The translations under genes and the position numbers were made by a program. Positions 1-64,000 of a DNA stretch of 64,000 nucleotides are shown here, piece after piece. The notes under the pieces are model-generated. The model ran no database searches and was not told the DNA's origin. It saw only the letters and a program-made list of their open reading frames with translations. Every line of letters starts with the position of its first letter. The first letter of the stretch is position 1. This DNA is from an uncultured Bacillales bacterium (lineage in GTDB: Bacteria > Bacillota_I > Bacilli_A > RF39 > UBA660), in contig CAMODE010000041.1 in NCBI GenBank assembly GCA_946611235.1, positions 8,316-72,315 of the forward strand, in the 5' to 3' direction.

Positions 1-900
1 ACTAGATGGTTCTATTCCAGATGAAGATAAAACAATTGATGTAGTAGCACTATTTGTTAGGAACACCGCTCCTTCATTTTGTTTTATACATACATTATAT
101 GTCTTATCATTAGCAGTAGGATCAGTATCACTTGGAGCACCAATATTAAACGATGTTAAACTATTGCCCAAAGAATCCACTAATGAAAAGTTAGTATTAC
201 TAGAAGATAGTTCAAAATTTCGAGCATACTTATAAGTATTAATTACTTCGACATCAAAACAATCAATAGTATTATTACCTCTTAAATCAACAGAATTAGT
301 AACAAGTGTACCTGTTAAATCACCTGTATTATCAACCGTACCAGTAGCTCCGCCTCCTCCACCAACATTAATATTGGCATTTCCTCTTGAACCAACATTT
401 ATGGTAAGTACTATAGCCATACACCTCGTTTCATAGGCATAAATTGTCTCTCCAACATTAATATTATGATTCTTATTAGATGTTGCCACTGTAAAAGAAA
501 CATTAGCACCACTATTGGATTCATTACCACTAGTTACATGAACCTCAGGATTCATAGCAATTCCCGTAAAGGTAAAATCAAGTGGACTAGAATTTTCAAC
601 ATATATTAGATATGTTGCTTTATATGTTTTTTCTTCTTGTGAAACTCTAAAATTATAGTCAAGATCGACATTACCATCTTCATCAACAGTCATACTACCA
701 TAATTTTGAAGAGTATTACCACTAGCAGAAGTATCTAATTGAACTCCTGTTATTTTAACTTTACCAGTCTTATTTAAACTAACAACACCTTGAATACCTA
801 AATCCTTAAAAAAAACAGCATATCCTATCGTAAGTGTTGTTACAAACATAGTAATTGCTATGCTAAGTAATAAATCTTTATGTTTAAATATATTCTTCAT
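1..900 (-). CDS. Secreted/cell-surface protein, N-terminal 300 aa (partial, runs off window start); TasA/camelysin-like SipW-type signal anchor
   Basis: Not in ORF track. Hand translation from ATG (898-900) is open to position 1: MKNIFKHKDLLLSIAITMFVTTLTIGYAVFFKDLGIQGVVSLNKTGK... The TM + GYAVF motif resembles the TasA signal (GTWAAF). Starts 5 nt after the stop of 906-1952. Confidence 0.6.
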   Translation of the reverse strand, partial: MKNIFKHKDLLLSIAITMFVTTLTIGYAVFFKDLGIQGVVSLNKTGKVKITGVQLDTSASGNTLQNYGSMTVDEDGNVDLDYNFRVSQEEKTYKATYLIYVENSSPLDFTFTGIAMNPEVHVTSGNESNSGANVSFTVATSNKNHNINVGETIYAYETRCMAIVLTINVGSRGNANINVGGGGGATGTVDNTGDLTGTLVTNSVDLRGNNTIDCFDVEVINTYKYARNFELSSSNTNFSLVDSLGNSLTSFNIGAPSDTDPTANDKTYNVCIKQNEGAVFLTNSATTSIVLSSSGIEPSS

Positions 901-905
901 ATTCA

Positions 906-1952
906 TTACTCCCTTACAACACGATAGCGCCATGCCATTTTATCATTTATTAGAATAAAATCTGAATAATCATTTCCTTTAATAAAATTAATAGGTTGTC
1001 TAACTTCCGAATGAGCATCAATTAACTCACTAAATTTACTAACATCGACAACATTAAATTTATCTAGTTTTGGCATATTATTTAAATTAACAATAATACC
1101 ATCATATTCTTTTAAGATTTTCTTTATTGTCTTTAAATAAATACTTTGTCTTTCTCCTAATCTTACAAATATTAATGATAACCATATAAACAATCCAATA
1201 CCCAAAGCAAAACTAGATCCTCCACCAATTCTAAGAGCTAATACTGTGCTATCTTTAATAATTGTTTTTTTAGAAGTAATTGCCCCAATATTATTAGTAT
1301 CAGATGTAATACTAATTGGTACTTCAATTGTTGCTTTAGTAAGAGGAATTGATAAGATTGAATAAGACTCCTTCTTCTTATCATCTTTCCCATCTACTTT
1401 ATTTTCTACATATAAAACAACTTTTAAAGTACCATCTAATGATAAATTATATTCTTTCTTAAATTCTAGTAAGATATCATTATATTTTTGGTAATCTACT
1501 TTAATATTTTCGTTAAAATTAATTACTCTAGTGTTTTCATAATCTACTGTTTTTACTTCTGTTAAATTATATTCTTTTTCCCAGAAATTCTTAGTATTAT
1601 CATCAACTTTAGTAGCACTAGCTACTGCTTTTATATAGTAACTATAACTACCTGAAGCAGGTTTATCAAGTATTAAACTATTATTAAAATCTATATCTAA
1701 GTAATCAATTAAACTAGTAATATAAATATTATCTTTTCCTAAATAAGGTTCTTCAAAGAAATTATTTTCTTTTAAATATACTTTATAATCAATAGTATTA
1801 TTTTCTTTATAGTATATACTAGTATCTTCGGTATTAAATAGGCTCTTTTTAAATAGACGAATGCCTACGACTACTGTTATAATGCTAAGTACAAATAATA
1901 TAAAACATTTTAAAGGTAGTTTAACCCTATTAGTTTTATTCTTCTTAGGCAT
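906..1952 (-). CDS. Bitopic membrane protein (DUF5305-like, from memory), partner of SipW/TasA-type operons
   Basis: 348-aa ORF with an N-terminal TM (CFILFVLSIITVVVGI) and a second TM near residue 245. Sits between the SipW-type peptidase and a TasA-like substrate gene. Confidence 0.55.
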   Translation of the reverse strand: MPKKNKTNRVKLPLKCFILFVLSIITVVVGIRLFKKSLFNTEDTSIYYKENNTIDYKVYLKENNFFEEPYLGKDNIYITSLIDYLDIDFNNSLILDKPASGSYSYYIKAVASATKVDDNTKNFWEKEYNLTEVKTVDYENTRVINFNENIKVDYQKYNDILLEFKKEYNLSLDGTLKVVLYVENKVDGKDDKKKESYSILSIPLTKATIEVPISITSDTNNIGAITSKKTIIKDSTVLALRIGGGSSFALGIGLFIWLSLIFVRLGERQSIYLKTIKKILKEYDGIIVNLNNMPKLDKFNVVDVSKFSELIDAHSEVRQPINFIKGNDYSDFILINDKMAWRYRVVRE

Positions 1953-1963
1953 TCTAGCACCTC

Positions 1964-3088
1964 CTAGCTATTAAACCATACTGTTGGATAACCAATATAT
2001 TTAACAATGTATTTAACTGTCCCTAATACATCCTTCTCAGTTATCTTTATTTTATCTTCAGTATTGTTATTGTCCCCCTTAGTTCTAAATGTATAATGCC
2101 CATTATCGTTTACTTTACTTACCACTCTATGGGTTATTATAGAATTACCACTTTTAAAAACCAATATATCCCCTTCATTAATCTTTTCCACTCTTTCTTT
2201 ATAGTAGATAATAGCATCTCCTCTATAATAAACAGGATTCATTGAATCAGACATTATCGCTATCATATGATACTTAAAGATGCCTGATACCAATGCTGTT
2301 ATTATCAAAGTAAATATCAGTATAAAGGAAAATACAAAGTTTCTAAGATATTTTTTAGCATACATATTATATTTTTCTTTATATGTAATATTCTTACTTA
2401 CTTGCTTATAAACAAGATAAGGAAATACTACTCCAGTTACCGCTGTTATATAATTACCTAAATTAGGTAGTATTGGTATAACATAACCCCACAGATTTAA
2501 TGCAAGACTAATTAGAATCGTGGGAAGAGGGCTAACATTATAAGTAATATAACTATATAAAACCTCTCTAGCAATAATTGGAAGGATAATAACACTTGTA
2601 ACTAAAAATATCATTTCATGATTATTTAAAGTCATATTATTAATTGTCATTATCATATTTAAACTTATAATTAATACAGTAAATATAACAACTTGTATTT
2701 TATTTGGATTTTTTCTAAATATTAAGTATCTACATAATTCTACTAAATCAACATATAAGATTATTGGAACAATATTTCTAAGCATTCCAAATAATGAATG
2801 TGAATGTATTGATTTAGCAAATCCAGTAAATAATCCAAGTATATAAAGTACTAAAGTATATAATAGCAACATAATTACTACAGTTTTAGTAGTACTCTTT
2901 TTTAGATAATTCTTATCCTTTGGAAATCCTCCCATTATTATTAAACTAATAAAAAGAATTAACCAAAATCCTAAATTTATATACTCGTAATATTCAAAAT
3001 TATTATCCATAATTAAAAATTTAAATATGATAATAAAGATTAGTAATACTATTTCAATTATATATATCCTTTTTATATTCTTTTTCAT
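1964..3088 (-). CDS. SipW-type (ER/archaeal-type) signal peptidase I fused to a ~260-aa polytopic N-terminal membrane domain
   Basis: The C-terminal ~110 aa carries the SPase boxes SDSMNP (catalytic Ser), ITHRVV (His) and TKGDNN. The N-terminal part has about 8 hydrophobic segments by eye. Confidence 0.75.
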   Translation of the reverse strand: MKKNIKRIYIIEIVLLIFIIIFKFLIMDNNFEYYEYINLGFWLILFISLIIMGGFPKDKNYLKKSTTKTVVIMLLLYTLVLYILGLFTGFAKSIHSHSLFGMLRNIVPIILYVDLVELCRYLIFRKNPNKIQVVIFTVLIISLNMIMTINNMTLNNHEMIFLVTSVIILPIIAREVLYSYITYNVSPLPTILISLALNLWGYVIPILPNLGNYITAVTGVVFPYLVYKQVSKNITYKEKYNMYAKKYLRNFVFSFILIFTLIITALVSGIFKYHMIAIMSDSMNPVYYRGDAIIYYKERVEKINEGDILVFKSGNSIITHRVVSKVNDNGHYTFRTKGDNNNTEDKIKITEKDVLGTVKYIVKYIGYPTVWFNS

Positions 3089-3169
3089 ACTATCACCTTG
3101 TTAATGGGTGAGAGTTCTGTCAAAAGACAGAACACTCCCATTAAAACATCTAAGAATAATCATTCTTAA

Positions 3170-3757
3170 TTAAAATCCAGCATCAACATAACTTAAAGTA
3201 GCTGATAAATTTAGTGGCCCCAAATCATTTTTTAATAAGTCAGATTCACCAGCAGGAACTTTATACATAATCTTTACAGTAACATTAACAGTTCCATTCT
3301 TTTTAGCAAGGACAGGTCCATCACTAATTGAAGTGTTAGTGGAATTGTAAACAGTTGAACCATAAGTAAGCGTATAATCTACATATTTAGCATTTTCTTC
3401 AGATACTCCAGCTAATGTAACACCAGTTAATCTAGCATCGATAGTACCATCATTTACGACAGTTGTCGTAAATTCATAATAGTCACCAGGTTTAGCTAAA
3501 GTAACATTATAAGTACTTAATGTAGTGCCCGCTTCATCTACTGTTGGTGCAGCTGTAGGATCAACACTACCGTCAGCTTTTTTATAAGCACCTTCACCTG
3601 TTTTAACAAAGTGTACACTCCATTTAGCAGCAGTTAATGTAGCATTACCATTGATATTTAAATTTTGGTTGAATGCGGCGAAACCTACTGCCATAACTAA
3701 GATAGCTACTGCTAGCACTCCTATGATTGCTGTCTGAACATGTTTTTGTTTTTCCAT
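3170..3757 (-). CDS. TasA/camelysin-like secreted protein with SipW-dependent-type signal peptide
   Basis: AGGAGG RBS 9 nt before ATG at 3757 (the ORF track extends to 3793). N-terminus MEKQKHVQTAIIGVLAVAILVMAVGFAAFNQNLNINGNATL has an AAFN motif as in TasA. Beta-rich, Thr/Val-rich body. Confidence 0.65.
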   Translation of the reverse strand: MEKQKHVQTAIIGVLAVAILVMAVGFAAFNQNLNINGNATLTAAKWSVHFVKTGEGAYKKADGSVDPTAAPTVDEAGTTLSTYNVTLAKPGDYYEFTTTVVNDGTIDARLTGVTLAGVSEENAKYVDYTLTYGSTVYNSTNTSISDGPVLAKKNGTVNVTVKIMYKVPAGESDLLKNDLGPLNLSATLSYVDAGF

Positions 3758-3832
3758 TTTTTCATCTCCTCCTATCATATATAATGATATCACAAATAGA
3801 TAAAAGGTGTCAATTAGTATTAATCTTTTTTT

Positions 3833-4222
3833 TTACAATTTTTGTACTATATTGTAAATATCTTCTATATAAATTATTTCTTTATTTTCTAGTATTATTT
3901 TCTTATATATAAAATCTATCTTTTTTATCTTACCTATTATGTCTAAATATTCCCCCCCGTTTTTATATTTATCATGTTTAAAATATGTTATTAAGTAAGA
4001 ATTGTCTTTATCAATTTTATTTAATGTATAATTTATTTCTTCTATTTTGTCTCTACTTAATACTTTTTTAGTATCTACTAGTCTTCCTTCTTCTAAAATA
4101 GATTCATTATATCCAGTAAGCGCAGCAAATGGCATAAATTCTTTGGCTCTACTTTCGATTGGCATCTTGGGGTGATTAGATATTGGTCTAGATAAATTAA
4201 TTATATCTTCATATTTATTCAT
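3833..4222 (-). CDS. YolD-like protein (accessory to Y-family polymerase)
   Basis: 129-aa ORF overlapping the stop of the polymerase gene by 8 nt. Contains an FMPFAALTGY motif. The gene pair polymerase + YolD-like matches B. subtilis uvrX-yolD. Confidence 0.6.
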   Translation of the reverse strand: MNKYEDIINLSRPISNHPKMPIESRAKEFMPFAALTGYNESILEEGRLVDTKKVLSRDKIEEINYTLNKIDKDNSYLITYFKHDKYKNGGEYLDIIGKIKKIDFIYKKIILENKEIIYIEDIYNIVQKL

Positions 4223-5708
4223 GATGACCCCCTATTTGAGAATTCCTTTCGATAGCAGTAGCTCCTTCTTCCAAATCCATTGCTTTAATAATAGCATTCT
4301 TTCCAAATTTCTTCTTTATTTCTAGAATAGTTCTTTGGACTTTTCTATCTTCTATTTCTTTAGTATTATCTTGTTTATTAGTTATATTATTATTAAATAA
4401 ATCTAACTGATTATAATTTATTTTTTTCTTTGATTGTTCTTCAGTTAAAACATTTCCAAAAGTAATATTAATTCTTTTTACTGATAAGTTTTTATTTATA
4501 ATATTATCGTATAGTTTAATAATATTATCTCTTATTATCTTAGACGATGAAGTACATCTATCTAGTAATATACTACCATGACTTTCTTTAGGTATATATC
4601 TTCCATAATAATCTTTTTTAATTATTCCATTATATCCATTAGTTAAGTTTTCACTATCATACATTATTGTTAATATTATACTATTTGTTACTAAGTTTTT
4701 ATCTACTAAATCTAAAGATAATGAATCAGCCATTTCTTTAACAATAAGTTTAGTTTTAATATAATCATATGGACAAGATAATACTTGACCAGAAGATATA
4801 CTATTTGTTTTCGGTTTGTAGTTTTTAATATCCTTAATTGTGCATGGTTCTACTCCCCAAGCATGGTCTATTAATATTTCAGCATCTATTCCAAATAATT
4901 TATATAATAATTCTTCATTTTTAATATCATTTAAAGTTCCTAAAGAACATCTAGCAATATCTCCCATGGTATATATATGATTATCTTCAAGTTTCTTAGC
5001 ATATCCCTTTCCTACTCTCCAAAAATCCGTAAGAGGAGTATGACTCCATAATTTTTCCTTATATAATTGTTCATTTAAGTAAGCTATTCTTACTCCATCA
5101 GAATCTTCTTTAATATGTTTAGCCATGATATCCATAGCTACTTTAGCTAGATATAAATTAGTACCAATACCCCCAGTAGCGGTTATTCCAGTTTCTTTTA
5201 AAATATTTTTAATTATCTTATTAGTAAGTTCATAAGGAGTCATTTTATACATCTTTAAATAATTCGTAGCATCAATAAATACTTCATCTATCGAATAGAC
5301 ATGAATATCTTCTTTAGATATATATTTTAAATATATATTATATATTCTAGTACTATAGTCTATATATAATTTCATTCTAGGCCCCGCAATAATAAAATCT
5401 AATTCTAGATACGGATTATTTATTATTTCATTATTATTCGTACTTTTACCAGTAAAATATTTATAATTTATTTTTTTTCTTCTCTTTATATTTATTTCTT
5501 TTATTTTTTGTTCAACTTCAAATAATCTTGCTCTACCTGGAATACCATAGCTTTTTAAAGAAGGAGAAACCGCTAAACAGATGGTTTTAGAAGTACGAGA
5601 AGAGTCCGCTACTACTAGATTAGTAGTAAGAGGATCTAAATTTCTTTCTTTACATTCTACTGATGCATAAAATGATTTTAAATCTATTGCTATATATACT
5701 TTATCCAT
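4215..5708 (-). CDS. Y-family (DinB/UmuC/UvrX-like) translesion DNA polymerase
   Basis: Start MDKVYIAIDLKSFYASVEC (GGTGA RBS; the ORF track extends to 5753). Also has SIDEVFID and a little-finger region. Confidence 0.85.
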   Translation of the reverse strand: MDKVYIAIDLKSFYASVECKERNLDPLTTNLVVADSSRTSKTICLAVSPSLKSYGIPGRARLFEVEQKIKEINIKRRKKINYKYFTGKSTNNNEIINNPYLELDFIIAGPRMKLYIDYSTRIYNIYLKYISKEDIHVYSIDEVFIDATNYLKMYKMTPYELTNKIIKNILKETGITATGGIGTNLYLAKVAMDIMAKHIKEDSDGVRIAYLNEQLYKEKLWSHTPLTDFWRVGKGYAKKLEDNHIYTMGDIARCSLGTLNDIKNEELLYKLFGIDAEILIDHAWGVEPCTIKDIKNYKPKTNSISSGQVLSCPYDYIKTKLIVKEMADSLSLDLVDKNLVTNSIILTIMYDSENLTNGYNGIIKKDYYGRYIPKESHGSILLDRCTSSSKIIRDNIIKLYDNIINKNLSVKRINITFGNVLTEEQSKKKINYNQLDLFNNNITNKQDNTKEIEDRKVQRTILEIKKKFGKNAIIKAMDLEEGATAIERNSQIGGHHE

Positions 5709-5818
5709 ATCCATCACCATAATTATTATATAAAATATGTTTATCTTAGTCAATAATTTTATTATACATTTGTTTGCTAATATTTAGTAAATAAAAAGAT
5801 AAATGATTTTATATCTTT

Positions 5819-7159
5819 TTAACCATTTATCTCAATATCAATACCATCTATACAGAATACGGCGTATAAAGGAACTGATTTAATATTATTATTAAATCCA
5901 AAATTCTTTTGTGATACCCTTATCGCATAACTTGGTTTATACTCCTCTCTATATATATCTAGACTTTTTGATTTTGTTCCTGTATCAAATTTTACTTCTA
6001 CTGGAATCGGATTTAGTTCCTGTTGTATTACAAAGTCTACTTCTGCATTTCCTTTGTTTTTACCTTTTCTACTCCAATAATATAGTGAAATACCATTTTT
6101 TACTAATTCAGAAGCTACATAATTTTCTGCTATTACACCTTTATAAGAATAATCATCGTTTGAAAAAATCATTTTATATGGTGTTTCAGATAGAGACATT
6201 AAAAGTCCAGTATCATTTAGATATAATTTATAAGATTCCTTTTGAACATTAGTTTTTAGAGGAATTTTTGGTACTTCTAATGTTTTACACATCAGTATTA
6301 AACTACTACTTATTAGCCAATCAATTGGACTTATATAATCTTTTTTTCTGTTATCAAATTTATCTAACTTATTAAAAGTAAATTTTTGATTTTCCTTACT
6401 GAGTTGCACAGGTATATCATCATAAATTCTTTTAATTCTGACATAATCATTGGGATTTTCATTATATTTGGACATGTCCTCAAAATATTGTTCTGTTATT
6501 GTTTTAGGTATTTCTTTATCAATTAATAATAAGTCTTCTTTATTATCAATATAATCTTGAATTACATCAGGCATTCCACCTAAACATATATATCTTTTTA
6601 CTAAATCTAATAATACAATGTGAATACTCTCAGATATAGGTTCATTTGATATATAATGCTTTCTTATTACTTCTATAAAGCGTTCATTACCTGTAGCCCA
6701 AAGGAATTCTTCAAAGTCCATCGGATATAGTGTTTTTTCAATTACCTTTCTAACTGGAAAAGACGATTTCATTCTATTTAATGCAACACCCAAAAGTGAA
6801 CCAGCACAAATTATATTATATTCATTTTTACTTTCATAAAAATATTTCAATGCTTCGATAAACTTTTCAGATCTTTGTACCTCATCAATAAATAATATTG
6901 TATCTGGATCATTTAGTTTACATCCGCAAAGTAATTCTAAATCAGCAACTTTTAGTTCAAATGATTTATTCTCATTAAAAATATCAATAATTGAACTATC
7001 GTGTATCAAATCAAATTTTAATATATTTTTGTAATTGTCTCTACAAAACTTGTCTATGATATAAGTTTTACCTACTTGTCTAGCACCTTTAACCAACAAT
7101 GGTTTATGATTTTTAACATTTTTCCATTTTAATAACTCATCATAAAACTTTCTCTTCAT
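5819..7159 (-). CDS. AAA family ATPase (AAA_14 + DUF4143 type)
   Basis: Walker A GARQVGKT and Walker B LFIDEVQ. The C-terminal part resembles a DUF4143 restriction-endonuclease-like fold. Confidence 0.8.
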   Translation of the reverse strand: MKRKFYDELLKWKNVKNHKPLLVKGARQVGKTYIIDKFCRDNYKNILKFDLIHDSSIIDIFNENKSFELKVADLELLCGCKLNDPDTILFIDEVQRSEKFIEALKYFYESKNEYNIICAGSLLGVALNRMKSSFPVRKVIEKTLYPMDFEEFLWATGNERFIEVIRKHYISNEPISESIHIVLLDLVKRYICLGGMPDVIQDYIDNKEDLLLIDKEIPKTITEQYFEDMSKYNENPNDYVRIKRIYDDIPVQLSKENQKFTFNKLDKFDNRKKDYISPIDWLISSSLILMCKTLEVPKIPLKTNVQKESYKLYLNDTGLLMSLSETPYKMIFSNDDYSYKGVIAENYVASELVKNGISLYYWSRKGKNKGNAEVDFVIQQELNPIPVEVKFDTGTKSKSLDIYREEYKPSYAIRVSQKNFGFNNNIKSVPLYAVFCIDGIDIEING

Positions 7160-7225
7160 ATTTGCACCACCTCTATTACAAATATATCACATTTTTTGTA
7201 TAGTTTCAATATGTTTTTGCGAAAT

Positions 7226-7303
7226 TTCGAGGGAATAATATGCTAATTTTTGTTAAAATTCGAGGGAATAATATGCTAATTTTTGTTAAAATTCGAGGGA
7301 ATA
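7226..7303. repeat. 33-bp tandem repeat x ~2.4 (TTCGAGGGAATAATATGCTAATTTTTGTTAAAA)
   Basis: Two perfect copies at 7226-7258 and 7259-7291, plus a partial third. Intergenic, upstream of the AAA ATPase gene. Confidence 0.9.
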
Positions 7304-7309
7304 GCTGTT

Positions 7310-7741
7310 TTATTTAGATATATTTACTATAATACTATTATTATCTAAGTCTTCTAAATTATTGATATGACCTATCTTAGTATAACTATAAGAAGTAGTA
7401 AAAGTTTTATAAAAGATAACCAAACAGTTATTTCCATATAACATTACATCACCTTTATTTATTATTTCTGGTACCCTACTATTAGTAATAAACTTATTAT
7501 CTAAATAGATATATTTTTCATTACCATTTAATTCTTCCATAGTAATATTAAGTGGTAATATATTAAATAGCTCTCTAGTAGTTTGATTATCTTCTAACTC
7601 TAAGGTATATTCTTTATTATTAATTGTTATATTTACTTTATCCATAAAATCATCACTTTCTATTATATTATTTTCTTCTTTATTACTAGTACAACCTATT
7701 AGTAAAAGAAGTGAAAATATTATTATTAATATCTTCTTCAT
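7310..7741 (-). CDS. Cyclophilin-like fold lipoprotein
   Basis: Lipobox LLLIGC at the N-terminus. C-terminal GDVMLYGNNCLVIFYKTF is typical of cyclophilin-like (Cyclophil_like2) proteins. Confidence 0.6.
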   Translation of the reverse strand: MKKILIIIFSLLLLIGCTSNKEENNIIESDDFMDKVNITINNKEYTLELEDNQTTRELFNILPLNITMEELNGNEKYIYLDNKFITNSRVPEIINKGDVMLYGNNCLVIFYKTFTTSYSYTKIGHINNLEDLDNNSIIVNISK

Positions 7742-7743
7742 AA

Positions 7744-8652
7744 TTATTTTATATTATTTATATATTTTATTGCTTCAGTAGCAGCTACTGCTCCATCACT
7801 AGTAGCAGTAACTAATTGTCTTAAATCTTTAGTTCGAGCATCTCCTGCAGCAAAGATTCCCTTTTTATTCGTATGACAATTTTCTTTAGTAATAATATAT
7901 CCTTTTTCGTCTAATTTAATTATTTTAGCAAAGTTTTGATTTTCTGGTATTTGACCTACTGCGATAAAGATAGCTGATACTTCTAATTCTTTTTTATTAC
8001 CAGTATTATCTGTAACAATAATACTTTCTAATTTATCACTGGCATTTAACTTAGTTACATTACTATTATAGATAAATGTAATATTATTTTTTTCTTTTAA
8101 TTTATTTAAAGTAGATTCTTCTCCTTTAAAAGTATCTCTTCGATGAATTAGATATACTTTTTTACAAATATCTGTTAGATATAAAGCATCATCTAAGGCG
8201 GTATTTCCTCCTCCTACTACTGCTACTATCTTATCTTTATAAAAGGCTCCATCACAAGTAGCACAATAAGATACTCCTTTACCTATAAGACTATCTTCAT
8301 TAGATAATTCTAATTTTCTATTTTCACTTCCAGTAGCAAGTATTAAGGCTTTACATTTATATTTATTATTAGTAGTAATTACTTCTTTATAATTAGTTTT
8401 ATTTTTTACTTCTACGACTTTTTCAAATCTTATTTCTGCTCCTAATTCTTTTGCTTGTTCATACATTTTAGTAGCTAAATCAAAACCAGATATATGATTA
8501 TCCCCTGGATAGTTTTCAATATCTAGGGTATTTATTATTTGTCCACCATAAGACTTTGCTTCAAGAACTAAGACTTTTTTATTTGCCCGCCTAGCGTATA
8601 TCGCCGATGTTAGTCCTGCTGGCCCTGCTCCTACTATGATTATATCGTACAT
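7744..8652 (-). CDS. trxB: Thioredoxin-disulfide reductase
   Basis: FAD motif GAGPAGLT, redox centre CATCDG, NADPH motif GGGNTALD. Confidence 0.92.
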   Translation of the reverse strand: MYDIIIVGAGPAGLTSAIYARRANKKVLVLEAKSYGGQIINTLDIENYPGDNHISGFDLATKMYEQAKELGAEIRFEKVVEVKNKTNYKEVITTNNKYKCKALILATGSENRKLELSNEDSLIGKGVSYCATCDGAFYKDKIVAVVGGGNTALDDALYLTDICKKVYLIHRRDTFKGEESTLNKLKEKNNITFIYNSNVTKLNASDKLESIIVTDNTGNKKELEVSAIFIAVGQIPENQNFAKIIKLDEKGYIITKENCHTNKKGIFAAGDARTKDLRQLVTATSDGAVAATEAIKYINNIK

Positions 8653-9200
8653 TATTTTTCCTCCAATAACCTTAGTATTTCTTCTTCCATATCTTTAGGA
8701 TTAAATGTAGGATCATATCTTTTTATGACGTTTCCTTTTCTATCAACTAAAAACTTCGTAAAGTTCCAAACAATATCTCCTTCTTTTTGACAAGTATTAC
8801 TTATCTTTTTAATAGTTTTTATAGCAACTTTATTTTTAAGTCCATGTACTTCTTCATTAGGTATTTCTTCTTTTAAATATGTATATAAAGGTAGTTCATT
8901 ATCTCCATTTACTTCTATTTTAGAAAATTGTTCAAACTTAGTATCATACTTCATCGTACAAAACTCATGAATTTCATCATCTGTTCCAGGAGCCTGATGT
9001 CCAAATTGATCACAAGGAAAATCTAATATTTCTAATCCCTTATTATGATACTTTTCATATAACATTTCTAGTCCTTCATACTGAGGAGTAAAGCCACACC
9101 CAGTAGCAGTATTCACTATTAATAAGACTTTGTTTTTATACTTGCTTAATTTAACATTGCTTCCATCTCTATTCTTTACTTCATAATCATATATACTCAT
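8652..9200 (-). CDS. Glutathione peroxidase family (Cys-type)
   Basis: NTATGCGFTPQY active-site region, LEILDFPCDQFGHQAPG and WNFTKFLV motifs. The trxB start overlaps this gene's stop by 1 nt. Confidence 0.9.
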   Translation of the reverse strand: MSIYDYEVKNRDGSNVKLSKYKNKVLLIVNTATGCGFTPQYEGLEMLYEKYHNKGLEILDFPCDQFGHQAPGTDDEIHEFCTMKYDTKFEQFSKIEVNGDNELPLYTYLKEEIPNEEVHGLKNKVAIKTIKKISNTCQKEGDIVWNFTKFLVDRKGNVIKRYDPTFNPKDMEEEILRLLEEK

Positions 9201-9223
9201 AATATCTTCCTTTCTATAATTTA

Positions 9224-9252
9224 ATTTTATAATAATAACTATTATATGTCAA
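9224..9252 (-). promoter_or_regulatory. Sigma-A-type promoter for gpx-trxB operon
   Basis: Minus strand reads TTGACA - 17 nt - TAAAAT, about 25 nt upstream of the gpx RBS. Confidence 0.55.
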
Positions 9253-9297
9253 TTTATTTTTTCACCCATTAATAAAGGATATACCTAATACTAGTCC

Positions 9298-9320
9298 TCA
9301 AAGTAACACTGTTACTTTGA
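9298..9320. promoter_or_regulatory. Perfect 11-1-11 palindrome (TCAAAGTAACA C TGTTACTTTGA), candidate operator
   Basis: Perfect inverted repeat with no adjacent U-run, located about 45 bp upstream of the -35 of the gpx-trxB promoter. Confidence 0.4.
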
Positions 9321-9342
9321 TACGCCAAAGGCGGAAGAAATA

Positions 9343-9369
9343 GAAAAAAATTCTCCATATAGAGAATTC
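9343..9369 (-). terminator. Rho-independent terminator ending the mraZ-PBP operon
   Basis: Minus strand reads GAATTCTC-TATATG-GAGAATT followed by TTTTTTT. Confidence 0.7.
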
Positions 9370-9371
9370 TT

Positions 9372-9476
9372 CTATTTAATAAGAGTACTACCTAGATATA
9401 CGCCAAGTATAGCACATATTAACATAATAAGTATCATATATATAATTTTTGATCTTTCATTAGTATCTTCACTCAT
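9372..9476 (-). CDS. Possible 34-aa small membrane protein
   Basis: Not in ORF track. Encodes MSEDTNERSKIIYMILIMLICAILGVYLGSTLIK. The ATG lies 3 nt after the PBP stop and the ORF is followed directly by the terminator. Confidence 0.3.
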   Translation of the reverse strand: MSEDTNERSKIIYMILIMLICAILGVYLGSTLIK

Positions 9477-9478
9477 TA

Positions 9479-11638
9479 TTACCACCTCGATTTTAACTTA
9501 ATAACGACAGGAGCATCAATAATATTACCCTCTCCAATACTCTGTTCATATACATAGCCATTACCTTCTATCGAATACTCTATATCCATTAATTTAAGAA
9601 TATTATTAACTTCCTTATAAGATAATCCAATTAAATTAGGCATAATATTACTAGATTCATTACTTTTAAGTACTACTAAATCATCTTCATAAATAGTAGT
9701 TCCCCTACTAGGATATTGTTCTATTATCTTATCACCATTGCCAAGTACTAATACTCTAATATTATTACTTTCTAAATTATTCTTAATATCATTAATATTC
9801 TTATTATAGAAAGATTCTATTACTACTTCTTCTTTATCTTTAATCCTCTCCGTAATATTCAAATACTTTGTAATATTTTGTTCTACTTCTTTAATCATTG
9901 GAGCAATATAATTAGTTGTATCTTTAGGTCTTCTGATAGCAGCATATACTATTATTTCCGGATTTTCTCCTGGAAACATACCAGAAAACGAATAAATATA
10001 ATCAGAGTCCCCTGTCATATATTTACCTTTTTTATAATCATATATTTGCGCAGTACCAGTTTTACCAATAAGATCATATCCATCCATATAATAAGCATAA
10101 CCCGTCGAATTAGTATTATCTCCATTAATTACACTTCTCATTAATTCTTTCATTTTATTAATTGTATCAAGACTAGCAACATTACCTAGTTCTTCTTTTT
10201 CTCCGGTATAAATATTCTCTTTAGTATCAGCATCTACTATTTTTTCAATAACATAAGGTTTTAACATTTCTCCATTATTAGCAATAGCCGTAAGAGCTTC
10301 AATATGTTGAATAGGAGTCGTATTAATACCCTGACCATATCCCGCTGTTGCAGCCTCTACTTGATATTTAAAATCAATATTACCATCTTCTTCTCTAGCC
10401 AGAGTAAAACCAGTACTCTTACCAAAACCATACTTTTCGTAGCAGGCCCTTAGTTCATTCTTATTAATCGTTGTTTCTACGAGGTTAGCTACTGCTATAT
10501 TAGATGATAATGCAAATCCCTTATCATAACTAATTCTCCCCCATCCCTTTTTATTCCAGTCATTAATAGTAACCGTACTATCATCTATCTCTGAAGTATA
10601 CGTCTTACTACCAGATTCATACGTATCATCACCATTATATTTACCAGAATCAATAGCACACATATAACTAAATATCTTCATCGTCGAACCTGGTTCATAA
10701 GAATACCCTACTAAAGGATCAATATATGAAGTCATATTTCTAAGATTTGGATCAAAAGATGGTGTACTAGAATAACCTAATAACTTACCAGTTTTAGCAT
10801 CCGCCACTACTAAAAGTACCCATTCAGCTTCCGATTCTTCTTGTGCTTTCTTAACCGCATTCTCCGTAAACATCTCAATATTCGAATCAATAGTTAAATA
10901 AACGTCACTACCATTTTTTGCTGGTTCAACATATTCTCTACCATTAGCTATCTTATATCCATACTTATCTTTTTCATAAGTAACAAAACCAAGTTTACCA
11001 GATAATTCATCATTATAATACTCTTCTATTCCAAGTTCTCCAGTTATACGATTAATACCATCAATATCTTTATTTACCGTATAACCAAGTATATAAGAAC
11101 CAAAGTCTCCATTAGGATAATATCTTTTAATATCTTTAATAAAATCAATTCCTTGTAAATGAAGATTATCAATTTCTTCTTTTGTAATCTCTGTTATACC
11201 TTTACCAATACTACCAAATTCTACTTGATATTTATTATTTTCTTTACCATTTTGTAATATATCTTTAATACTACCCGCTTCTACTTTTAATACTTCTGCT
11301 AATTTAGCACTAGTATCATCGATATCTTCAACATAGTTTTTATTACCTTTAGCATCGACTCTTTTTTCTGATAAGTAAGCAAGAAGAGTATAACTAGATA
11401 CATCAGTAGCTAGCACTTCCCCATTACTATCATAAATAGTTCCCCTATTAGGGACAATAACTTCTTCTTCAGTATTTCGATTCTTAATAAACAAACTAAT
11501 TGTCGAATCTCCCACTTTATAGTCCGCTAAGCATATATAACATAATCTTCCAATTAGTACAATAAATAAAAAAAAGGTAACAAAAATAACAATATTACTT
11601 ACTCGAAATCTATCGTTACTTTTATTAACCTTTTTCAT
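9479..11638 (-). CDS. Class B penicillin-binding protein (PBP2B/SpoVD-like) with C-terminal PASTA domain
   Basis: STMK, SSN and KTGTA motifs, with PASTA-like MPNLIGLSYKEVNNIL at the C-terminus. AAGGTGA RBS before ATG at 11638. dcw cluster position after ftsL. Confidence 0.9.
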   Translation of the reverse strand: MKKVNKSNDRFRVSNIVIFVTFFLFIVLIGRLCYICLADYKVGDSTISLFIKNRNTEEEVIVPNRGTIYDSNGEVLATDVSSYTLLAYLSEKRVDAKGNKNYVEDIDDTSAKLAEVLKVEAGSIKDILQNGKENNKYQVEFGSIGKGITEITKEEIDNLHLQGIDFIKDIKRYYPNGDFGSYILGYTVNKDIDGINRITGELGIEEYYNDELSGKLGFVTYEKDKYGYKIANGREYVEPAKNGSDVYLTIDSNIEMFTENAVKKAQEESEAEWVLLVVADAKTGKLLGYSSTPSFDPNLRNMTSYIDPLVGYSYEPGSTMKIFSYMCAIDSGKYNGDDTYESGSKTYTSEIDDSTVTINDWNKKGWGRISYDKGFALSSNIAVANLVETTINKNELRACYEKYGFGKSTGFTLAREEDGNIDFKYQVEAATAGYGQGINTTPIQHIEALTAIANNGEMLKPYVIEKIVDADTKENIYTGEKEELGNVASLDTINKMKELMRSVINGDNTNSTGYAYYMDGYDLIGKTGTAQIYDYKKGKYMTGDSDYIYSFSGMFPGENPEIIVYAAIRRPKDTTNYIAPMIKEVEQNITKYLNITERIKDKEEVVIESFYNKNINDIKNNLESNNIRVLVLGNGDKIIEQYPSRGTTIYEDDLVVLKSNESSNIMPNLIGLSYKEVNNILKLMDIEYSIEGNGYVYEQSIGEGNIIDAPVVIKLKSRW

Positions 11639-11648
11639 AACAATCACC

Positions 11649-11936
11649 TTATTCTACTGTCAATATATTTTCATTATTATATGATAAACCTAAATTTCTA
11701 CTTACAATTTGTATATTCTCTAAAGAAGCCATTTCATTTATTTTCATAACTAAACTTTCATTAGTATTTTCTTGTACTTCAACCTTTTCATTCATCTTTT
11801 GAAGTTCAATATTCATCTTAGATACTGTTGCACTAGTAAAGACAATGCCTACAAGTAGCAGTATCATCATAAAAATACTACTCTTACATATAAATCTTTC
11901 TAATTTCGTAAGCCCCTTCTTTTTCTTTTTTTTCAT
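11649..11936 (-). CDS. ftsL: Cell division protein FtsL
   Basis: 95 aa with a basic N-terminus, a single TM and a coiled-coil. Located between rsmH and the PBP gene. Confidence 0.75.
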   Translation of the reverse strand: MKKKKKKGLTKLERFICKSSIFMMILLLVGIVFTSATVSKMNIELQKMNEKVEVQENTNESLVMKINEMASLENIQIVSRNLGLSYNNENILTVE

Positions 11937-11940
11937 ATTA

Positions 11941-12879
11941 TCATTCCTTTATTCTCTCAATAACTCTAAGTCTTGAAGACCTAGCCCTATTATTCTCTTC
12001 TAGTTCTTCTTTACTAGGAGTAATATTAGCAATAAGTTTATATTTAGGTTCCAATTCTTCTGGTATAAATGGTAATCTAGATAGACTACTATCTACCTTT
12101 GAGTACTTATTAAATATATCTTTTACGATTCTATCTTCTAACGAATGGAAAGTAATAACCGATATTCTTCCTCCTACTTTAAGCATTGATATAGCATCTT
12201 CTAATGCTATCTTAAGAACCTCAAGTTCATTATTAACTTCAATTCTAATAGCTTGAAAAGTCTTTCTTGCTGGATGACTCTCCTTCATAGCCTTAAATGG
12301 CATACTCATTTTTATTACTTCTACTAACTCTAAAGTAGTTTTAATAGGTTTAATACTTCTTTCTTTAATAATATTCTTTGCAATACTAGAAGCATATTTT
12401 TCTTCGCCATAGTCTCTTAATACTCTAACTAATTCTTCATAAGAATACTCATTAACAACATTATAAGCTGAAAAATCTTTACTCCTATCCATTCTCATAT
12501 CAAGAGGAGCATCATTATGATAACTAAAACCTCTTTCTGCTATATCTAGTTGTGGTGATGATACACCTAAATCAAAGACAATACCATCTATTTCACTAAT
12601 ATTTCTTTTATTAAGTTCTTCTTTTAGATTAGCAAAATTAGACTTAATTATTTCATAATTATCACTAATTTCACTTAGTTTCTTTTCACTATACTCAATT
12701 GCCATATCATCTTGATCAAAGGCGAAAAGAAAGCCCCTTTTTATTCTTTTCAAAATTAAACCACTATGTCCCCCAAAGCCAAGTGTAGCATCAACATATA
12801 TACCATCTATTTTAATATCAAGATTATCAATTGCTTCGTTTAAAAGTACTGTCTTATGCATCAATATCAAATCCTTCAA
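11941..12879 (-). CDS. rsmH: 16S rRNA (cytosine1402-N4)-methyltransferase
   Basis: HKTVLLNEAI, DATLGFGGHS, DLGVSSPQLD and FHSLEDRIVK motifs. Confidence 0.93.
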   Translation of the reverse strand: MKDLILMHKTVLLNEAIDNLDIKIDGIYVDATLGFGGHSGLILKRIKRGFLFAFDQDDMAIEYSEKKLSEISDNYEIIKSNFANLKEELNKRNISEIDGIVFDLGVSSPQLDIAERGFSYHNDAPLDMRMDRSKDFSAYNVVNEYSYEELVRVLRDYGEEKYASSIAKNIIKERSIKPIKTTLELVEVIKMSMPFKAMKESHPARKTFQAIRIEVNNELEVLKIALEDAISMLKVGGRISVITFHSLEDRIVKDIFNKYSKVDSSLSRLPFIPEELEPKYKLIANITPSKEELEENNRARSSRLRVIERIKE

Positions 12880-13294
12880 ACAAGTTTTCCGCTACCCCTT
12901 CAATAGCAGAAGTATTTTCTTCGATTAGTGCGTCAAACTTATCACTTGCCCACACCTCTAGGCGATCATTAACCCCAATAATCGTACATTCTTTTTGAAT
13001 ACTCGCATAGTTAATAAGATTTGATGGTATATTAATTCTACCTTGCTTATCAAATTCACATACAGTAGCGCTAGATAAAAAGAATCTATTAAAAGTTCGT
13101 GCATCTTTTTTAGTAAATGGAAGTGTTTGTAATTTAGAGACAATCTTTTCCCACTGCGATTTAGAATAGATAAATAAACATCCATCTAATCCACGAGTAA
13201 CAATAAACTCACTACCAATTTCATCTCTAAATTTAGAAGGTATAATTAATCTTCCCTTTTCATCAATATTATGATGATATTCTCCAATTAACAT
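12854..13294 (-). CDS. mraZ: Transcriptional regulator MraZ
   Basis: MLIGEYHHNIDEKGRLIIPSKFR plus a second DKQGRINIP half-domain. Start at the internal Met (the ORF track extends to 13306). Confidence 0.92.
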   Translation of the reverse strand: MLIGEYHHNIDEKGRLIIPSKFRDEIGSEFIVTRGLDGCLFIYSKSQWEKIVSKLQTLPFTKKDARTFNRFFLSSATVCEFDKQGRINIPSNLINYASIQKECTIIGVNDRLEVWASDKFDALIEENTSAIEGVAENLFEGFDIDA

Positions 13295-13300
13295 ACTATC

Positions 13301-13327
13301 CCCCACTTTCTCCCACTTAGTGCCACT
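13301..13327 (-). promoter_or_regulatory. MraZ operator: three AGTGG(G) direct repeats at 10-bp spacing
   Basis: Minus strand reads AGTGGcactaAGTGGGagaaAGTGGGG. CCACT occurs at 13303, 13313 and 13323 on the plus strand. A TATAAT box lies just upstream (13333-13338). Confidence 0.65.
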
Positions 13328-13413
13328 CTATGATTATATTCTACTATAAAAGATTTACTTTGTAAATATCTTTTCATTAATTTGACAAAATAAATGTCAA
13401 TAAAAAAAGAAGA

Positions 13414-13644
13414 TTAATTATTCTTCTTTCTATATACCAATTTTAAAGTATGACCATCTTTCTCATACTGTTCAGATACCTCTTTTCGTATCTCGGCACG
13501 TATATCTCTATATCCCATACTACGTAATGTTTGTCCAGATTTTCTTGAACAACCAACTACATCTGGTAACTCATCAAAATTGCAAAAATAACCTTCCCCT
13601 ATAAAATGATGGTCATAATTATCGTAATCATCCAAATATTTCAT
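13414..13644 (-). CDS. Hypothetical 76-aa protein
   Basis: ORF only; no motif recognised. Confidence 0.45.
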   Translation of the reverse strand: MKYLDDYDNYDHHFIGEGYFCNFDELPDVVGCSRKSGQTLRSMGYRDIRAEIRKEVSEQYEKDGHTLKLVYRKKNN

Positions 13645-13718
13645 ATATATCTTCCTCTCTCTTCTATATATATTTTATTATATAAATATTCTTTTGTAAA
13701 TAACATTATTCATTATAC

Positions 13719-14993
13719 TTATTCTTCTTTTCTTTTAATTTTAGTTTTATTCTTATTAATAATATTATCAAATAATCCAGTAATAAAATGATATTTACCA
13801 TAATTAAGATTATTCTTAATAGTCTCTATTACTCTTTCATCTTTAGTAAGTTCATAATAGGCTTCTATTAAGATCGATTTAATAGTATTTTCAAAGTCTT
13901 TATTGTCGTTTTTAGAAACTTCCATATCAGTATATTCAAGCACCTCATTTATAAAATAGAATACTATATCTTCAGCAAAAGAATAATCTTCATCTAGAGT
14001 ATCTTCTTTTATATTGCCACCCATAAATAAATAATCTGAAATACTTTCTTTACGATATAGTAAATCCATTACATACATAAGGCCATATTTTGCAACAGTA
14101 AGGCTATCATATATACTATCATATTCTTTTTTATTAACTTTTCTATCAATAATATCAATGACTCTTTTGTAATATCTTTGCTTTGATATTTCTTCTGTTT
14201 TATCTTTTTTTTCAATATTTGAAGATAAATATTTAGCAAAAGCAAGTTCTCTGTTAGTATCAACAATGAATAAAGCTCTAAGAAAAGGGTTGCTTTGTAA
14301 ATCATTATTTATTTTCCTACTCTTTATTTTAAGTTTTAATAATTTAAGAGCATCACAGCTAAGTGAATCTGCCTTATTCATAAAAAGATGACATAGGTCT
14401 TTATACTCGCGAATAGAGCAGTTTTCTTTTAAATAATAAGTAAGAAGATTTCTTTTAAAAATATTTATCTTTAAATTAGATAATATTTTTTCACTAGATA
14501 TATTCTCTTTTGAGAGTTCTTGTTTGGCAAGTTCCTCATAATCATCCTCAATATTTTCTTCTAAACTCATTATATTATCATATAATTCTTCATTAACATT
14601 AATTCCAATTATTTTAAAAATTGCTGTTTTTCTATTTTTAACAAATTCATTTACCTGTTCTATTATATATTCAAAGTATTGAATTACTTCACTATTAATC
14701 AAGTCATCCAATTTATCCATTTCAATATTAGGATTTAAAATAATAAAATTCTCAAACTGAAAAATATCATTAGAATATTTATTAATCATTGCATTTAATT
14801 CATAACTAAACGTTTCATAATCTCTATCTTCACTTAGATCTTTTCCTTCTAATAGTACCTCTTCTTGTTCTTCAGGTAATTCCGCTAGAAACTCACTAAT
14901 TACTTTTGATAATTGTTCTAACGATATTATAGTTTTCTTTTCTCTTTCTTTTAATAATTTCATTAATATTAATGTTATATATGATATAGGCAT
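13719..14993 (-). CDS. Hypothetical acidic 424-aa protein
   Basis: Long ORF, Glu/Asp/Lys-rich and probably helical; no motif recognised. Confidence 0.55.
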   Translation of the reverse strand: MPISYITLILMKLLKEREKKTIISLEQLSKVISEFLAELPEEQEEVLLEGKDLSEDRDYETFSYELNAMINKYSNDIFQFENFIILNPNIEMDKLDDLINSEVIQYFEYIIEQVNEFVKNRKTAIFKIIGINVNEELYDNIMSLEENIEDDYEELAKQELSKENISSEKILSNLKINIFKRNLLTYYLKENCSIREYKDLCHLFMNKADSLSCDALKLLKLKIKSRKINNDLQSNPFLRALFIVDTNRELAFAKYLSSNIEKKDKTEEISKQRYYKRVIDIIDRKVNKKEYDSIYDSLTVAKYGLMYVMDLLYRKESISDYLFMGGNIKEDTLDEDYSFAEDIVFYFINEVLEYTDMEVSKNDNKDFENTIKSILIEAYYELTKDERVIETIKNNLNYGKYHFITGLFDNIINKNKTKIKRKEE

Positions 14994-15063
14994 AATCCAT
15001 CTCCTCTAATGATATATATAATATCATAATTAAAACTCAATATCAAGAAAAAAACATATATTT

Positions 15064-17100
15064 CTATATGTCTTTCTCATAATCACAACTAGTACATTTA
15101 ATCTTATCTTTCTTTTTAGTAAGAATGCCATTGCAGTTAGGGCAAGATTCTTCTATTGGTTCATCCCAAGTAGCAAAGTCACATTTAGGATAATTACTAC
15201 ATCCATAAAAGATTTTACCCCTCTTTGTCTTTCTTTCAATTATTTTACCATCACATTTAGGACAAGGCATTATTTCTTTTACTTCTTTTTTCTCCGTAGG
15301 TTTAATATACTTACATTCTGGATAATTTGAGCAGGCAACAAACTTACCATATTTACTTTGTTTTACTACTAAAGGATTACCACAGTTAGGACAAGATTCT
15401 CCTGTCTCTTCTGGTGCTTTCTTTTCCATTTCACTAAAGGCTACTTTTACTTTAGGTTCAAAATCTTTATAGAATAGTTCAAGTAATTTATTCCATTCTA
15501 AATCACCATCTGCTATCTTGTCAAGATCATCTTCCATCTTCTTCGTATATTCAACATTAATAATATCTTTAAAGAACTCTTGTAATTTATCCGTCGTTTC
15601 TATTCCAATCTCTGTAGGTACAAATTTCTTCTCTACTAGTTTTACATAGGCTCTCTCTATTATCGTTTCAATCGTTTTAGCATATGTTGAAGGCCTTCCT
15701 ATTCCTAATTCTTCCATTTCTTTAATTAGTTTACTTTCTGTATATCTACTAGGAGGTTTAGTTGTATGCATAGTATAATCAATATTATTAGATACAATTA
15801 TATTACTTTTATAAGTAGAAAAATCAGGAAGAATTTTATCTTCAGAATCCTCATACATACTATATACTTTTAAGTATCCATCAAAGATAAGTATTTGACC
15901 AGTAGTCTTAAACTGATAATTATTATTATCTAGTATTACAGTTGTAGCTTCTACTTTAGCATCTTTCATTAATGATGCTAAAGCTCTATAATAAATAATT
16001 CGATATAATTTATATTCATCATTCGTTAAATACTCTTTAATTTTTTCCGGTTCTCTATTAATCGAAGTTGGTCTAATAGCTTCATGAGCATCTTGAACAT
16101 TTTCTGTTTTATTACTTGTTTTAACATAACCGACATACTCACTACCATAGTTTTCTTTAATATAACCATATGTACTTTTAATAAACTCATCAGAAAGTCT
16201 TACTGAGTCCGTTCTCATATATGATATAAGACCTACTGTCTCTGTACCAATATTAATACCTTCATATAACTTTTGAGCTATGCTCATTGTTTTCTTCGAA
16301 CTAAAGCCTAACTTACTAGAAGCTTCCTGCTGAAGAGTACTTGTTGTAAAAGGTGCTTTACTTTTCTTAGCTTTTTCTTTCTTATCAACACTTTCTATTT
16401 TAAAAGCATTAGATAGTTTACTAAGTATATCTTTAGCTTCATTTTCTTTTTTTATTTCTATTTTTTTATGATTATAAGTATCTAATTTAGCATCAAAGTC
16501 ATTAAAATGAGCATCTATTTCATAATACTCTTCTGGTATAAAAGCCTCTATTTCTCTTTCTCTATCGACAATTAGTTTTAAAGCAACACTTTGTACTCTA
16601 CCCGCAGACTTACCACCGGTTTTGGATTGCATAAGTTTACTAAGTCTAAAACCAATTATTCTATCAAGTATTCTTCTTGTTTCTTGCGACTTAACTAAAT
16701 TATCATCAATCATTCTTGCCTTATCAAAAGAATTAAGTACTGCATTTTTTGTTATTTCATTAAATACTATTCTTTTATAATTATTATCATTAAGTCCTAA
16801 TGTATCATATAAATGCCAACTAATAGCTTCTCCCTCCCTATCGGGGTCGGTAGCTAAATATACAAAACTAGCATTCTTAACATCATTTTTTAATTCTTTA
16901 ACTAATTTATTCTTACCTTTAATAATTTTATAATCAGGTTTAAATCCATTATCAATATCTACTCCAAAGCCAAATTTTCCCGAAGTAGATAAATCTCTTA
17001 TATGTCCAACCGAAGAAACTACTTTGTAGTCACTTCCTAAATATTTTTCAATTGTCTTACTTTTATGTGGTGACTCCACGATAACTAATTTTTTATTCAT
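15064..17100 (-). CDS. topA: DNA topoisomerase I
   Basis: TOPRIM VIVESPHKSKTI and DPDREGE, the active-site region YMRTDS, and C-terminal CxxC zinc ribbons. GAAAGGAAGG RBS before ATG at 17100. Confidence 0.95.
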   Translation of the reverse strand: MNKKLVIVESPHKSKTIEKYLGSDYKVVSSVGHIRDLSTSGKFGFGVDIDNGFKPDYKIIKGKNKLVKELKNDVKNASFVYLATDPDREGEAISWHLYDTLGLNDNNYKRIVFNEITKNAVLNSFDKARMIDDNLVKSQETRRILDRIIGFRLSKLMQSKTGGKSAGRVQSVALKLIVDREREIEAFIPEEYYEIDAHFNDFDAKLDTYNHKKIEIKKENEAKDILSKLSNAFKIESVDKKEKAKKSKAPFTTSTLQQEASSKLGFSSKKTMSIAQKLYEGINIGTETVGLISYMRTDSVRLSDEFIKSTYGYIKENYGSEYVGYVKTSNKTENVQDAHEAIRPTSINREPEKIKEYLTNDEYKLYRIIYYRALASLMKDAKVEATTVILDNNNYQFKTTGQILIFDGYLKVYSMYEDSEDKILPDFSTYKSNIIVSNNIDYTMHTTKPPSRYTESKLIKEMEELGIGRPSTYAKTIETIIERAYVKLVEKKFVPTEIGIETTDKLQEFFKDIINVEYTKKMEDDLDKIADGDLEWNKLLELFYKDFEPKVKVAFSEMEKKAPEETGESCPNCGNPLVVKQSKYGKFVACSNYPECKYIKPTEKKEVKEIMPCPKCDGKIIERKTKRGKIFYGCSNYPKCDFATWDEPIEESCPNCNGILTKKKDKIKCTSCDYEKDI

Positions 17101-17263
17101 AGAATCCTTCCTTTCTCTCTGTAACATTATATACTATATTTATTCTAAAATGCAAGCATTTTTTTAGGAAATTAAAAATAGCCCTCATAAAGAGAGCTAA
17201 ATATATATTAAACATAAGCATTAACTTATGACATTATATATTATGCAGGCAATCAATAAATGT

Positions 17264-17293
17264 TCCAAAAAAAGAAAGACTATCCAAGTCTTT
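17264..17293 (-). terminator. Rho-independent terminator after the yqeY-like gene
   Basis: Minus strand reads GAAAGACT-TGGAT-AGTCTTTC followed by TTTTTTT. The hairpin includes the stop codon. Confidence 0.7.
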
Positions 17294-17723
17294 CCTTAAT
17301 TAATTTACTAACTAGAGACATATCTGCTCTTCCTTTTACTAAAGGAGTAACGCTTTTCATAATAACTCCCATATCTTTCTGACTAGTCGGCTTTACTTCG
17401 TCAAATACTTTATCTAGTATCTTATTTAATTCTTCATCAGATAAAGCTTCAGGCATATAAGAAGATAATATTTCTACTTCCTTCTTATTCTGTTCTACTA
17501 AGTCTTCTCTACCAGCTTTTTCAAACTGTTCAATAGCCTCTTTACGCATTTTTATTTGCTTAGACAAAACATTAATAACATCATCATCGGTAAGTTCTTC
17601 TCTAGGACTTTTCTTAGCAAGTTGCATAGCACCTTTAACCATTCTAATTACTCCTAGTTTAAAAGCATCTTTATTTTTCATTGCTTCTTTTAAATCATTA
17701 TTAATTTTTTCTGATAATGTCAT
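17280..17723 (-). CDS. GatB/YqeY domain protein
   Basis: MTLSEKINNDLKEAMKNKD...GVIRMVKGA resembles YqeY. Conserved position next to rpsU. Confidence 0.85.
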   Translation of the reverse strand: MTLSEKINNDLKEAMKNKDAFKLGVIRMVKGAMQLAKKSPREELTDDDVINVLSKQIKMRKEAIEQFEKAGREDLVEQNKKEVEILSSYMPEALSDEELNKILDKVFDEVKPTSQKDMGVIMKSVTPLVKGRADMSLVSKLIKERLG

Positions 17724-17735
17724 AAAATCACCTTC

Positions 17736-17948
17736 TTAGTAATTATTTTTTCTAGCATTTCTTCTAGAATTAATAGTATTTTTTTTCTTTTCTTCTTTAA
17801 GTCTTACTCCTGGTTTCTTATAACCTTCAGCTCTTTCTTTAGCTTTAGAGAGATTCCCGTTACGTGCTACTTGATTTTTAAATTTTCTTAAAGCAAATTC
17901 AACATCATTATTTCTAACACTAACAGTTACTTTAGTTCCTGCAGACAT
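17736..17948 (-). CDS. rpsU: 30S ribosomal protein S21
   Basis: Contains VSVRNNDVEFALRKFKNQVARNG. GGAGGG RBS before the internal ATG at 17948 (the ORF track extends to 17999). Confidence 0.9.
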   Translation of the reverse strand: MSAGTKVTVSVRNNDVEFALRKFKNQVARNGNLSKAKERAEGYKKPGVRLKEEKKKNTINSRRNARKNNY

Positions 17949-18088
17949 TCTATCCCTCCTTCCGCTTTTTCCAACATCGATTATAACATTATTTGACATA
18001 TTTTACAATAAGTTTTTACCTATTTTATTTCATATTTTGTTAAAAAAGATGTTTTTCTTCCATTTTTTATTAAGAAAAAGAAGAAATC

Positions 18089-19219
18089 TTAACTTTCTTC
18101 TTTCATAGATTCTTCTATTTCTTTTATTTCTTCAATTGTTTTACATGAAACATTAGATATAACACTATAGTCAATATTTTGATTTAGCATATTCTTAATC
18201 ATTTCAACCTTTGAAGATTCTATTCCTGCTTCTTTTCCAAGTTCTATTCCTACTTCTTTTCCAAGTTCTATTCCTGCTTCTTTTCCAAGTTCTATTCCTG
18301 CTTCTTTTCCAACTTCTACTCCATCATTAAAACTAGTTTCCATATCCCCCTCATATTTAAGTCTTGCATTCTCTTCAAATATCCAGTTTTGAACAATAGT
18401 ATCATTATTATTAACATCTTCAAGTATTTTACTAAGTTTATTTTTTTCCTCCATCGTAATAGCATCTCCTAACATATCCATTATCCTAGATATTTTGTAT
18501 TCATCAGATATAGCACCTAATCTAGCTAATAATGGCGTTTCATTTATTTCATTATTATTATATAATAAATGCTTACATTTTTCAACATCCACTTGATAAA
18601 TCGTTACTAAATTACTAGCAACCATTGCTGTCTTAAGATTATAAAAAACATATTTATTTATACCATTATCATCTTCATCGATTATTATCTCATCTTTATT
18701 ACTTTTCTTTGATTTATTTAAATTTAATAATATTATTCGATAATGTTTTAATTCTTTATAAGACTCTCCTTTCTTAACTACTTGGCCACAAATTCTAAAT
18801 ATTTGGAGTAAATTTCTTTCTAATACTGAGTTATCACTATTACTATTCATTTCAATATTAATATAGTTCTTAGAATTAATCTTTACTAAAATATCACATC
18901 TATTATTCTTACCATCATATTTTCCAGATAAACTTTCATACCCAGCCATGATCATTGCATCTTTAGCTTCTTCTTTAATATCAAAAGCTTTGATTAAAAT
19001 CTTAGTAAAGATATCTGGTTCTGTTACAAAAAGATATTTAAAGATTACATCTCTTAATATTGGAATAGTATACCCCTTAGGAAGTTTATATTCATTAATA
19101 ATATCATTAGTAATATCCTTAATATTATTAATTTTTCTAGTTCTTAATCCTTTGATACTATTTTTAATACTACTTTCTACTAATATTTCTTCAATTGTCT
19201 TTTCTTCTAGTTTTCCCAT
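18089..19219 (-). CDS. PD-(D/E)XK nuclease family transposase-like protein (Rpn/YhgA-like, PDDEXK_2)
   Basis: RCDILVKINSKNYINIEMN core (D...E-x-N/Q). C-terminal GKEAGIEL x4 repeat and an HTH-like tail. GGAGG RBS before ATG at 19219. Confidence 0.6.
   Translation of the reverse strand: MGKLEEKTIEEILVESSIKNSIKGLRTRKINNIKDITNDIINEYKLPKGYTIPILRDVIFKYLFVTEPDIFTKILIKAFDIKEEAKDAMIMAGYESLSGKYDGKNNRCDILVKINSKNYINIEMNSNSDNSVLERNLLQIFRICGQVVKKGESYKELKHYRIILLNLNKSKKSNKDEIIIDEDDNGINKYVFYNLKTAMVASNLVTIYQVDVEKCKHLLYNNNEINETPLLARLGAISDEYKISRIMDMLGDAITMEEKNKLSKILEDVNNNDTIVQNWIFEENARLKYEGDMETSFNDGVEVGKEAGIELGKEAGIELGKEVGIELGKEAGIESSKVEMIKNMLNQNIDYSVISNVSCKTIEEIKEIEESMKEES
18218..18320. repeat. 24-bp tandem repeat x ~4.3 inside the Rpn-like gene (encodes GKEAGIEL repeats)
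   Basis: TTCTATTCCTGCTTCTTTTCCAAG units at 18218, 18242, 18266 and 18290, with 1-2 substitutions. Confidence 0.9.
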
Positions 19220-19242
19220 AATTATTGCTTCTCCTCCCAAGT

Positions 19243-19272
19243 AAATATATATAAGAGGGTTTCCCCTCTTAT
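19243..19272 (-). terminator. Hairpin terminator after the bacteriocin peptide genes
   Basis: Minus strand reads ATAAGAGGG-GAAA-CCCTCTTAT (9-bp stem) directly after the peptide stop. The trailing U-run is weak. Confidence 0.5.
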
Positions 19273-19273
19273 A

Positions 19274-19438
19274 CTATAAACTACAATTTTTTCCTTCAAT
19301 AACTCTTCTTATTGAACTACCAAGTGCATCTCCTAAATTATAGATTGTTTCGACAATTTTATAGATAGCTCCCAGCATAGCAGCAGTCATACTACCACCC
19401 TCAACTCTTTTCATTTCTTCTTTTTTTAATTCTCTCAT
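19274..19438 (-). CDS. Double-glycine leader peptide, class IIb-like bacteriocin subunit (54 aa)
   Basis: Not in ORF track. Encodes MRELKKEEMKRVEGG/SMTAAMLGAIYKIVETIYNLGDALGSSIRRVIEGKNCSL. AAAGGAAAAAAG RBS, GG cleavage motif, GxxxG (GDALG). Confidence 0.75.
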   Translation of the reverse strand: MRELKKEEMKRVEGGSMTAAMLGAIYKIVETIYNLGDALGSSIRRVIEGKNCSL

Positions 19439-19452
19439 ACTTTTTTCCTTTC

Positions 19453-19596
19453 TTAATTACGGCATGATTCCGGATTAGAGTAGCCGTGAAATACTCCAAT
19501 TAGGAAGGTTACAACCACTCCAATAATACTAGATACAGCTATTGCAGAAGCTCCTCCATCTATTTTTTTCATTTCTTCTTTTCTTAGTTCTTTCAT
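19453..19596 (-). CDS. Double-glycine leader peptide, class IIb-like bacteriocin subunit (47 aa)
   Basis: Not in ORF track. Encodes MKELRKEEMKKIDGG/ASAIAVSSIIGVVVTFLIGVFHGYSNPESCRN. GGAGGT RBS, GG motif, GxxxG (GVFHG). Confidence 0.75.
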   Translation of the reverse strand: MKELRKEEMKKIDGGASAIAVSSIIGVVVTFLIGVFHGYSNPESCRN

Positions 19597-19600
19597 TTTT

Positions 19601-20029
19601 TTACCTCCTAATTAAATAATCAATTACCCTTTTATCTTCTTTTAGAAATTGAAGATTTAAACTTAAATTATTAAACTTATACTTCAAAGGAAGATCTACT
19701 TTTATTAAAATAGCCTGATAGGTATTTGTATTGTCACTTATATACTCACTATCGATCATAACTACTTGAAACTTATATTTAACTTTATTAATTATAACTT
19801 CATTGTTACTTATTACATAATCTATATCATCTAGAGGCATATATACTCGTATATAATAGTCTGTATCTTTCTCTACTATTCCTTTTACCTTATAATAAGT
19901 TTTATAATGAAATAAAATCATAAATATAATTAAGGAAAGTGAAATAATTATTATTATCATTATATAAACATATATTAAAGGTTCTACTTTTTTAGCTAGT
20001 ATGATTTCACTATCTATATAATACTTCAT
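19601..20029 (-). CDS. Short membrane-anchored bacteriocin export accessory protein (truncated HlyD-like?)
   Basis: 142 aa with an N-terminal TM followed by a beta-rich domain. Its start overlaps the ABC transporter stop by 4 nt (ATGA coupling). Confidence 0.45.
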   Translation of the reverse strand: MKYYIDSEIILAKKVEPLIYVYIMIIIIISLSLIIFMILFHYKTYYKVKGIVEKDTDYYIRVYMPLDDIDYVISNNEVIINKVKYKFQVVMIDSEYISDNTNTYQAILIKVDLPLKYKFNNLSLNLQFLKEDKRVIDYLIRR

Positions 20030-22107
20030 ACAACACCTCTTTCATAATTTTTAAGTTTCCCATTATTTATTTCAATCAGTCTATTATATAAGTCCATATT
20101 ATCTTTTCGATGAGATATAATAATAAATGTCTTATCCTTATACTCATTAAAAATATTCGTAAGAATCTTCCTTTCTAAATTAATATCTATTTCATTTAAA
20201 CCTTCATCAATCATAACTATATTACTATTCTTAAGTAAACTTCTAGCAAGTATTATTCTTTGTCTTTGACCACCTGATAAATTAACACCATTCTCTTCAA
20301 GCATATAATCATATCCGAGTATATTGTTTTTTATTATTTCATCAGTATAAGTTAGTTTACATACTTTTAAAAAATCCTCATCAGATACACTTCTATCCAT
20401 AATAATATTATCTCTGATACTGGAAGTAAATAGTATTTCATTTTGTGATATATAAGTAATACTACTTCTTATATCACTTAAACTATAATCATTAATATCG
20501 TAATTATTAATATATATTTTGTCCCTATCGACACTATAAAACTTATAAAGTAATTTCATAATCGTCGATTTACCACTACCAGAACTACCTAGTATTAGTA
20601 CTCTATCTCTTTCATTAATATAAAAATTAATATTATTAAAGACATCGTTTTTATTATTGTATGAGTAACTAAGATTATTAAAAATAATTTTACCTTTTAC
20701 TTTTAGTCTTTTTTTATCATATACCCTTTCTTCTTGTACTTCTAATAAATTATTAGCTCTAATAATAGAATTATTAACATAATGGTATTCACTTATTACA
20801 TCAATAATTCCTTTAACAGGAGTAATAATATAGCTAGTTAATAATGTTATTGTCATATAATTACCTATTGATAATGTATTATTAATAATTAATCTAATAG
20901 TTAAGTAGCTAACAAATAGTAGACCAATATCCGATATCATTTCTTTCACGATTATTAAAATATTCTCAGTAGTCTGTTTCTTATAAGAAGAAGTAAGTAA
21001 CTTAGCGTATTTTTTAGAAAAAGTAAGAATAATATTATCTTCAATATTAAGACCCTTTATACTTTCAAAAGCACTCACAGATTCTACAATATAACTATTA
21101 ACATTAGATGTGTTTTTTTGAAGTTCTTTTGTATACTTTTTTATTGGGTAATTAAAAATAAGTATTACAATAATATACATAAAAGATATTATAAATAGTA
21201 TGAAAAGAATCTTTCTACTTATAAAATACATAATACATATTCCTCCAATAAAGATAACAGTATCTAAAAATATACTTAAAATTATTTTTGATACAAAGTT
21301 CTTTATTGCATATAAATCACTTATTCTTGATAACACCTCACCAGTAGTTTTATTCTTATAGTAATAGAAAGGAAGTAGAATTACTTTCGTAAATGCATTT
21401 ATTATAATACTAATATCTAATTTTTGATTTAAATAAATCAAAAGATAATTACGAATATAACTTGTAACTAATTTTATTATATACAAAACAGAGAACAAAA
21501 TTGTTACTATCGTTATATTACTAATAGTAGTATCAATAACTTTATCAAATACTATTTGCGAATAGAAAGAACATATACAAGTTAAAAAGGTAAATGTTAG
21601 GGATAATATTAATAAAAATATAATCGTACTCTTATTTCTTAATATTACGCTTATTATTGCGTCATTTATTGGTTTATCTTCTCTATATATGGGAAGACTT
21701 TTGATTTTTTCAAATAACATAATATTACCAGTCCATATATTAGTAAAATCGAACAAATCAATTATTCTTTTACCAATTGATGGATCCATAATAAGTGCTT
21801 TGGTATCATATATTTTATATACTACTATAAAATGCATATAATTTTTATTATTTATTTGGGCAACAAAAGGAGTATTAATCTTATCTAATTTAATATCACC
21901 ATCTACTTTATAGGACTTTGCCCTAAGTCCCACTTCATTAGACGCTTCACTTAAATTATAAAAGTTAGTTCCTTCTTTATCTGTCTTTGTTAAATTTATT
22001 AGTCTTTCTAACGATACATCACCTCCATAATATCTAATAATTGATAATAGACAGGCCGCTCCACAATCCTTATTACCTTCCTGTAAAACAATTAAATTTT
22101 TTCTCAT
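20026..22107 (-). CDS. Peptidase C39 domain-containing bacteriocin ABC transporter (ATP-binding/permease)
   Basis: N-terminal C39 QEGNKDCGAACLLSIIRYYGG (catalytic Cys), a 6-TM region, Walker A GSSGSGKST, signature LSGGQRQR, Walker B VMIDEG. Confidence 0.92.
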   Translation of the reverse strand: MRKNLIVLQEGNKDCGAACLLSIIRYYGGDVSLERLINLTKTDKEGTNFYNLSEASNEVGLRAKSYKVDGDIKLDKINTPFVAQINNKNYMHFIVVYKIYDTKALIMDPSIGKRIIDLFDFTNIWTGNIMLFEKIKSLPIYREDKPINDAIISVILRNKSTIIFLLILSLTFTFLTCICSFYSQIVFDKVIDTTISNITIVTILFSVLYIIKLVTSYIRNYLLIYLNQKLDISIIINAFTKVILLPFYYYKNKTTGEVLSRISDLYAIKNFVSKIILSIFLDTVIFIGGICIMYFISRKILFILFIISFMYIIVILIFNYPIKKYTKELQKNTSNVNSYIVESVSAFESIKGLNIEDNIILTFSKKYAKLLTSSYKKQTTENILIIVKEMISDIGLLFVSYLTIRLIINNTLSIGNYMTITLLTSYIITPVKGIIDVISEYHYVNNSIIRANNLLEVQEERVYDKKRLKVKGKIIFNNLSYSYNNKNDVFNNINFYINERDRVLILGSSGSGKSTIMKLLYKFYSVDRDKIYINNYDINDYSLSDIRSSITYISQNEILFTSSIRDNIIMDRSVSDEDFLKVCKLTYTDEIIKNNILGYDYMLEENGVNLSGGQRQRIILARSLLKNSNIVMIDEGLNEIDINLERKILTNIFNEYKDKTFIIISHRKDNMDLYNRLIEINNGKLKNYERGVV

Positions 22108-22226
22108 TCTACCTCCTCATAGTAATATCAGTCAAAAGGTACCCATTTCTGTAAAAATTTGATAAATTTCTTTAAAAAAATGCAAAATTTGACACTTTTT
22201 TGTGTAAAGCAAACAATAAAAGCAAA

Positions 22227-22256
22227 CAAAAAAATACTCTATCATAAGATAAAGTA
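22227..22256 (-). terminator. Rho-independent terminator after the TasA-like gene
   Basis: Minus strand reads TACTTTATC-TTAT-GATAGAGTA (1 mismatch) followed by TTTTTTT. Confidence 0.55.
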
Positions 22257-22283
22257 TTATAATAAATTACAAATAGTAGCAGA

Positions 22284-22889
22284 TTACGATCCTAAATTAG
22301 TTTTATCAGAAGCTTCTCCAGTGATATCACATACTAAACTAAACTGATAAGTTTGATCGGTCATATCAGTAGGATTTCTTCCCATAGTACCATCTATCCA
22401 TAAATATAAGGTAAACGCATAATCAGTATCATAAGCTAAATTTTCCATATTATTACTAAAAGTAATAGTATCTCCTGCATCTTTTCCTTCAAAGTTACCG
22501 CTGCCATATCTTACACCAGTAGTAGTATTTACAAGTTCATATTTAAATGATTGATGTTTCAACCCGGTTGTAACTGTTTCCTGAGTATTAATACTATCAA
22601 TAGTTAATGTCCAAACAATATATGCATACTCAGATAATGTTTGTTTAGCATCAATATTTACGATCCTACCATTATTTCTATTTGATACTGGCCATAATAA
22701 TTTTTGATTATCGGCAGTTTTATCACACTGACCTAATCCATTAACTGAAGATACTTCAATCGTAGCATCTTTATTTTCAGAAGTACTACTCCAGGCAAAA
22801 TAAGCATATGTACCCAGTACAGTTAATACTCCCAGTAATAATACCCCAAGTATTATAAATAAAGTTTTTCTTAATTCTTTCTTTTCCAT
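22284..22889 (-). CDS. TasA/camelysin-like secreted protein with SipW-dependent-type signal peptide
   Basis: MEKKELRKTLFIILGVLLLGVLTVLGTYAYFAWSSTSENKDATIEV. The GTYAYF motif is typical of TasA-family signals. Confidence 0.65.
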   Translation of the reverse strand: MEKKELRKTLFIILGVLLLGVLTVLGTYAYFAWSSTSENKDATIEVSSVNGLGQCDKTADNQKLLWPVSNRNNGRIVNIDAKQTLSEYAYIVWTLTIDSINTQETVTTGLKHQSFKYELVNTTTGVRYGSGNFEGKDAGDTITFSNNMENLAYDTDYAFTLYLWIDGTMGRNPTDMTDQTYQFSLVCDITGEASDKTNLGS

Positions 22890-22929
22890 TTATTAGTCAC
22901 CTACTAAATAGATTATAAACTAAATATTA

Positions 22930-22956
22930 AAATAAAACAAGTAGTTTATACTTGTT
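22930..22956 (-). terminator. Hairpin terminator after spoVAE (possibly bidirectional)
   Basis: ACAAGTA-GTTTA-TACTTGT stem-loop flanked by A/T runs on both sides. Confidence 0.55.
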
Positions 22957-22958
22957 TT

Positions 22959-23309
22959 TTAGTGTTTTGGTTTAAATATTATTGCCAATATAAACGATAA
23001 TACTAGGGCAACGGAAATACCCGCACTAGTTAAATTAAAAATACCAAAAGCAAGACCAAGAGGTCCAATATCATGGGCCATATCCATAGCACCATGAATG
23101 AGTAGATGACCAAAGGAAGTAATTGGAAGAAGTGCTCCTGCTCCTGCATATAAAACAAATTTATCATAAATGCCAAAGACATCTAGAGCTGCTCCTATTA
23201 CTACAAATAAACTAGTAACATGTCCCGGGGTAAGTTTCGTATTATCTAGTATAATTTGGGCTATTAAGCAAATAAAACCGCAAAAAAGAAAAGCATATAC
23301 ATAAGTCAT
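22959..23309 (-). CDS. spoVAE: Stage V sporulation protein AE (SpoVAEB-type)
   Basis: 116-aa polytopic membrane protein in conserved spoVAC-AD-AE order. Ends in [19 protein letters not shown]. Confidence 0.85.
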
Positions 23310-24301
23310 TATTCAGCCTCCAAACTAATAGCGTTCGCTATTCCTGGTATCGATTCTTTTTGAAAAGTAAATGTCGGAGAAAAGATAGCTCCTGTAGGTA
23401 CAAGAAGTACTCTTTTATATTTACCTTTAAGCATCTCTTTATATATATAACCAAATCCAACTAAAGCCGAACATACTGGTCCTGAAGCCCCTGCAAAAAC
23501 AGGTTGTTTATCCAAATCATATAGCATTGTACCACAGTCATTATAATTATTTCCTAATTCAATATTATATTTCATCATCATATATTCTTTTAATATTTTT
23601 TTACCATATACACCTAAGTCACCAGTTAATATCAAATCATAATAAGAAGGATCCCTATTTGTATCTTTTAAATGATTATAGATTACGTCTCCCGCTGCAG
23701 GAGCCATTACTGCTCCCATATGATTAACATCTGTAATTCCCATATCAATTACTTTACCAATAGTAGTACTTTCTATCTTCACCTTACTTTTTTTATTAGT
23801 AAGTAAGATACTAGCACTCCCAGTTGAAGTAAAAGTAGTAGTCCTCTTTTTAGGAGCTCCATATTCCGTCGGATTTCTAAATTGTTTTTCTGCTGACATA
23901 TTATGGCTAGAAGTACTAACAAGCACCTTTTTAGCAAATCTTCCTTCTATAAAAGTACTTGCTAGTAATATTCCTTCACCGATAGTAGAGCATGCTTCAA
24001 ATATTCCCATAAAAGGAATATTAAAATCTCTTGCCATATAATCAGAAGCTGCAATCTGATTTTGTAAGTCCCCTGATACTAATAAATCGATATCTTCTTC
24101 TTTTAATTTGTTCTTTTTTAAAATATTACTATTTGCTTCTTTTAAAAGTTTAACTTCGGCTTTTTCCCAACTCTTCTCTCCAAAATATAATTCTTTCTCA
24201 TGCCTCTTATCAAAGTAATTAGATAAAGGCCCATCATTTTCATAAGGTCCACATACCGTATAAGTATCCATAATATAAACATTTTTATAATTAGTAGTCA
24301 T
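23309..24301 (-). CDS. spoVAD: Stage V sporulation protein AD
   Basis: 330 aa with a thiolase/KAS-like fold ([21 protein letters not shown]). Operon context supports the call. Confidence 0.88.
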
Positions 24302-24302
24302 A

Positions 24303-24743
24303 TTATCCTCCCATCACCAAAAGTCTAACTAAGCCAAATATATATACTGATACAACACCATATAAAATAACAGTACCAGCAAGTTTAAATACATTAGAAC
24401 CAATTCCTAATACTAATCCTTCATGCTTATATTCTAAAGCAGCACTAGTCATTGAATGAGCAAATCCTGTAATTGGTATAATTAAAGCAGCCTTAACTTT
24501 TGATACTAATACATCAAATATGCCAAGGGCTGTAAGTACTGAAGCTATTGTTACAAAAGTAAGAGTAACAAGTACTCCAGACTCCTTTCTTGGCAAATTA
24601 AGCCATATCATATAACATCTAAGTAGTAGTTCTCCTGCTGCACCTAAAAGGCCTCCTACCAAAAAAGCTATTATGCTATTCTTAAAGCATTCTTCTTTGG
24701 GAGTATTATTATCAACAATTTCTTTATATCTATTTTTATCCAT
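24303..24743 (-). CDS. spoVAC: Stage V sporulation protein AC
   Basis: About 146-aa membrane protein containing PKEECFKNSIIAFLVGGLLGAAGE. GGTGA RBS before ATG at 24743. Confidence 0.88.
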   Translation of the reverse strand: MDKNRYKEIVDNNTPKEECFKNSIIAFLVGGLLGAAGELLLRCYMIWLNLPRKESGVLVTLTFVTIASVLTALGIFDVLVSKVKAALIIPITGFAHSMTSAALEYKHEGLVLGIGSNVFKLAGTVILYGVVSVYIFGLVRLLVMGG

Positions 24744-24818
24744 ATTATTCACCACTAATAGTATTAATAAATATATTTTTTTTATACTTTTTAATTACTA
24801 TAAAACATATATTTTATT

Positions 24819-26108
24819 ATGAAAAATAATAAATTTGTAAAATCAACTCTTATTTTAATAATTGGTGGATTTATTACTAAAATACTTGGTATGATCATAA
24901 AAATAGCCTTAACTAGAAGTATTGGTACCGATGGAATAAGTTTATATATGTTAGTACTTCCTACTTTTAATTTATTTATAACATTATGTAATTTAGGAGT
25001 ACCAGTAGCTATAACTAAATTAGTATCTGAAAAGAAAAAAAGTAGTAAAAAAATAATCATACCTACTACTTATTTAATACTTGTTTATAATTTATTTTTA
25101 ATCTTAATAATAATTATTATATCACCATATTTAGCAAATAACTTACTACATAATTCAAATACCTACTACCCATTAATAGCTATAGGTGCTACCCTTCCTT
25201 TTATAGCTATATCATCTATTATAAAGGGATACTTTTTTGGTAAAGAAAATGTTTTTCCTTGTACTCTATCAAATATTACTGAACAAATAGTACGATTACT
25301 TTTAACTATAATACTCGTATCGCATATGATAAAGTATTCATTAGTAGTAGTAGTAACAACTGTCGTATTAATAAATATAATAAGTGAAGGTTCTTCTATT
25401 ATAATATTATTACTCTTTTTACCAAAAGAAAAAATAAAAAAGGAAGACCTAAAAAAAGATAATATCTTACTAAAAGAAATACTAGGTATTAGTCTTCCCA
25501 CTACTGGATCAAGATTAATTGGCTCTATTACCTATTTCTTAGAGCCAATACTACTTACAAATATATTAAAATATACTGGTTATACAGCAGACTATATAAC
25601 TCTAGAGTATGGTATTATTAACGGATATGTTTATCCCTTATTACTCCTTCCTTCTTTTTTTACCCTAGCTATTTCATCAGCAATACTTCCAGTAATATCA
25701 AATAGTTATAGTAATAATAATATACCTTATGCAAAAAAGAAATTAAAACAAGCAATTATCTTTTCACTACTTATTGGTATTCCATGTACGATATTATTTA
25801 TACTAGTTCCAAACAAGTTATTAAACTTGGTATATAATACTAATCTAGGTGTTAACTATATAAGAATAACTGCCCCTTTTTTTCTCCTCCACTATATTCA
25901 AGCACCACTTACAAGTACTTTAACAGGTATGGGACTATCTAAGGAAGCAATGAAAGGAACTTTATATGGAGGAATAATAAAAATCCTATCTCTAATATTA
26001 TTTAGTTTATTAAAGATAGGACTATATAGTCTAATTATTTCTTCAATTCTCAATATAATGGTAGTAACAATGCATCATATCTATCATGTTAAGAAAAAAT
26101 TATTTTAA
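24819..26108 (+). CDS. MOP-superfamily flippase, SpoVB-like (polysaccharide biosynthesis protein family)
   Basis: N-terminus KSTLILIIGGFITKILGMIIKIALTRSIGTDGISLYMLVLP is typical of SpoVB/MurJ-like proteins. About 12 TM segments. Confidence 0.75.
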   Translation: MKNNKFVKSTLILIIGGFITKILGMIIKIALTRSIGTDGISLYMLVLPTFNLFITLCNLGVPVAITKLVSEKKKSSKKIIIPTTYLILVYNLFLILIIIIISPYLANNLLHNSNTYYPLIAIGATLPFIAISSIIKGYFFGKENVFPCTLSNITEQIVRLLLTIILVSHMIKYSLVVVVTTVVLINIISEGSSIIILLLFLPKEKIKKEDLKKDNILLKEILGISLPTTGSRLIGSITYFLEPILLTNILKYTGYTADYITLEYGIINGYVYPLLLLPSFFTLAISSAILPVISNSYSNNNIPYAKKKLKQAIIFSLLIGIPCTILFILVPNKLLNLVYNTNLGVNYIRITAPFFLLHYIQAPLTSTLTGMGLSKEAMKGTLYGGIIKILSLILFSLLKIGLYSLIISSILNIMVVTMHHIYHVKKKLF

Positions 26109-26486
26109 ATCATCACTACCAAAAGGATATGGACATAAATCTCTCACTGCATATATTTCACGATCATAATCATTACTATATAAGATAATTTCATCATCTG
26201 GAGAAAAAAATTCACTTATCACTTGTCTGCATAGAAAACATGAAGTTGATATTCTAGGGCTATCACACATTACATATAGCTTACTAAAATCACCTTTTTT
26301 ATATCCACTTGCAACAGCATTATTAATTGCCACTCTCTCAGCACATATCGTAGCGCCGAAGGAAGCATTCTCAACATTAACTCCTCCGAAGCTTTTACCA
26401 TCTTTCATTAATACAATCGAAGCAACCTTAAAACCAGAATAAGGACTATAACTATTTTTTAATAATCTTTTTAAACTTTCTTCCAT
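26100..26486 (-). CDS. cdd: Cytidine deaminase
   Basis: CAERVAI zinc motif and a second CFLCRQVISEF motif. 128 aa, homotetrameric type. Confidence 0.88.
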   Translation of the reverse strand: MEESLKRLLKNSYSPYSGFKVASIVLMKDGKSFGGVNVENASFGATICAERVAINNAVASGYKKGDFSKLYVMCDSPRISTSCFLCRQVISEFFSPDDEIILYSNDYDREIYAVRDLCPYPFGSDDLK

Positions 26487-26499
26487 TTTACCCTCCTGT

Positions 26500-26940
26500 T
26501 TATCTTACTATATTGTACTCTTGTAATAATTCTTCTTGAAGAGAAAACATTTCTTTTTCTTCTTTTTCAGTCATATGATCATATCCTAGTAAATGAAGTA
26601 TTCCATGAGTAGCTAAAAAACATACTTCCCTTTCTCTCGAATGATTATACTCAATTGCTTGATCATATGCCACATTAATAGCTATATAAATATCTCCTAG
26701 TAACCTAAAATCTTCATAAACAATATCTTTATTATCTTCTAAAGCAAATGATATAACATCAGTTACTCTATCAGTATTCCTATATTCTCTATTAATATTA
26801 TGAATTTCTTCATTACTTACAAATATAATATTAAATATTGCATTTTCAATATTTAATTTTTTTATAACAAACTTTAAATACTCATCTAATTTATTAATTT
26901 CCACTATTTCTTTATCGGTATTATTAATTATATCAAACAT
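26500..26940 (-). CDS. ybeY: rRNA maturation RNase YbeY
   Basis: HGILHLLGYDH metal-binding motif. Confidence 0.92.
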   Translation of the reverse strand: MFDIINNTDKEIVEINKLDEYLKFVIKKLNIENAIFNIIFVSNEEIHNINREYRNTDRVTDVISFALEDNKDIVYEDFRLLGDIYIAINVAYDQAIEYNHSREREVCFLATHGILHLLGYDHMTEKEEKEMFSLQEELLQEYNIVR

Positions 26941-26944
26941 CTTA

Positions 26945-27562
26945 TTACCCCCATATCATACCAAATATATTTATATTAAATGAATACATTATAACTAGTA
27001 ATAAAATTAAAATTACTAATATATCAATTACTGTATCATTTTTTAATATTCTAACTTTACTCCTAATGGCATCTATGCCAATAAATAATAATCCTCCAAT
27101 TATTCCACCTAAGACATTAAGAATAATATCATCAATATCAAATACTCTACCTATATGATATTGAACTACTTCTATCGTTATAGAAACAATTAAACATAAT
27201 ATAAAAGTCACACTTATTTTTCTATTTTTTAGCAAATAAGAAGATAAAAAGCCATATGGAATGAATAACATTATATTTCCCAAAATATTTTTAATAAATT
27301 TTTTAGATCCAATACTATATCTAAATATCTCTTTAAAGGGTACATAATTAGATATACCGTAATTAGAATCTTGAAATGTCACTACATAAAACAAACATAA
27401 TATATATGTTATGGCAATTAAATATATTAATTCCTTATGCAATAAGAATTTCTTATGTTTAGTTATTAAATATGCTATTCTAAGACTAGATACTATAACT
27501 AGTATAATAACAATCATTGGCCAAATATTAGGAAGTGATTCCATAAAAACATCTTTTATCAT
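26945..27562 (-). CDS. VanZ family membrane protein
   Basis: Contains VFDIDDIILNVLGGIIGGLLF. AAAGGAGG RBS before ATG at 27562 (the ORF track extends to 27583). Confidence 0.75.
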   Translation of the reverse strand: MIKDVFMESLPNIWPMIVIILVIVSSLRIAYLITKHKKFLLHKELIYLIAITYILCLFYVVTFQDSNYGISNYVPFKEIFRYSIGSKKFIKNILGNIMLFIPYGFLSSYLLKNRKISVTFILCLIVSITIEVVQYHIGRVFDIDDIILNVLGGIIGGLLFIGIDAIRSKVRILKNDTVIDILVILILLLVIMYSFNINIFGMIWG

Positions 27563-27619
27563 ATATCCTCCTTTTATTCTCATAATAAAGGTACCAAGGC
27601 AGAAACCTTGATACTACAA

Positions 27620-28051
27620 TTAATCTAAATCATATTTATCTAATTCATCTGCTAATTCAAGTTGGGCTTTAATTATATTTTTAATTCTATTTTTATAAAC
27701 AATAATATTTTTTCTAAGTAGTGATGCCTCATTTTCGGTCTTTTGAGCATTAACTAAAGCTTCATGAACAATCGAATTAGCATTATTTCTAGCTTCATCC
27801 ACAATAACTCTAGCTTCCTCTCTTGCCAAAGATTTAATCTTTTCGGAAGTACTTTGTGCAGCCATAATAGCCTCAGCCATTTTAGCCTCATTTATTTTTT
27901 CCTTCTTTAATTCTTCTTCAAGCGAAGAGATTTTCATCTGTAATAAAGAATTCTCATTATTTAATTTTTCTAATCTTTTAATTACAACATCAATAAACCT
28001 ATTTACTTCATCAACATTATAACCATTATTAGTTATCGTAAATCTCTTCAT
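27620..28051 (-). CDS. DivIVA domain-containing protein
   Basis: N-terminus FTITNNGYNVDEVNRFIDVVIKRLEKL followed by a coiled-coil. Confidence 0.8.
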   Translation of the reverse strand: MKRFTITNNGYNVDEVNRFIDVVIKRLEKLNNENSLLQMKISSLEEELKKEKINEAKMAEAIMAAQSTSEKIKSLAREEARVIVDEARNNANSIVHEALVNAQKTENEASLLRKNIIVYKNRIKNIIKAQLELADELDKYDLD

Positions 28052-28071
28052 AAGTCACCACTCTTATCTTT

Positions 28072-28461
28072 TTACCATTCTAAATCAATATCATTTTTCT
28101 TTTTGTTTTTTTCATCTTCTTCGGAAATTGTACCTTCTACATTAACATTTTTAGGAGTGCATAAAAATATGCCTCCTCCTATTTTTTGAAGATCTCCTCC
28201 TATTGCATATACTGTACCAGATAGAAAGTCAACAATTCTTTTAGCTTGATCAGGAGTTACCCTTTTCATATTAACTACAACAGTATTTCTTTTTTTTAGA
28301 TGATCTGCTATCTGCTGACTCTCAGAATAAGCACGGGGTTCTAATAAAATCATCTTACCATTACCTATTCCAGCTACTTTCTCAGCATCATAGTATTCAT
28401 CTTCATTAGCTTCATCCATTACTTCTTCTGTTACAAATTTTTTAAGTTTACTAAGTGCCAT
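28072..28461 (-). CDS. sepF: Cell division protein SepF
   Basis: Core region [30 protein letters not shown]...[15 protein letters not shown]. Confidence 0.88.
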
Positions 28462-28523
28462 ATATATCTCTCCTATTCTTCTTTAATTTTAGCATAATTT
28501 TTATTTAAATACAATAGTTTTTC

Positions 28524-28922
28524 TTAACTTTTACAGTCTACAATATTTTCATTTTCATAATTATAACTAAATTCTTTAGTAGAACAATTATATGTTACTT
28601 CAAGTTCTGGAAATCTACTATCGATATTCTTATCAGATAAATTACCAAACTGTCTTAATATCTCTAATGATATTTCACTTTCATCAATTTTAACTACCGG
28701 AAAACCACTTACGTTACTATTACAATCAATATTTAGATTATATTTATTTTCTGCTACAAACATTTTAGCAGTACTAAGAATACTATCTTTAGTACTGAGA
28801 CATGATTTTTCTTTATTTTTATTTATTATTGTAATCACACTTGGTATTAAGGTAAGTAAAAGTACCCCAATTATTGCTATAACTAAAAGTGCTTCAACTA
28901 ATGTAAATCCTTTTTTACTCAT
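28524..28922 (-). CDS. Type IV pilin / pseudopilin (prepilin-type N-terminal cleavage/methylation domain)
   Basis: MSKKG/FTLVEALLVIAIIGVLLL has the class III signal with Glu5. Confidence 0.85.
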   Translation of the reverse strand: MSKKGFTLVEALLVIAIIGVLLLTLIPSVITIINKNKEKSCLSTKDSILSTAKMFVAENKYNLNIDCNSNVSGFPVVKIDESEISLEILRQFGNLSDKNIDSRFPELEVTYNCSTKEFSYNYENENIVDCKS

Positions 28923-28934
28923 TTATTCACCCTC

Positions 28935-29375
28935 TTAATCGAAATAAACATCACAAATAGAATCTGTAATAATATTTTCAAAAATTAAATCAACATTTCC
29001 CGAATGATTTTGATAATAATTCCCTCTTCCAGTATCAACTTCTATTGAAGGATTACAAGACATATGATTAAAATCTCTATTAATAGAAGATAACGTTATT
29101 TTTTCTGAATTACTTCCATCTAAAACATCAATACTTGATTCATTAACAAATGTCCCATCTTCATATTTTCGAATAATAACTGTATGCATATTCAAGGTAT
29201 CAGAAGAAAAATTCTTTTTTTCAAAATACTCATCTTCAATATCTTTAACCATATTATCTACTCTATTCTTTCTTGCAGATAAAACAAGTAAATAGGAACT
29301 AACAAGTACAACAAATAATATGAGGAGGCCATATAGTACAGCCGTTATAGCAAAACCTTTTTTATTTAGTTTCAT
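28935..29375 (-). CDS. Pilin-like protein lacking Glu5 (minor pseudopilin candidate)
   Basis: MKLNKKG/FAITAVLYGLLILFVVLV. Adjacent to and co-oriented with the pilin gene. Confidence 0.55.
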   Translation of the reverse strand: MKLNKKGFAITAVLYGLLILFVVLVSSYLLVLSARKNRVDNMVKDIEDEYFEKKNFSSDTLNMHTVIIRKYEDGTFVNESSIDVLDGSNSEKITLSSINRDFNHMSCNPSIEVDTGRGNYYQNHSGNVDLIFENIITDSICDVYFD

Positions 29376-29383
29376 ATTTCCTC

Positions 29384-30622
29384 CTAGTAAGTAATAACTT
29401 TTTTATCAGTACTATTTAATCTTTCACTATCAGACTCTTTAATAACAATTGTATCAATATTACCATCAGATATATACTTATTTTTCTCTAAATTTTTGAA
29501 AACCATTTCAATGTCAAATTCTTTACCATTATTATCATAAGCTCTACATCTTTTTAAAAATGTCATATCAAATTCTTTGTCAAATGGAGAAACTTCAGGT
29601 TCCCATCCTACTCTTAAAGCAGCCTTAGTATCATATGTCTTACCATTATAATTACTTTCTAGGACATATTTATAATTTTCGTGAGTTTTAACATAAGGGC
29701 TACCAAAAGGAAGTGCAATAATATTTACATACTCTCCTGGAATGATTTTCTCTAGTTCATCATATACATAAGCAATTTCCTTCTGAACCCGATCCCCGCT
29801 AGACTTCTTTATATCCAAATGAGTTTGGGTATGGTTGCCAACATCATATCCATTATCTATAAGAAAATGTAATATTTTTTCATTGTATTCAGTTTGATTA
29901 AAAATACCACCATTAACAAAAAATGTAGCAGTCGCTTTACTATCAGGATGTTTCTTTTTAAAAGATTCTAATATACCAACAGCACTATTTTCATCTATAA
30001 TAATATTACCATTATCATCTAACCCTGTTACTCTGATATTATCTTCATTACCATCATCAAAAGTAAGAATTATTGGACTTTTTCCATAATCAACATCAAC
30101 TATCCCATTAATATAATCATCTAATCTTATCATCTGATAACCCTTTTCATAATAGAACTCCAAGTCTTCTCTAAAAGCATCGGGAGTTCTATTATAGCCA
30201 TCTTTATCAACATTACCCCCAATAGTACCAGTACTACTACTAGTTCTTTCTCTAATACCATGATACATCATAATTGGAACTTTACCAAGTTCATTAATAT
30301 TATCACTAGCAAGTTTATCTTTATCAAGTTTTCCCAAAGAAACAATAATATCTAAAGTTAATCCATCAGTAATCTCTTCACCTTCCTTAATGCTTTGAGA
30401 AATAATTCCATCTTTTCCAATTTCATCATGATATTCATATTTAGTATTAATAGTCATTTTATATTTCTCTTTTAATATATTAGCTTCTTCGATAGTTCCT
30501 AGTTTAGGCATATATACTTTCTTATCAAAATCTATATTATTTAAAATAATAATAAAAATAATAATCGCAGGTACCAATAAAAATAATAAACATATCTTTC
30601 TATTAATATTTTTCTTACTCAT
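29384..30622 (-). CDS. Polysaccharide deacetylase (NodB homology) with N-terminal TM and PASTA-like domain
   Basis: Deacetylase motifs ILTFDDGNEDN and NHTQTH. N-terminal MPKLGTIEEANILK...GIISQSIKEGEEITDGLTLDIIVSLG resembles PASTA. Confidence 0.8.
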   Translation of the reverse strand: MSKKNINRKICLLFLLVPAIIIFIIILNNIDFDKKVYMPKLGTIEEANILKEKYKMTINTKYEYHDEIGKDGIISQSIKEGEEITDGLTLDIIVSLGKLDKDKLASDNINELGKVPIMMYHGIRERTSSSTGTIGGNVDKDGYNRTPDAFREDLEFYYEKGYQMIRLDDYINGIVDVDYGKSPIILTFDDGNEDNIRVTGLDDNGNIIIDENSAVGILESFKKKHPDSKATATFFVNGGIFNQTEYNEKILHFLIDNGYDVGNHTQTHLDIKKSSGDRVQKEIAYVYDELEKIIPGEYVNIIALPFGSPYVKTHENYKYVLESNYNGKTYDTKAALRVGWEPEVSPFDKEFDMTFLKRCRAYDNNGKEFDIEMVFKNLEKNKYISDGNIDTIVIKESDSERLNSTDKKVITY

Positions 30623-30705
30623 ATTTTACTCTCCTATCAAAATAATTATAAATAAGATATAATAAAAAATCAAGATTAACCTTGATTTTTTTTTAAAGAA
30701 AATAC

Positions 30706-30912
30706 TTATAAAGAAATCTCTCCAAGTCTAATAAGCTCCACAACAGCAGATGCTCTACCCTTAACCCCAAGTTTTTGCATTGTATTAGAAATATGATTTC
30801 TAACTGTTTTTTCACTAATACCAAGAACTTTTGCTATATCTTTTGTCGACTTATTATTTACTAAGAGATCAAATACTTCTTTTTCTCTTTTTGTTAAAAT
30901 CCCACTATTCAT
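30706..30912 (-). CDS. gerE: Sporulation transcription factor GerE (LuxR-type HTH)
   Basis: LTKREKEVFDLLVNNKSTKDIAKVLGISEKTVRNHISNTMQKLGVKGRASAVVELIRLGE is near-colinear with B. subtilis GerE (from memory). Confidence 0.88.
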   Translation of the reverse strand: MNSGILTKREKEVFDLLVNNKSTKDIAKVLGISEKTVRNHISNTMQKLGVKGRASAVVELIRLGEISL

Positions 30913-30996
30913 AAATACCTCACTTCCCTACTGGGTGAATTACGTTTTCATAATATTGTATTCGTTTTTCCACATTAAGTGAGGTTTTTTTAACCA

Positions 30997-31479
30997 TTAT
31001 TTGTTAAATTTAACTGAAATATACATTTTATTATCAAATTCATTTTGGACAAGTCTCATAATATTATTAGCAGTACTAGTGTTAGAATCTTCAGAATCAA
31101 GAACCACTCTGACATTGTCACCATCAATTTTTACAAAATTTTCGCAATTGCATAATTCTTTAATTTTATTTTCTAATGTTTCTTCTTTTGAAGAGGTCTT
31201 ATTTATCAATTTAAGTTCATCAAAAAGGTTATTCTTTTCATCAGAAGAAATATCTTTGCGTGTTAATTTGCTCTTTAAATCATCAATTTCTTTCATAACA
31301 TTAGCATCATCTTCAAGTTTCATGCTTGCTATTAGACTGACATCATCAATGACAATGTTATCCTCTTTTGCAACAGTACTAGAATCAAATACATCGCTTG
31401 GCATAGTAACATAATAAATAGATAATACAAGCACTAAACTAAATAAAGTTAAAAACCATAAATTTTTCTTGTTAATCAT
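30997..31479 (-). CDS. SpoIIIAH-like family protein
   Basis: N-terminus KKNLWFLTLFSLVLVLSIYYVTMP resembles SpoIIIAH (WLLTMLSLVVVLSVYY). 160 aa. Confidence 0.6.
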   Translation of the reverse strand: MINKKNLWFLTLFSLVLVLSIYYVTMPSDVFDSSTVAKEDNIVIDDVSLIASMKLEDDANVMKEIDDLKSKLTRKDISSDEKNNLFDELKLINKTSSKEETLENKIKELCNCENFVKIDGDNVRVVLDSEDSNTSTANNIMRLVQNEFDNKMYISVKFNK

Positions 31480-31534
31480 ATATATTCCTCTTTTCTAATT
31501 AAATATATTAAAAAAAAAAGAAAATAGAACAAAT

Positions 31535-31960
31535 CTATTCTCTTTCGAAATGAATTAGTGAATATAATTCATTACCATCTAAATTATATTTCATCGTTAG
31601 CCTATTCTCTTCTAAAATAATTTCTTCTTCTCCAGAAAGGTATAAATCATTATCTTCTATTACCATATTATTATTAGCAATAGAATATTTAACTTTTTTA
31701 CATATATCTTTATTATCCACTATATAACATATTTTTATTTGAGACTTAGAAATAACAACATATTTATCTTCAATAATTTCAACATATGAAGTAATAAGAC
31801 CATTATCAAAAACTTCTGAAGACTTGGCAACCCATTTTCCATAAATATAATTGTCACCATTACTATCTTTTCCAATTAATACAACTACAGCAACAAAAAT
31901 AATCAAAACTATTAAGGTAGCTACAATAGTAAATAATATTATTTTCTTTTTCTTATTCAT
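31535..31960 (-). CDS. Hypothetical membrane-anchored protein
   Basis: MNKKKKIILFTIVATLIVLIIFVAVVVLIG signal anchor. GGAG RBS before ATG at 31960. Immediately downstream of the giant pilin gene. Confidence 0.5.
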   Translation of the reverse strand: MNKKKKIILFTIVATLIVLIIFVAVVVLIGKDSNGDNYIYGKWVAKSSEVFDNGLITSYVEIIEDKYVVISKSQIKICYIVDNKDICKKVKYSIANNNMVIEDNDLYLSGEEEIILEENRLTMKYNLDGNELYSLIHFERE

Positions 31961-31977
31961 ATATAGCATCTCCAAAA

Positions 31978-34900
31978 TCAATTACACATTTCCCAATCGG
32001 AATTATTTTCACTCTTTTTATATTGACATTGTCCATTATAACATCTTCCTTGCTTATTACCAAAAACACATTGATTATCATTACTACATGCTCCACACTG
32101 ACCAACAGGTGAAGTACCTCCAGAACTAGAAGAGCAATTTGGTTTTGAAGAAACTAAATAGTCTCCACTTACATAACAGTTAGAACTAGCATTATAATAC
32201 CAATTTCCTGTATAAGACTTTACTAAGCCAGGCAAATAGGTTCCACATCCAAAATATGAAATAGTTGAATGACTGGTTGAAGGACCACTTCGACATTTTA
32301 TGCCACTAACAGCATTAACATAGCTTCCTACAGCAGTATTTGCGTAATATTTAAAATACTTTATATCATCAGCGCAATTACCAACATTATCACATATCGT
32401 GGCTTTATATTTTCGATATCCACCATTATCGACTAGATTATCAAAAACATAATTGTTTCCGCTAGAAACGCCACTCAAAGCATATCCGCCAGCAGTAGGA
32501 AATGCTTCATTTAAAGATTCAGAACTATGATTATTAAAAAAGTATCTACCAGTAGAATTTATTCCACTAAATTGATCTGAAGCAATCCATCTAAGTGTTG
32601 GTTTAAAAGTAAACCATTTCAAATCATCACTTGGAGCCGAACTATAATAAGTACTGCTAGCAACTGTATTTCCATTTAGCAATTGAAAACTAACGCTTGG
32701 AGGTACTTTATCTATTTTAAAGAACACTTCACTATCAGTACAATTTCCTACATTATCACATATATTAAATTTAACATAACGATATCCACTAGATGACATC
32801 TTAACACTAAATTTTCCATTTGAATCACCAGTTTTTGATGCTGTAGAATTAATATCGGTAGATAATGTGCTTAAACCCGTTTTATTATATGAAATATTAT
32901 CTTTTAAATTTATATTAATTCCACTTAAAGAGTCAATAGTATCCCATTCAAGATAAAGAGAATTATTAATCCACTTTAAATCATCTGATGAACTAAGTCC
33001 ATAGATATTACTATTTAAATTAACAATTTCACCATCCGATCCGTTTTTCCTAACATTAACAGTGAATGTTGGTTTGATAAAATCGAGCCTCAAAAACACA
33101 TTACTTTCCGCACAATTTCCAGCTTCATCACAAGTTTCAAACTTAACATGTCTATATCCACTTGAACTAACATCAATAGCAAATGGTTCTTTAATTTGAT
33201 CACCATTGTAAACAATTCGAGTTAATGGATTAGAATTTAAAGAATTTAAATTAATTTTATTGTAAGAAAAGGCCTGTTCTTTAATTCCACTTCCATTTTC
33301 CACCGAAGTCCATTCGAGTTTAGGGACATAATTAATCCATTTTGGTACCGAAGCTTGCATCAAACTATATTCATTGCTTGAAGGGGATACTACATTATTG
33401 TTATGCTTCATGCCAAATGAAATAGTAGGTTTTGTTTTATCTATTCTAATATATGTAGAACTTTCTTCCGAACAATTACCAGCATTATCACATGCTCTCA
33501 CATAAACTGGCTCATTTCTTTCCGCAGAAAAAGGAGTTGTTACAAAATCTTCAACAGAAGAATTAGCATATGTATGCCATGAATGGCCTTTGTAACGATA
33601 TTGATAATATGCAATTCCTGATAAATTATCTGCACTATGTAAAGTTAGGGAAAAACTATAATTAACCCACTCTTCATTAGAAGGATTATCAATAATTGGA
33701 GCACTAGGAGGAGTCGAATCTAATTTAGATATATATTGCGTTTCTCCACAATAAGTTGACCCAATTTTAGTTCTAGCAGTATAAGTATGTATTCCTTCAG
33801 CTGGAAAAATAGGATTACTATAAGTTTGATAGTCACCATCATCTATCTTATATTCATAACTTGGATTTCCAACATTTTCACTAGTTATTGTTAAAGTATG
33901 CCCACTATTATGCCATTTTTCAGAAGCAATTCCATCACTCGGAGTAATAATTGGTGATAAACAGCTACTACTTTCCCAATTAACAGAAAGCACCACAGTA
34001 CAATTATCCTCTTTAGCATTACAGAAAGAATCCGAATTATAATTATCTACCTGATTATATGTTTTACCAAGACATTCCCCAGAAATACATTTCCATACAC
34101 TTCCAGTAGAAACAGTAAACCCAGGATTAGTAATTTTCATATATTCCCCATTGTTATATTTAGGCAAATCTTTTTCTTCATTATATAAAATGCTAAAGAA
34201 ACTATCTGTATATGTGTTACCATTGTCTTTTGATCTAGAAATTATTCCATTACTAGAATTAATTTCCCATAAATACTTAGTTCCATCATCCGAAATTGTT
34301 GAACTTTTAATCGAAGCCCCTTCCCCAGCATTAAACTTAATAATAACCTTATATTTAGCCTTCCACATAGCATATAAAGTCACACTATCTGATGATGTTA
34401 AGTTATATACAGTATCTTTATTTTTATACGTTTTTCCAGATAAATCACTCTTAGTATTCCAACCTATAAACTTATAACCATCTTTACTAAATCCATTTTC
34501 ACTTAAAGTACAATTTTTACCTCTAACACATGTCGTACTAGGAGTGCTACCATCTACTCCATTTGTATTAGCATTATAATCAATTGTATAATTATCTACT
34601 TGCCACTGAGCATAAAGAGTAATTGTATCTTCACTATAAGAATTAATAGCGTCTCCTGCCAAATAATTCATACCACTCCCATCTGGTTCTGTATTCCAAG
34701 AAACAAAGCGATATCCTACTCTTTTAGGCTTCAAAGGGCTAACATATGTTACCATACAATTTTCTTCAGTACATATTTCAGCCATCTGATCAATTGGAAC
34801 ATTTTGATTATCACCATCTGAATTATATTCATAATGAATAGTAAAAAACTTAATATCACATAAATCTTTCAATTCAGTAGCATCATCTTCCAAAAAATCA

Positions 34901-35253
34901 ATACTATTAATTGTATATTTAGTTGCATCCCTAACAACAGTTATGATTAAAGAATCACCATATTTTTCACTAGTAGCTTCTTTTTTTAATAACCCAACAT
35001 TCTTAAGTCTTTGAATAGTAGTACAAAAATATTGACTATTATTAAGTTCTTTCCAATCATAACTATTAGCTTCACTAGAATATATTCTAGCAGCTTCCAT
35101 TATACTTGTTTCATTTAAAACAACCGTTTTTTCTTTGGCACTCTTATATGCATTAATAATACCATATCCAGATAATCCTAAAACTAAAGAAGTAACCACT
35201 ATTACTGCAAGTAATTCAACTAATGTAAAACCTTTCCTATTTAATTTCTTCAT
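31978..35253 (-). CDS. Giant modular type IV pilin-like surface protein (1091 aa)
   Basis: MKKLNRKG/FTLVELLAVIVV class III signal. Then 2 Listeria-Bacteroides (Flg_new) repeats (GYRFVSWNT...TLYAQW, GYKFIGWNT...TLYAMW) and 4-5 Ig-like modules ending CDxxGNC / IDKxxP. Ends with an SH3b-like segment and a 6-Cys tail. Confidence 0.85.
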   Translation of the reverse strand: MKKLNRKGFTLVELLAVIVVTSLVLGLSGYGIINAYKSAKEKTVVLNETSIMEAARIYSSEANSYDWKELNNSQYFCTTIQRLKNVGLLKKEATSEKYGDSLIITVVRDATKYTINSIDFLEDDATELKDLCDIKFFTIHYEYNSDGDNQNVPIDQMAEICTEENCMVTYVSPLKPKRVGYRFVSWNTEPDGSGMNYLAGDAINSYSEDTITLYAQWQVDNYTIDYNANTNGVDGSTPSTTCVRGKNCTLSENGFSKDGYKFIGWNTKSDLSGKTYKNKDTVYNLTSSDSVTLYAMWKAKYKVIIKFNAGEGASIKSSTISDDGTKYLWEINSSNGIISRSKDNGNTYTDSFFSILYNEEKDLPKYNNGEYMKITNPGFTVSTGSVWKCISGECLGKTYNQVDNYNSDSFCNAKEDNCTVVLSVNWESSSCLSPIITPSDGIASEKWHNSGHTLTITSENVGNPSYEYKIDDGDYQTYSNPIFPAEGIHTYTARTKIGSTYCGETQYISKLDSTPPSAPIIDNPSNEEWVNYSFSLTLHSADNLSGIAYYQYRYKGHSWHTYANSSVEDFVTTPFSAERNEPVYVRACDNAGNCSEESSTYIRIDKTKPTISFGMKHNNNVVSPSSNEYSLMQASVPKWINYVPKLEWTSVENGSGIKEQAFSYNKINLNSLNSNPLTRIVYNGDQIKEPFAIDVSSSGYRHVKFETCDEAGNCAESNVFLRLDFIKPTFTVNVRKNGSDGEIVNLNSNIYGLSSSDDLKWINNSLYLEWDTIDSLSGININLKDNISYNKTGLSTLSTDINSTASKTGDSNGKFSVKMSSSGYRYVKFNICDNVGNCTDSEVFFKIDKVPPSVSFQLLNGNTVASSTYYSSAPSDDLKWFTFKPTLRWIASDQFSGINSTGRYFFNNHSSESLNEAFPTAGGYALSGVSSGNNYVFDNLVDNGGYRKYKATICDNVGNCADDIKYFKYYANTAVGSYVNAVSGIKCRSGPSTSHSTISYFGCGTYLPGLVKSYTGNWYYNASSNCYVSGDYLVSSKPNCSSSSGGTSPVGQCGACSNDNQCVFGNKQGRCYNGQCQYKKSENNSDWEMCN

Positions 35254-35313
35254 CTTATCACCATCACTATTCTAATGAAATTATACAATAAAAAAAGAAA
35301 TAAAACAATAGTT

Positions 35314-37494
35314 TTATAACTTAATTGGATTAAAATCAAGTTCAACATTTATCTTATTATCTTTTTTATACATATCATCAATAAATCTAAGAGATTTAAG
35401 CAAATTATCATCTTTTCGATATTTAATAATAATTTGATAATGAAAAATATTATTAACTCTAAACATACTAGCCATCGATGGACCTAGTATTATTGTTTCA
35501 CTACTTAAATTATTATTTAAATAATTAGCAATCTTATTCGATTCTTTAAATCCTAAGTCATAATCTTTAGAAGAAATAGAAACCACTACCATATAATAAT
35601 ACGGACTATATTTAAGAAGTTTTCTCATTTTCATTTCTTCTTTATAAAACGATAAATAATCATGATTTTTCGATAAAGTAATACAATAATGATCAGGATT
35701 ATATGTCTGAATAATAACTTCTCCTTTTGATTCGCTTCTACCAGCTCTTCCTGATACTTGTGAAAGTAATTGAAAAGTATTTTCACTCGCTCTAAAATCC
35801 GGAGTACTTAAAGTACTATCTGCACTTACTACCCCAACTAAAGTAACATTTGGAAAATCAAGTCCTTTAGCAATCATCTGTGTTCCAATTAAAATATCAT
35901 ATTCATGATTCCCAAAAGCATCAATAATTCTTTCATGTTCTCCCTTCTTACTAGTAGTATCAATATCCATTCTAACTATTCTAGCCTTATATAATTTATT
36001 TAGTTCTTCTTCTAATTTTTCTGTTCCTAGTCCATAATCTTTAATATTCGTGCCACCACAATTACTACATTTTTCCACTAAAGGTTTAGAAGTACCACAG
36101 TAGTGACATTTCAAATTATTACTAGTCTTATGATAAGTATAAGAAATATCACATTTAGGGCACTTCTCCGTATGACCACAATCTTTACAAGTAATAATAT
36201 TAGAATACCCTCTTCGATTAAGTAATAATATTATTTGTTCTCCCTTATCTAACTTTTCTTTAATCTTATTTTTTAAAATACTAGATAAAATAAAATTTCC
36301 CTTCTTAATTTCTTCTTTCATATCTACTATTTGCACATCAGGAAGAGTACTACTACCAGGTCTTTTATTTAAAGTAAGCAAAGTATACACTTTATTACCA
36401 GCTCTTGCAAAAGATTCTAAACTAGGAGTAGCACTACCAAGTACTACTGGACATTTATGATAATTACTTCTCCAAATAGCAATATCCTTAGCATTATATC
36501 TCGGATGACTCTCTTGTTTATAAGAAGAAGTATGCTCTTCATCAATTATAATTACTCCAATATTATTAAAAGGTACAAAGATAGCACTACGAGTTCCAAT
36601 TACAATCTTTGATTTATCTTCTGTAATCTTTCGATATTCATCATATCTCTCACTATCCGATAATCTCGAATGAAGTACCGATATAACATCTCCAAATCTC
36701 GATATAAACTTACCTACTATCTGAGGAGTCAAACTAATCTCTGGTACTAACATAATAGCCTCTTTGCCATTTTTTATAGCCTCCTCTATAACACTCATAT
36801 ATACTTCTGTTTTACCACTACCTGTTACTCCATATAAGAGAAAGGTTTCACTCTTACCAAAAGAAGATATAATTCTATTTCTAACATTTTCTTGTTCACC
36901 AGTTAAAATAACCCTTTTATAATTAGATAGTCCCATATAATTGTACCTTTTTTCTTCTATCTCTACTACTACTCCAAGTCCATGTTTAATAATCGTATTA
37001 ATCGTACTAGACATCTTACTAATTAATATATCTCCTTCTTTTAACTTACAAAGTAAATTAATCTGTCCCTCATACTTACAATTCTTAATATAATTATCAA
37101 TCTCTTCAATACTTTTATTTCTTCTTAAATACTTATTATATTTAATCTTAATATCAGTACCAGCTTTAGCCTTTAAAGCTTTAGGAAGCATTACCTGATA
37201 AGCACTAACTTTAGAACACAGCAAATTATCACTCATATATTTACCAAGTTCTAACATTTCTTTATTAATAACAGGTTCATTATCAATAACAGAAGTTATA
37301 TCTTTAATCTTATCTTTATCATAATTAGTATTATTCTTAATATTAATAACAAACCCCTCTAAACTCATCTTGCCAAAAGGAATACTAACTCTTATACCTA
37401 TTTTAATATTACCTTCTAATTCTTTAGGAACTCTATACTCAAATACATTATCTACTGCTTTAGCACCAATTTCACAAAGTACATCTATATACAT
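35314..37494 (-). CDS. priA: Primosomal protein N' (replication restart helicase PriA)
   Basis: GVTGSGKTEVY Walker A, DEEH box, a Cys4-Cys4 zinc region (CKDCGHTEKCPKCD...CHYCG...CSNCG), and GTQMIAKGLDFPNVTLVGV. Confidence 0.95.
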   Translation of the reverse strand: MYIDVLCEIGAKAVDNVFEYRVPKELEGNIKIGIRVSIPFGKMSLEGFVINIKNNTNYDKDKIKDITSVIDNEPVINKEMLELGKYMSDNLLCSKVSAYQVMLPKALKAKAGTDIKIKYNKYLRRNKSIEEIDNYIKNCKYEGQINLLCKLKEGDILISKMSSTINTIIKHGLGVVVEIEEKRYNYMGLSNYKRVILTGEQENVRNRIISSFGKSETFLLYGVTGSGKTEVYMSVIEEAIKNGKEAIMLVPEISLTPQIVGKFISRFGDVISVLHSRLSDSERYDEYRKITEDKSKIVIGTRSAIFVPFNNIGVIIIDEEHTSSYKQESHPRYNAKDIAIWRSNYHKCPVVLGSATPSLESFARAGNKVYTLLTLNKRPGSSTLPDVQIVDMKEEIKKGNFILSSILKNKIKEKLDKGEQIILLLNRRGYSNIITCKDCGHTEKCPKCDISYTYHKTSNNLKCHYCGTSKPLVEKCSNCGGTNIKDYGLGTEKLEEELNKLYKARIVRMDIDTTSKKGEHERIIDAFGNHEYDILIGTQMIAKGLDFPNVTLVGVVSADSTLSTPDFRASENTFQLLSQVSGRAGRSESKGEVIIQTYNPDHYCITLSKNHDYLSFYKEEMKMRKLLKYSPYYYMVVVSISSKDYDLGFKESNKIANYLNNNLSSETIILGPSMASMFRVNNIFHYQIIIKYRKDDNLLKSLRFIDDMYKKDNKINVELDFNPIKL

Positions 37495-37506
37495 ACAATC
37501 ACCACT

Positions 37507-37983
37507 TTATACTAAAATACTATTTTCTTCTTCCATTATCTCTTTAATTCTATCAATATCTGTAAAAAACAAATCTAAGCCATTTTCTTTTAGTGATAAC
37601 ATATATTTAAAATTATCAATTATTTCTTTTTCAACAGGAGTAGAAACTCTTATCTGTTTACCTTCAATCGTATGGATATTTTTTATATATTTTTTTAATG
37701 TAGGAAATGCATTCTGAATTAAAATAACTTCTTCAAGTCCTGAAATATTTCTTATTAATATGGTTCTGCAATTACCATATTTATTTATTTTATGTTTAAT
37801 AATTTTTTTATATTTATCTATTTTAGAACTAAGTGGTATAAACCATAAAATATCTCTATCATTAATAGCTAAATAAGAAGGTCTCGACTTACCGTTATCA
37901 TGATTAATCATAATACTTTTCTCATTTATTTTTTCAAAAAACTCATCTTTAATATGATATAAATAACCAGTTTTAACTTCCAT
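37507..37983 (-). CDS. Type III toxin-antitoxin system toxin, ToxN/AbiQ/CptN-like endoribonuclease
   Basis: Contains MEVKTGYLYHIKDEFFEKIN...GKSRPSYLAI...WFIPLSSKIDKYKK, resembling the ToxN/AbiQ family core. GGTGA RBS before ATG at 37983 (the ORF track extends to 38004). Preceded by an RNA repeat array and a terminator. Confidence 0.7.
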   Translation of the reverse strand: MEVKTGYLYHIKDEFFEKINEKSIMINHDNGKSRPSYLAINDRDILWFIPLSSKIDKYKKIIKHKINKYGNCRTILIRNISGLEEVILIQNAFPTLKKYIKNIHTIEGKQIRVSTPVEKEIIDNFKYMLSLKENGLDLFFTDIDRIKEIMEEENSILV

Positions 37984-38087
37984 TTTCTTATCACCAATCC
38001 TCATTTAATATTTATTATATATAATCGAAAGAATAAAGTCAAGAAATATTTTACCATTTATAAACAAATGTTTGCTATATTTTTGCA

Positions 38088-38119
38088 AAAAGAAAAAAGT
38101 TCTTATAAAATAAGAACTT
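38088..38119 (-). terminator. Rho-independent terminator between antitoxin repeats and toxin gene
   Basis: Minus strand reads AAGTTCTTA-TTTTA-TAAGAACTT (9-bp stem) followed by TTTTTCTTTTT. Confidence 0.8.
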
Positions 38120-38120
38120 T

Positions 38121-38237
38121 AAGGCATTTACAACCAGGATCATTTATTGCTCGCACCACCTGGAAGCGATTAACATTTCACGACCGGGATCATTTATTGC
38201 TCGCACCACCCGAAAGCGATTAACATTTAATGCCTTG
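38121..38237 (-). ncRNA. Type III antitoxin RNA repeat array (2 full 50-nt repeats + partial copies)
   Basis: 38131-38180 and 38181-38230 share an identical GGATCATTTATTGCTCGCACCACC core and GCGATTAACATTT. Locally GC-rich. Compensatory stem change between copies (CCAGG/CCTGG vs UCGGG/CCCGG). Confidence 0.75.
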
Positions 38238-38256
38238 TCTTAATAAAGACACCTAT

Positions 38257-38285
38257 AATATACACCATAATTTATTAAAAGTCAA
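38257..38285 (-). promoter_or_regulatory. Promoter driving antitoxin repeats and toxin
   Basis: Minus strand reads TTGACT - 17 nt - TATATT, about 20 nt upstream of the first repeat. Confidence 0.55.
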
Positions 38286-38287
38286 TA

Positions 38288-38644
38288 CTATATCCATTTA
38301 CTTACCACAATATTTCTAACCCTCTCATTCTCATAATTATCATCATATCTAATAATCTTTCTAATTAATTTATTCGTCTTTTTATAACTATTTAAATCAA
38401 TATCACGAATATTAATAATACTCTTTAATCCCTTCCTATAATTATAATCACTAACATACTTATACATACAACTATCAACTAACATAATCTTATCTTCATC
38501 CTTATAACTAAAAACATAATCTTTATAAAAATCAATTAATTCAAAAGATATAATATCATCATCTTCATAATTAATAATATCATCATAATACCTACAAATA
38601 CTAAGTACTTTCCTTACATTATCCATATCAATAGTATGTATCAT
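38288..38644 (-). CDS. Hypothetical 118-aa protein
   Basis: ORF only, Asp/Tyr/Ile-rich; no motif recognised. Confidence 0.45.
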   Translation of the reverse strand: MIHTIDMDNVRKVLSICRYYDDIINYEDDDIISFELIDFYKDYVFSYKDEDKIMLVDSCMYKYVSDYNYRKGLKSIINIRDIDLNSYKKTNKLIRKIIRYDDNYENERVRNIVVSKWI

Positions 38645-38719
38645 AATCTCTCCTTTATATTAATTAAATTATAAATAAAAGAAAAAAGTCTGTAAAGGCT
38701 TTCGACAAAACTAGATATA

Positions 38720-39672
38720 TTATTTAAATACTAATTCATTATTATTTAAAAGATTATCTATTATATTATTATATAATTCTTTATCATTAATCTCATTAAT
38801 TGAAGTAATCCTACTACCAGAATCTTTAGAAGAACTACCACAGTGAAATATCTTTTCACTTTTCATACCATAATCAAGTATTATATATCTATCATGTATA
38901 ATATTATTCGTTACTTTAAAAATAATATTAATATTTGGATAATCCTTAATAAAATCTTCATATTCTAATCTATGTAATTTATTATTTACATTATCACTAA
39001 AGATCGTTACTTTTATTTTACTATCTATATCTTTTAATAATACTAAAGTTTTTAAATTAATATAATCATCAATAATATAAATACTCTTCTTAGCCATACT
39101 ATATATTTCACTATAAATATTATCCGACTCTACTCTTCTTCCATTTAATATTAATATTTCTTTAAGCTTATTACTACTATTAAATTTATCATTAATTATT
39201 TTCATTTCTTTTCTTATTTCTTTTATATCCTTAGTATTCTCATTAGTTTGAAGAGATAATTTAAGAATATCATCATAGCTTACTAAATTATTATTATTCT
39301 CTATAATATAATCTTTCATTTTCTTAAATATTCTAATTAATGCCTTACTCTGTATAGTAGCCTTTTCACCTTTTAATACAGTCATTAACATATATATACC
39401 TTGCTCGGTAAAAACGTAAGGAAGTTTTCTTCTTCCCCCCAACTTGATGTGGATTTTTTGAACATCAAGTTTTTAAATTCTTCTTCAGTTAACTGAAACA
39501 TAAAATCACTATCAAATTTATTCATATTATTCTTTACTTGCTTGTTAAAATCTCTAGTCGCATATCCATATATTTCAGCAAGGTCGCTATCTATCATAAC
39601 CTCTTTACCACGTATAATATATATTTTATTCCTAATACTTTTCTCATCTATTAATGCTATATCATTTTTCAT
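38720..39672 (-). pseudogene. ORF6N (KilA-N-like) DNA-binding domain protein with PLD-like C-terminal domain, split by a -1 frameshift in a G6 tract
   Basis: ORF 39385-39672 ends ..KKSTSSWGEEENF. ORF 38720-39442 begins GGRRKLPYVFTEQG. The joined SSWGGRRKLPYVFTEQG is the conserved ORF6N core. Poly-C at 39435-39440 on the plus strand. Confidence 0.7.
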
Positions 39673-39804
39673 ATTCTACTCCTTTCATATTTTATTTTTT
39701 TAAAAAGATTTTTGCGGTGAATTTTTTGCGCCTCAAACATATCCTCTTTTTATTGTTGTAATCTCTATACTATCACAAATAAGAAATAAATCAAGTAATA
39801 TTAT

Positions 39805-39840
39805 GCAAAAAAAATAAGTTTACATTTACATAAACTTATT
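39805..39840 (-). terminator. Rho-independent terminator after yneF
   Basis: Minus strand reads AATAAGTTTA-TGTAAATG-TAAACTTATT followed by TTTTTTTT. Confidence 0.75.
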
Positions 39841-40035
39841 CATTTGTTTCATCATTTGATTAACTTGTTTCTGTGAAGGAGTTCTTCCCATCTGACTCAT
39901 CATTGTCTTTATCATTTGTTCATTAATAGGAGGATTCTTCTTAAGTTCTTTCTTCATTAACTTTCTCGCAATAAAGAAACCAAGAACTAATCCAACGATT
40001 AAACCAATTACAACATATAATATATCCCAAAGCAT
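39826..40035 (-). CDS. yneF: UPF0154 membrane protein YneF
   Basis: 69 aa with an N-terminal TM, then [43 protein letters not shown]. Confidence 0.85.
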
Positions 40036-40057
40036 ATTTTATTTCCTCCTTGTAATA

Positions 40058-40495
40058 TTATTTTACTATGGAATACTCTTTTTGTAAAGAATTTAATTTT
40101 GATAACCAAAAATAATCCTTATTCTCAAAATCACATACAAATAAATTAGTATTATAACTTTTAATATCATCAAAAAAGATACTATAATTACTATCTGTTT
40201 CTATCTTAATATTATAATTATTAATTCTAAGAGTAGTCTTCTCATCAGTATTAAGTATATGAATATTATCTCTTCTTTTATATCCATATTTTAATTTATA
40301 CTCATAATAAATATATTCATTAAGCATTATTTTATTAAAAGGAAGTGCTACTTCTTCCATAACTCTAAATGTTTTAATATTATCATAATCTTTTGAATAA
40401 TATATTTCTTCAAAAATCTTATACATTTTAAAAGGATTATTTTTATACATATACTTATAATATTTATTAACATTAAAAATGTAGTATGTTCTCAT
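40058..40495 (-). CDS. SirA-like (YneE family) sporulation inhibitor of replication
   Basis: 145 aa, adjacent to yneF as in B. subtilis. C-terminal LFVCDFENKDYFWLSKL resembles SirA CFLAMDFNSKRYGWLNP (from memory). Confidence 0.5.
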   Translation of the reverse strand: MRTYYIFNVNKYYKYMYKNNPFKMYKIFEEIYYSKDYDNIKTFRVMEEVALPFNKIMLNEYIYYEYKLKYGYKRRDNIHILNTDEKTTLRINNYNIKIETDSNYSIFFDDIKSYNTNLFVCDFENKDYFWLSKLNSLQKEYSIVK

Positions 40496-40549
40496 ATTAT
40501 TTAGTCACCTAAATAACAATACCATACTACATCTAAAAAAATTGTCGAA

Positions 40550-41443
40550 TTATCTACTAAAAGTTATATTAGGGTTTCTAAGTACCTTCTTTTGATATCC
40601 AAGTCTATCTATACCTTCATGATTTAATTGACTATCTTCTCCATTAATAAATCTTATATAATCATATGGAGTATAATTAGTCGTAAAACTAAAGTCTAAA
40701 GTATCTTCATAATAAGTTGCATTCCTATATGAAAGAGCAAATCCATCAAAATAATTCTTTACATTCTCATCAGTCATTTCAATATAACCATTTTTAAGTA
40801 GCTCTAAAGCTGTTTTTTTCCTAGAATCGTCTAAAGTCATAAATTTACCAGGCATAGTATTAAATAGAGTGCAGACTCCGATTCTTTCTAAAGAAGATTT
40901 ATCCTTTAAAAAGAATTGTCTATAAGTTAAATCAACAATATATTTCTTATCACTCACAGTAACTATATTAAATGCATGATATCCACTACCAAAATGTAAT
41001 AGACTATGTTCTTTCGTAAAGCCTGGATATATAATTACTCTTCTTGAATCAATATCAGACTGGCTAGCATATCTAGATACTAGATTACTACTATAAGAAC
41101 ACTTATCGGTAAGAGGATCATTAAGATTATTACCTAATAGTTTACTTCTTACATTATAAGTAATATTCTTTAATTTATCATCAGAATCAAAATCATTACT
41201 AAATATAGGATAAGAATCTATAATAAATTCTTTAGGAATATCTTCTTCTGCTTTCTTTACATATCCAGCTATATAATTAAAATCATTGCTAAGATTACCA
41301 TCAATAAAATAATCATTTTGTATACTTCTAGCAAATCTATATAATTCTTCTAAATTACTAAACTGGCTTTTCATTTCACCAAATTTAACCACAATATATT
41401 TTCTAATAACGTCTGTTTCGTATGTATCATATTTACTTATCAT
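40550..41443 (-). CDS. Hypothetical protein with a possible papain/transglutaminase-like Cys-His-Asp arrangement
   Basis: DKCSYSSNLVSRY ... GYHAFNIVTVSDKKYIVDLTYRQF shows C..H..D spacing typical of the transglutaminase-like fold. Weak call made by eye. Confidence 0.4.
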   Translation of the reverse strand: MISKYDTYETDVIRKYIVVKFGEMKSQFSNLEELYRFARSIQNDYFIDGNLSNDFNYIAGYVKKAEEDIPKEFIIDSYPIFSNDFDSDDKLKNITYNVRSKLLGNNLNDPLTDKCSYSSNLVSRYASQSDIDSRRVIIYPGFTKEHSLLHFGSGYHAFNIVTVSDKKYIVDLTYRQFFLKDKSSLERIGVCTLFNTMPGKFMTLDDSRKKTALELLKNGYIEMTDENVKNYFDGFALSYRNATYYEDTLDFSFTTNYTPYDYIRFINGEDSQLNHEGIDRLGYQKKVLRNPNITFSR

Positions 41444-41554
41444 TTACTTCACAACCTTCTATTTCATTATAAAATTCTATTTGTTTGAAGTCAATAAACT
41501 TTACATTTTACTTTACATTTATTATAATTATAAAGAAAGGAGTTTCTAATATAT

Positions 41555-42430
41555 GTGAAAAATCACATAATTAGATTATACGAGATAATTATGAAATTAA
41601 TTGTAAATAAAGAAGATACTCTATATAACTATTTAAGAAACAACCTAGAAGGTAAATCAAAGAATAATATTAAGTCACTACTCAAAAGAGAACTTATAAG
41701 TGTTAATGATAAAGTAGTAACAAAGTACGACTATAACCTTCTTATAGGAGACACTATTACTATAAGTAATGGTTATAATTATAATGAGGAAACCATAAAA
41801 ATAATCTATGAAGATGATAATATCATTGTAGTAAATAAACCCACTAAAATATTAACAATAAGTAATAAAAACGAAAAAGAAAATACTTTATACCGAAAAG
41901 TATCTGACTATTTAAAAAAAGAAAAGAAAAAAGTATTTGTAATACATAGGTTAGACTTTGATACATCCGGAGTTATTATGTTTGCTAAGAATCAAAAAGT
42001 CCAAAAATTATACCAAGATAATTGGAATAATTTAGCTAAAAAAAGAGAATATATTGCCATTGTCGAAGGAGTAACTCCTCCTAAAGGGCATATCGAGTCA
42101 TACTTAAAAGAATCTAAAATCCTAGAAGTATACTCCTCTAAAAATAAAGATGGACTATTTTCAATAACTGACTATGAAACTATTAAACAAAGTAATAAAT
42201 ACTCGATGGTAAAGGTATTAATATCTACTGGTCGAAGAAATCAAATAAGATGTCATATGTCTGATATTAATCATCCAATAGTTGGAGACTCTCGTTATAA
42301 AAGTAAAGCAAATCCCTTAGGTAGACTTGCCCTTCATGCCCACATACTAGAAATTGAAGATCCACTCACTCACAAGTTATTTACTTTTACTAGTATAATA
42401 CCTGAAGAATTTAATAATATAATAAAATAG
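41555..42430 (+). CDS. RluA-family pseudouridine synthase with S4-like N-terminal domain
   Basis: HRLDFDTSGVIMFAKN catalytic motif and GRRNQIRCH. GTG start after an AGGAG RBS. Confidence 0.88.
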   Translation: MKNHIIRLYEIIMKLIVNKEDTLYNYLRNNLEGKSKNNIKSLLKRELISVNDKVVTKYDYNLLIGDTITISNGYNYNEETIKIIYEDDNIIVVNKPTKILTISNKNEKENTLYRKVSDYLKKEKKKVFVIHRLDFDTSGVIMFAKNQKVQKLYQDNWNNLAKKREYIAIVEGVTPPKGHIESYLKESKILEVYSSKNKDGLFSITDYETIKQSNKYSMVKVLISTGRRNQIRCHMSDINHPIVGDSRYKSKANPLGRLALHAHILEIEDPLTHKLFTFTSIIPEEFNNIIK

Positions 42431-42462
42431 GATATCAAATCGATACCTTATTTTTTATTTAT
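42368..42462. repeat. Direct repeat copy 1 (rluA-family 3' end + terminator)
   Basis: About 90% identical to 43972-44064. Both encode ..THKLFTFTSIIPEEFNNIIK-stop. Confidence 0.9.
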
Positions 42463-43783
42463 TGTATTCTACACTTTTTACTACCCATTCACCCTTTTTA
42501 GTAGCACCAGTTCTTTCAATCAATCCCATATCTACAAGTATTTTAATATTTCTTTGTATTGTTCTAATATTAACATCTAATATTCTTGATAAAGCATTCT
42601 GTGTAATAGTTGGAGAATCAAGCATTAACCCTAAAATAGAATTTTGTATTTCTGTTAATTCATCTTTCTTAATATTTTCTTGCTTTCTCATTTTAAATTT
42701 ATTTTCATTAAATGGAAATGTAACTCTAATAAAGTTTGGAAAAAATTCAAACGATTTTTTATCGTAAGTTTGAAGAATTCTAATTATACCAGTACCCATT
42801 TGCTCAACCAAATCTAAATCATTAAAAACTTTCATTAGTTCTTTATTTTTAGGTAACGAATATCCTTCTAGAAATTCTTCTTTTGTAGTAGCAGGCTGAA
42901 TACCACCATTTGATGATATTACTAATCTATCAATAAACATTTCAAACTTAGGAGCATACTCATTAGACCAATCATTATGAACAATGGCATTAACCACTGC
43001 TTCTCTTACTGCTGCAAAATCATACATTTTTATTTCCTTTCTTTCAGGGTATTCAATTTTAGTAAATATCTTGTTTTCAATCTCTATCTTATTTAAAATA
43101 TTCTTTGTTGCTTTAACAATAGAGCAATTACCAAAATCTTCATTTTCAATTAATTGAGCAACATTTGTCCCTTCGTATTTACCAAATCTAATAGATATTG
43201 TATTATTATCAGCAAGCAAATAAGCATTATAGTTATATTTACCATCATCAGTATATAAGTCTAATTGCTTTAAAAAATTATTATTAATAATAAATCCTTT
43301 TTCTTCGTAATATATTTTTAATTGACTAAAAGTTAAATCTTGCTTAGGTGATACTATATTTCTTAACGAAGTTCTTGTTCTTTTATTAACTCTATTATTA
43401 ATCATATCATGAGGCATACTTTGTATTGAACTACCAACTCTAATGAAGCAACTATCAGGTGTCATTCCCATACCTTTAATATAGTACGGGTCATCACTAC
43501 CACGGGCAATAATCACTTTAATATATTTTTTATTGTTTTCCTCTAATATTACAACATCATATAGTCCTAATGTGGATGGCATAATATTATCTTTTATTCT
43601 ATCTTTAATAGTCCTTTGTAATAAATCAATATTACCATTCACACCAACAATGTCCCCGTTATCATTAACACCAATATAGATATTGCCTCCATTGGTATTC
43701 AAAAATGAAATAACTTCTTCTTCGAACTTATCCGTTAGTTTAACTTTAAATTCATTTCTTACATCTTCAATTGCATTTATCAT
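42455..43783 (-). CDS. AlbA_2 (Schlafen-like) domain protein with HATPase_c_4-like region and C-terminal wHTH
   Basis: N-terminal EEEVISFLNTNGGNIYIGVNDNGDIVGV (AlbA_2), central REAVVNAIVHNDW, and C-terminal ILDVNIRTIQRNIKILVDMGLIERTG. Confidence 0.8.
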   Translation of the reverse strand: MINAIEDVRNEFKVKLTDKFEEEVISFLNTNGGNIYIGVNDNGDIVGVNGNIDLLQRTIKDRIKDNIMPSTLGLYDVVILEENNKKYIKVIIARGSDDPYYIKGMGMTPDSCFIRVGSSIQSMPHDMINNRVNKRTRTSLRNIVSPKQDLTFSQLKIYYEEKGFIINNNFLKQLDLYTDDGKYNYNAYLLADNNTISIRFGKYEGTNVAQLIENEDFGNCSIVKATKNILNKIEIENKIFTKIEYPERKEIKMYDFAAVREAVVNAIVHNDWSNEYAPKFEMFIDRLVISSNGGIQPATTKEEFLEGYSLPKNKELMKVFNDLDLVEQMGTGIIRILQTYDKKSFEFFPNFIRVTFPFNENKFKMRKQENIKKDELTEIQNSILGLMLDSPTITQNALSRILDVNIRTIQRNIKILVDMGLIERTGATKKGEWVVKSVEYNK

Positions 43784-43809
43784 TCTAACCTCCTGATTCT
43801 TGTAATCTA

Positions 43810-43867
43810 ATTATACCATGTCGTAAGAAATGTCGCAAGAAATGTCATAAGAAATGTCGTAAGAAAT
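43810..43867 (-). promoter_or_regulatory. Promoter embedded in a 12-bp tandem repeat array (TTCTTACGACAT x ~4.3)
   Basis: Plus-strand units ATGTCGTAAGAA / ATGTCGCAAGAA / ATGTCATAAGAA / ATGTCGTAAGAA at 43818-43865. On the minus strand TTGCGA - 17 nt - TATAAT (43810-43815), then AGGAGG and the ATG. Confidence 0.55.
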
Positions 43868-43971
43868 AACAAAATAATTAAATTAATTTATATTTCTATA
43901 TATTTTTTGTTTTTGTAAACTTTAGATATCTATACCTTAAACTAGTAATAAAGAAAGTAATGGTTAGAATT

Positions 43972-44064
43972 ACTCATAAACTATTTACTTTTACCAGTAT
44001 AATACCTGAAGAATTTAATAATATAATAAAATAAGATATCATTGATACCTTATTTTTTATTTAT
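43972..44064. repeat. Direct repeat copy 2 (orphan rluA-family 3' end + terminator)
   Basis: Encodes ITHKLFTFTSIIPEEFNNIIK-stop with synonymous differences from copy 1. No upstream gene body. Confidence 0.9.
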
Positions 44065-44310
44065 CATATTCATCATATCTTTAACTACAAGCATTGCTTC
44101 ATTAAAGACACTCTTATCTTCAATCTCTTCTAGATAATCATAACCATCTTTATCTTTATTAATATAAGCAATATTAAGAGAATCATCATCTCTATCAAAA
44201 GCATTAATCGTAAATACAGCAATTTCTCTATCACTATTATCTAGTTTAAATATTGATAAAATATTACCTAACTTAAATTCATTCTTTTCATTAACAATAT
44301 CAAATTCCAT
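44050..44310 (-). CDS. DUF1292 (UPF0473/YrzB-like) protein
   Basis: 86 aa, acidic, with an EIAVFTI...DDSLNIAYINKDKDGYDYLEEIEDKSVFNEA pattern. Confidence 0.65.
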   Translation of the reverse strand: MEFDIVNEKNEFKLGNILSIFKLDNSDREIAVFTINAFDRDDDSLNIAYINKDKDGYDYLEEIEDKSVFNEAMLVVKDMMNMINKK

Positions 44311-44319
44311 AATAAACTC

Positions 44320-44676
44320 CTAATGAAGAATACCTTTTATAATAAGAAACGTGATAAAGGAAAAACAAACTATACCAAGAGTAATAATAATAGAAATCAA
44401 AGTAAAACCAGCATTAGCTTTCATATCTTCTAATCTTTTTACTCTAGCAAGTTCTATTTTTCTCTCTCTAATAATATTAAGAACATTACTAACTACTCTT
44501 TCAAAATCTAACTTATCAGAAACAGTTTTAAGTCTTTCTCTAAGAAGAGAAAATACCTCTAATAAGTTTTTATTTATATCTTTAGAAATACTAGCAACAT
44601 TAGTTTTCTCTTCATTAATTCTTTGTATATGATTAGGTCTAAACTTTGTCTTTCTATTAATAATAGTATAGTTCAT
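44320..44676 (-). CDS. Hypothetical tail-anchored membrane protein
   Basis: 118 aa: a helical N-terminal part, then NAGFTLISIIITLGIVCFSFITFLIIKGILH at the C-terminus. Confidence 0.5.
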   Translation of the reverse strand: MNYTIINRKTKFRPNHIQRINEEKTNVASISKDINKNLLEVFSLLRERLKTVSDKLDFERVVSNVLNIIRERKIELARVKRLEDMKANAGFTLISIIITLGIVCFSFITFLIIKGILH

Positions 44677-44681
44677 TTAAA

Positions 44682-46730
44682 TCACCTCCACTTAATAATT
44701 ACAATTCCAAGTATAACACTAAATATCATTATTGCAATAACAAATAATATAATATATATAATACTTATAAAGCCTCTCCTTTTATTTGTTTTAGTAAAAA
44801 TATCAAATATTTTAGAGACATTTGACGTATTTAATGATTCCAATTCTTCTCGCCCTTGTAATTCTTTAATTTCCTCTAGAGTATGATAGTTAGATTTATA
44901 AAAAATTTCTTTGCACTCCTTTGGTAATGTTACTCCTTTTAGAGTTTTTAGCTTCCCTAAATATAAAGTTTCTCCTATGATTTCGGGTAATATTAAACCA
45001 TAAGCTGTTCTTAACCCATTTAAAGCTAAATCCTTTCCTATTTTATGAGGTAATATCAAGCCTTCGGCCGTTGTTAATCCATTTAAGTATAAAAATTCTA
45101 TATTTGGAGGTAAGATTAAGCCTTCGGCTGTTGTTAATCCATTTAAGTATAAAATTTTTATATTTGGAGGTAAGATTAAGCCTTCGGCCGTTGTTAATCC
45201 ATTTAAATATAAAATTTTTATATTTGAAGGTAAGTTAAGTTCGTTTGCCTGTTTGAGATTTTCTAGACTTACAGTACCATATATAATTTCAGGAAATTTT
45301 AAGCCATTTAATTTAGTTATTTTTAGTGATAAGTCTCCTCTTAACCATTTCGATGGAAGTTTCCAATTACCAATATGCTTTAATTTTGAATCATCAATAT
45401 CTCCAATATAGTAAATCAAATCTCTTTTTAAATCTTCTTCAGTTATTCCTAATTCTTCTTCATTTATATTATATATTTTTGCTAAATCTTCTTTAATATT
45501 TCTTTTATCAAGTATTTCTTTTATTCTCGGATCTTTTTGATATCCAAAACCTATTATATTTTCATCTATTTCATATAAAAATCTTAGTTCTTCAATAGTT
45601 AACTCTCTATCTTTATAATTATCATATATTTCCGTAAGTTTTTTCATATCACTTACTTTCTTTTTATATAAAGATGCATCTGGAAATTCTTTCAATTTTT
45701 CTTCAAGTACTTTTTCCATATTAGATTCGATATTTTGACTTTGAGCCACTCCTCTTATTTCTCCAATTGAATTCTTATTCATTCTAATTGCTATTCTAGG
45801 AATTTTATATTCACCATCTTCATTCTTTGTATAAAAGACATAAAAATCTCCACCTTTATATGATTTACCTCCACATATTTGACTTTTAGCGGTTTCTCTA
45901 CTACCAGCAGTACACCATCCTGTATTATAACCTTGTAAATCATTATATAATTTTAAATATTCTGGTTCCTTGCCATCTTTTAATTTTCTTTCAGCTTCTT
46001 CTTCAGTTTCATAATTATACTTAACCCATATACCGTTATTGCTTACTACTCTTATCGTTTTTTTATTAGCTAGTAATGTTCCGTATAATTTTGGGAAACT
46101 ACCAGATGAAACCAATTTTTTTATTTCATCATCAGTAATGTCTTCCTTATTAAATACTTCTTGTATGTATTCTACGCATTTACCTAATAACTCTGAATCT
46201 AAACTTACAAAAGGATTAACATTAGATTCACTTCTTCTCCCATAGCCATCTTTAGCTTTATTTAAATTACCTATACTAAGCATTCCTTGAAAGGCCCATA
46301 CTTTTGCCCACATAGGAAGATAATCAGAGTCTCTACTTAGAAAATAATCAAGCCATGAATCTAAACTATCTTTTTGTTCTCTAATTATTGTATTAATATG
46401 TTCTTCTTTGGTTTTTTTATCTTTATCACTAGTAGGATTGACTAAATTATGATGTCCATGTCCTTCATCAAGATACTGCTTAGACAATGTTTCAAAATAA
46501 CTATCAGGTATATTTTCTTTTTTAATAATATATCTATCATAATATAGTTCTTTTAATCTTCTAATATTTTCTTCTTTAGATAATACTTTATTTTGTACTC
46601 TATCTAATTTATCTAGATATTTATTAAGTCTTTCTTTTTTAGTTTTTAAATCAGGTTTATCATCAAAGCTAATAATTTCAGAATCAATTAATATATCATA
46701 TAATTTACTTAAAAACTTATCCTCACTCAT
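44682..46730 (-). CDS. Tail-anchored protein with leucine-rich repeats (20-aa period)
   Basis: LNGLTTAEGLILPPNIKILY x3 plus degenerate flanking copies. C-terminal TM RRGFISIIYIILFVIAIMIFSVILGIVIIKWR. GGTGGA RBS before ATG at 46730. Confidence 0.7.
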   Translation of the reverse strand: MSEDKFLSKLYDILIDSEIISFDDKPDLKTKKERLNKYLDKLDRVQNKVLSKEENIRRLKELYYDRYIIKKENIPDSYFETLSKQYLDEGHGHHNLVNPTSDKDKKTKEEHINTIIREQKDSLDSWLDYFLSRDSDYLPMWAKVWAFQGMLSIGNLNKAKDGYGRRSESNVNPFVSLDSELLGKCVEYIQEVFNKEDITDDEIKKLVSSGSFPKLYGTLLANKKTIRVVSNNGIWVKYNYETEEEAERKLKDGKEPEYLKLYNDLQGYNTGWCTAGSRETAKSQICGGKSYKGGDFYVFYTKNEDGEYKIPRIAIRMNKNSIGEIRGVAQSQNIESNMEKVLEEKLKEFPDASLYKKKVSDMKKLTEIYDNYKDRELTIEELRFLYEIDENIIGFGYQKDPRIKEILDKRNIKEDLAKIYNINEEELGITEEDLKRDLIYYIGDIDDSKLKHIGNWKLPSKWLRGDLSLKITKLNGLKFPEIIYGTVSLENLKQANELNLPSNIKILYLNGLTTAEGLILPPNIKILYLNGLTTAEGLILPPNIEFLYLNGLTTAEGLILPHKIGKDLALNGLRTAYGLILPEIIGETLYLGKLKTLKGVTLPKECKEIFYKSNYHTLEEIKELQGREELESLNTSNVSKIFDIFTKTNKRRGFISIIYIILFVIAIMIFSVILGIVIIKWR
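45058..45237. repeat. 60-bp tandem repeat x3 (near-identical) encoding the LRR units
   Basis: CCTTCGGC(C/T)GTTGTTAATCCATTTAA recurs at 45061, 45121 and 45181, with only a few substitutions per unit. Confidence 0.9.
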
Positions 46731-46738
46731 ATATCCAC

Positions 46739-49072
46739 CTACTTCCATTTAAAGTTTCTTATTTCTTCCGTATCAATACCATATTCTTTAATATATTCTT
46801 CATGATATTTTAATTTATCTTTCATAAGTTTAATTATTTTTTTACCTTCTTCTTTTTCTGCTATATCCAAATGTTTAATAATATCAATAACAATATGATA
46901 TCTATCTATTTCATTTTTAACTCGCATATCAAAAGGTGTTGTAATTGTACCCTCTTCCATATATCCATGAACTGAAATATTTTTATTAAATCTCTCATAA
47001 GTAAATTCATGAATAAGTGTTGGATAACCATGATAATTAAATATTATAGGTTTATCCTTGGTAAACAAATTATTATATTCCATATTAGTAAGTCCATGAG
47101 GATGTCTTGTACTAGGCTCAAGTTTCATCAAATCAACAATATTAATAAATCTAACTCTTACACTAGGAAGATATTCTCTAAGTAGTTGTACCGCTGCCAT
47201 ATTCTCGAGTGTTGGTGCTTCACCAATAGACACTAGTACTACATCTACTCCCTTTTCATCATTAGATGCAAACTCCCATTTACTAATACCTTTAGCACAG
47301 TGCTCTTTTGCCTCTTCAATTGTAAGCCACTGTGGTCTCATATGTTTAGAGGCTACGATTACATTAATATAATTCTTTGTCTTAATAACATGATCAAAAC
47401 ATGATAAAAGACAGTTACTATCTGGTGGTAAATATACTCTTACAATATCAGCTTTCTTATTAGCTAAATGATCAATAAAACCAGGATCTTGATGTGTATA
47501 TCCATTATGATCTTGTTGCCATACATTCGAAGTAAGGACATAATTGAGTGATGCAATATCTTTTCTCCAATTAATTTCATTACACATTTTAAGCCATTTA
47601 GCATGCTGACTAGCCATTGAATCCACTATTCGAATAAAAGCCTCATAACTAGCAAAGAATCCATGTCTACCAGTTAATAAGTATCCTTCGAGCCATCCTT
47701 CACAAGTATGTTCACTAAGGTATGAATCCATTATTCTACCATCACAAGATAAATATTCATCAGTACTCTTTTTATTTAAATACCAACTCCTATTATCTAT
47801 ATCAAAAACATGATTAAGTCTATTACTCATTGTTTCATCAGGACCAAATACTCTAAAATTATCTGGGTTATTCTTAATAATATCCCTAATAAATTCTCCT
47901 AGTACTCTCATATCTTCTTTCTCGATCATACCCTTTTCTTTAACATCGACAGCATATTTATCAATACTAGGTACTTTAAGTTCTTTAAGAAGAACACCTC
48001 CATTAGCATTCGGATTATCTCCCATAGTACTATAAGGAACTAACTTTTTAATATATTCTTTAATCTTACCATTATCATCAAATAATTCTTCAGGTTTATA
48101 ACTCTTAAGCCATCTTTCTAATAATTTTAAATCATCTTCTGTATTCAAATTAAATGGTACTTGATGACTTCTAAAAGTACCTTCTATTTTCTTATTATCA
48201 TATTCCTTAGGACCGGTCCATCCTTTCGGAGTTCTAAGTATAATCATCGGATAAAAAACTCTCTTAACTATACCCTTAACTCTAGCATCATACCATATCT
48301 TTTTAATATCACTAACTACTTTATCTAAAGTACTAGCCATCTTCTTATGCATTTCTATCGGATCAGAACCCTCTAGATAATATACCTTATAGCCAAGTCC
48401 ATAGAATAAAGAACCTAGTTCTTCTTTACTAATTCTCGATAATACTGTAGGATTACTAATCTTATAACCATTTAAATGAAGAATAGGAAGAACAATTCCA
48501 TCTCTTTTAGGATTAATAAATTTATTCGAATTTAAACTTGTAAGAAGTGGCCCCGTCTCAGCTTCCCCATCTCCTATTACAGTAGCAGCTATTAAAGTAG
48601 GATTATCCAGTATAGCTCCATAAGCATGACTTACACTATAACCAAGTTCTCCCCCCTCATTAATACTACCAGGAGTCTCTGGAGCAGCATGCGAAGGTAT
48701 TCCCCCAGGAAAAGAAAACTGTTTAAATAATTTTTTAAGTCCATCTATATCTTCTGTTACTTCAGGATAATACTTTGTATAAGTACCCTCAATATAAGTA
48801 TTAGCAACAACTGAATTACCACCATGACCAGGTCCAGATATATAAATCATATTAAGATCATTATTCTTAATAATTCTATTTAAATGCGTATATATAAAAT
48901 TCTGACCAGGTACGGTACCCCAATGACCCACTATTTTCTTCTTAACATGTTCCCATTTTAAAGGTTCTTTTAAAAGAGGATTATCAAGTAAATATAACTG
49001 CCCAACAGATAAATAATTAGCCAGTCTAAAATAAGCATCTAATTCCTTAATCTCTTTATTACTAATCTTCAT
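46739..49072 (-). CDS. xfp: Phosphoketolase (xylulose-5-P/fructose-6-P)
   Basis: [33 protein letters not shown] and EGGELGY motifs. 777 aa. Confidence 0.93.
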
Positions 49073-49181
49073 TTATATCCCTCTATTCCTATCATAATAA
49101 GTATAACATAATTATTTCAAAAATAATAGTTTTTTTACATCTTTTATGCTATAATATTCCATATAGAAAGAAGGAGTTCAA

Positions 49182-50423
49182 ATGAAAATAATTGAGTTAA
49201 CCGAAGTACAATATAAAAACTATTCCAAATTACATAGTGCTAGAAATTATATGCAATCAGTAGAATTTGCTAATTTAAAAAAAGAGTATCAAAGATACTA
49301 TTTAGGTTTTTTTAACGAAAGTGATAATACCCTAATGGCTGCTACCCTTCTTTTAGAAAAAAATATTGGTCCATTAAAAATAGGCTATGTACCAGGTAGT
49401 TTTCTAGTAGATTATGATAATGAAACATTATTTAAAGATTTTATAAATACACTAAAAGAATATCTAAAACAAAAAAAATATGTATATTTAACTACAGATA
49501 ACCAAGTAACATATAAAATACTAAATAAATCTGGAGAAGTATTATATTTTGATACTAACTTAATAAAAATATTAGATGAATTATCTTTTGTTAAGAAAAG
49601 AAAAAAATCTAATTTAAAAGTAGTTTTAGAAACGGAAAAAACTCCTAATGAAACTTTTAAATTATTTAATTCCAATACTCGAAGAAATATTAATCTATCA
49701 TTAGAAAGAGCCATATATATCTTTAAAGATGATAGCAATAATCCCGAACTACTTCTTAATCTTACTAATAATTTCAATGCTGATAAAGTAAAGAATATCT
49801 TAAATAATTTTAAAGGTGATAATAAAGCTGAAATATATTTTGCTAAAATAGATCCAGAAAAATATATCAATAATTATAGGTTTTTATTAAAAGAAGAAGA
49901 AGAAAATAATGATAAATTAAATCAAATTATGCAAGATATTACTATTGTTAAAACAAATGAATTCATTAATAAAAAAATGAATTCTGATAGATTAATAACA
50001 AGATATAATAATGAAATAATAAGAGCTACTAATCTATATACTAAATATCCAAAAGGAGTAGTCGCAGGAGCTATCCTCATCATTAAAAATAATAGAGAAA
50101 TCTATTTTCTAGATGAAGGAAGAAATAAAGACTTTGATGACTTCTATTCATCACATCTACTTAAATGGGAAATAATTAAAAAATATTTAAATGAAGGATA
50201 TAAAATATTTAATCTAGGTTCCATTAAATCTATGGATAAAACAGATAATAAGTATAACTTTAAAATTGGTTTTGGTGGTAAAGTATATGAAACCGTTGGT
50301 ACTTATGACTTAGTAATAAATAAATGGTTATACCCTATTGTCAAAATATTATATCTAATTACTACTAAACTAAAAAACATACATATTCCAAAACTAAATA
50401 TTAAAAAGAGTAAGAAAAAATAA
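49182..50423 (+). CDS. FemAB-family peptidoglycan interpeptide bridge aminoacyltransferase
   Basis: 413 aa. N-terminal YMQSVEFANLKKE.., a central coiled-coil insert and a C-terminal GNAT-like half, as in FemX/FemA. Confidence 0.7.
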   Translation: MKIIELTEVQYKNYSKLHSARNYMQSVEFANLKKEYQRYYLGFFNESDNTLMAATLLLEKNIGPLKIGYVPGSFLVDYDNETLFKDFINTLKEYLKQKKYVYLTTDNQVTYKILNKSGEVLYFDTNLIKILDELSFVKKRKKSNLKVVLETEKTPNETFKLFNSNTRRNINLSLERAIYIFKDDSNNPELLLNLTNNFNADKVKNILNNFKGDNKAEIYFAKIDPEKYINNYRFLLKEEEENNDKLNQIMQDITIVKTNEFINKKMNSDRLITRYNNEIIRATNLYTKYPKGVVAGAILIIKNNREIYFLDEGRNKDFDDFYSSHLLKWEIIKKYLNEGYKIFNLGSIKSMDKTDNKYNFKIGFGGKVYETVGTYDLVINKWLYPIVKILYLITTKLKNIHIPKLNIKKSKKK

Positions 50424-50441
50424 CTATCTTACTCTTTTAAT

Positions 50442-52343
50442 TTATCTTACCAGTTTTCTTAATTTGTTTTTATTTACATTCTGTAACATTACTCTATCAC
50501 ATTCTCCGTTATTAATAAGATTAGAAATAATCGTATCCATAGTATAGTGAAAATCTTCAGGATAAAATGGTGTTCTATTTTTATATATCAATCTAATGGT
50601 ATCTTGCTCTTTTATTGCTAAACTCATATTACAACAATAATAATATGCCTGTCGTGACTTCGTAAGTTCTTTACTAATATAAGGCATAAGTAATTCTGAT
50701 AATTTATATCTACTTTTTAATATCCACGAATTTTCATAATCATCAAATATAATTATATCATTAGTTTTATTCGAACTCAGTAACCTTAATTTGTCATAAT
50801 TTTCTATTTTTCTAAGCGAACCAGGAAGAATCAAAGCCTTATCTTTTAGAATTCTTCTAAGTTTGCTCATATTAAAAATATTATTATTAAATTGTAATTC
50901 TTCAATTCCGTCAGGTAATATATATTCCTTATTTAATCCCAACTTTTCTTCTCTATCTCTCATAATTTTGTATAATCTATATTGAGGATTATAACCTTTT
51001 ACAAGACCAAAACCTAAATATGTCAATTCATATATTGTCTTTAATGAAACATAAGTACTAAGTTTTAAAAGAGATTCATTATTCATAACATGAGGGTCAT
51101 TAGACATATTAATAAAATAATTACTTTTAACCCTTGCATTAGAGAGCATTTCACTAAATCCGTTTTCTCTATCAAAAGCAAGTATTAACTTTAGTCTTTC
51201 ATTTTCATACCAATCACACTCTATCATAACATTAGGTATTTTCTTAAAATTAGTTATTGCTTCATTCTTTTCTCCAAAAATATTATTAAATATCTCATTA
51301 TTACCATTTATGATATCATTATATTTTCTCTCTACTATTTGCTTATAATATTCATATCCCCTATCACTCTCGTTAATAAGAGTTTCTTCTAAACTACCAA
51401 TATCACAAGTAAGTATCTTAAATTTAGTTTCATATAAGTCATTAAACGTTTCTTTGGTAATAATATTTCTTCCATATTTATAGTAGAAATAGTATTTAGT
51501 CTCTATTGACTCTATTTGTTTAAGTAAACCGTCTTTATTTTTTTTATTATAATCAAATTGTTTAATATCATCTAATTCTTTAATAATTAAATTTACATCA
51601 TCTTTATGATTAAATACATATTTTTCCAATTCTATTTCTAAATAAGCAATTATTCCTATATCCTCCATTGTACTATCTGATACATCATCTAGTACTTCAG
51701 GTATATATATTCTAGCATCATTAAATACTTCTTTCTTATTCTTTTGTATTGTTATATTAATCATATATTCATCACAAATACTATTATTTAATATATTATT
51801 AAATCTAGTCATACATAGTTTAGTTCTCATTGAAGCAGAATACAATGAAGTTCTATTAACTACTATACTACTAATAAAAGAATCCATTTCATTAGATATT
51901 AATCTCTTTTTTTTTGGTAATAATAATTTTTCTTTTCTTATCTCATTTAAGGCAATTAATCTTAATACCATTTCATCATATATATCACTTATCTTAGTAT
52001 ATAGTATATACATCTTTAACATTTCTATTTTTAAATTATAATATAAATCATTATTATCTATTTTATTAATAGTAGAATTCCTAAGTAAATGATTTAATAG
52101 TAACTGCTGATAAATAATATAATCACCAAATAATTCTTTTTTAGATATATCAAGTAAATATTTATTACTCTTAAGTTTACTTAAATACTCTTCCTTATAA
52201 CTATTTAATAATTCTATCTTATCTTCAGACAAATTATTTCTATTAGGAATTTCATAGTATGAGACTACTTCTTTATTCTTATTATTCCTTTTAAATATTT
52301 TATTAATAAAATTAGATATAAATTTAGGCATCCTTATATTCAT
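50442..52343 (-). CDS. Hypothetical 633-aa protein
   Basis: Long ORF with no motif recognised. Part of an accessory segment between the FemAB-family gene and smc. Confidence 0.55.
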   Translation of the reverse strand: MNIRMPKFISNFINKIFKRNNKNKEVVSYYEIPNRNNLSEDKIELLNSYKEEYLSKLKSNKYLLDISKKELFGDYIIYQQLLLNHLLRNSTINKIDNNDLYYNLKIEMLKMYILYTKISDIYDEMVLRLIALNEIRKEKLLLPKKKRLISNEMDSFISSIVVNRTSLYSASMRTKLCMTRFNNILNNSICDEYMINITIQKNKKEVFNDARIYIPEVLDDVSDSTMEDIGIIAYLEIELEKYVFNHKDDVNLIIKELDDIKQFDYNKKNKDGLLKQIESIETKYYFYYKYGRNIITKETFNDLYETKFKILTCDIGSLEETLINESDRGYEYYKQIVERKYNDIINGNNEIFNNIFGEKNEAITNFKKIPNVMIECDWYENERLKLILAFDRENGFSEMLSNARVKSNYFINMSNDPHVMNNESLLKLSTYVSLKTIYELTYLGFGLVKGYNPQYRLYKIMRDREEKLGLNKEYILPDGIEELQFNNNIFNMSKLRRILKDKALILPGSLRKIENYDKLRLLSSNKTNDIIIFDDYENSWILKSRYKLSELLMPYISKELTKSRQAYYYCCNMSLAIKEQDTIRLIYKNRTPFYPEDFHYTMDTIISNLINNGECDRVMLQNVNKNKLRKLVR

Positions 52344-52421
52344 TATATCCCCCTCATGTGCCTAATATCATACAATAGTTTCATTATTTAGTCAAGAAAA
52401 AATAATTAGTATGTTGACTAA

Positions 52422-52982
52422 TTATTTTTTTATTCTTCTTTTTACTAATTCATATGTTTCTTCTTTAGTACTAAATACATTATTATCTCTATCATAATAC
52501 TTATTTAGCATAATATTAGTTATACTATCTAGATACCCTTTTAAATACCTATCATTATCTATTCTTTTAAGAAAATCTAATACTTCACTGTAACTATAAT
52601 AATCTAATCTAGTATCAAAAGAAACTCTATAATATATAAATGAATTACTCATAATATGATGAAGATCAGAGTCTTCTTTTGATATAAAAGCATCTATTCT
52701 TTTAATATTATTCTCTCTATATATTCTCCATATATCAAAATTTATATTAGTAATATATTCATTAAGACTTTTATTAAATAAATAATTATTTATTCTAATA
52801 ATAATTCTTTGGTATTCTTCTGGTACATTAAATCTATTAAATACTTCAGAAGAGACTATATTCTCTTTCCAATATGCCTCTACCCAGTTATCATTAAAAC
52901 CAGATTCTTTTTCTTTTACATATAATGCTTGTATAACTGTATTTGACGGTACTAATAAATATTTTGCTTTCCCTTCTTTCAT
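52422..52982 (-). CDS. Hypothetical ~186-aa protein
   Basis: AGGAGG RBS 10 nt before ATG at 52982 (the ORF track extends to 53036). Lies 19 nt after the RhuM-family stop. Confidence 0.5.
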   Translation of the reverse strand: MKEGKAKYLLVPSNTVIQALYVKEKESGFNDNWVEAYWKENIVSSEVFNRFNVPEEYQRIIIRINNYLFNKSLNEYITNINFDIWRIYRENNIKRIDAFISKEDSDLHHIMSNSFIYYRVSFDTRLDYYSYSEVLDFLKRIDNDRYLKGYLDSITNIMLNKYYDRDNNVFSTKEETYELVKRRIKK

Positions 52983-53001
52983 TATAACCATTCCTCCTAT
53001 T

Positions 53002-54015
53002 TTAATTACTTGATTCTTGATTTTTTGTAAATTCAATTAACTCATCAAAGTCAGATAAATAATTTTGATCTTGTTTTATTCTATATTTTTCATATTCTGA
53101 TAGCGCTAAAGAATCTGCAATTTCTCTTTTAATTTTTCCATTATCTTGTAAAATGTTGTACTCATTTAATTTTAGAAATAATTCTAATTTTTCTTTCCAT
53201 TCTTTCATTGAAATTATATGGCCTAATTTAACTTGTCTTTCAGCATAATCTAAATACATTGATACTAAATTATTTAATTCAGTTATTTCTTCTTTATCTA
53301 GGTAATTTTTAGCTACAACTACATCGCTTTCTAATATTTTACCTTTAGGAGCATTTTTCCAAGTTTGTAACCCCATATTATACTTATTAGAATCTACTCT
53401 ATTATAAATTATTTCTGATGCAGTCATTCCTGTTATAGCAAAGTGGAGCTTATTCTGAACATTTTTATAAAATTCAATAGTTGTTTCACTATTTTTATCA
53501 TAATCATAACTACATTCTTTATATATGTCGGTAATTTTTTGATAGAATCTTCTTTCGCTTGCTCTAATTTCTTTTATTTTTAATAATAATTCATCAAAAT
53601 AATCTTTGCCAAATTTATGGCCATTTTTAAGTAATTCTGTATTTACAACAAACCCTTTTTTTATATATTCTTTAAGGGTATTAGTAGCCCATTTTCTAAA
53701 TTGTGTAGCTTCAAAGCTGTTAACTCTATAGCCAACTGCTATTATAGCATCTAAACTATAAAAACTAGTATTGTACTTTTTTCCATCGCTAGCAGTTATT
53801 CGAATTTTTCGAATAACTGAATCCTCTTCAAGTTCGCCACTATCAAATATCTCTTTCAAATGATAGTTTATGGTATTAACCTTAACCGAAAACAATTCAG
53901 CCATAGTCTTTTGTGTTAACCAAAAATCTTCACTATCATACAATACTTCTACTATTTTATTACCATTTTCATTTTGGTATAAAACAATATTATTTAAATT
54001 AGCAACTGTATTCAT
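53002..54015 (-). CDS. RhuM family virulence/DNA-binding protein
   Basis: Contains VLYQNENGNKIVEVLYDSEDFWLTQKTMAELF...TINYHLKEIF...YSLDAIIAVGYRVNSFEATQFRKWAT, the typical RhuM N-terminus. Confidence 0.8.
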   Translation of the reverse strand: MNTVANLNNIVLYQNENGNKIVEVLYDSEDFWLTQKTMAELFSVKVNTINYHLKEIFDSGELEEDSVIRKIRITASDGKKYNTSFYSLDAIIAVGYRVNSFEATQFRKWATNTLKEYIKKGFVVNTELLKNGHKFGKDYFDELLLKIKEIRASERRFYQKITDIYKECSYDYDKNSETTIEFYKNVQNKLHFAITGMTASEIIYNRVDSNKYNMGLQTWKNAPKGKILESDVVVAKNYLDKEEITELNNLVSMYLDYAERQVKLGHIISMKEWKEKLELFLKLNEYNILQDNGKIKREIADSLALSEYEKYRIKQDQNYLSDFDELIEFTKNQESSN

Positions 54016-54041
54016 ACCTTAACTCCCTCTCTTTTTCTTAA

Positions 54042-56981
54042 TTACTTATTATTAATATCTTCTAACTTAACCGATACAATCTTACTAACACCAGACTCCT
54101 GCATTGTAATACCATATAAAATATTGGCATACTCCATTGTCTTCTTTTTATGAGTAATAATAATAAACTGCGTATCTTTATATTTTTCTAAGTATTTACC
54201 AAATGCTTCAACATTAGCATCATCTAAAGCTGCCTCTACTTCATCAAATAAACAAAATGGTACTGGTCTAATATTTAATATAGCAAATAATAAACTAATT
54301 GCTGTAAAAGTTTTTTCTCCACCAGATAAAAGACTAATACTTTGAAGTTTTTTACCAGGGGGCTCTGCCTTTATCTCAATACCTGTCTCTAATATATTAC
54401 TAGGGTCTGTTAGAGAGAGTTCTGCTCTTCCACCTCTAAATAATTCCCTATATACTTTTTTAAATTCTTCTCTTACCTTTTCAAAAGTAGTAAGAAGTTT
54501 TTCCTTCATAATACTATCCATTTCATTAATAATATCATATAAAGTATTCTCAGCATTAATAAGGTCTTCCTTCTGATTAGTTAGAAAATCAAATCTTTCT
54601 TTAGCTTTATCATATTCTTCTGGTGCATCTAAATTAACATTACCAATATATTCAATTTCTTTCTTAAGTCTTACTACTTCATCTCTAGCGATATTTGTTT
54701 CCATATCTAAAGAATAATTATCTTTAGCAAAATCATAAGTCATATTATAATTTTCATTAAGATTATTAAGTAAATTATCAAGAGATACATCTGCTCTATT
54801 AATTTTAATATTTAAATTACTTAATTCTTTTTCTTTCTTATTAATATAACTATTACTACTTCTAGAAGTCTCTTCTAATTCATTAATAGTATTATTAATA
54901 TTATCTTCTTCTACTTTAAGGATTGATATTTCTTTATTAATATTTGAAATATCTTCTCTTACTTTGGATAATTTAGAGAAAGATTCATCTTCTAGAGACT
55001 CGTTATTCGTAATACTATCTAAATCTTTTAATTCATTCTCTTTTTCTATCTTATTCTTAATATTAATATTAATAGTTTCATCTATTGAATTAATCTTCGT
55101 CTCTATATTTGTTTTTTCATTTTGACTACTATATAATTCACTATTTTTAATATTTATATCTTTATCAATACTATTAATATCACTAAGTAAATTCTTATTC
55201 TTTTCTTCTAGTAATTTTTTCTTCTTTTGTACTTCTTCTAATTCATACTTCAATGATAAAACATTTTGAGATTTAGTAATAGAACCTCCTGTTAAAGATC
55301 CACCTACATTTACTACTTGTCCATCTAATGTTACTATCTTATATCTTTTATTTATCTTATCACTAATTATATTAGCATTATCTATATTATCACAGATAAT
55401 TACATTACCTAGTACATTAGATATAATATTCGTATATATACTATCATAAGTAGTAAGAGAACTTGCTATGCCAATATAACCTTCCATATTATTTAAAATA
55501 CTAAGTACATCATCAGTAATATATTTACCAGTAATTTTATCTATTGGATAAAAAGTAGCTCTACCTAAATTATTATTCTTTAAATAATAAATAAGTTCTT
55601 TAGCAGTACTAGAAGTATCTACGACTAAGTATGAAGATGCTCCTCCTAGAGCAATATTAATCGCCGTATTATACCTACTATCAGTATCAATAAGCGAGGC
55701 AATAACATTATGTACTCCTGTAAATTTAGGATTATCTAAGATACTTTTAATTTGTTTAGGAATAGTACTATTATTAGATATAGCATTATCTAAGTATTCT
55801 TCTCTATATTTAAAGCTATCTATCTCTCTATTATTTTTAATAATCTGATTATTAAGATTACTTTTCTTAGTACTAAGTTCATTTACCTTATCAGTAATAC
55901 TCTTAACACTAGAAGTTATTACTTCTAATTTTTTATTATATACTTCTTTCTCATTATTTAAATTATTAATAATAGTATCAATATTAATAATATCCTCTTT
56001 TAAAGAAATAATATTATTACTAATCTTACCTATTTCATCTTTATATTTATTTCTTTCTTCATATAACTTAATATCTGAAGTAATTTCTTGTTCCTTCTTA
56101 GAAAGTTCTAGTAATAATTCCTGCTTACTATTAATATCATCTCTTACTTTTTTTACTTTATCTTTATATTTAAGTATATCGACATCATAAGAACTGTTAT
56201 TAGAAGACAGTACTGCTAGTTCATCTTCAAGGGCTTTTACTTTATTCTTATCTTCCTGATAAATAAAATTTAAATCCGTAATCATTTTAACAAGTAAAGC
56301 TATTTCAATATTAGATAATCTAGTTTTAATCTCTGCATACTTCTTAGCTTTATTAGAAGCTTCTTCTAGTGGAATAATATTATTATTTAGTTCATTAATA
56401 ATATCACTTACTCTATTTAAATTTTGATTAGTTTTTTCTAATTTTCTTAAAGCTTCTTCTTTTCTTCTTTTATATTTTAATACCCCAGCAGCTTCTTCAA
56501 ATATTACTCTTCTATCTTCTGGTTTATTAGATAGTATTTCATCTATTTTACCTTGACTTATAATATTAAAACTTTCTTTAGCCGTACCAGAGTCTGCAAG
56601 TAACTCGGTAATATCTTTTAGTCTTACTCTTTCATTATTTAAATAATATTCATTTTCACCACTACGATAGGCTACTCTCTTAATAGATACTTCACTAAAA
56701 TCTATAGGAAGTGTTTTATCCTCATTATCAAAGACTAAAGTAACAGAAGCTGAATTAAGAGCTTTTCTACTTTCACTACCAGAAAATATTACGTCAGTAG
56801 TAGTATCACCTCTTAAAGACTTCATTGATTGTTCTCCTAGTACCCATCTAACAGCATCTACGATATTAGACTTACCAGATCCATTAGGTCCTACTACGCC
56901 ATTTATATTTTTACCAAAACTAATTGTTACTTTATCTGCAAAAGATTTAAATCCATATGCTCTTATTTCTTTTAAGTACAT
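54042..56981 (-). CDS. smc: Chromosome segregation protein SMC
   Basis: Walker A GPNGSGKSNI, a hinge (GVHNVIASLID...), signature LSGGEKT and Walker B LFDEVEAALD. 979 aa. Confidence 0.93.
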   Translation of the reverse strand: MYLKEIRAYGFKSFADKVTISFGKNINGVVGPNGSGKSNIVDAVRWVLGEQSMKSLRGDTTTDVIFSGSESRKALNSASVTLVFDNEDKTLPIDFSEVSIKRVAYRSGENEYYLNNERVRLKDITELLADSGTAKESFNIISQGKIDEILSNKPEDRRVIFEEAAGVLKYKRRKEEALRKLEKTNQNLNRVSDIINELNNNIIPLEEASNKAKKYAEIKTRLSNIEIALLVKMITDLNFIYQEDKNKVKALEDELAVLSSNNSSYDVDILKYKDKVKKVRDDINSKQELLLELSKKEQEITSDIKLYEERNKYKDEIGKISNNIISLKEDIINIDTIINNLNNEKEVYNKKLEVITSSVKSITDKVNELSTKKSNLNNQIIKNNREIDSFKYREEYLDNAISNNSTIPKQIKSILDNPKFTGVHNVIASLIDTDSRYNTAINIALGGASSYLVVDTSSTAKELIYYLKNNNLGRATFYPIDKITGKYITDDVLSILNNMEGYIGIASSLTTYDSIYTNIISNVLGNVIICDNIDNANIISDKINKRYKIVTLDGQVVNVGGSLTGGSITKSQNVLSLKYELEEVQKKKKLLEEKNKNLLSDINSIDKDINIKNSELYSSQNEKTNIETKINSIDETININIKNKIEKENELKDLDSITNNESLEDESFSKLSKVREDISNINKEISILKVEEDNINNTINELEETSRSSNSYINKKEKELSNLNIKINRADVSLDNLLNNLNENYNMTYDFAKDNYSLDMETNIARDEVVRLKKEIEYIGNVNLDAPEEYDKAKERFDFLTNQKEDLINAENTLYDIINEMDSIMKEKLLTTFEKVREEFKKVYRELFRGGRAELSLTDPSNILETGIEIKAEPPGKKLQSISLLSGGEKTFTAISLLFAILNIRPVPFCLFDEVEAALDDANVEAFGKYLEKYKDTQFIIITHKKKTMEYANILYGITMQESGVSKIVSVKLEDINNK

Positions 56982-57137
56982 CTTTGTTTCACATCCTACT
57001 AGTTAATTTTACTATATTTTTTCAGTAATATCAAGTATTTTTATATCTGCGCCTAGCGGCTAACAGTTTATTTGCTTCACAAATAAACAACCATATATTC
57101 AGTAAATTCCATTATATATTATAAAAAGAAGAAATAA

Positions 57138-57437
57138 TTATTTTTCTTCTTTCATAGATTCTTCTATTTCTTTTATTTCATCAATTGTCTTACCTGAAGC
57201 GTTAGATATAACAATGTAGTCAATATTCTGTTTCAATAAATTCTTAATTATCTCGATAGTTTTAGTTCCTTGTTCGATTCCTAGTTCTTGTCCTCTTTTC
57301 TCTGCTAATTCTATTAAGTTATTTTGAACCATCTTTTCTTTCTCCCATTCATGTAAGATAAATCCATCGTTTACCATATCAATTACACCTTCCATTAATT
57401 TATTTAATCTATCACTAATATTATATACTTTAGTATC
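57138..57437 (-). pseudogene. Remnant (C-terminal ~85-100 codons) of an Rpn/PDDEXK_2-like paralogue
   Basis: Tail IKNLLKQNIDYIVISNASGKTIDEIKEIEESMKEEK matches the tail of the 18089-19219 protein. The DNA is also similar (TTCTTCTTTCATAGATTCTTCTATTTCTTTTATTTC shared). The frame closes with a stop at 57438. Confidence 0.55.
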
Positions 57438-57547
57438 TTATATATTTCTACATAACTTTTACTATATAAAGCTGCCATAAAGTAATCTATATAGGTCATT
57501 TCTTTATCTTTATTGTAACTTTTTCCATAATTACTTTTAGTTCTTTT

Positions 57548-58525
57548 TTACTTAGTTAAGTAGTCTAATACTTCGTCAAAAGTATCTACTTTAACTATAT
57601 CCATCTTGTAATGATATTTTTCCTTAGTTTTAATTGCATCTTCATAATTAGGACTAGGTACAAACACAATATCAATATTGTCACTAGCGGCTCCCATTAT
57701 TTTATATTTAATTCCATCTATCTCTCCCACTGTGCCATCATATGATATTGTACCAGTACCAGCAATATTTCTTCCTTTTATGATATCATCCTTTACTAGT
57801 GCATTATAAATAGTAAGAGTAAGCATAAGACCACCGGAGGAACCAGATTCACTATTTCTAAATTTTAAATCAAGCTTTGGTTCAATATCATAATCATAAT
57901 CAGTAATAATTACTACTCCAACTACTTTTTGATTATCATCCAAATATATCTTACTCTTAACATTTTTTTCTTTATCATCTCTAATTACTTTAAAAGTAAC
58001 ATAATCATTTTCTTTCTTACTATTTATTATCTTTTTTACTTCAGAAACATCATCTACTTTATTATTATCTACTTCTAGAATGATATCTCCTACCTTAAGA
58101 TTATTATCACTTGTTGTAGCAATAACAATATTCTTCTTACTCTTAACATCAATATATTTACCAGCCTTTTTATAAGCTACCATCAAAGCAATATCTAAAG
58201 AATTATCTCTCATAATCTTATTTCTATTTTCTACTTCTTTAATGCTTTCATTAGATATTTTTCTATCTTCATTTTTATTGATATCATAATCCATTATCCA
58301 AGAGTATAAGCATATACTAGGAGTAGCTTTATATTCACTAACATAGAGCATATTAATAGAACCTTTATCTATATTATATCCATCTAACTCTACTCTGTCT
58401 GTTATATTAATTGCCCCACCAGGAGCCATAATATAATATGGTAGTTTTAAATAAAAAAACAAAATAAGTAGTATTATTACTATAATAAATTTATAATTAT
58501 CTTTAATTATTTTTTTAATAAACAT
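57548..58525 (-). CDS. YlbL/SepM-like membrane serine protease (PDZ + Lon-type S16 domain)
   Basis: N-terminal TM, PDZ LKVGDIILEVDNNKV, and Lon-like ESGSSGGLMLTLTIYNAL plus GTGTISYDGTVGEIDGIKYKI. Confidence 0.8.
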   Translation of the reverse strand: MFIKKIIKDNYKFIIVIILLILFFYLKLPYYIMAPGGAINITDRVELDGYNIDKGSINMLYVSEYKATPSICLYSWIMDYDINKNEDRKISNESIKEVENRNKIMRDNSLDIALMVAYKKAGKYIDVKSKKNIVIATTSDNNLKVGDIILEVDNNKVDDVSEVKKIINSKKENDYVTFKVIRDDKEKNVKSKIYLDDNQKVVGVVIITDYDYDIEPKLDLKFRNSESGSSGGLMLTLTIYNALVKDDIIKGRNIAGTGTISYDGTVGEIDGIKYKIMGAASDNIDIVFVPSPNYEDAIKTKEKYHYKMDIVKVDTFDEVLDYLTK

Positions 58526-58572
58526 AATATCATTCCATTTCTTTTTTACTCTGTTATATCATATATTAAATT

Positions 58573-59493
58573 ATGAAAAAATATTCTAATCAAATAATTG
58601 TTGTTTTAACTTTTATTACCCTAATTTTAGTACTACTAAATAAAAACCTCGTATCAGATTCCATCCTATCTTCCCTTTATATTTGGTATAATACCTTAGT
58701 ACCATCAATGTTTCCTATGATAATATTATCCGATATATTAATAACATATAATACCAACATCTTACCAAATTTCATAACCAAATATATATCAAAAATATTC
58801 AATATAAGTAATAATGCTGTCATAATATTTATCTTATCCTTAATATCCGGATTTCCTACCAATGCTATCATAATTAAAAAAGCATTAAGTACCTCTACTA
58901 TAACTAAAGAAGAAGCAAATCATTTATTACTCTTCTGTAATTTTGCGAGTCCTCTATTTATTCTTCAAACCCTAGGTGTCTTTTATCTAAAAAATACTAC
59001 TCTTTCTATTATCATATTAATAAGTCATATTCTAAGTAATATTATCATTGGAATAATATATCGAAATAACAATCATCCTAATAACAATTATATAATAGAG
59101 CCTACTAAAAGTCAAAGCTTTGGAGATGTTTTATCATCTTCTATTTATAAAAGTGTAAACTCTCTTTTAGTAATTGCAGGAACCGTTACTCTTTTTCTAA
59201 TACTTACTACTCTAATAACTCATATTTTTAATCTAAATACCTATCTATCCCTTTTTATCAGAAGCCTATTAGAAATGACTATGTCTTTATCATACTTATC
59301 GAATTTAAATATAAATGATACCTTAAAAGTAGTATTATCATCCATCATTATATCCTTTAGTGGTCTATCTATTCATCTCCAAGTAATATCATCCTTTGAA
59401 GATATCAAATATAAATATTATCTAAAAGGAAGATTATTATCTTCTATAACATCTGGAATAATATCTTTTATTCTAATAAAATTAACAATATAA
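58573..59493 (+). CDS. ylbJ: Sporulation integral membrane protein YlbJ-like (nucleoside-recognition/Gate domain)
   Basis: Polytopic, with WYNTLVPSMFPMIILSDIL. Divergent from the ylbL-like gene as in Bacillus. Shorter than B. subtilis YlbJ. Confidence 0.65.
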   Translation: MKKYSNQIIVVLTFITLILVLLNKNLVSDSILSSLYIWYNTLVPSMFPMIILSDILITYNTNILPNFITKYISKIFNISNNAVIIFILSLISGFPTNAIIIKKALSTSTITKEEANHLLLFCNFASPLFILQTLGVFYLKNTTLSIIILISHILSNIIIGIIYRNNNHPNNNYIIEPTKSQSFGDVLSSSIYKSVNSLLVIAGTVTLFLILTTLITHIFNLNTYLSLFIRSLLEMTMSLSYLSNLNINDTLKVVLSSIIISFSGLSIHLQVISSFEDIKYKYYLKGRLLSSITSGIISFILIKLTI

Positions 59494-59613
59494 AAAGTGA
59501 GCAGTTTTTTACTCACTTAAACCATATAGGTCCTAAATATAAGGAGATAATAGTATTACCCTAAATCGTAGTCTGTGATTACTTAAATATAAGTAATACT
59601 ATCATAAATATTA

Positions 59614-60414
59614 TTATCTATTTTCTTCTTTATTATACTTTCTCGTATTAATAACAATACCAAGAATAAGAATATAGCTTAAGAAATATATCCATATTAA
59701 TAATACCGTAATACTGGATAGTCCTCCATATAAAACATCATACTTTGTAAAATAAGTAAGATAATAACTAAATAAAAGTGTAAATATACTCCATAACACT
59801 GTCGTAGTAAAAGCTCCTACCATAACATCTTTTACCTTTAATTTAACTGATGGAGATATCATATATATAAGTATAACATTAATAAATATAACCCAAAAAG
59901 TAATAGGCCATTTAAGTATATGATATATATTTGTAATATTACTAGTAACAATATTATATTTACTTAAAAAATCTAATAACTTACTACCAAGTACAGGAAT
60001 AAGAATTAATATTAATAATGAAAAAACAAGTAAAAGTAATATAATAATCGATTTCAATCGATCCGTAGTAATATTTCTTTTATCTACTTTATATAAACTA
60101 TTCGAAGCCTCTACGACAGCATACATACCCTTCGATGAAGCATATAAAGTTACTATATTTAATACTCCAATAGATAAAGTATAATTCTTACTAGATATAA
60201 CACTAATAATAACATTACCAATATAACTAGGAATCGTATCATCTATTAAATTAATAACTGAATCAATTGATATTGAGAATAAACTAGCAATTAATAATAT
60301 AACTGTAAATGTAGGAATAATTGCTAAGACAAAATTATAAGACAAATATGAAGGTAAAATTCTAAGTTCATTTAAACTTAGAATTTTTACTACTCTCTTA
60401 AAATATTTCTTCAA
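59614..60414 (-). CDS. YihY/BrkB family membrane protein
   Basis: LSYNFVLAIIPTFTVILLIASLF, 6 TM segments, typical YihY layout. Confidence 0.75.
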   Translation of the reverse strand: MKKYFKRVVKILSLNELRILPSYLSYNFVLAIIPTFTVILLIASLFSISIDSVINLIDDTIPSYIGNVIISVISSKNYTLSIGVLNIVTLYASSKGMYAVVEASNSLYKVDKRNITTDRLKSIIILLLLVFSLLILILIPVLGSKLLDFLSKYNIVTSNITNIYHILKWPITFWVIFINVILIYMISPSVKLKVKDVMVGAFTTTVLWSIFTLLFSYYLTYFTKYDVLYGGLSSITVLLIWIYFLSYILILGIVINTRKYNKEENR

Positions 60415-62450
60415 TTATTTTTTCCTTGCATAGCTTCTTTTTTATTTCTCATATCAATTGTAGCTTCATTAATAGCATCATCTACTGTCTTAACATCATC
60501 AAGTATCATACTATAACCAATACTAGCACCAAATCCATAAGGAAGTTCTTTAAGTTCCTTATATATCTTTCTCGCATAATTAACAACATCTTTTTCATCA
60601 TAACCAACCATATATATTAAAAACTCATTACCATCAGTTCGAACAATATCTGTATTAGCTTCTTGATTAACTATTAAAGTGCTCGCAGCTTTCTTAATAA
60701 CCATATCTCCTTCTTCATGACCATGATTGTCATTAATATATTTAATATTATTAAGATCCACTACTACAAATCCTTGAGGATAAATAGTATTGTCATCCCA
60801 TTCTTTCATCTTTAAATTCAAATAATTTCTATTCTTTAAAGATGTCATTGCATCAATATATTTAAGTTTATCATTATTAGTTATAATAGTATCATTCCTT
60901 TTTTTCTTTTTAAAGAAAATAAATAATCCTACTAATAATAGTATAACAAGAAGGGTAATAATAAATGCAAGTAAACTACCAGAACTATAATTATTCATAC
61001 TAGTATTATAATTATATTTAATACTATTATAATTAACAGTCTCTACATAATAAGAAAACATATCAGCAAAATTAGTATTTTTATTAACATCTCTAATATA
61101 GAAAGAATATTCATTAGGTAATACTCCTCTATATAATTCTTTATAATCACCAAATTTCTTAATTTTATAATAATCATAAGTATCTTTATCGATCATTATA
61201 ATAGAATTACTAGATACCTTTCTAAGAAGTTCATCAGTATTATCATATGCTTTAGCAGTTATCCCACTATTAGAAGCTAAATTATTAATAAATGTACCAT
61301 TTACCAATAATACTTCTTTACCAGATAAACTTCTAGGAGAAGTAACATCATAAAAATCATTAGATAATATAACATACTCTTCTTTAAATAAAGAACTAGT
61401 TTTAATAACATCAATATTAAGTCCATCAGTATTAAAATTGCCAAAGACAATATCAAGTTCTCCATTAGAAAAATCTTTCTTTAACTTTTCAATATTATCA
61501 TAATAAATAAAATTAAAATCAACATCATAAATATTTTCAAAATCATTAAAATAATTAGCTAAAGTACCAATAACATTTTTATTATCAATACCTTCAAATG
61601 GCATATAAGTCATATATCCAACATTATAAGGATTACTATTATAACCCATTCTATCAGCTTCACTTATCTCTTTATCATAAAAATATTCATCTAAAAAATT
61701 ATTTTTATAAGAAGAATTCTGATTATCTCTTTTAAATCCAGTATAATATTTTTTCATAATATTATATAAAGTTTTATTTTCAATAGTTAAAACATTTTTT
61801 TTAACAACATCAGATAAATGAAAGACAATATGAAAATCATTCTTTAAAATAAAATCAATATTCATATTATAAGGAACAATAGCATAACTTACTTCCTCAC
61901 TATTAAAAGCCGTTTCTATTTCATTAATACTTTCTTTAGAAACATAACTAATCATATTATTATCCGCTAGAGCACTAGATACAGGACCAACATCTGATGA
62001 TAATACTGCAACCTTAATATCTCCCATATCTCTAATACTATCAAAATGAATATTATCCTTACTAACCAAAACATAATGATCTTCATAAACAAGTAAATCA
62101 TTATTTGATAAATCCGTATTATCATTAACAATTCTAAAAGCATTTCCTTTTAAAGAAACACTACTATTAGAAGTAAGATAAGATACCTTATTAAAATTAA
62201 TGCCATGTTTAGATGTAAAATCATCTAAGAAATCAAATATAACTCCCTTACCATTTTTACCATATACAGGTACATCATTAAATACACTAATATCAACAAC
62301 ATTGCGCTTATTGTCATTAATCCATTTCTTTTCTAATATTGAAAAAGAAGCATCATCTTTACTATAATTCAATATAAAAATACCAAGTAAAGTAACAAAA
62401 ACAATACCAATTAAAGTTAATATAAGTGCTTTATTATTTCTCTTCTTCAT
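60411..62450 (-). CDS. Membrane sensor protein with extracytoplasmic solute-binding-like domains and a degenerate GGDEF domain
   Basis: C-terminal DAMTSLKNRNYL ... VVVDLNNIKYINDNHGHEEGD ... RTDGNEF (in place of GGDEF) ... ASIGYS. Confidence 0.8.
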   Translation of the reverse strand: MKKRNNKALILTLIGIVFVTLLGIFILNYSKDDASFSILEKKWINDNKRNVVDISVFNDVPVYGKNGKGVIFDFLDDFTSKHGINFNKVSYLTSNSSVSLKGNAFRIVNDNTDLSNNDLLVYEDHYVLVSKDNIHFDSIRDMGDIKVAVLSSDVGPVSSALADNNMISYVSKESINEIETAFNSEEVSYAIVPYNMNIDFILKNDFHIVFHLSDVVKKNVLTIENKTLYNIMKKYYTGFKRDNQNSSYKNNFLDEYFYDKEISEADRMGYNSNPYNVGYMTYMPFEGIDNKNVIGTLANYFNDFENIYDVDFNFIYYDNIEKLKKDFSNGELDIVFGNFNTDGLNIDVIKTSSLFKEEYVILSNDFYDVTSPRSLSGKEVLLVNGTFINNLASNSGITAKAYDNTDELLRKVSSNSIIMIDKDTYDYYKIKKFGDYKELYRGVLPNEYSFYIRDVNKNTNFADMFSYYVETVNYNSIKYNYNTSMNNYSSGSLLAFIITLLVILLLVGLFIFFKKKKRNDTIITNNDKLKYIDAMTSLKNRNYLNLKMKEWDDNTIYPQGFVVVDLNNIKYINDNHGHEEGDMVIKKAASTLIVNQEANTDIVRTDGNEFLIYMVGYDEKDVVNYARKIYKELKELPYGFGASIGYSMILDDVKTVDDAINEATIDMRNKKEAMQGKNN

Positions 62451-62459
62451 TATAATCTC

Positions 62460-62924
62460 CTAACTCTTTATCCAAGTAATACTATCCATATTATTATGTT
62501 TATTACCAGTAATAACCTTATCCCCTTCGTCAGTAGTCCATTTAAGAAAGAAAGAAAAATCATAATATGCAAGTTCTTCTTCACTATAATTGTCTAAAGT
62601 ATTACTAGCAATTTCCTTAGCCTTATCTACACTAGTATCACTCTTCAAAGTAATAGTAGTATATACTATCTTACCTTGTAATCTTGTAGTAACTTCTTCT
62701 ACTACTTCCGTAGCCATTACTTCATCTTTAACACCATCATATACTTCTTTGGCTATTTCTACATCTTTAATACCATCCAATCTATTACCATATTTATTTG
62801 AAGAATTACTCTTAAGTAAACTAATAAATATAATAACAAGAATAATAACTAATACTAAAGCAAGTAGTATAATAACACTAAAACCCTTATTATTTTTAAT
62901 CCAATTCTTAATCTTTTCGAACAT
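62460..62924 (-). CDS. Hypothetical membrane-anchored protein
   Basis: N-terminal TM (FSVIILLALVLVIILVIIFISLL) with an extracytoplasmic ~110-aa domain. Confidence 0.5.
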   Translation of the reverse strand: MFEKIKNWIKNNKGFSVIILLALVLVIILVIIFISLLKSNSSNKYGNRLDGIKDVEIAKEVYDGVKDEVMATEVVEEVTTRLQGKIVYTTITLKSDTSVDKAKEIASNTLDNYSEEELAYYDFSFFLKWTTDEGDKVITGNKHNNMDSITWIKS

Positions 62925-63001
62925 ATTTCCTCCTTATTAATCTATTAATATTATACTATAACAATAAATAATTATCAATACCAAAAAAAGCACTAAAAGT
63001 G

Positions 63002-63682
63002 CTATAATCTAATAATACTAGATAATTTCTTAATAACTTTCTTCTCTATTCTTGATATATAAGATTGTGATATGCCAAGAAGATTAGCTACTTCCTTTTG
63101 CGTCATTTCTTTTTTACCATTAAGACCATATCTAAGTTCAATAATTTCTTTATCTCTTTTACCAAGTTTATTGACTTCTTTATACATAAGATACTTATCT
63201 GTTTCATCTTCTATTGGTTTTGTTACTATATCATTATCCGTACCTAATACATCTTCTAAATGTAGTTCATTACCTTCTGAATCAAAACTAAGACTATCTT
63301 CAAAAGATACTTCTGTTCTTTTCTTCTTTGTTTTTCTTAAATACATTAATATCTCATTATCAATACATCTAGATGCATAAGTAGCTAGTTTAATATTCTT
63401 ATCATTTTGATAAGTATTAACTCCCTTTATTAAACCAATAGTACCAATAGAAACTAAATCTTCTAAGTCTATTTTAGTATTCTCATACTTCTTAGCAAGA
63501 AAGACTACTAGTCTTAGATTATGTTCAATAAGTTTATCTCTTGCCTTCATATCTCCATTTAAAAACATCTTAACATACTTCTCTTCTTCTTCCTTAGATA
63601 ATGGTTCAGGAAGTATATCTGTACTACCAACATAAAATAAATAATTAAGTTTACTAAAAATTCTTTTTAATAATTTAAACAT
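63002..63682 (-). CDS. sigE: Sporulation sigma factor SigE (pro-sigma-E)
   Basis: Pro-sequence + YVGSTDILPEPLSKEEE, LIEHNLRLVVFLAKKYENT, SIGTIGLIKGVNT, KLATYASRCIDNEILMYLRK. Lies directly downstream of spoIIGA. Confidence 0.9.
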   Translation of the reverse strand: MFKLLKRIFSKLNYLFYVGSTDILPEPLSKEEEEKYVKMFLNGDMKARDKLIEHNLRLVVFLAKKYENTKIDLEDLVSIGTIGLIKGVNTYQNDKNIKLATYASRCIDNEILMYLRKTKKKRTEVSFEDSLSFDSEGNELHLEDVLGTDNDIVTKPIEDETDKYLMYKEVNKLGKRDKEIIELRYGLNGKKEMTQKEVANLLGISQSYISRIEKKVIKKLSSIIRL

Positions 63683-63683
63683 A

Positions 63684-64000
63684 TTATTCCCCTTTCATAA
63701 CATCTTTATGTAGTATTACATCTACTCCATCTATTAACTTAATATTATCAGAATATGCTATTAATACATTATTAACTATCTTACCATCTATACTAATATA
63801 TTTAGGTTTAATACATCTAAGAAGTCCTTCTCCTGAAGCAGTATTATATGGTACTATTATATATTTATCATCCCTTTCATACTTCTTATTAACAAGTATT
63901 ATCGGTCTTTTCTTATATGGATCATATAAATTATTACCCGTATCAACAAATCCAATTAAAGATAAAATATCTTTATCAAAGTATATGTCTACTTTATAAT
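63684..64000 (-). CDS. spoIIGA: Sigma-E processing peptidase SpoIIGA, C-terminal part (partial, runs off window end)
   Basis: Not in ORF track. Hand translation gives ..LIGFVDTGNNLYDPYKKRPIILVN...LIDGVDVILHKDVMKGE-stop. DTGN aspartic protease motif. Upstream of sigE. Confidence 0.75.
   Translation of the reverse strand, partial: YKVDIYFDKDILSLIGFVDTGNNLYDPYKKRPIILVNKKYERDDKYIIVPYNTASGEGLLRCIKPKYISIDGKIVNNVLIAYSDNIKLIDGVDVILHKDVMKGE

Follow-up and report, generated by a model that had tools for sequence, protein, structure and literature searches.

Defence genes turn over fast, and many of the small ones have no visible means of moving. How such a gene can reach a new site is the question raised by a locus in the window analysed here, a stretch of 64,000 nucleotides from a rumen Bacilli metagenome-assembled genome (G000; a 62-contig metagenome bin of 1.27 Mb, 92%-complete). 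At this locus, a single gene encoding a Schlafen-type protein lies between two direct repeats that each contain the end of a neighbouring gene. The explanation favoured here, with some reserve, is that a 1.5-kb unit was inserted by long target duplication and then spread between strains via recombination in the duplicated copies.

The left-hand neighbour is an intact gene for an RluA-family pseudouridine synthase on the plus strand (41555..42430, with a likely ATG at 41591; ORF 291/279 aa), which matches PF00849 in Pfam (1.3e-28) and TIGR00005 (5e-50) and has orthologues in all 41 of the 41 relatives searched; an exact-protein look-up of RluA returned no record. Converging on it is a conserved 86-aa gene on the minus strand (44050..44310), the native right-hand neighbour of rluA in relatives, where the two adjoin in L004, L065, L120, L066, L008, L023, and L024. 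The original prediction had placed this convergent gene correctly but had labelled it DUF1292, a label that is not supported, as the protein matches neither PF06949 nor any other Pfam family at E<=0.001 and then at E<=10.

Each repeat copy joins an rluA tail, a hairpin, and a tail of the 86-aa type. In copy 1 (42368..42469, 102 nt) the last of these is a homologue; in copy 2 (43972..44071, 100 nt) the rluA tail is an orphan and the 86-aa tail is the true one. The copies are 90% identical with a single 2-nt gap, located in the hairpin loop, and run 7 nt beyond the ~95 bp first predicted; they are the only two in the whole 1.27-Mb assembly. Each carries the last 21 rluA codons and both translate THKLFTFTSIIPEEFNNIIK-stop, the 63 coding bases differing at five positions, all of them silent (CAC/CAT, AAG/AAA, TTA/CTA, ACT/ACC, and TAG/TAA). 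The translations also bear out that copy 1 completes the rluA ORF and that the tail in copy 2 is an orphan 3' end. The far end of both copies is homologous to the last ~7 codons of the 86-aa gene and, in copy 1, also encodes in another frame the end of the cassette gene (5 codons plus stop).

The GATATC..GATACC hairpin and terminator noted at the outset is AT-rich but folds on both strands in both copies. Hairpin 1 (42424..42454; AAAAUAGGAUAUC / GAUACCUUAUUUU), which resembles a two-way terminator, folds with -7.2 kcal/mol on the plus strand and -7.9 kcal/mol on the minus strand (z about -2.7), and hairpin 2 (44028..44056), which has a shorter loop (ATT), with -6.7 and -11.3 kcal/mol, respectively (z -3.6 and -5.9); a simple terminator scan picked up neither. 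The word GATATC-N0-6-[GT]ATACCTTA occurs three times in 1.27 Mb, always at the rluA/86-aa locus. Its third, core-like occurrence (AGATATCTATACCTTA, 43924-43939), also predicted, lies within the cassette filler and does not fold.

Between the repeat copies are 1,502 nt with one sizeable ORF and with no transposase, integrase, recombinase, or prophage gene. The four tyrosine-recombinase (PF00589) matches in the genome are all on contigs other than that of the cassette, and the genome encodes a phage-type integrase of 390 aa (contig C3) as well as two Xer-like recombinases. The cassette gene (42455..43783, minus strand, 442 aa), described as the sole gene between the repeats, combines in Pfam searches a SLFN_AlbA_2 domain (PF04326, 1.9e-17, residues 8-123), a GHKL-type ATPase domain HATPase_c_4 (PF13749, 3.6e-12, residues 279-345; PDB 3lmm matches residues 232-340), and a C-terminal winged HTH (HTH_24, 2.1e-6, residues 377-423). 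Its Ex4ExK nuclease motif, as read from the translation, is intact (E6, E11, and K13 in MINAI-E6-DVRN-E11-F-K13). The Ex4(E/D)xK motif and the Slfn-HisKinase-HTH class have been defined for prokaryotic Schlafens (PMC13056530, Nat Microbiol 2026), and a 'Schlatpase' supradomain with a C-terminal HTH has been described (bioRxiv 10.64898/2026.05.29.728809). By homology, the cassette gene is a member of this common class, with which it shares the N-terminal SLFN_AlbA_2 domain with Ex4ExK, the GHKL/HATPase_c_4 domain, and the short C-terminal HTH, as well as being accessory, strain-variable, and near other defence-type genes. The accessible part of PMC13056530 reports no tested member of the Slfn-HisKinase-HTH class, and function is assigned to the cassette by homology; the prediction, based on family membership, is that its product is a Schlafen nuclease that cuts tRNA when triggered by phage. 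The link between AlbA_2/Schlafen proteins and defence, which had been drawn from genomic neighbourhood, can now also be drawn from this published work on prokaryotic Schlafens. PADLOC (2023) gave weak partial matches only, to pAgo-associated and CARF/HTH models, and no whole-protein model. Other defence-type genes in the window are a CptIN-type TA, a PDC-S05/ORF6N gene, and a RhuM gene.

Regarding expression, a promoter TTGCGA-17-TATAAT (43838-43810) lies, as had been proposed, within 12-nt tandem repeats (43810..43877, minus strand; four units ATGTCGTAAGAA). These units, which also occur upstream of homologues of the gene in other species and vary in number by strain (four in G000, five in L128), are operator-like, and the winged HTH, judging from its family, probably binds them over its own promoter. 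The remainder of the cassette is a filler (43878..43971) that is 100% identical in L128; a BLAST search with the filler (105 nt) found no match in the genome or in any of the fetched loci.

Empty sites in relatives had been named in the original prediction as the deciding observation, and they were found in the closest strains, L065, L004/G021, L120, and L066. In L065, 17 nt separate the two stop codons, and one segment (6764-6867) aligns to both copies of L128 and to both copies of the window, so that what is duplicated in the filled strains is single in this relative. L128 is 97.3-98.7% identical to L065 over 9.8 kb and is set apart from it here by the insert: its site is filled by the same cassette with the same duplication, which is almost perfect in L128. 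Between G000 and L128, the flanks are 86-93% identical overall (orf297 87%, rluA 90-92%, orf118 86%), whereas the cassette gene is 98.4% (21/1314 positions differ), the promoter 98.6%, and the filler 100% identical, the near-identical tract extending between the loops of hairpins 1 and 2. The cassette is much younger than its flanks and has therefore moved between lineages into the same site. Empty sites, a filled near-twin strain, and the youth of the cassette support the footprint of a minimal integrase-free insertion that had been predicted, and the outcome named there as refuting it, no empty site in any relative, did not occur. A decayed island, envisaged at the same time, is unlikely, since the same minimal unit occurs in two diverged lineages, no island genes flank it, and the gene stands alone in more than 20 other contexts.

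A search of ~85 further rluA loci, taken from metagenomes and relatives in the genus, revealed no orphan tail and no second hairpin copy (palindromic self-hits only), which means that the site does not generally carry the duplication. In a third strain, Logan contig L064 joins unmatched sequence exactly at the hairpin loop; a search with its last 31 bases gave no match. As for possible vehicles, IMG/VR contains no relative, and the best plasmid and phage matches reach 54 and 34% protein identity, respectively. A genus-wide defence hotspot was considered and rejected, as the rluA/86-aa gap of human-gut species holds 2-3 kb prepilin-type surface-protein genes rather than defence genes; the region is variable but is no dedicated defence platform.

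The two repeat copies are mosaics of alleles. Copy 1 is native on its left (CAC AAG TTA, ACT, TAG, loop AAATC) and cassette-linked on its right (TTGTATTC), while copy 2 is cassette-linked on its left (ACC marker, TAA) and native on its right (TCATATTC, as in L064). In both copies the switch between native and cassette alleles falls in one 21-nt block made of the hairpin right arm and the T-run, GATACCTTATTTTTTATTTAT. The pattern is exactly as expected from one reciprocal crossover with a circular copy; it is read from about ten informative sites, with a right-hand 'native' allele known from one 97% strain (L064) only. Of the five silent differences, four are on the working rluA copy and one is on the orphan, which carries the cassette-linked ACC; in-place decay of a self-made duplicate was rejected on these grounds. 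The orphan tail is nearer to the alleles of other strains than the working tail is. By these markers, the working tail (copy 1 left) is the native one and the orphan tail (copy 2 left) is the one that arrived with the cassette. With the crossover beyond the rluA stop, no carried 'replacement 3' end' is needed in G000, and this part of the original prediction can be dispensed with. L128 is less simple: the left part of its copy 1 has the cassette-linked markers ACC and ATAGTA, which misfits a simple single crossover into an L065-type site and needs either birth of the cassette there, gene conversion, or a double crossover. A left exchange upstream of the repeat in L128, as in a double-crossover import, was rejected, as the lone SNP at 42353 does not exceed the background divergence of L128 from L065. 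The exchange intervals are 15-34 nt wide and all include the hairpin; a core of this kind is absent from other contexts of the module.

In the favoured explanation, a 1.5-kb unit entered the terminator where rluA and the 86-aa gene converge, duplicating ~102 nt of the target. The unit consists of a copy of a widespread stand-alone Schlafen-GHKL-HTH gene, 5'-trimmed and including its proximal promoter, plus ~100 nt of filler, and no recombinase gene in cis takes part; the first duplication might stem from break repair at the palindromic terminator with template switching. The two target copies would then act as portable homology arms. By recombining with each other, they would release the cassette as a circle with one hybrid junction copy; alternatively, a linear piece would carry both junction copies. 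The circle or the linear form would recombine with the single junction of another strain. G000 would have received the cassette in this way from an L128-like lineage, by exchange in the 21-nt hairpin right arm and T-run, so that the native rluA tail stayed in service and the imported tail was orphaned. The insertion, the empty sites, the duplication of a sequence found once in relatives, the youth of the cassette, the allele mosaics of both copies, and the lack of recombinase genes in the insert are shown; a circular intermediate, a reliance on host homologous recombination and DNA uptake, and the origin of the first duplication are inferred. Counted against this explanation, DprA has no match in the 92%-complete genome, ComEC being present; natural competence is therefore unproven in it.

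Insertion with long target duplication has been described for restriction-modification (R-M) gene complexes (Nobusato et al. 2000, Gene 259:99; Furuta, Abe & Kobayashi 2010, PMC2853133), with an unsolved mechanism and a proposed cycle of invasion, repeat use, and release (PMC2853133). It is recognized there by repeats longer than 30 bp that are not multi-copy, a relative with an empty site, and an insert of less than 20 kb without mobility genes (PMC2853133). The present repeats are of 102 and 100 nt, 90% identical, and present twice in 1.27 Mb; the empty site of L065 aligns to both, with further empty sites in L004, L120, and L066; and the insert has 1,502 nt, one gene, and no transposase, integrase, or prophage. 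The cargo is not R-M (SLFN_AlbA_2, HATPase_c_4, and wHTH), and the locus is therefore a variant of long target duplication and not a member as originally defined. As in the R-M cases, the repeats span the stop of a gene, the target gene stays intact, and the repeat is unique. The locus differs in its Schlafen-type cargo and in its host, a small-genome rumen Bacilli MAG, and offers in addition an empty strain, a 97-99% identical filled strain, and a second, diverged recipient. Unlike the published R-M cases, it also exhibits secondary spread in which the two exchange points fall within the target that was duplicated.

Other known systems are similar in part. Campbell-type integration yields the same order of target-left, insert, and target-right, with the homologous segment duplicated, and the same reciprocal mosaic, in which the two copies combine donor and recipient alleles around one exchange coordinate. 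Most known cases, however, involve prophages and laboratory suicide plasmids, whereas here the homology would be 102 nt at ~90% and the circle is hypothetical. Neisseria minimal mobile elements, cassettes located between conserved genes, are exchanged when transforming DNA recombines through homologous flanks, and the CIMEs of Streptococcus thermophilus are att-flanked elements without an integrase. Both share with the present locus a gap between conserved genes with strain- or species-variable content and a cassette with no mobility gene. However, the Neisseria elements need no target duplication, unlike the cassette here, and CIMEs, being ICE-derived, need short att cores together with a cognate integrase, whereas the present locus shows no ICE and no integrase of that kind.

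Exchange points at the hairpin, together with the third core-like word, would also be predicted by a site-specific enzyme. Integration could then have occurred in trans, the cassette being non-autonomous, comparable to a remnant mobilisable in cis or in trans, the GATATC-loop-GATACC hairpin serving as att, and a tyrosine or serine recombinase being encoded elsewhere or borne by a helper. This is rather unlikely. The exchange points of both G000 copies and of L128 copy 2 all lie at the hairpin or its right arm, as such an enzyme would have it, but the hairpin also has the longest perfectly conserved blocks beside the insert, which would favour homologous exchange there too. The join of L064 exactly at the loop and a core word unique to the locus are in keeping with an att, whereas a 102-nt duplication reaching into both genes far exceeds the need of a loop crossover, none of the ~85 other rluA loci has an orphan tail or a second hairpin copy, and the duplications that bracket the same module elsewhere differ in sequence and length. 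Although the genome encodes the C3 integrase and the two Xer-like proteins as candidate enzymes, there is no recombinase in or beside the insert, nor on its contig, and other G000 inserts duplicate unrelated tails of neighbour genes without a shared core. On balance, the recombinase-free route is favoured over the site-specific one.

The cassette gene itself could be selfish, its product, or a break that it provokes, driving insertion with long target duplication as proposed for R-M genes. DNA comparison delimits a widely shared module, made of the proximal promoter and the ORF up to codons GEW[IV]VK (42475..43854, minus strand), which recurs with 80-89% DNA identity and unrelated flanks in about 20 other genomes; its protein forms more than 120 clusters at 87-98% identity. 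A search of the genome for further copies, as had been suggested, found no other copy of the repeat but two paralogues of the gene, on contigs C9 and C35, which makes three module copies in 1.27 Mb. Such abundance at 80-98% identity in very many genomes, often on contigs of 1.4-4 kb ending at the module borders, is in keeping with a selfish gene, as is a 3' limit that is identical at all loci, just before any stop codon; the 5' limit, however, is not fixed, other loci sharing 100-250 nt more upstream. Duplications bracket the module in three further contexts (in other species, of 55 nt in L130 and 106 nt in L134), but most of its contexts are without one. Many loci place it within what resembles a small tRNA-Gly-linked island; a conserved 55-nt word near other module copies matches no Rfam family, and ARAGORN finds no tRNA at the word itself. 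Moreover, the Schlafen nucleases characterized so far cut tRNA and not DNA (PMC13056530), and unrelated cargo in G000 (AbiE, a 154-aa gene, and an ATPase pair) displays duplications of the same sort, which points to a host process. A selfish role of the gene is improbable.

Very improbable is a local tandem duplication of the rluA/86-aa junction with a separate later insertion between the copies, or else a strain-chimeric metagenome assembly: tandem duplications are common, and a 62-contig bin with both switches in short conserved blocks is where assembly graphs can cross, yet no relative has the duplication without the cassette gene, the orphan tail is nearer to other strains' alleles and has the cassette-linked ACC marker, the same structure recurs in L128, assembled at k=141, which is longer than the repeat, a separate 1,733-nt contig (L063) is 100% identical to G000 across both junctions, and usual final k-mers exceed the shared blocks (21 and 38 nt) in length.

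Long target duplication with later spread is a clear natural example, at this locus, of the movement of a small defence gene without an integrase in the cassette, and extends long target duplication to the newly recognized prokaryotic Schlafen nucleases. It is 25 years since restriction-modification genes first drew attention to long target duplication, which, to our knowledge, has never been explained. An empty site, a 97-99% identical filled strain, and a ~10% diverged recipient make up an unusually complete natural series, which predicts, if the model is true, a circle of 1.6 kb containing a single hybrid junction, a requirement for recA and the hairpin, and repeat-mediated amplification. 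Island and defence-hotspot finders based on integrases would miss such cassettes, for which orphan gene tails are a usable signature.

More tentatively, long target duplication might be the first step of a general recombinase-free life cycle for minimal defence cassettes in small-genome gut Bacilli. A break at a palindromic terminator would be repaired with a foreign gene, re-copying ~100 nt of target; the copies would serve as self-made attachment sites, allowing release of the cassette as a circle and its re-entry by single crossover into the homologous site of strains up to ~10% diverged; and Schlafen-GHKL-HTH genes would be frequent riders. At least four to five further inserts in G000, namely the ZIP-tail, AbiE, LysM-amidase-tail, tRNA-tail, and uvrA-terminator inserts, may be products of the same cycle. 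In the duplicated ZIP-transporter tail, 18 codon differences are silent vs 7 that are replacements.

Two direct repeats, 42368-42469 (copy 1) and 43972-44071 (copy 2), are found in the window (contig C41 8316-72315, from a bin of 1.27 Mb in 62 contigs with 26.5% G+C). Alignment bears out the duplicated rluA tail and hairpin of the original prediction, the copies being 90% identical with one 2-nt gap, and a search of the whole 1.27-Mb bin returned these two bracketing copies and none besides. Each copy comprises the last 21 codons and stop codon of an RluA-family gene, an AT-rich hairpin flanked by A- and T-runs that folds in either strand (at -6.7 to -11.3 kcal/mol, with z from -2.7 to -5.9), and some 22 nt with homology to the final 7 codons of a converging 86-aa gene. 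Having fewer than three G-C pairs, the hairpin escaped a simple terminator scan. Copy 1 completes rluA (PF00849 match), while copy 2 is an orphan rluA tail running into the true end of the 86-aa gene, which had been labelled DUF1292 and for which Pfam gives no such match. All five differences between the coding parts of the copies are silent. The genome has three occurrences of the word GATATC-N0-6-[GT]ATACCTTA, always at this locus, and the third partial core noticed at 43924-43939 is indeed found there; folding shows no hairpin at this word.

The sole gene between the copies (42455-43783, minus strand) encodes 442 aa with SLFN_AlbA_2 (1.9e-17), HATPase_c_4 (3.6e-12) and winged HTH domains, so that the predicted single-gene content, with its repeat-embedded promoter, holds both in Pfam and in promoter position. 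Its N-terminus, E6-x4-E11-x-K13, is the Ex4(E/D)xK motif by which the active site of prokaryotic Schlafen nucleases is defined; Schlafen-HisKinase-HTH ranks second among prokaryotic Schlafen architectures, at 19.2% (PMC13056530). The same domain combination with a C-terminal HTH has been named 'Schlatpase' (bioRxiv 10.64898/2026.05.29.728809). For the cargo protein, PADLOC 2023 gave only weak partial matches. The promoter, TTGCGA-17-TATAAT, sits within four 12-nt tandem units, which are also present upstream of cargo homologues in other species and vary in number by strain (four here, five in the filled relative L128). These units fit a putative operator for the cargo protein's own HTH.

Empty sites are found in four relatives, which supports, with refinements, the interpretation of the locus as an insertion footprint. 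In G021, the closest species representative (RluA 89%; gene order sirA-orf297-rluA><86aa-orf118), rluA and the 86-aa gene converge about 20 nt apart; in the metagenome contig L065, a closer strain (RluA 96%, SirA 99%), the stops lie 17 nt apart, and the site is empty in L120 and L066 too. L128 carries a 98%-identical cassette gene in the same place with the same duplication; it is 97.3-98.7% identical to L065 over 9.8 kb, and L065 segment 6764-6867 aligns to both L128 copies. None of about 85 other rluA loci examined has an orphan rluA tail. In L128, rluA is split by an A-run frameshift at about 6740-6743 (codon about 163); the gene is a genuine pseudogene or the assembly is wrong at this point. 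Human-gut species of the genus encode proteins of 720-859 aa between rluA and the 86-aa gene (L068 4943-7105; L081 3443-6499; L083 6946-9489); these have an N-terminus of prepilin type (KGYTLIELLAV), and their C-terminal parts are variable and rich in repeats and Cys.

An 'insertion with long target duplication' has been defined by an insert below 20 kb that lacks mobility genes, repeats above 30 bp, and a related genome in which the site is empty; the repeats often span a stop codon, most cases occur in naturally competent species, and the mechanism was left open (PMC2853133). The window locus shares these defining features and differs from the published cases in its cargo. The genome encodes ComEC; DprA was not found in the bin, which is 92% complete. 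The integrase-free insertion originally proposed stands in that the insert contains no recombinase, and of the two routes offered for it, homology-driven and site-specific, the former is favored on balance: a recombinase-free spread, with the duplicated target serving as homology arms, is the best reading and a reasonably probable one. A trans-acting site-specific enzyme working at the hairpin seems unlikely. The four PF00589 matches of the genome (two Xer-like, one 390-aa integrase and one fragment) all lie on other contigs. Other bracketed inserts of the genome share no core sequence, which favors a host-wide process over a single site-specific enzyme. On C2, one 154-aa gene, oriented the other way, is surrounded by a 257-nt direct duplication (14887-15143 / 15942-16197; 89%) of a ZIP-family transporter gene's 3' end; the orphan tail, absent from the 11 genus relatives compared, looks like another strain's allele, since the two tails differ by 18 silent versus 7 replacement codons, plus one frameshift. 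Further examples are an AbiEi/AbiEii insert between copies of a DUF1015-like gene tail (C13 8144-8365 / 9885-9974), a pair of genes, one encoding a 404-aa ATPase, flanked by 144-nt copies of a LysM-amidase gene tail (C35 31820-31962 / 34828-34971), a 175-aa gene bracketed by a duplicated tRNA 3' half (C40 74087-74191 / 75167-75271), and a 298-aa gene with the uvrA terminator on either side (C1 29423-29470 / 30513-30561).

The copies themselves are mosaics of native and cassette-linked alleles. The left part of copy 1 has CAC AAG TTA, private to this rluA, with ACT, TAG and the loop AAATC, which is also next to the 86-aa gene in the 97% strain L064; its right part (TTGTATTC), common to copy 1 of L128, abuts the cassette. 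The left part of copy 2 carries ACC, found elsewhere only in both L128 copies, every empty site having ACT at this position; its right part (TCATATTC) is the native allele, which L064 also has. The two allele switches lie in one 21-nt block, GATACCTTATTTTTTATTTAT. Exactly this mosaic is predicted by one reciprocal crossover between the recipient's single junction and a circle of cassette plus hybrid junction, in which copy-2-type sequence would lie on the left and copy-1-type on the right, as from loop-out between the donor's repeats. Two independent crossovers of linear donor DNA are possible but would have to coincide. Decay in place of a duplicate is rejected on polarity, four of the five silent changes being on the working rluA tail and one on the orphan. 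The L128 copies differ from each other at just 2 nt, which would fit a duplication born in the L128 lineage or converted later. L128 is not explained by one simple crossover into a site of the L065 type. L064 (a Logan SRR27755829 contig), from a strain with 97% identity on the side of the 86-aa gene, ends in 31 nt of unmatched sequence (TAATCTTTGTATACTTTTTCAGCAGTCTCTC), attached precisely at the hairpin loop (AAATCGATACC...). The site may be in a third state there, or the join may be a graph tip from assembly at k=31.

From the loop of the first hairpin to that of the second, the window and L128 are nearly identical (cassette gene 98.4%, promoter 98.6%, filler 100%), versus 87% for orf297, 90-92% for rluA and 86% for orf118. 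Judged by these identities, the cassette is younger than its flanks and therefore entered one and the same site in two lineages already about 10% diverged.

The Schlafen-GHKL-HTH gene with its proximal promoter forms a widely shared module. A second copy in the genome (C9; 90% protein, 87% DNA identity) adjoins a KAP P-loop NTPase gene and an HD-domain gene, and a third, diverged, is on C35. The module protein forms more than 120 clusters at 87-98% identity, many on contigs of 1.4-4 kb; known phages and plasmids carry no close relative. Among some 20 loci compared, all in 'Bacilli bacterium' genome bins from rabbit, goat and human guts, the DNA similarity with the window invariably ends just past codons GEW[IV]VK, before any stop codon, and the C-terminal tails therefore vary by locus. 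On the 5' side, similarity among the other loci extends a further 100-250 nt and takes in a second 12-nt-unit cluster; the window module is cut short here and has about 100 nt of filler instead, which matches nothing in the genome or the collected loci. Flanking duplications elsewhere can be found in L130 (55 nt) and L134 (106 nt), most contexts having none. A truncated module in L052 (G017 C12, 1360-1760) retains the first 31 codons and both operator clusters, with an IS-type transposase gene fragment about 0.2 kb past the cut.

A conserved 55-nt word (GATAACTTTACTTATATTCGAAAAATTATACTCCCAAGATTGATTAAATCAACTA) abuts TGGAGC, and its other strand reads TTGATT-17-TATAAT. Thirteen loci from different species have it 0.1-2.3 kb upstream of the module, two of them on both sides (L175, on C9, 4592-4646; L130 3653, 5475; L131 3713, 6800; L133, L136, L137, L138, L140, L145, L148, L149, L150, L161). 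It has no Rfam match and no copy in the window cassette. Five loci have, 2-3 kb downstream, a tRNA-Gly gene with this same TGGAGC as its 3' end, its flank in some resembling the sequence beside the word. The word appears to be the end of a small tRNA-Gly-linked island in which the module usually resides.

Around the locus, strains 90-98% identical differ by a patchwork of gains and losses of single genes. A 688-aa LRR-like tail-anchored gene (44682-46748) is absent from three close strains, L064, L065 and L128, where orf118 directly adjoins the phosphoketolase gene; no long duplication was seen at this junction. A 633-aa orphan gene (50427-52393) is present only in the window, and L065 has a Fic-domain gene (1644-2632), also in L128, and a 522-aa coiled-coil gene (3379-4990).
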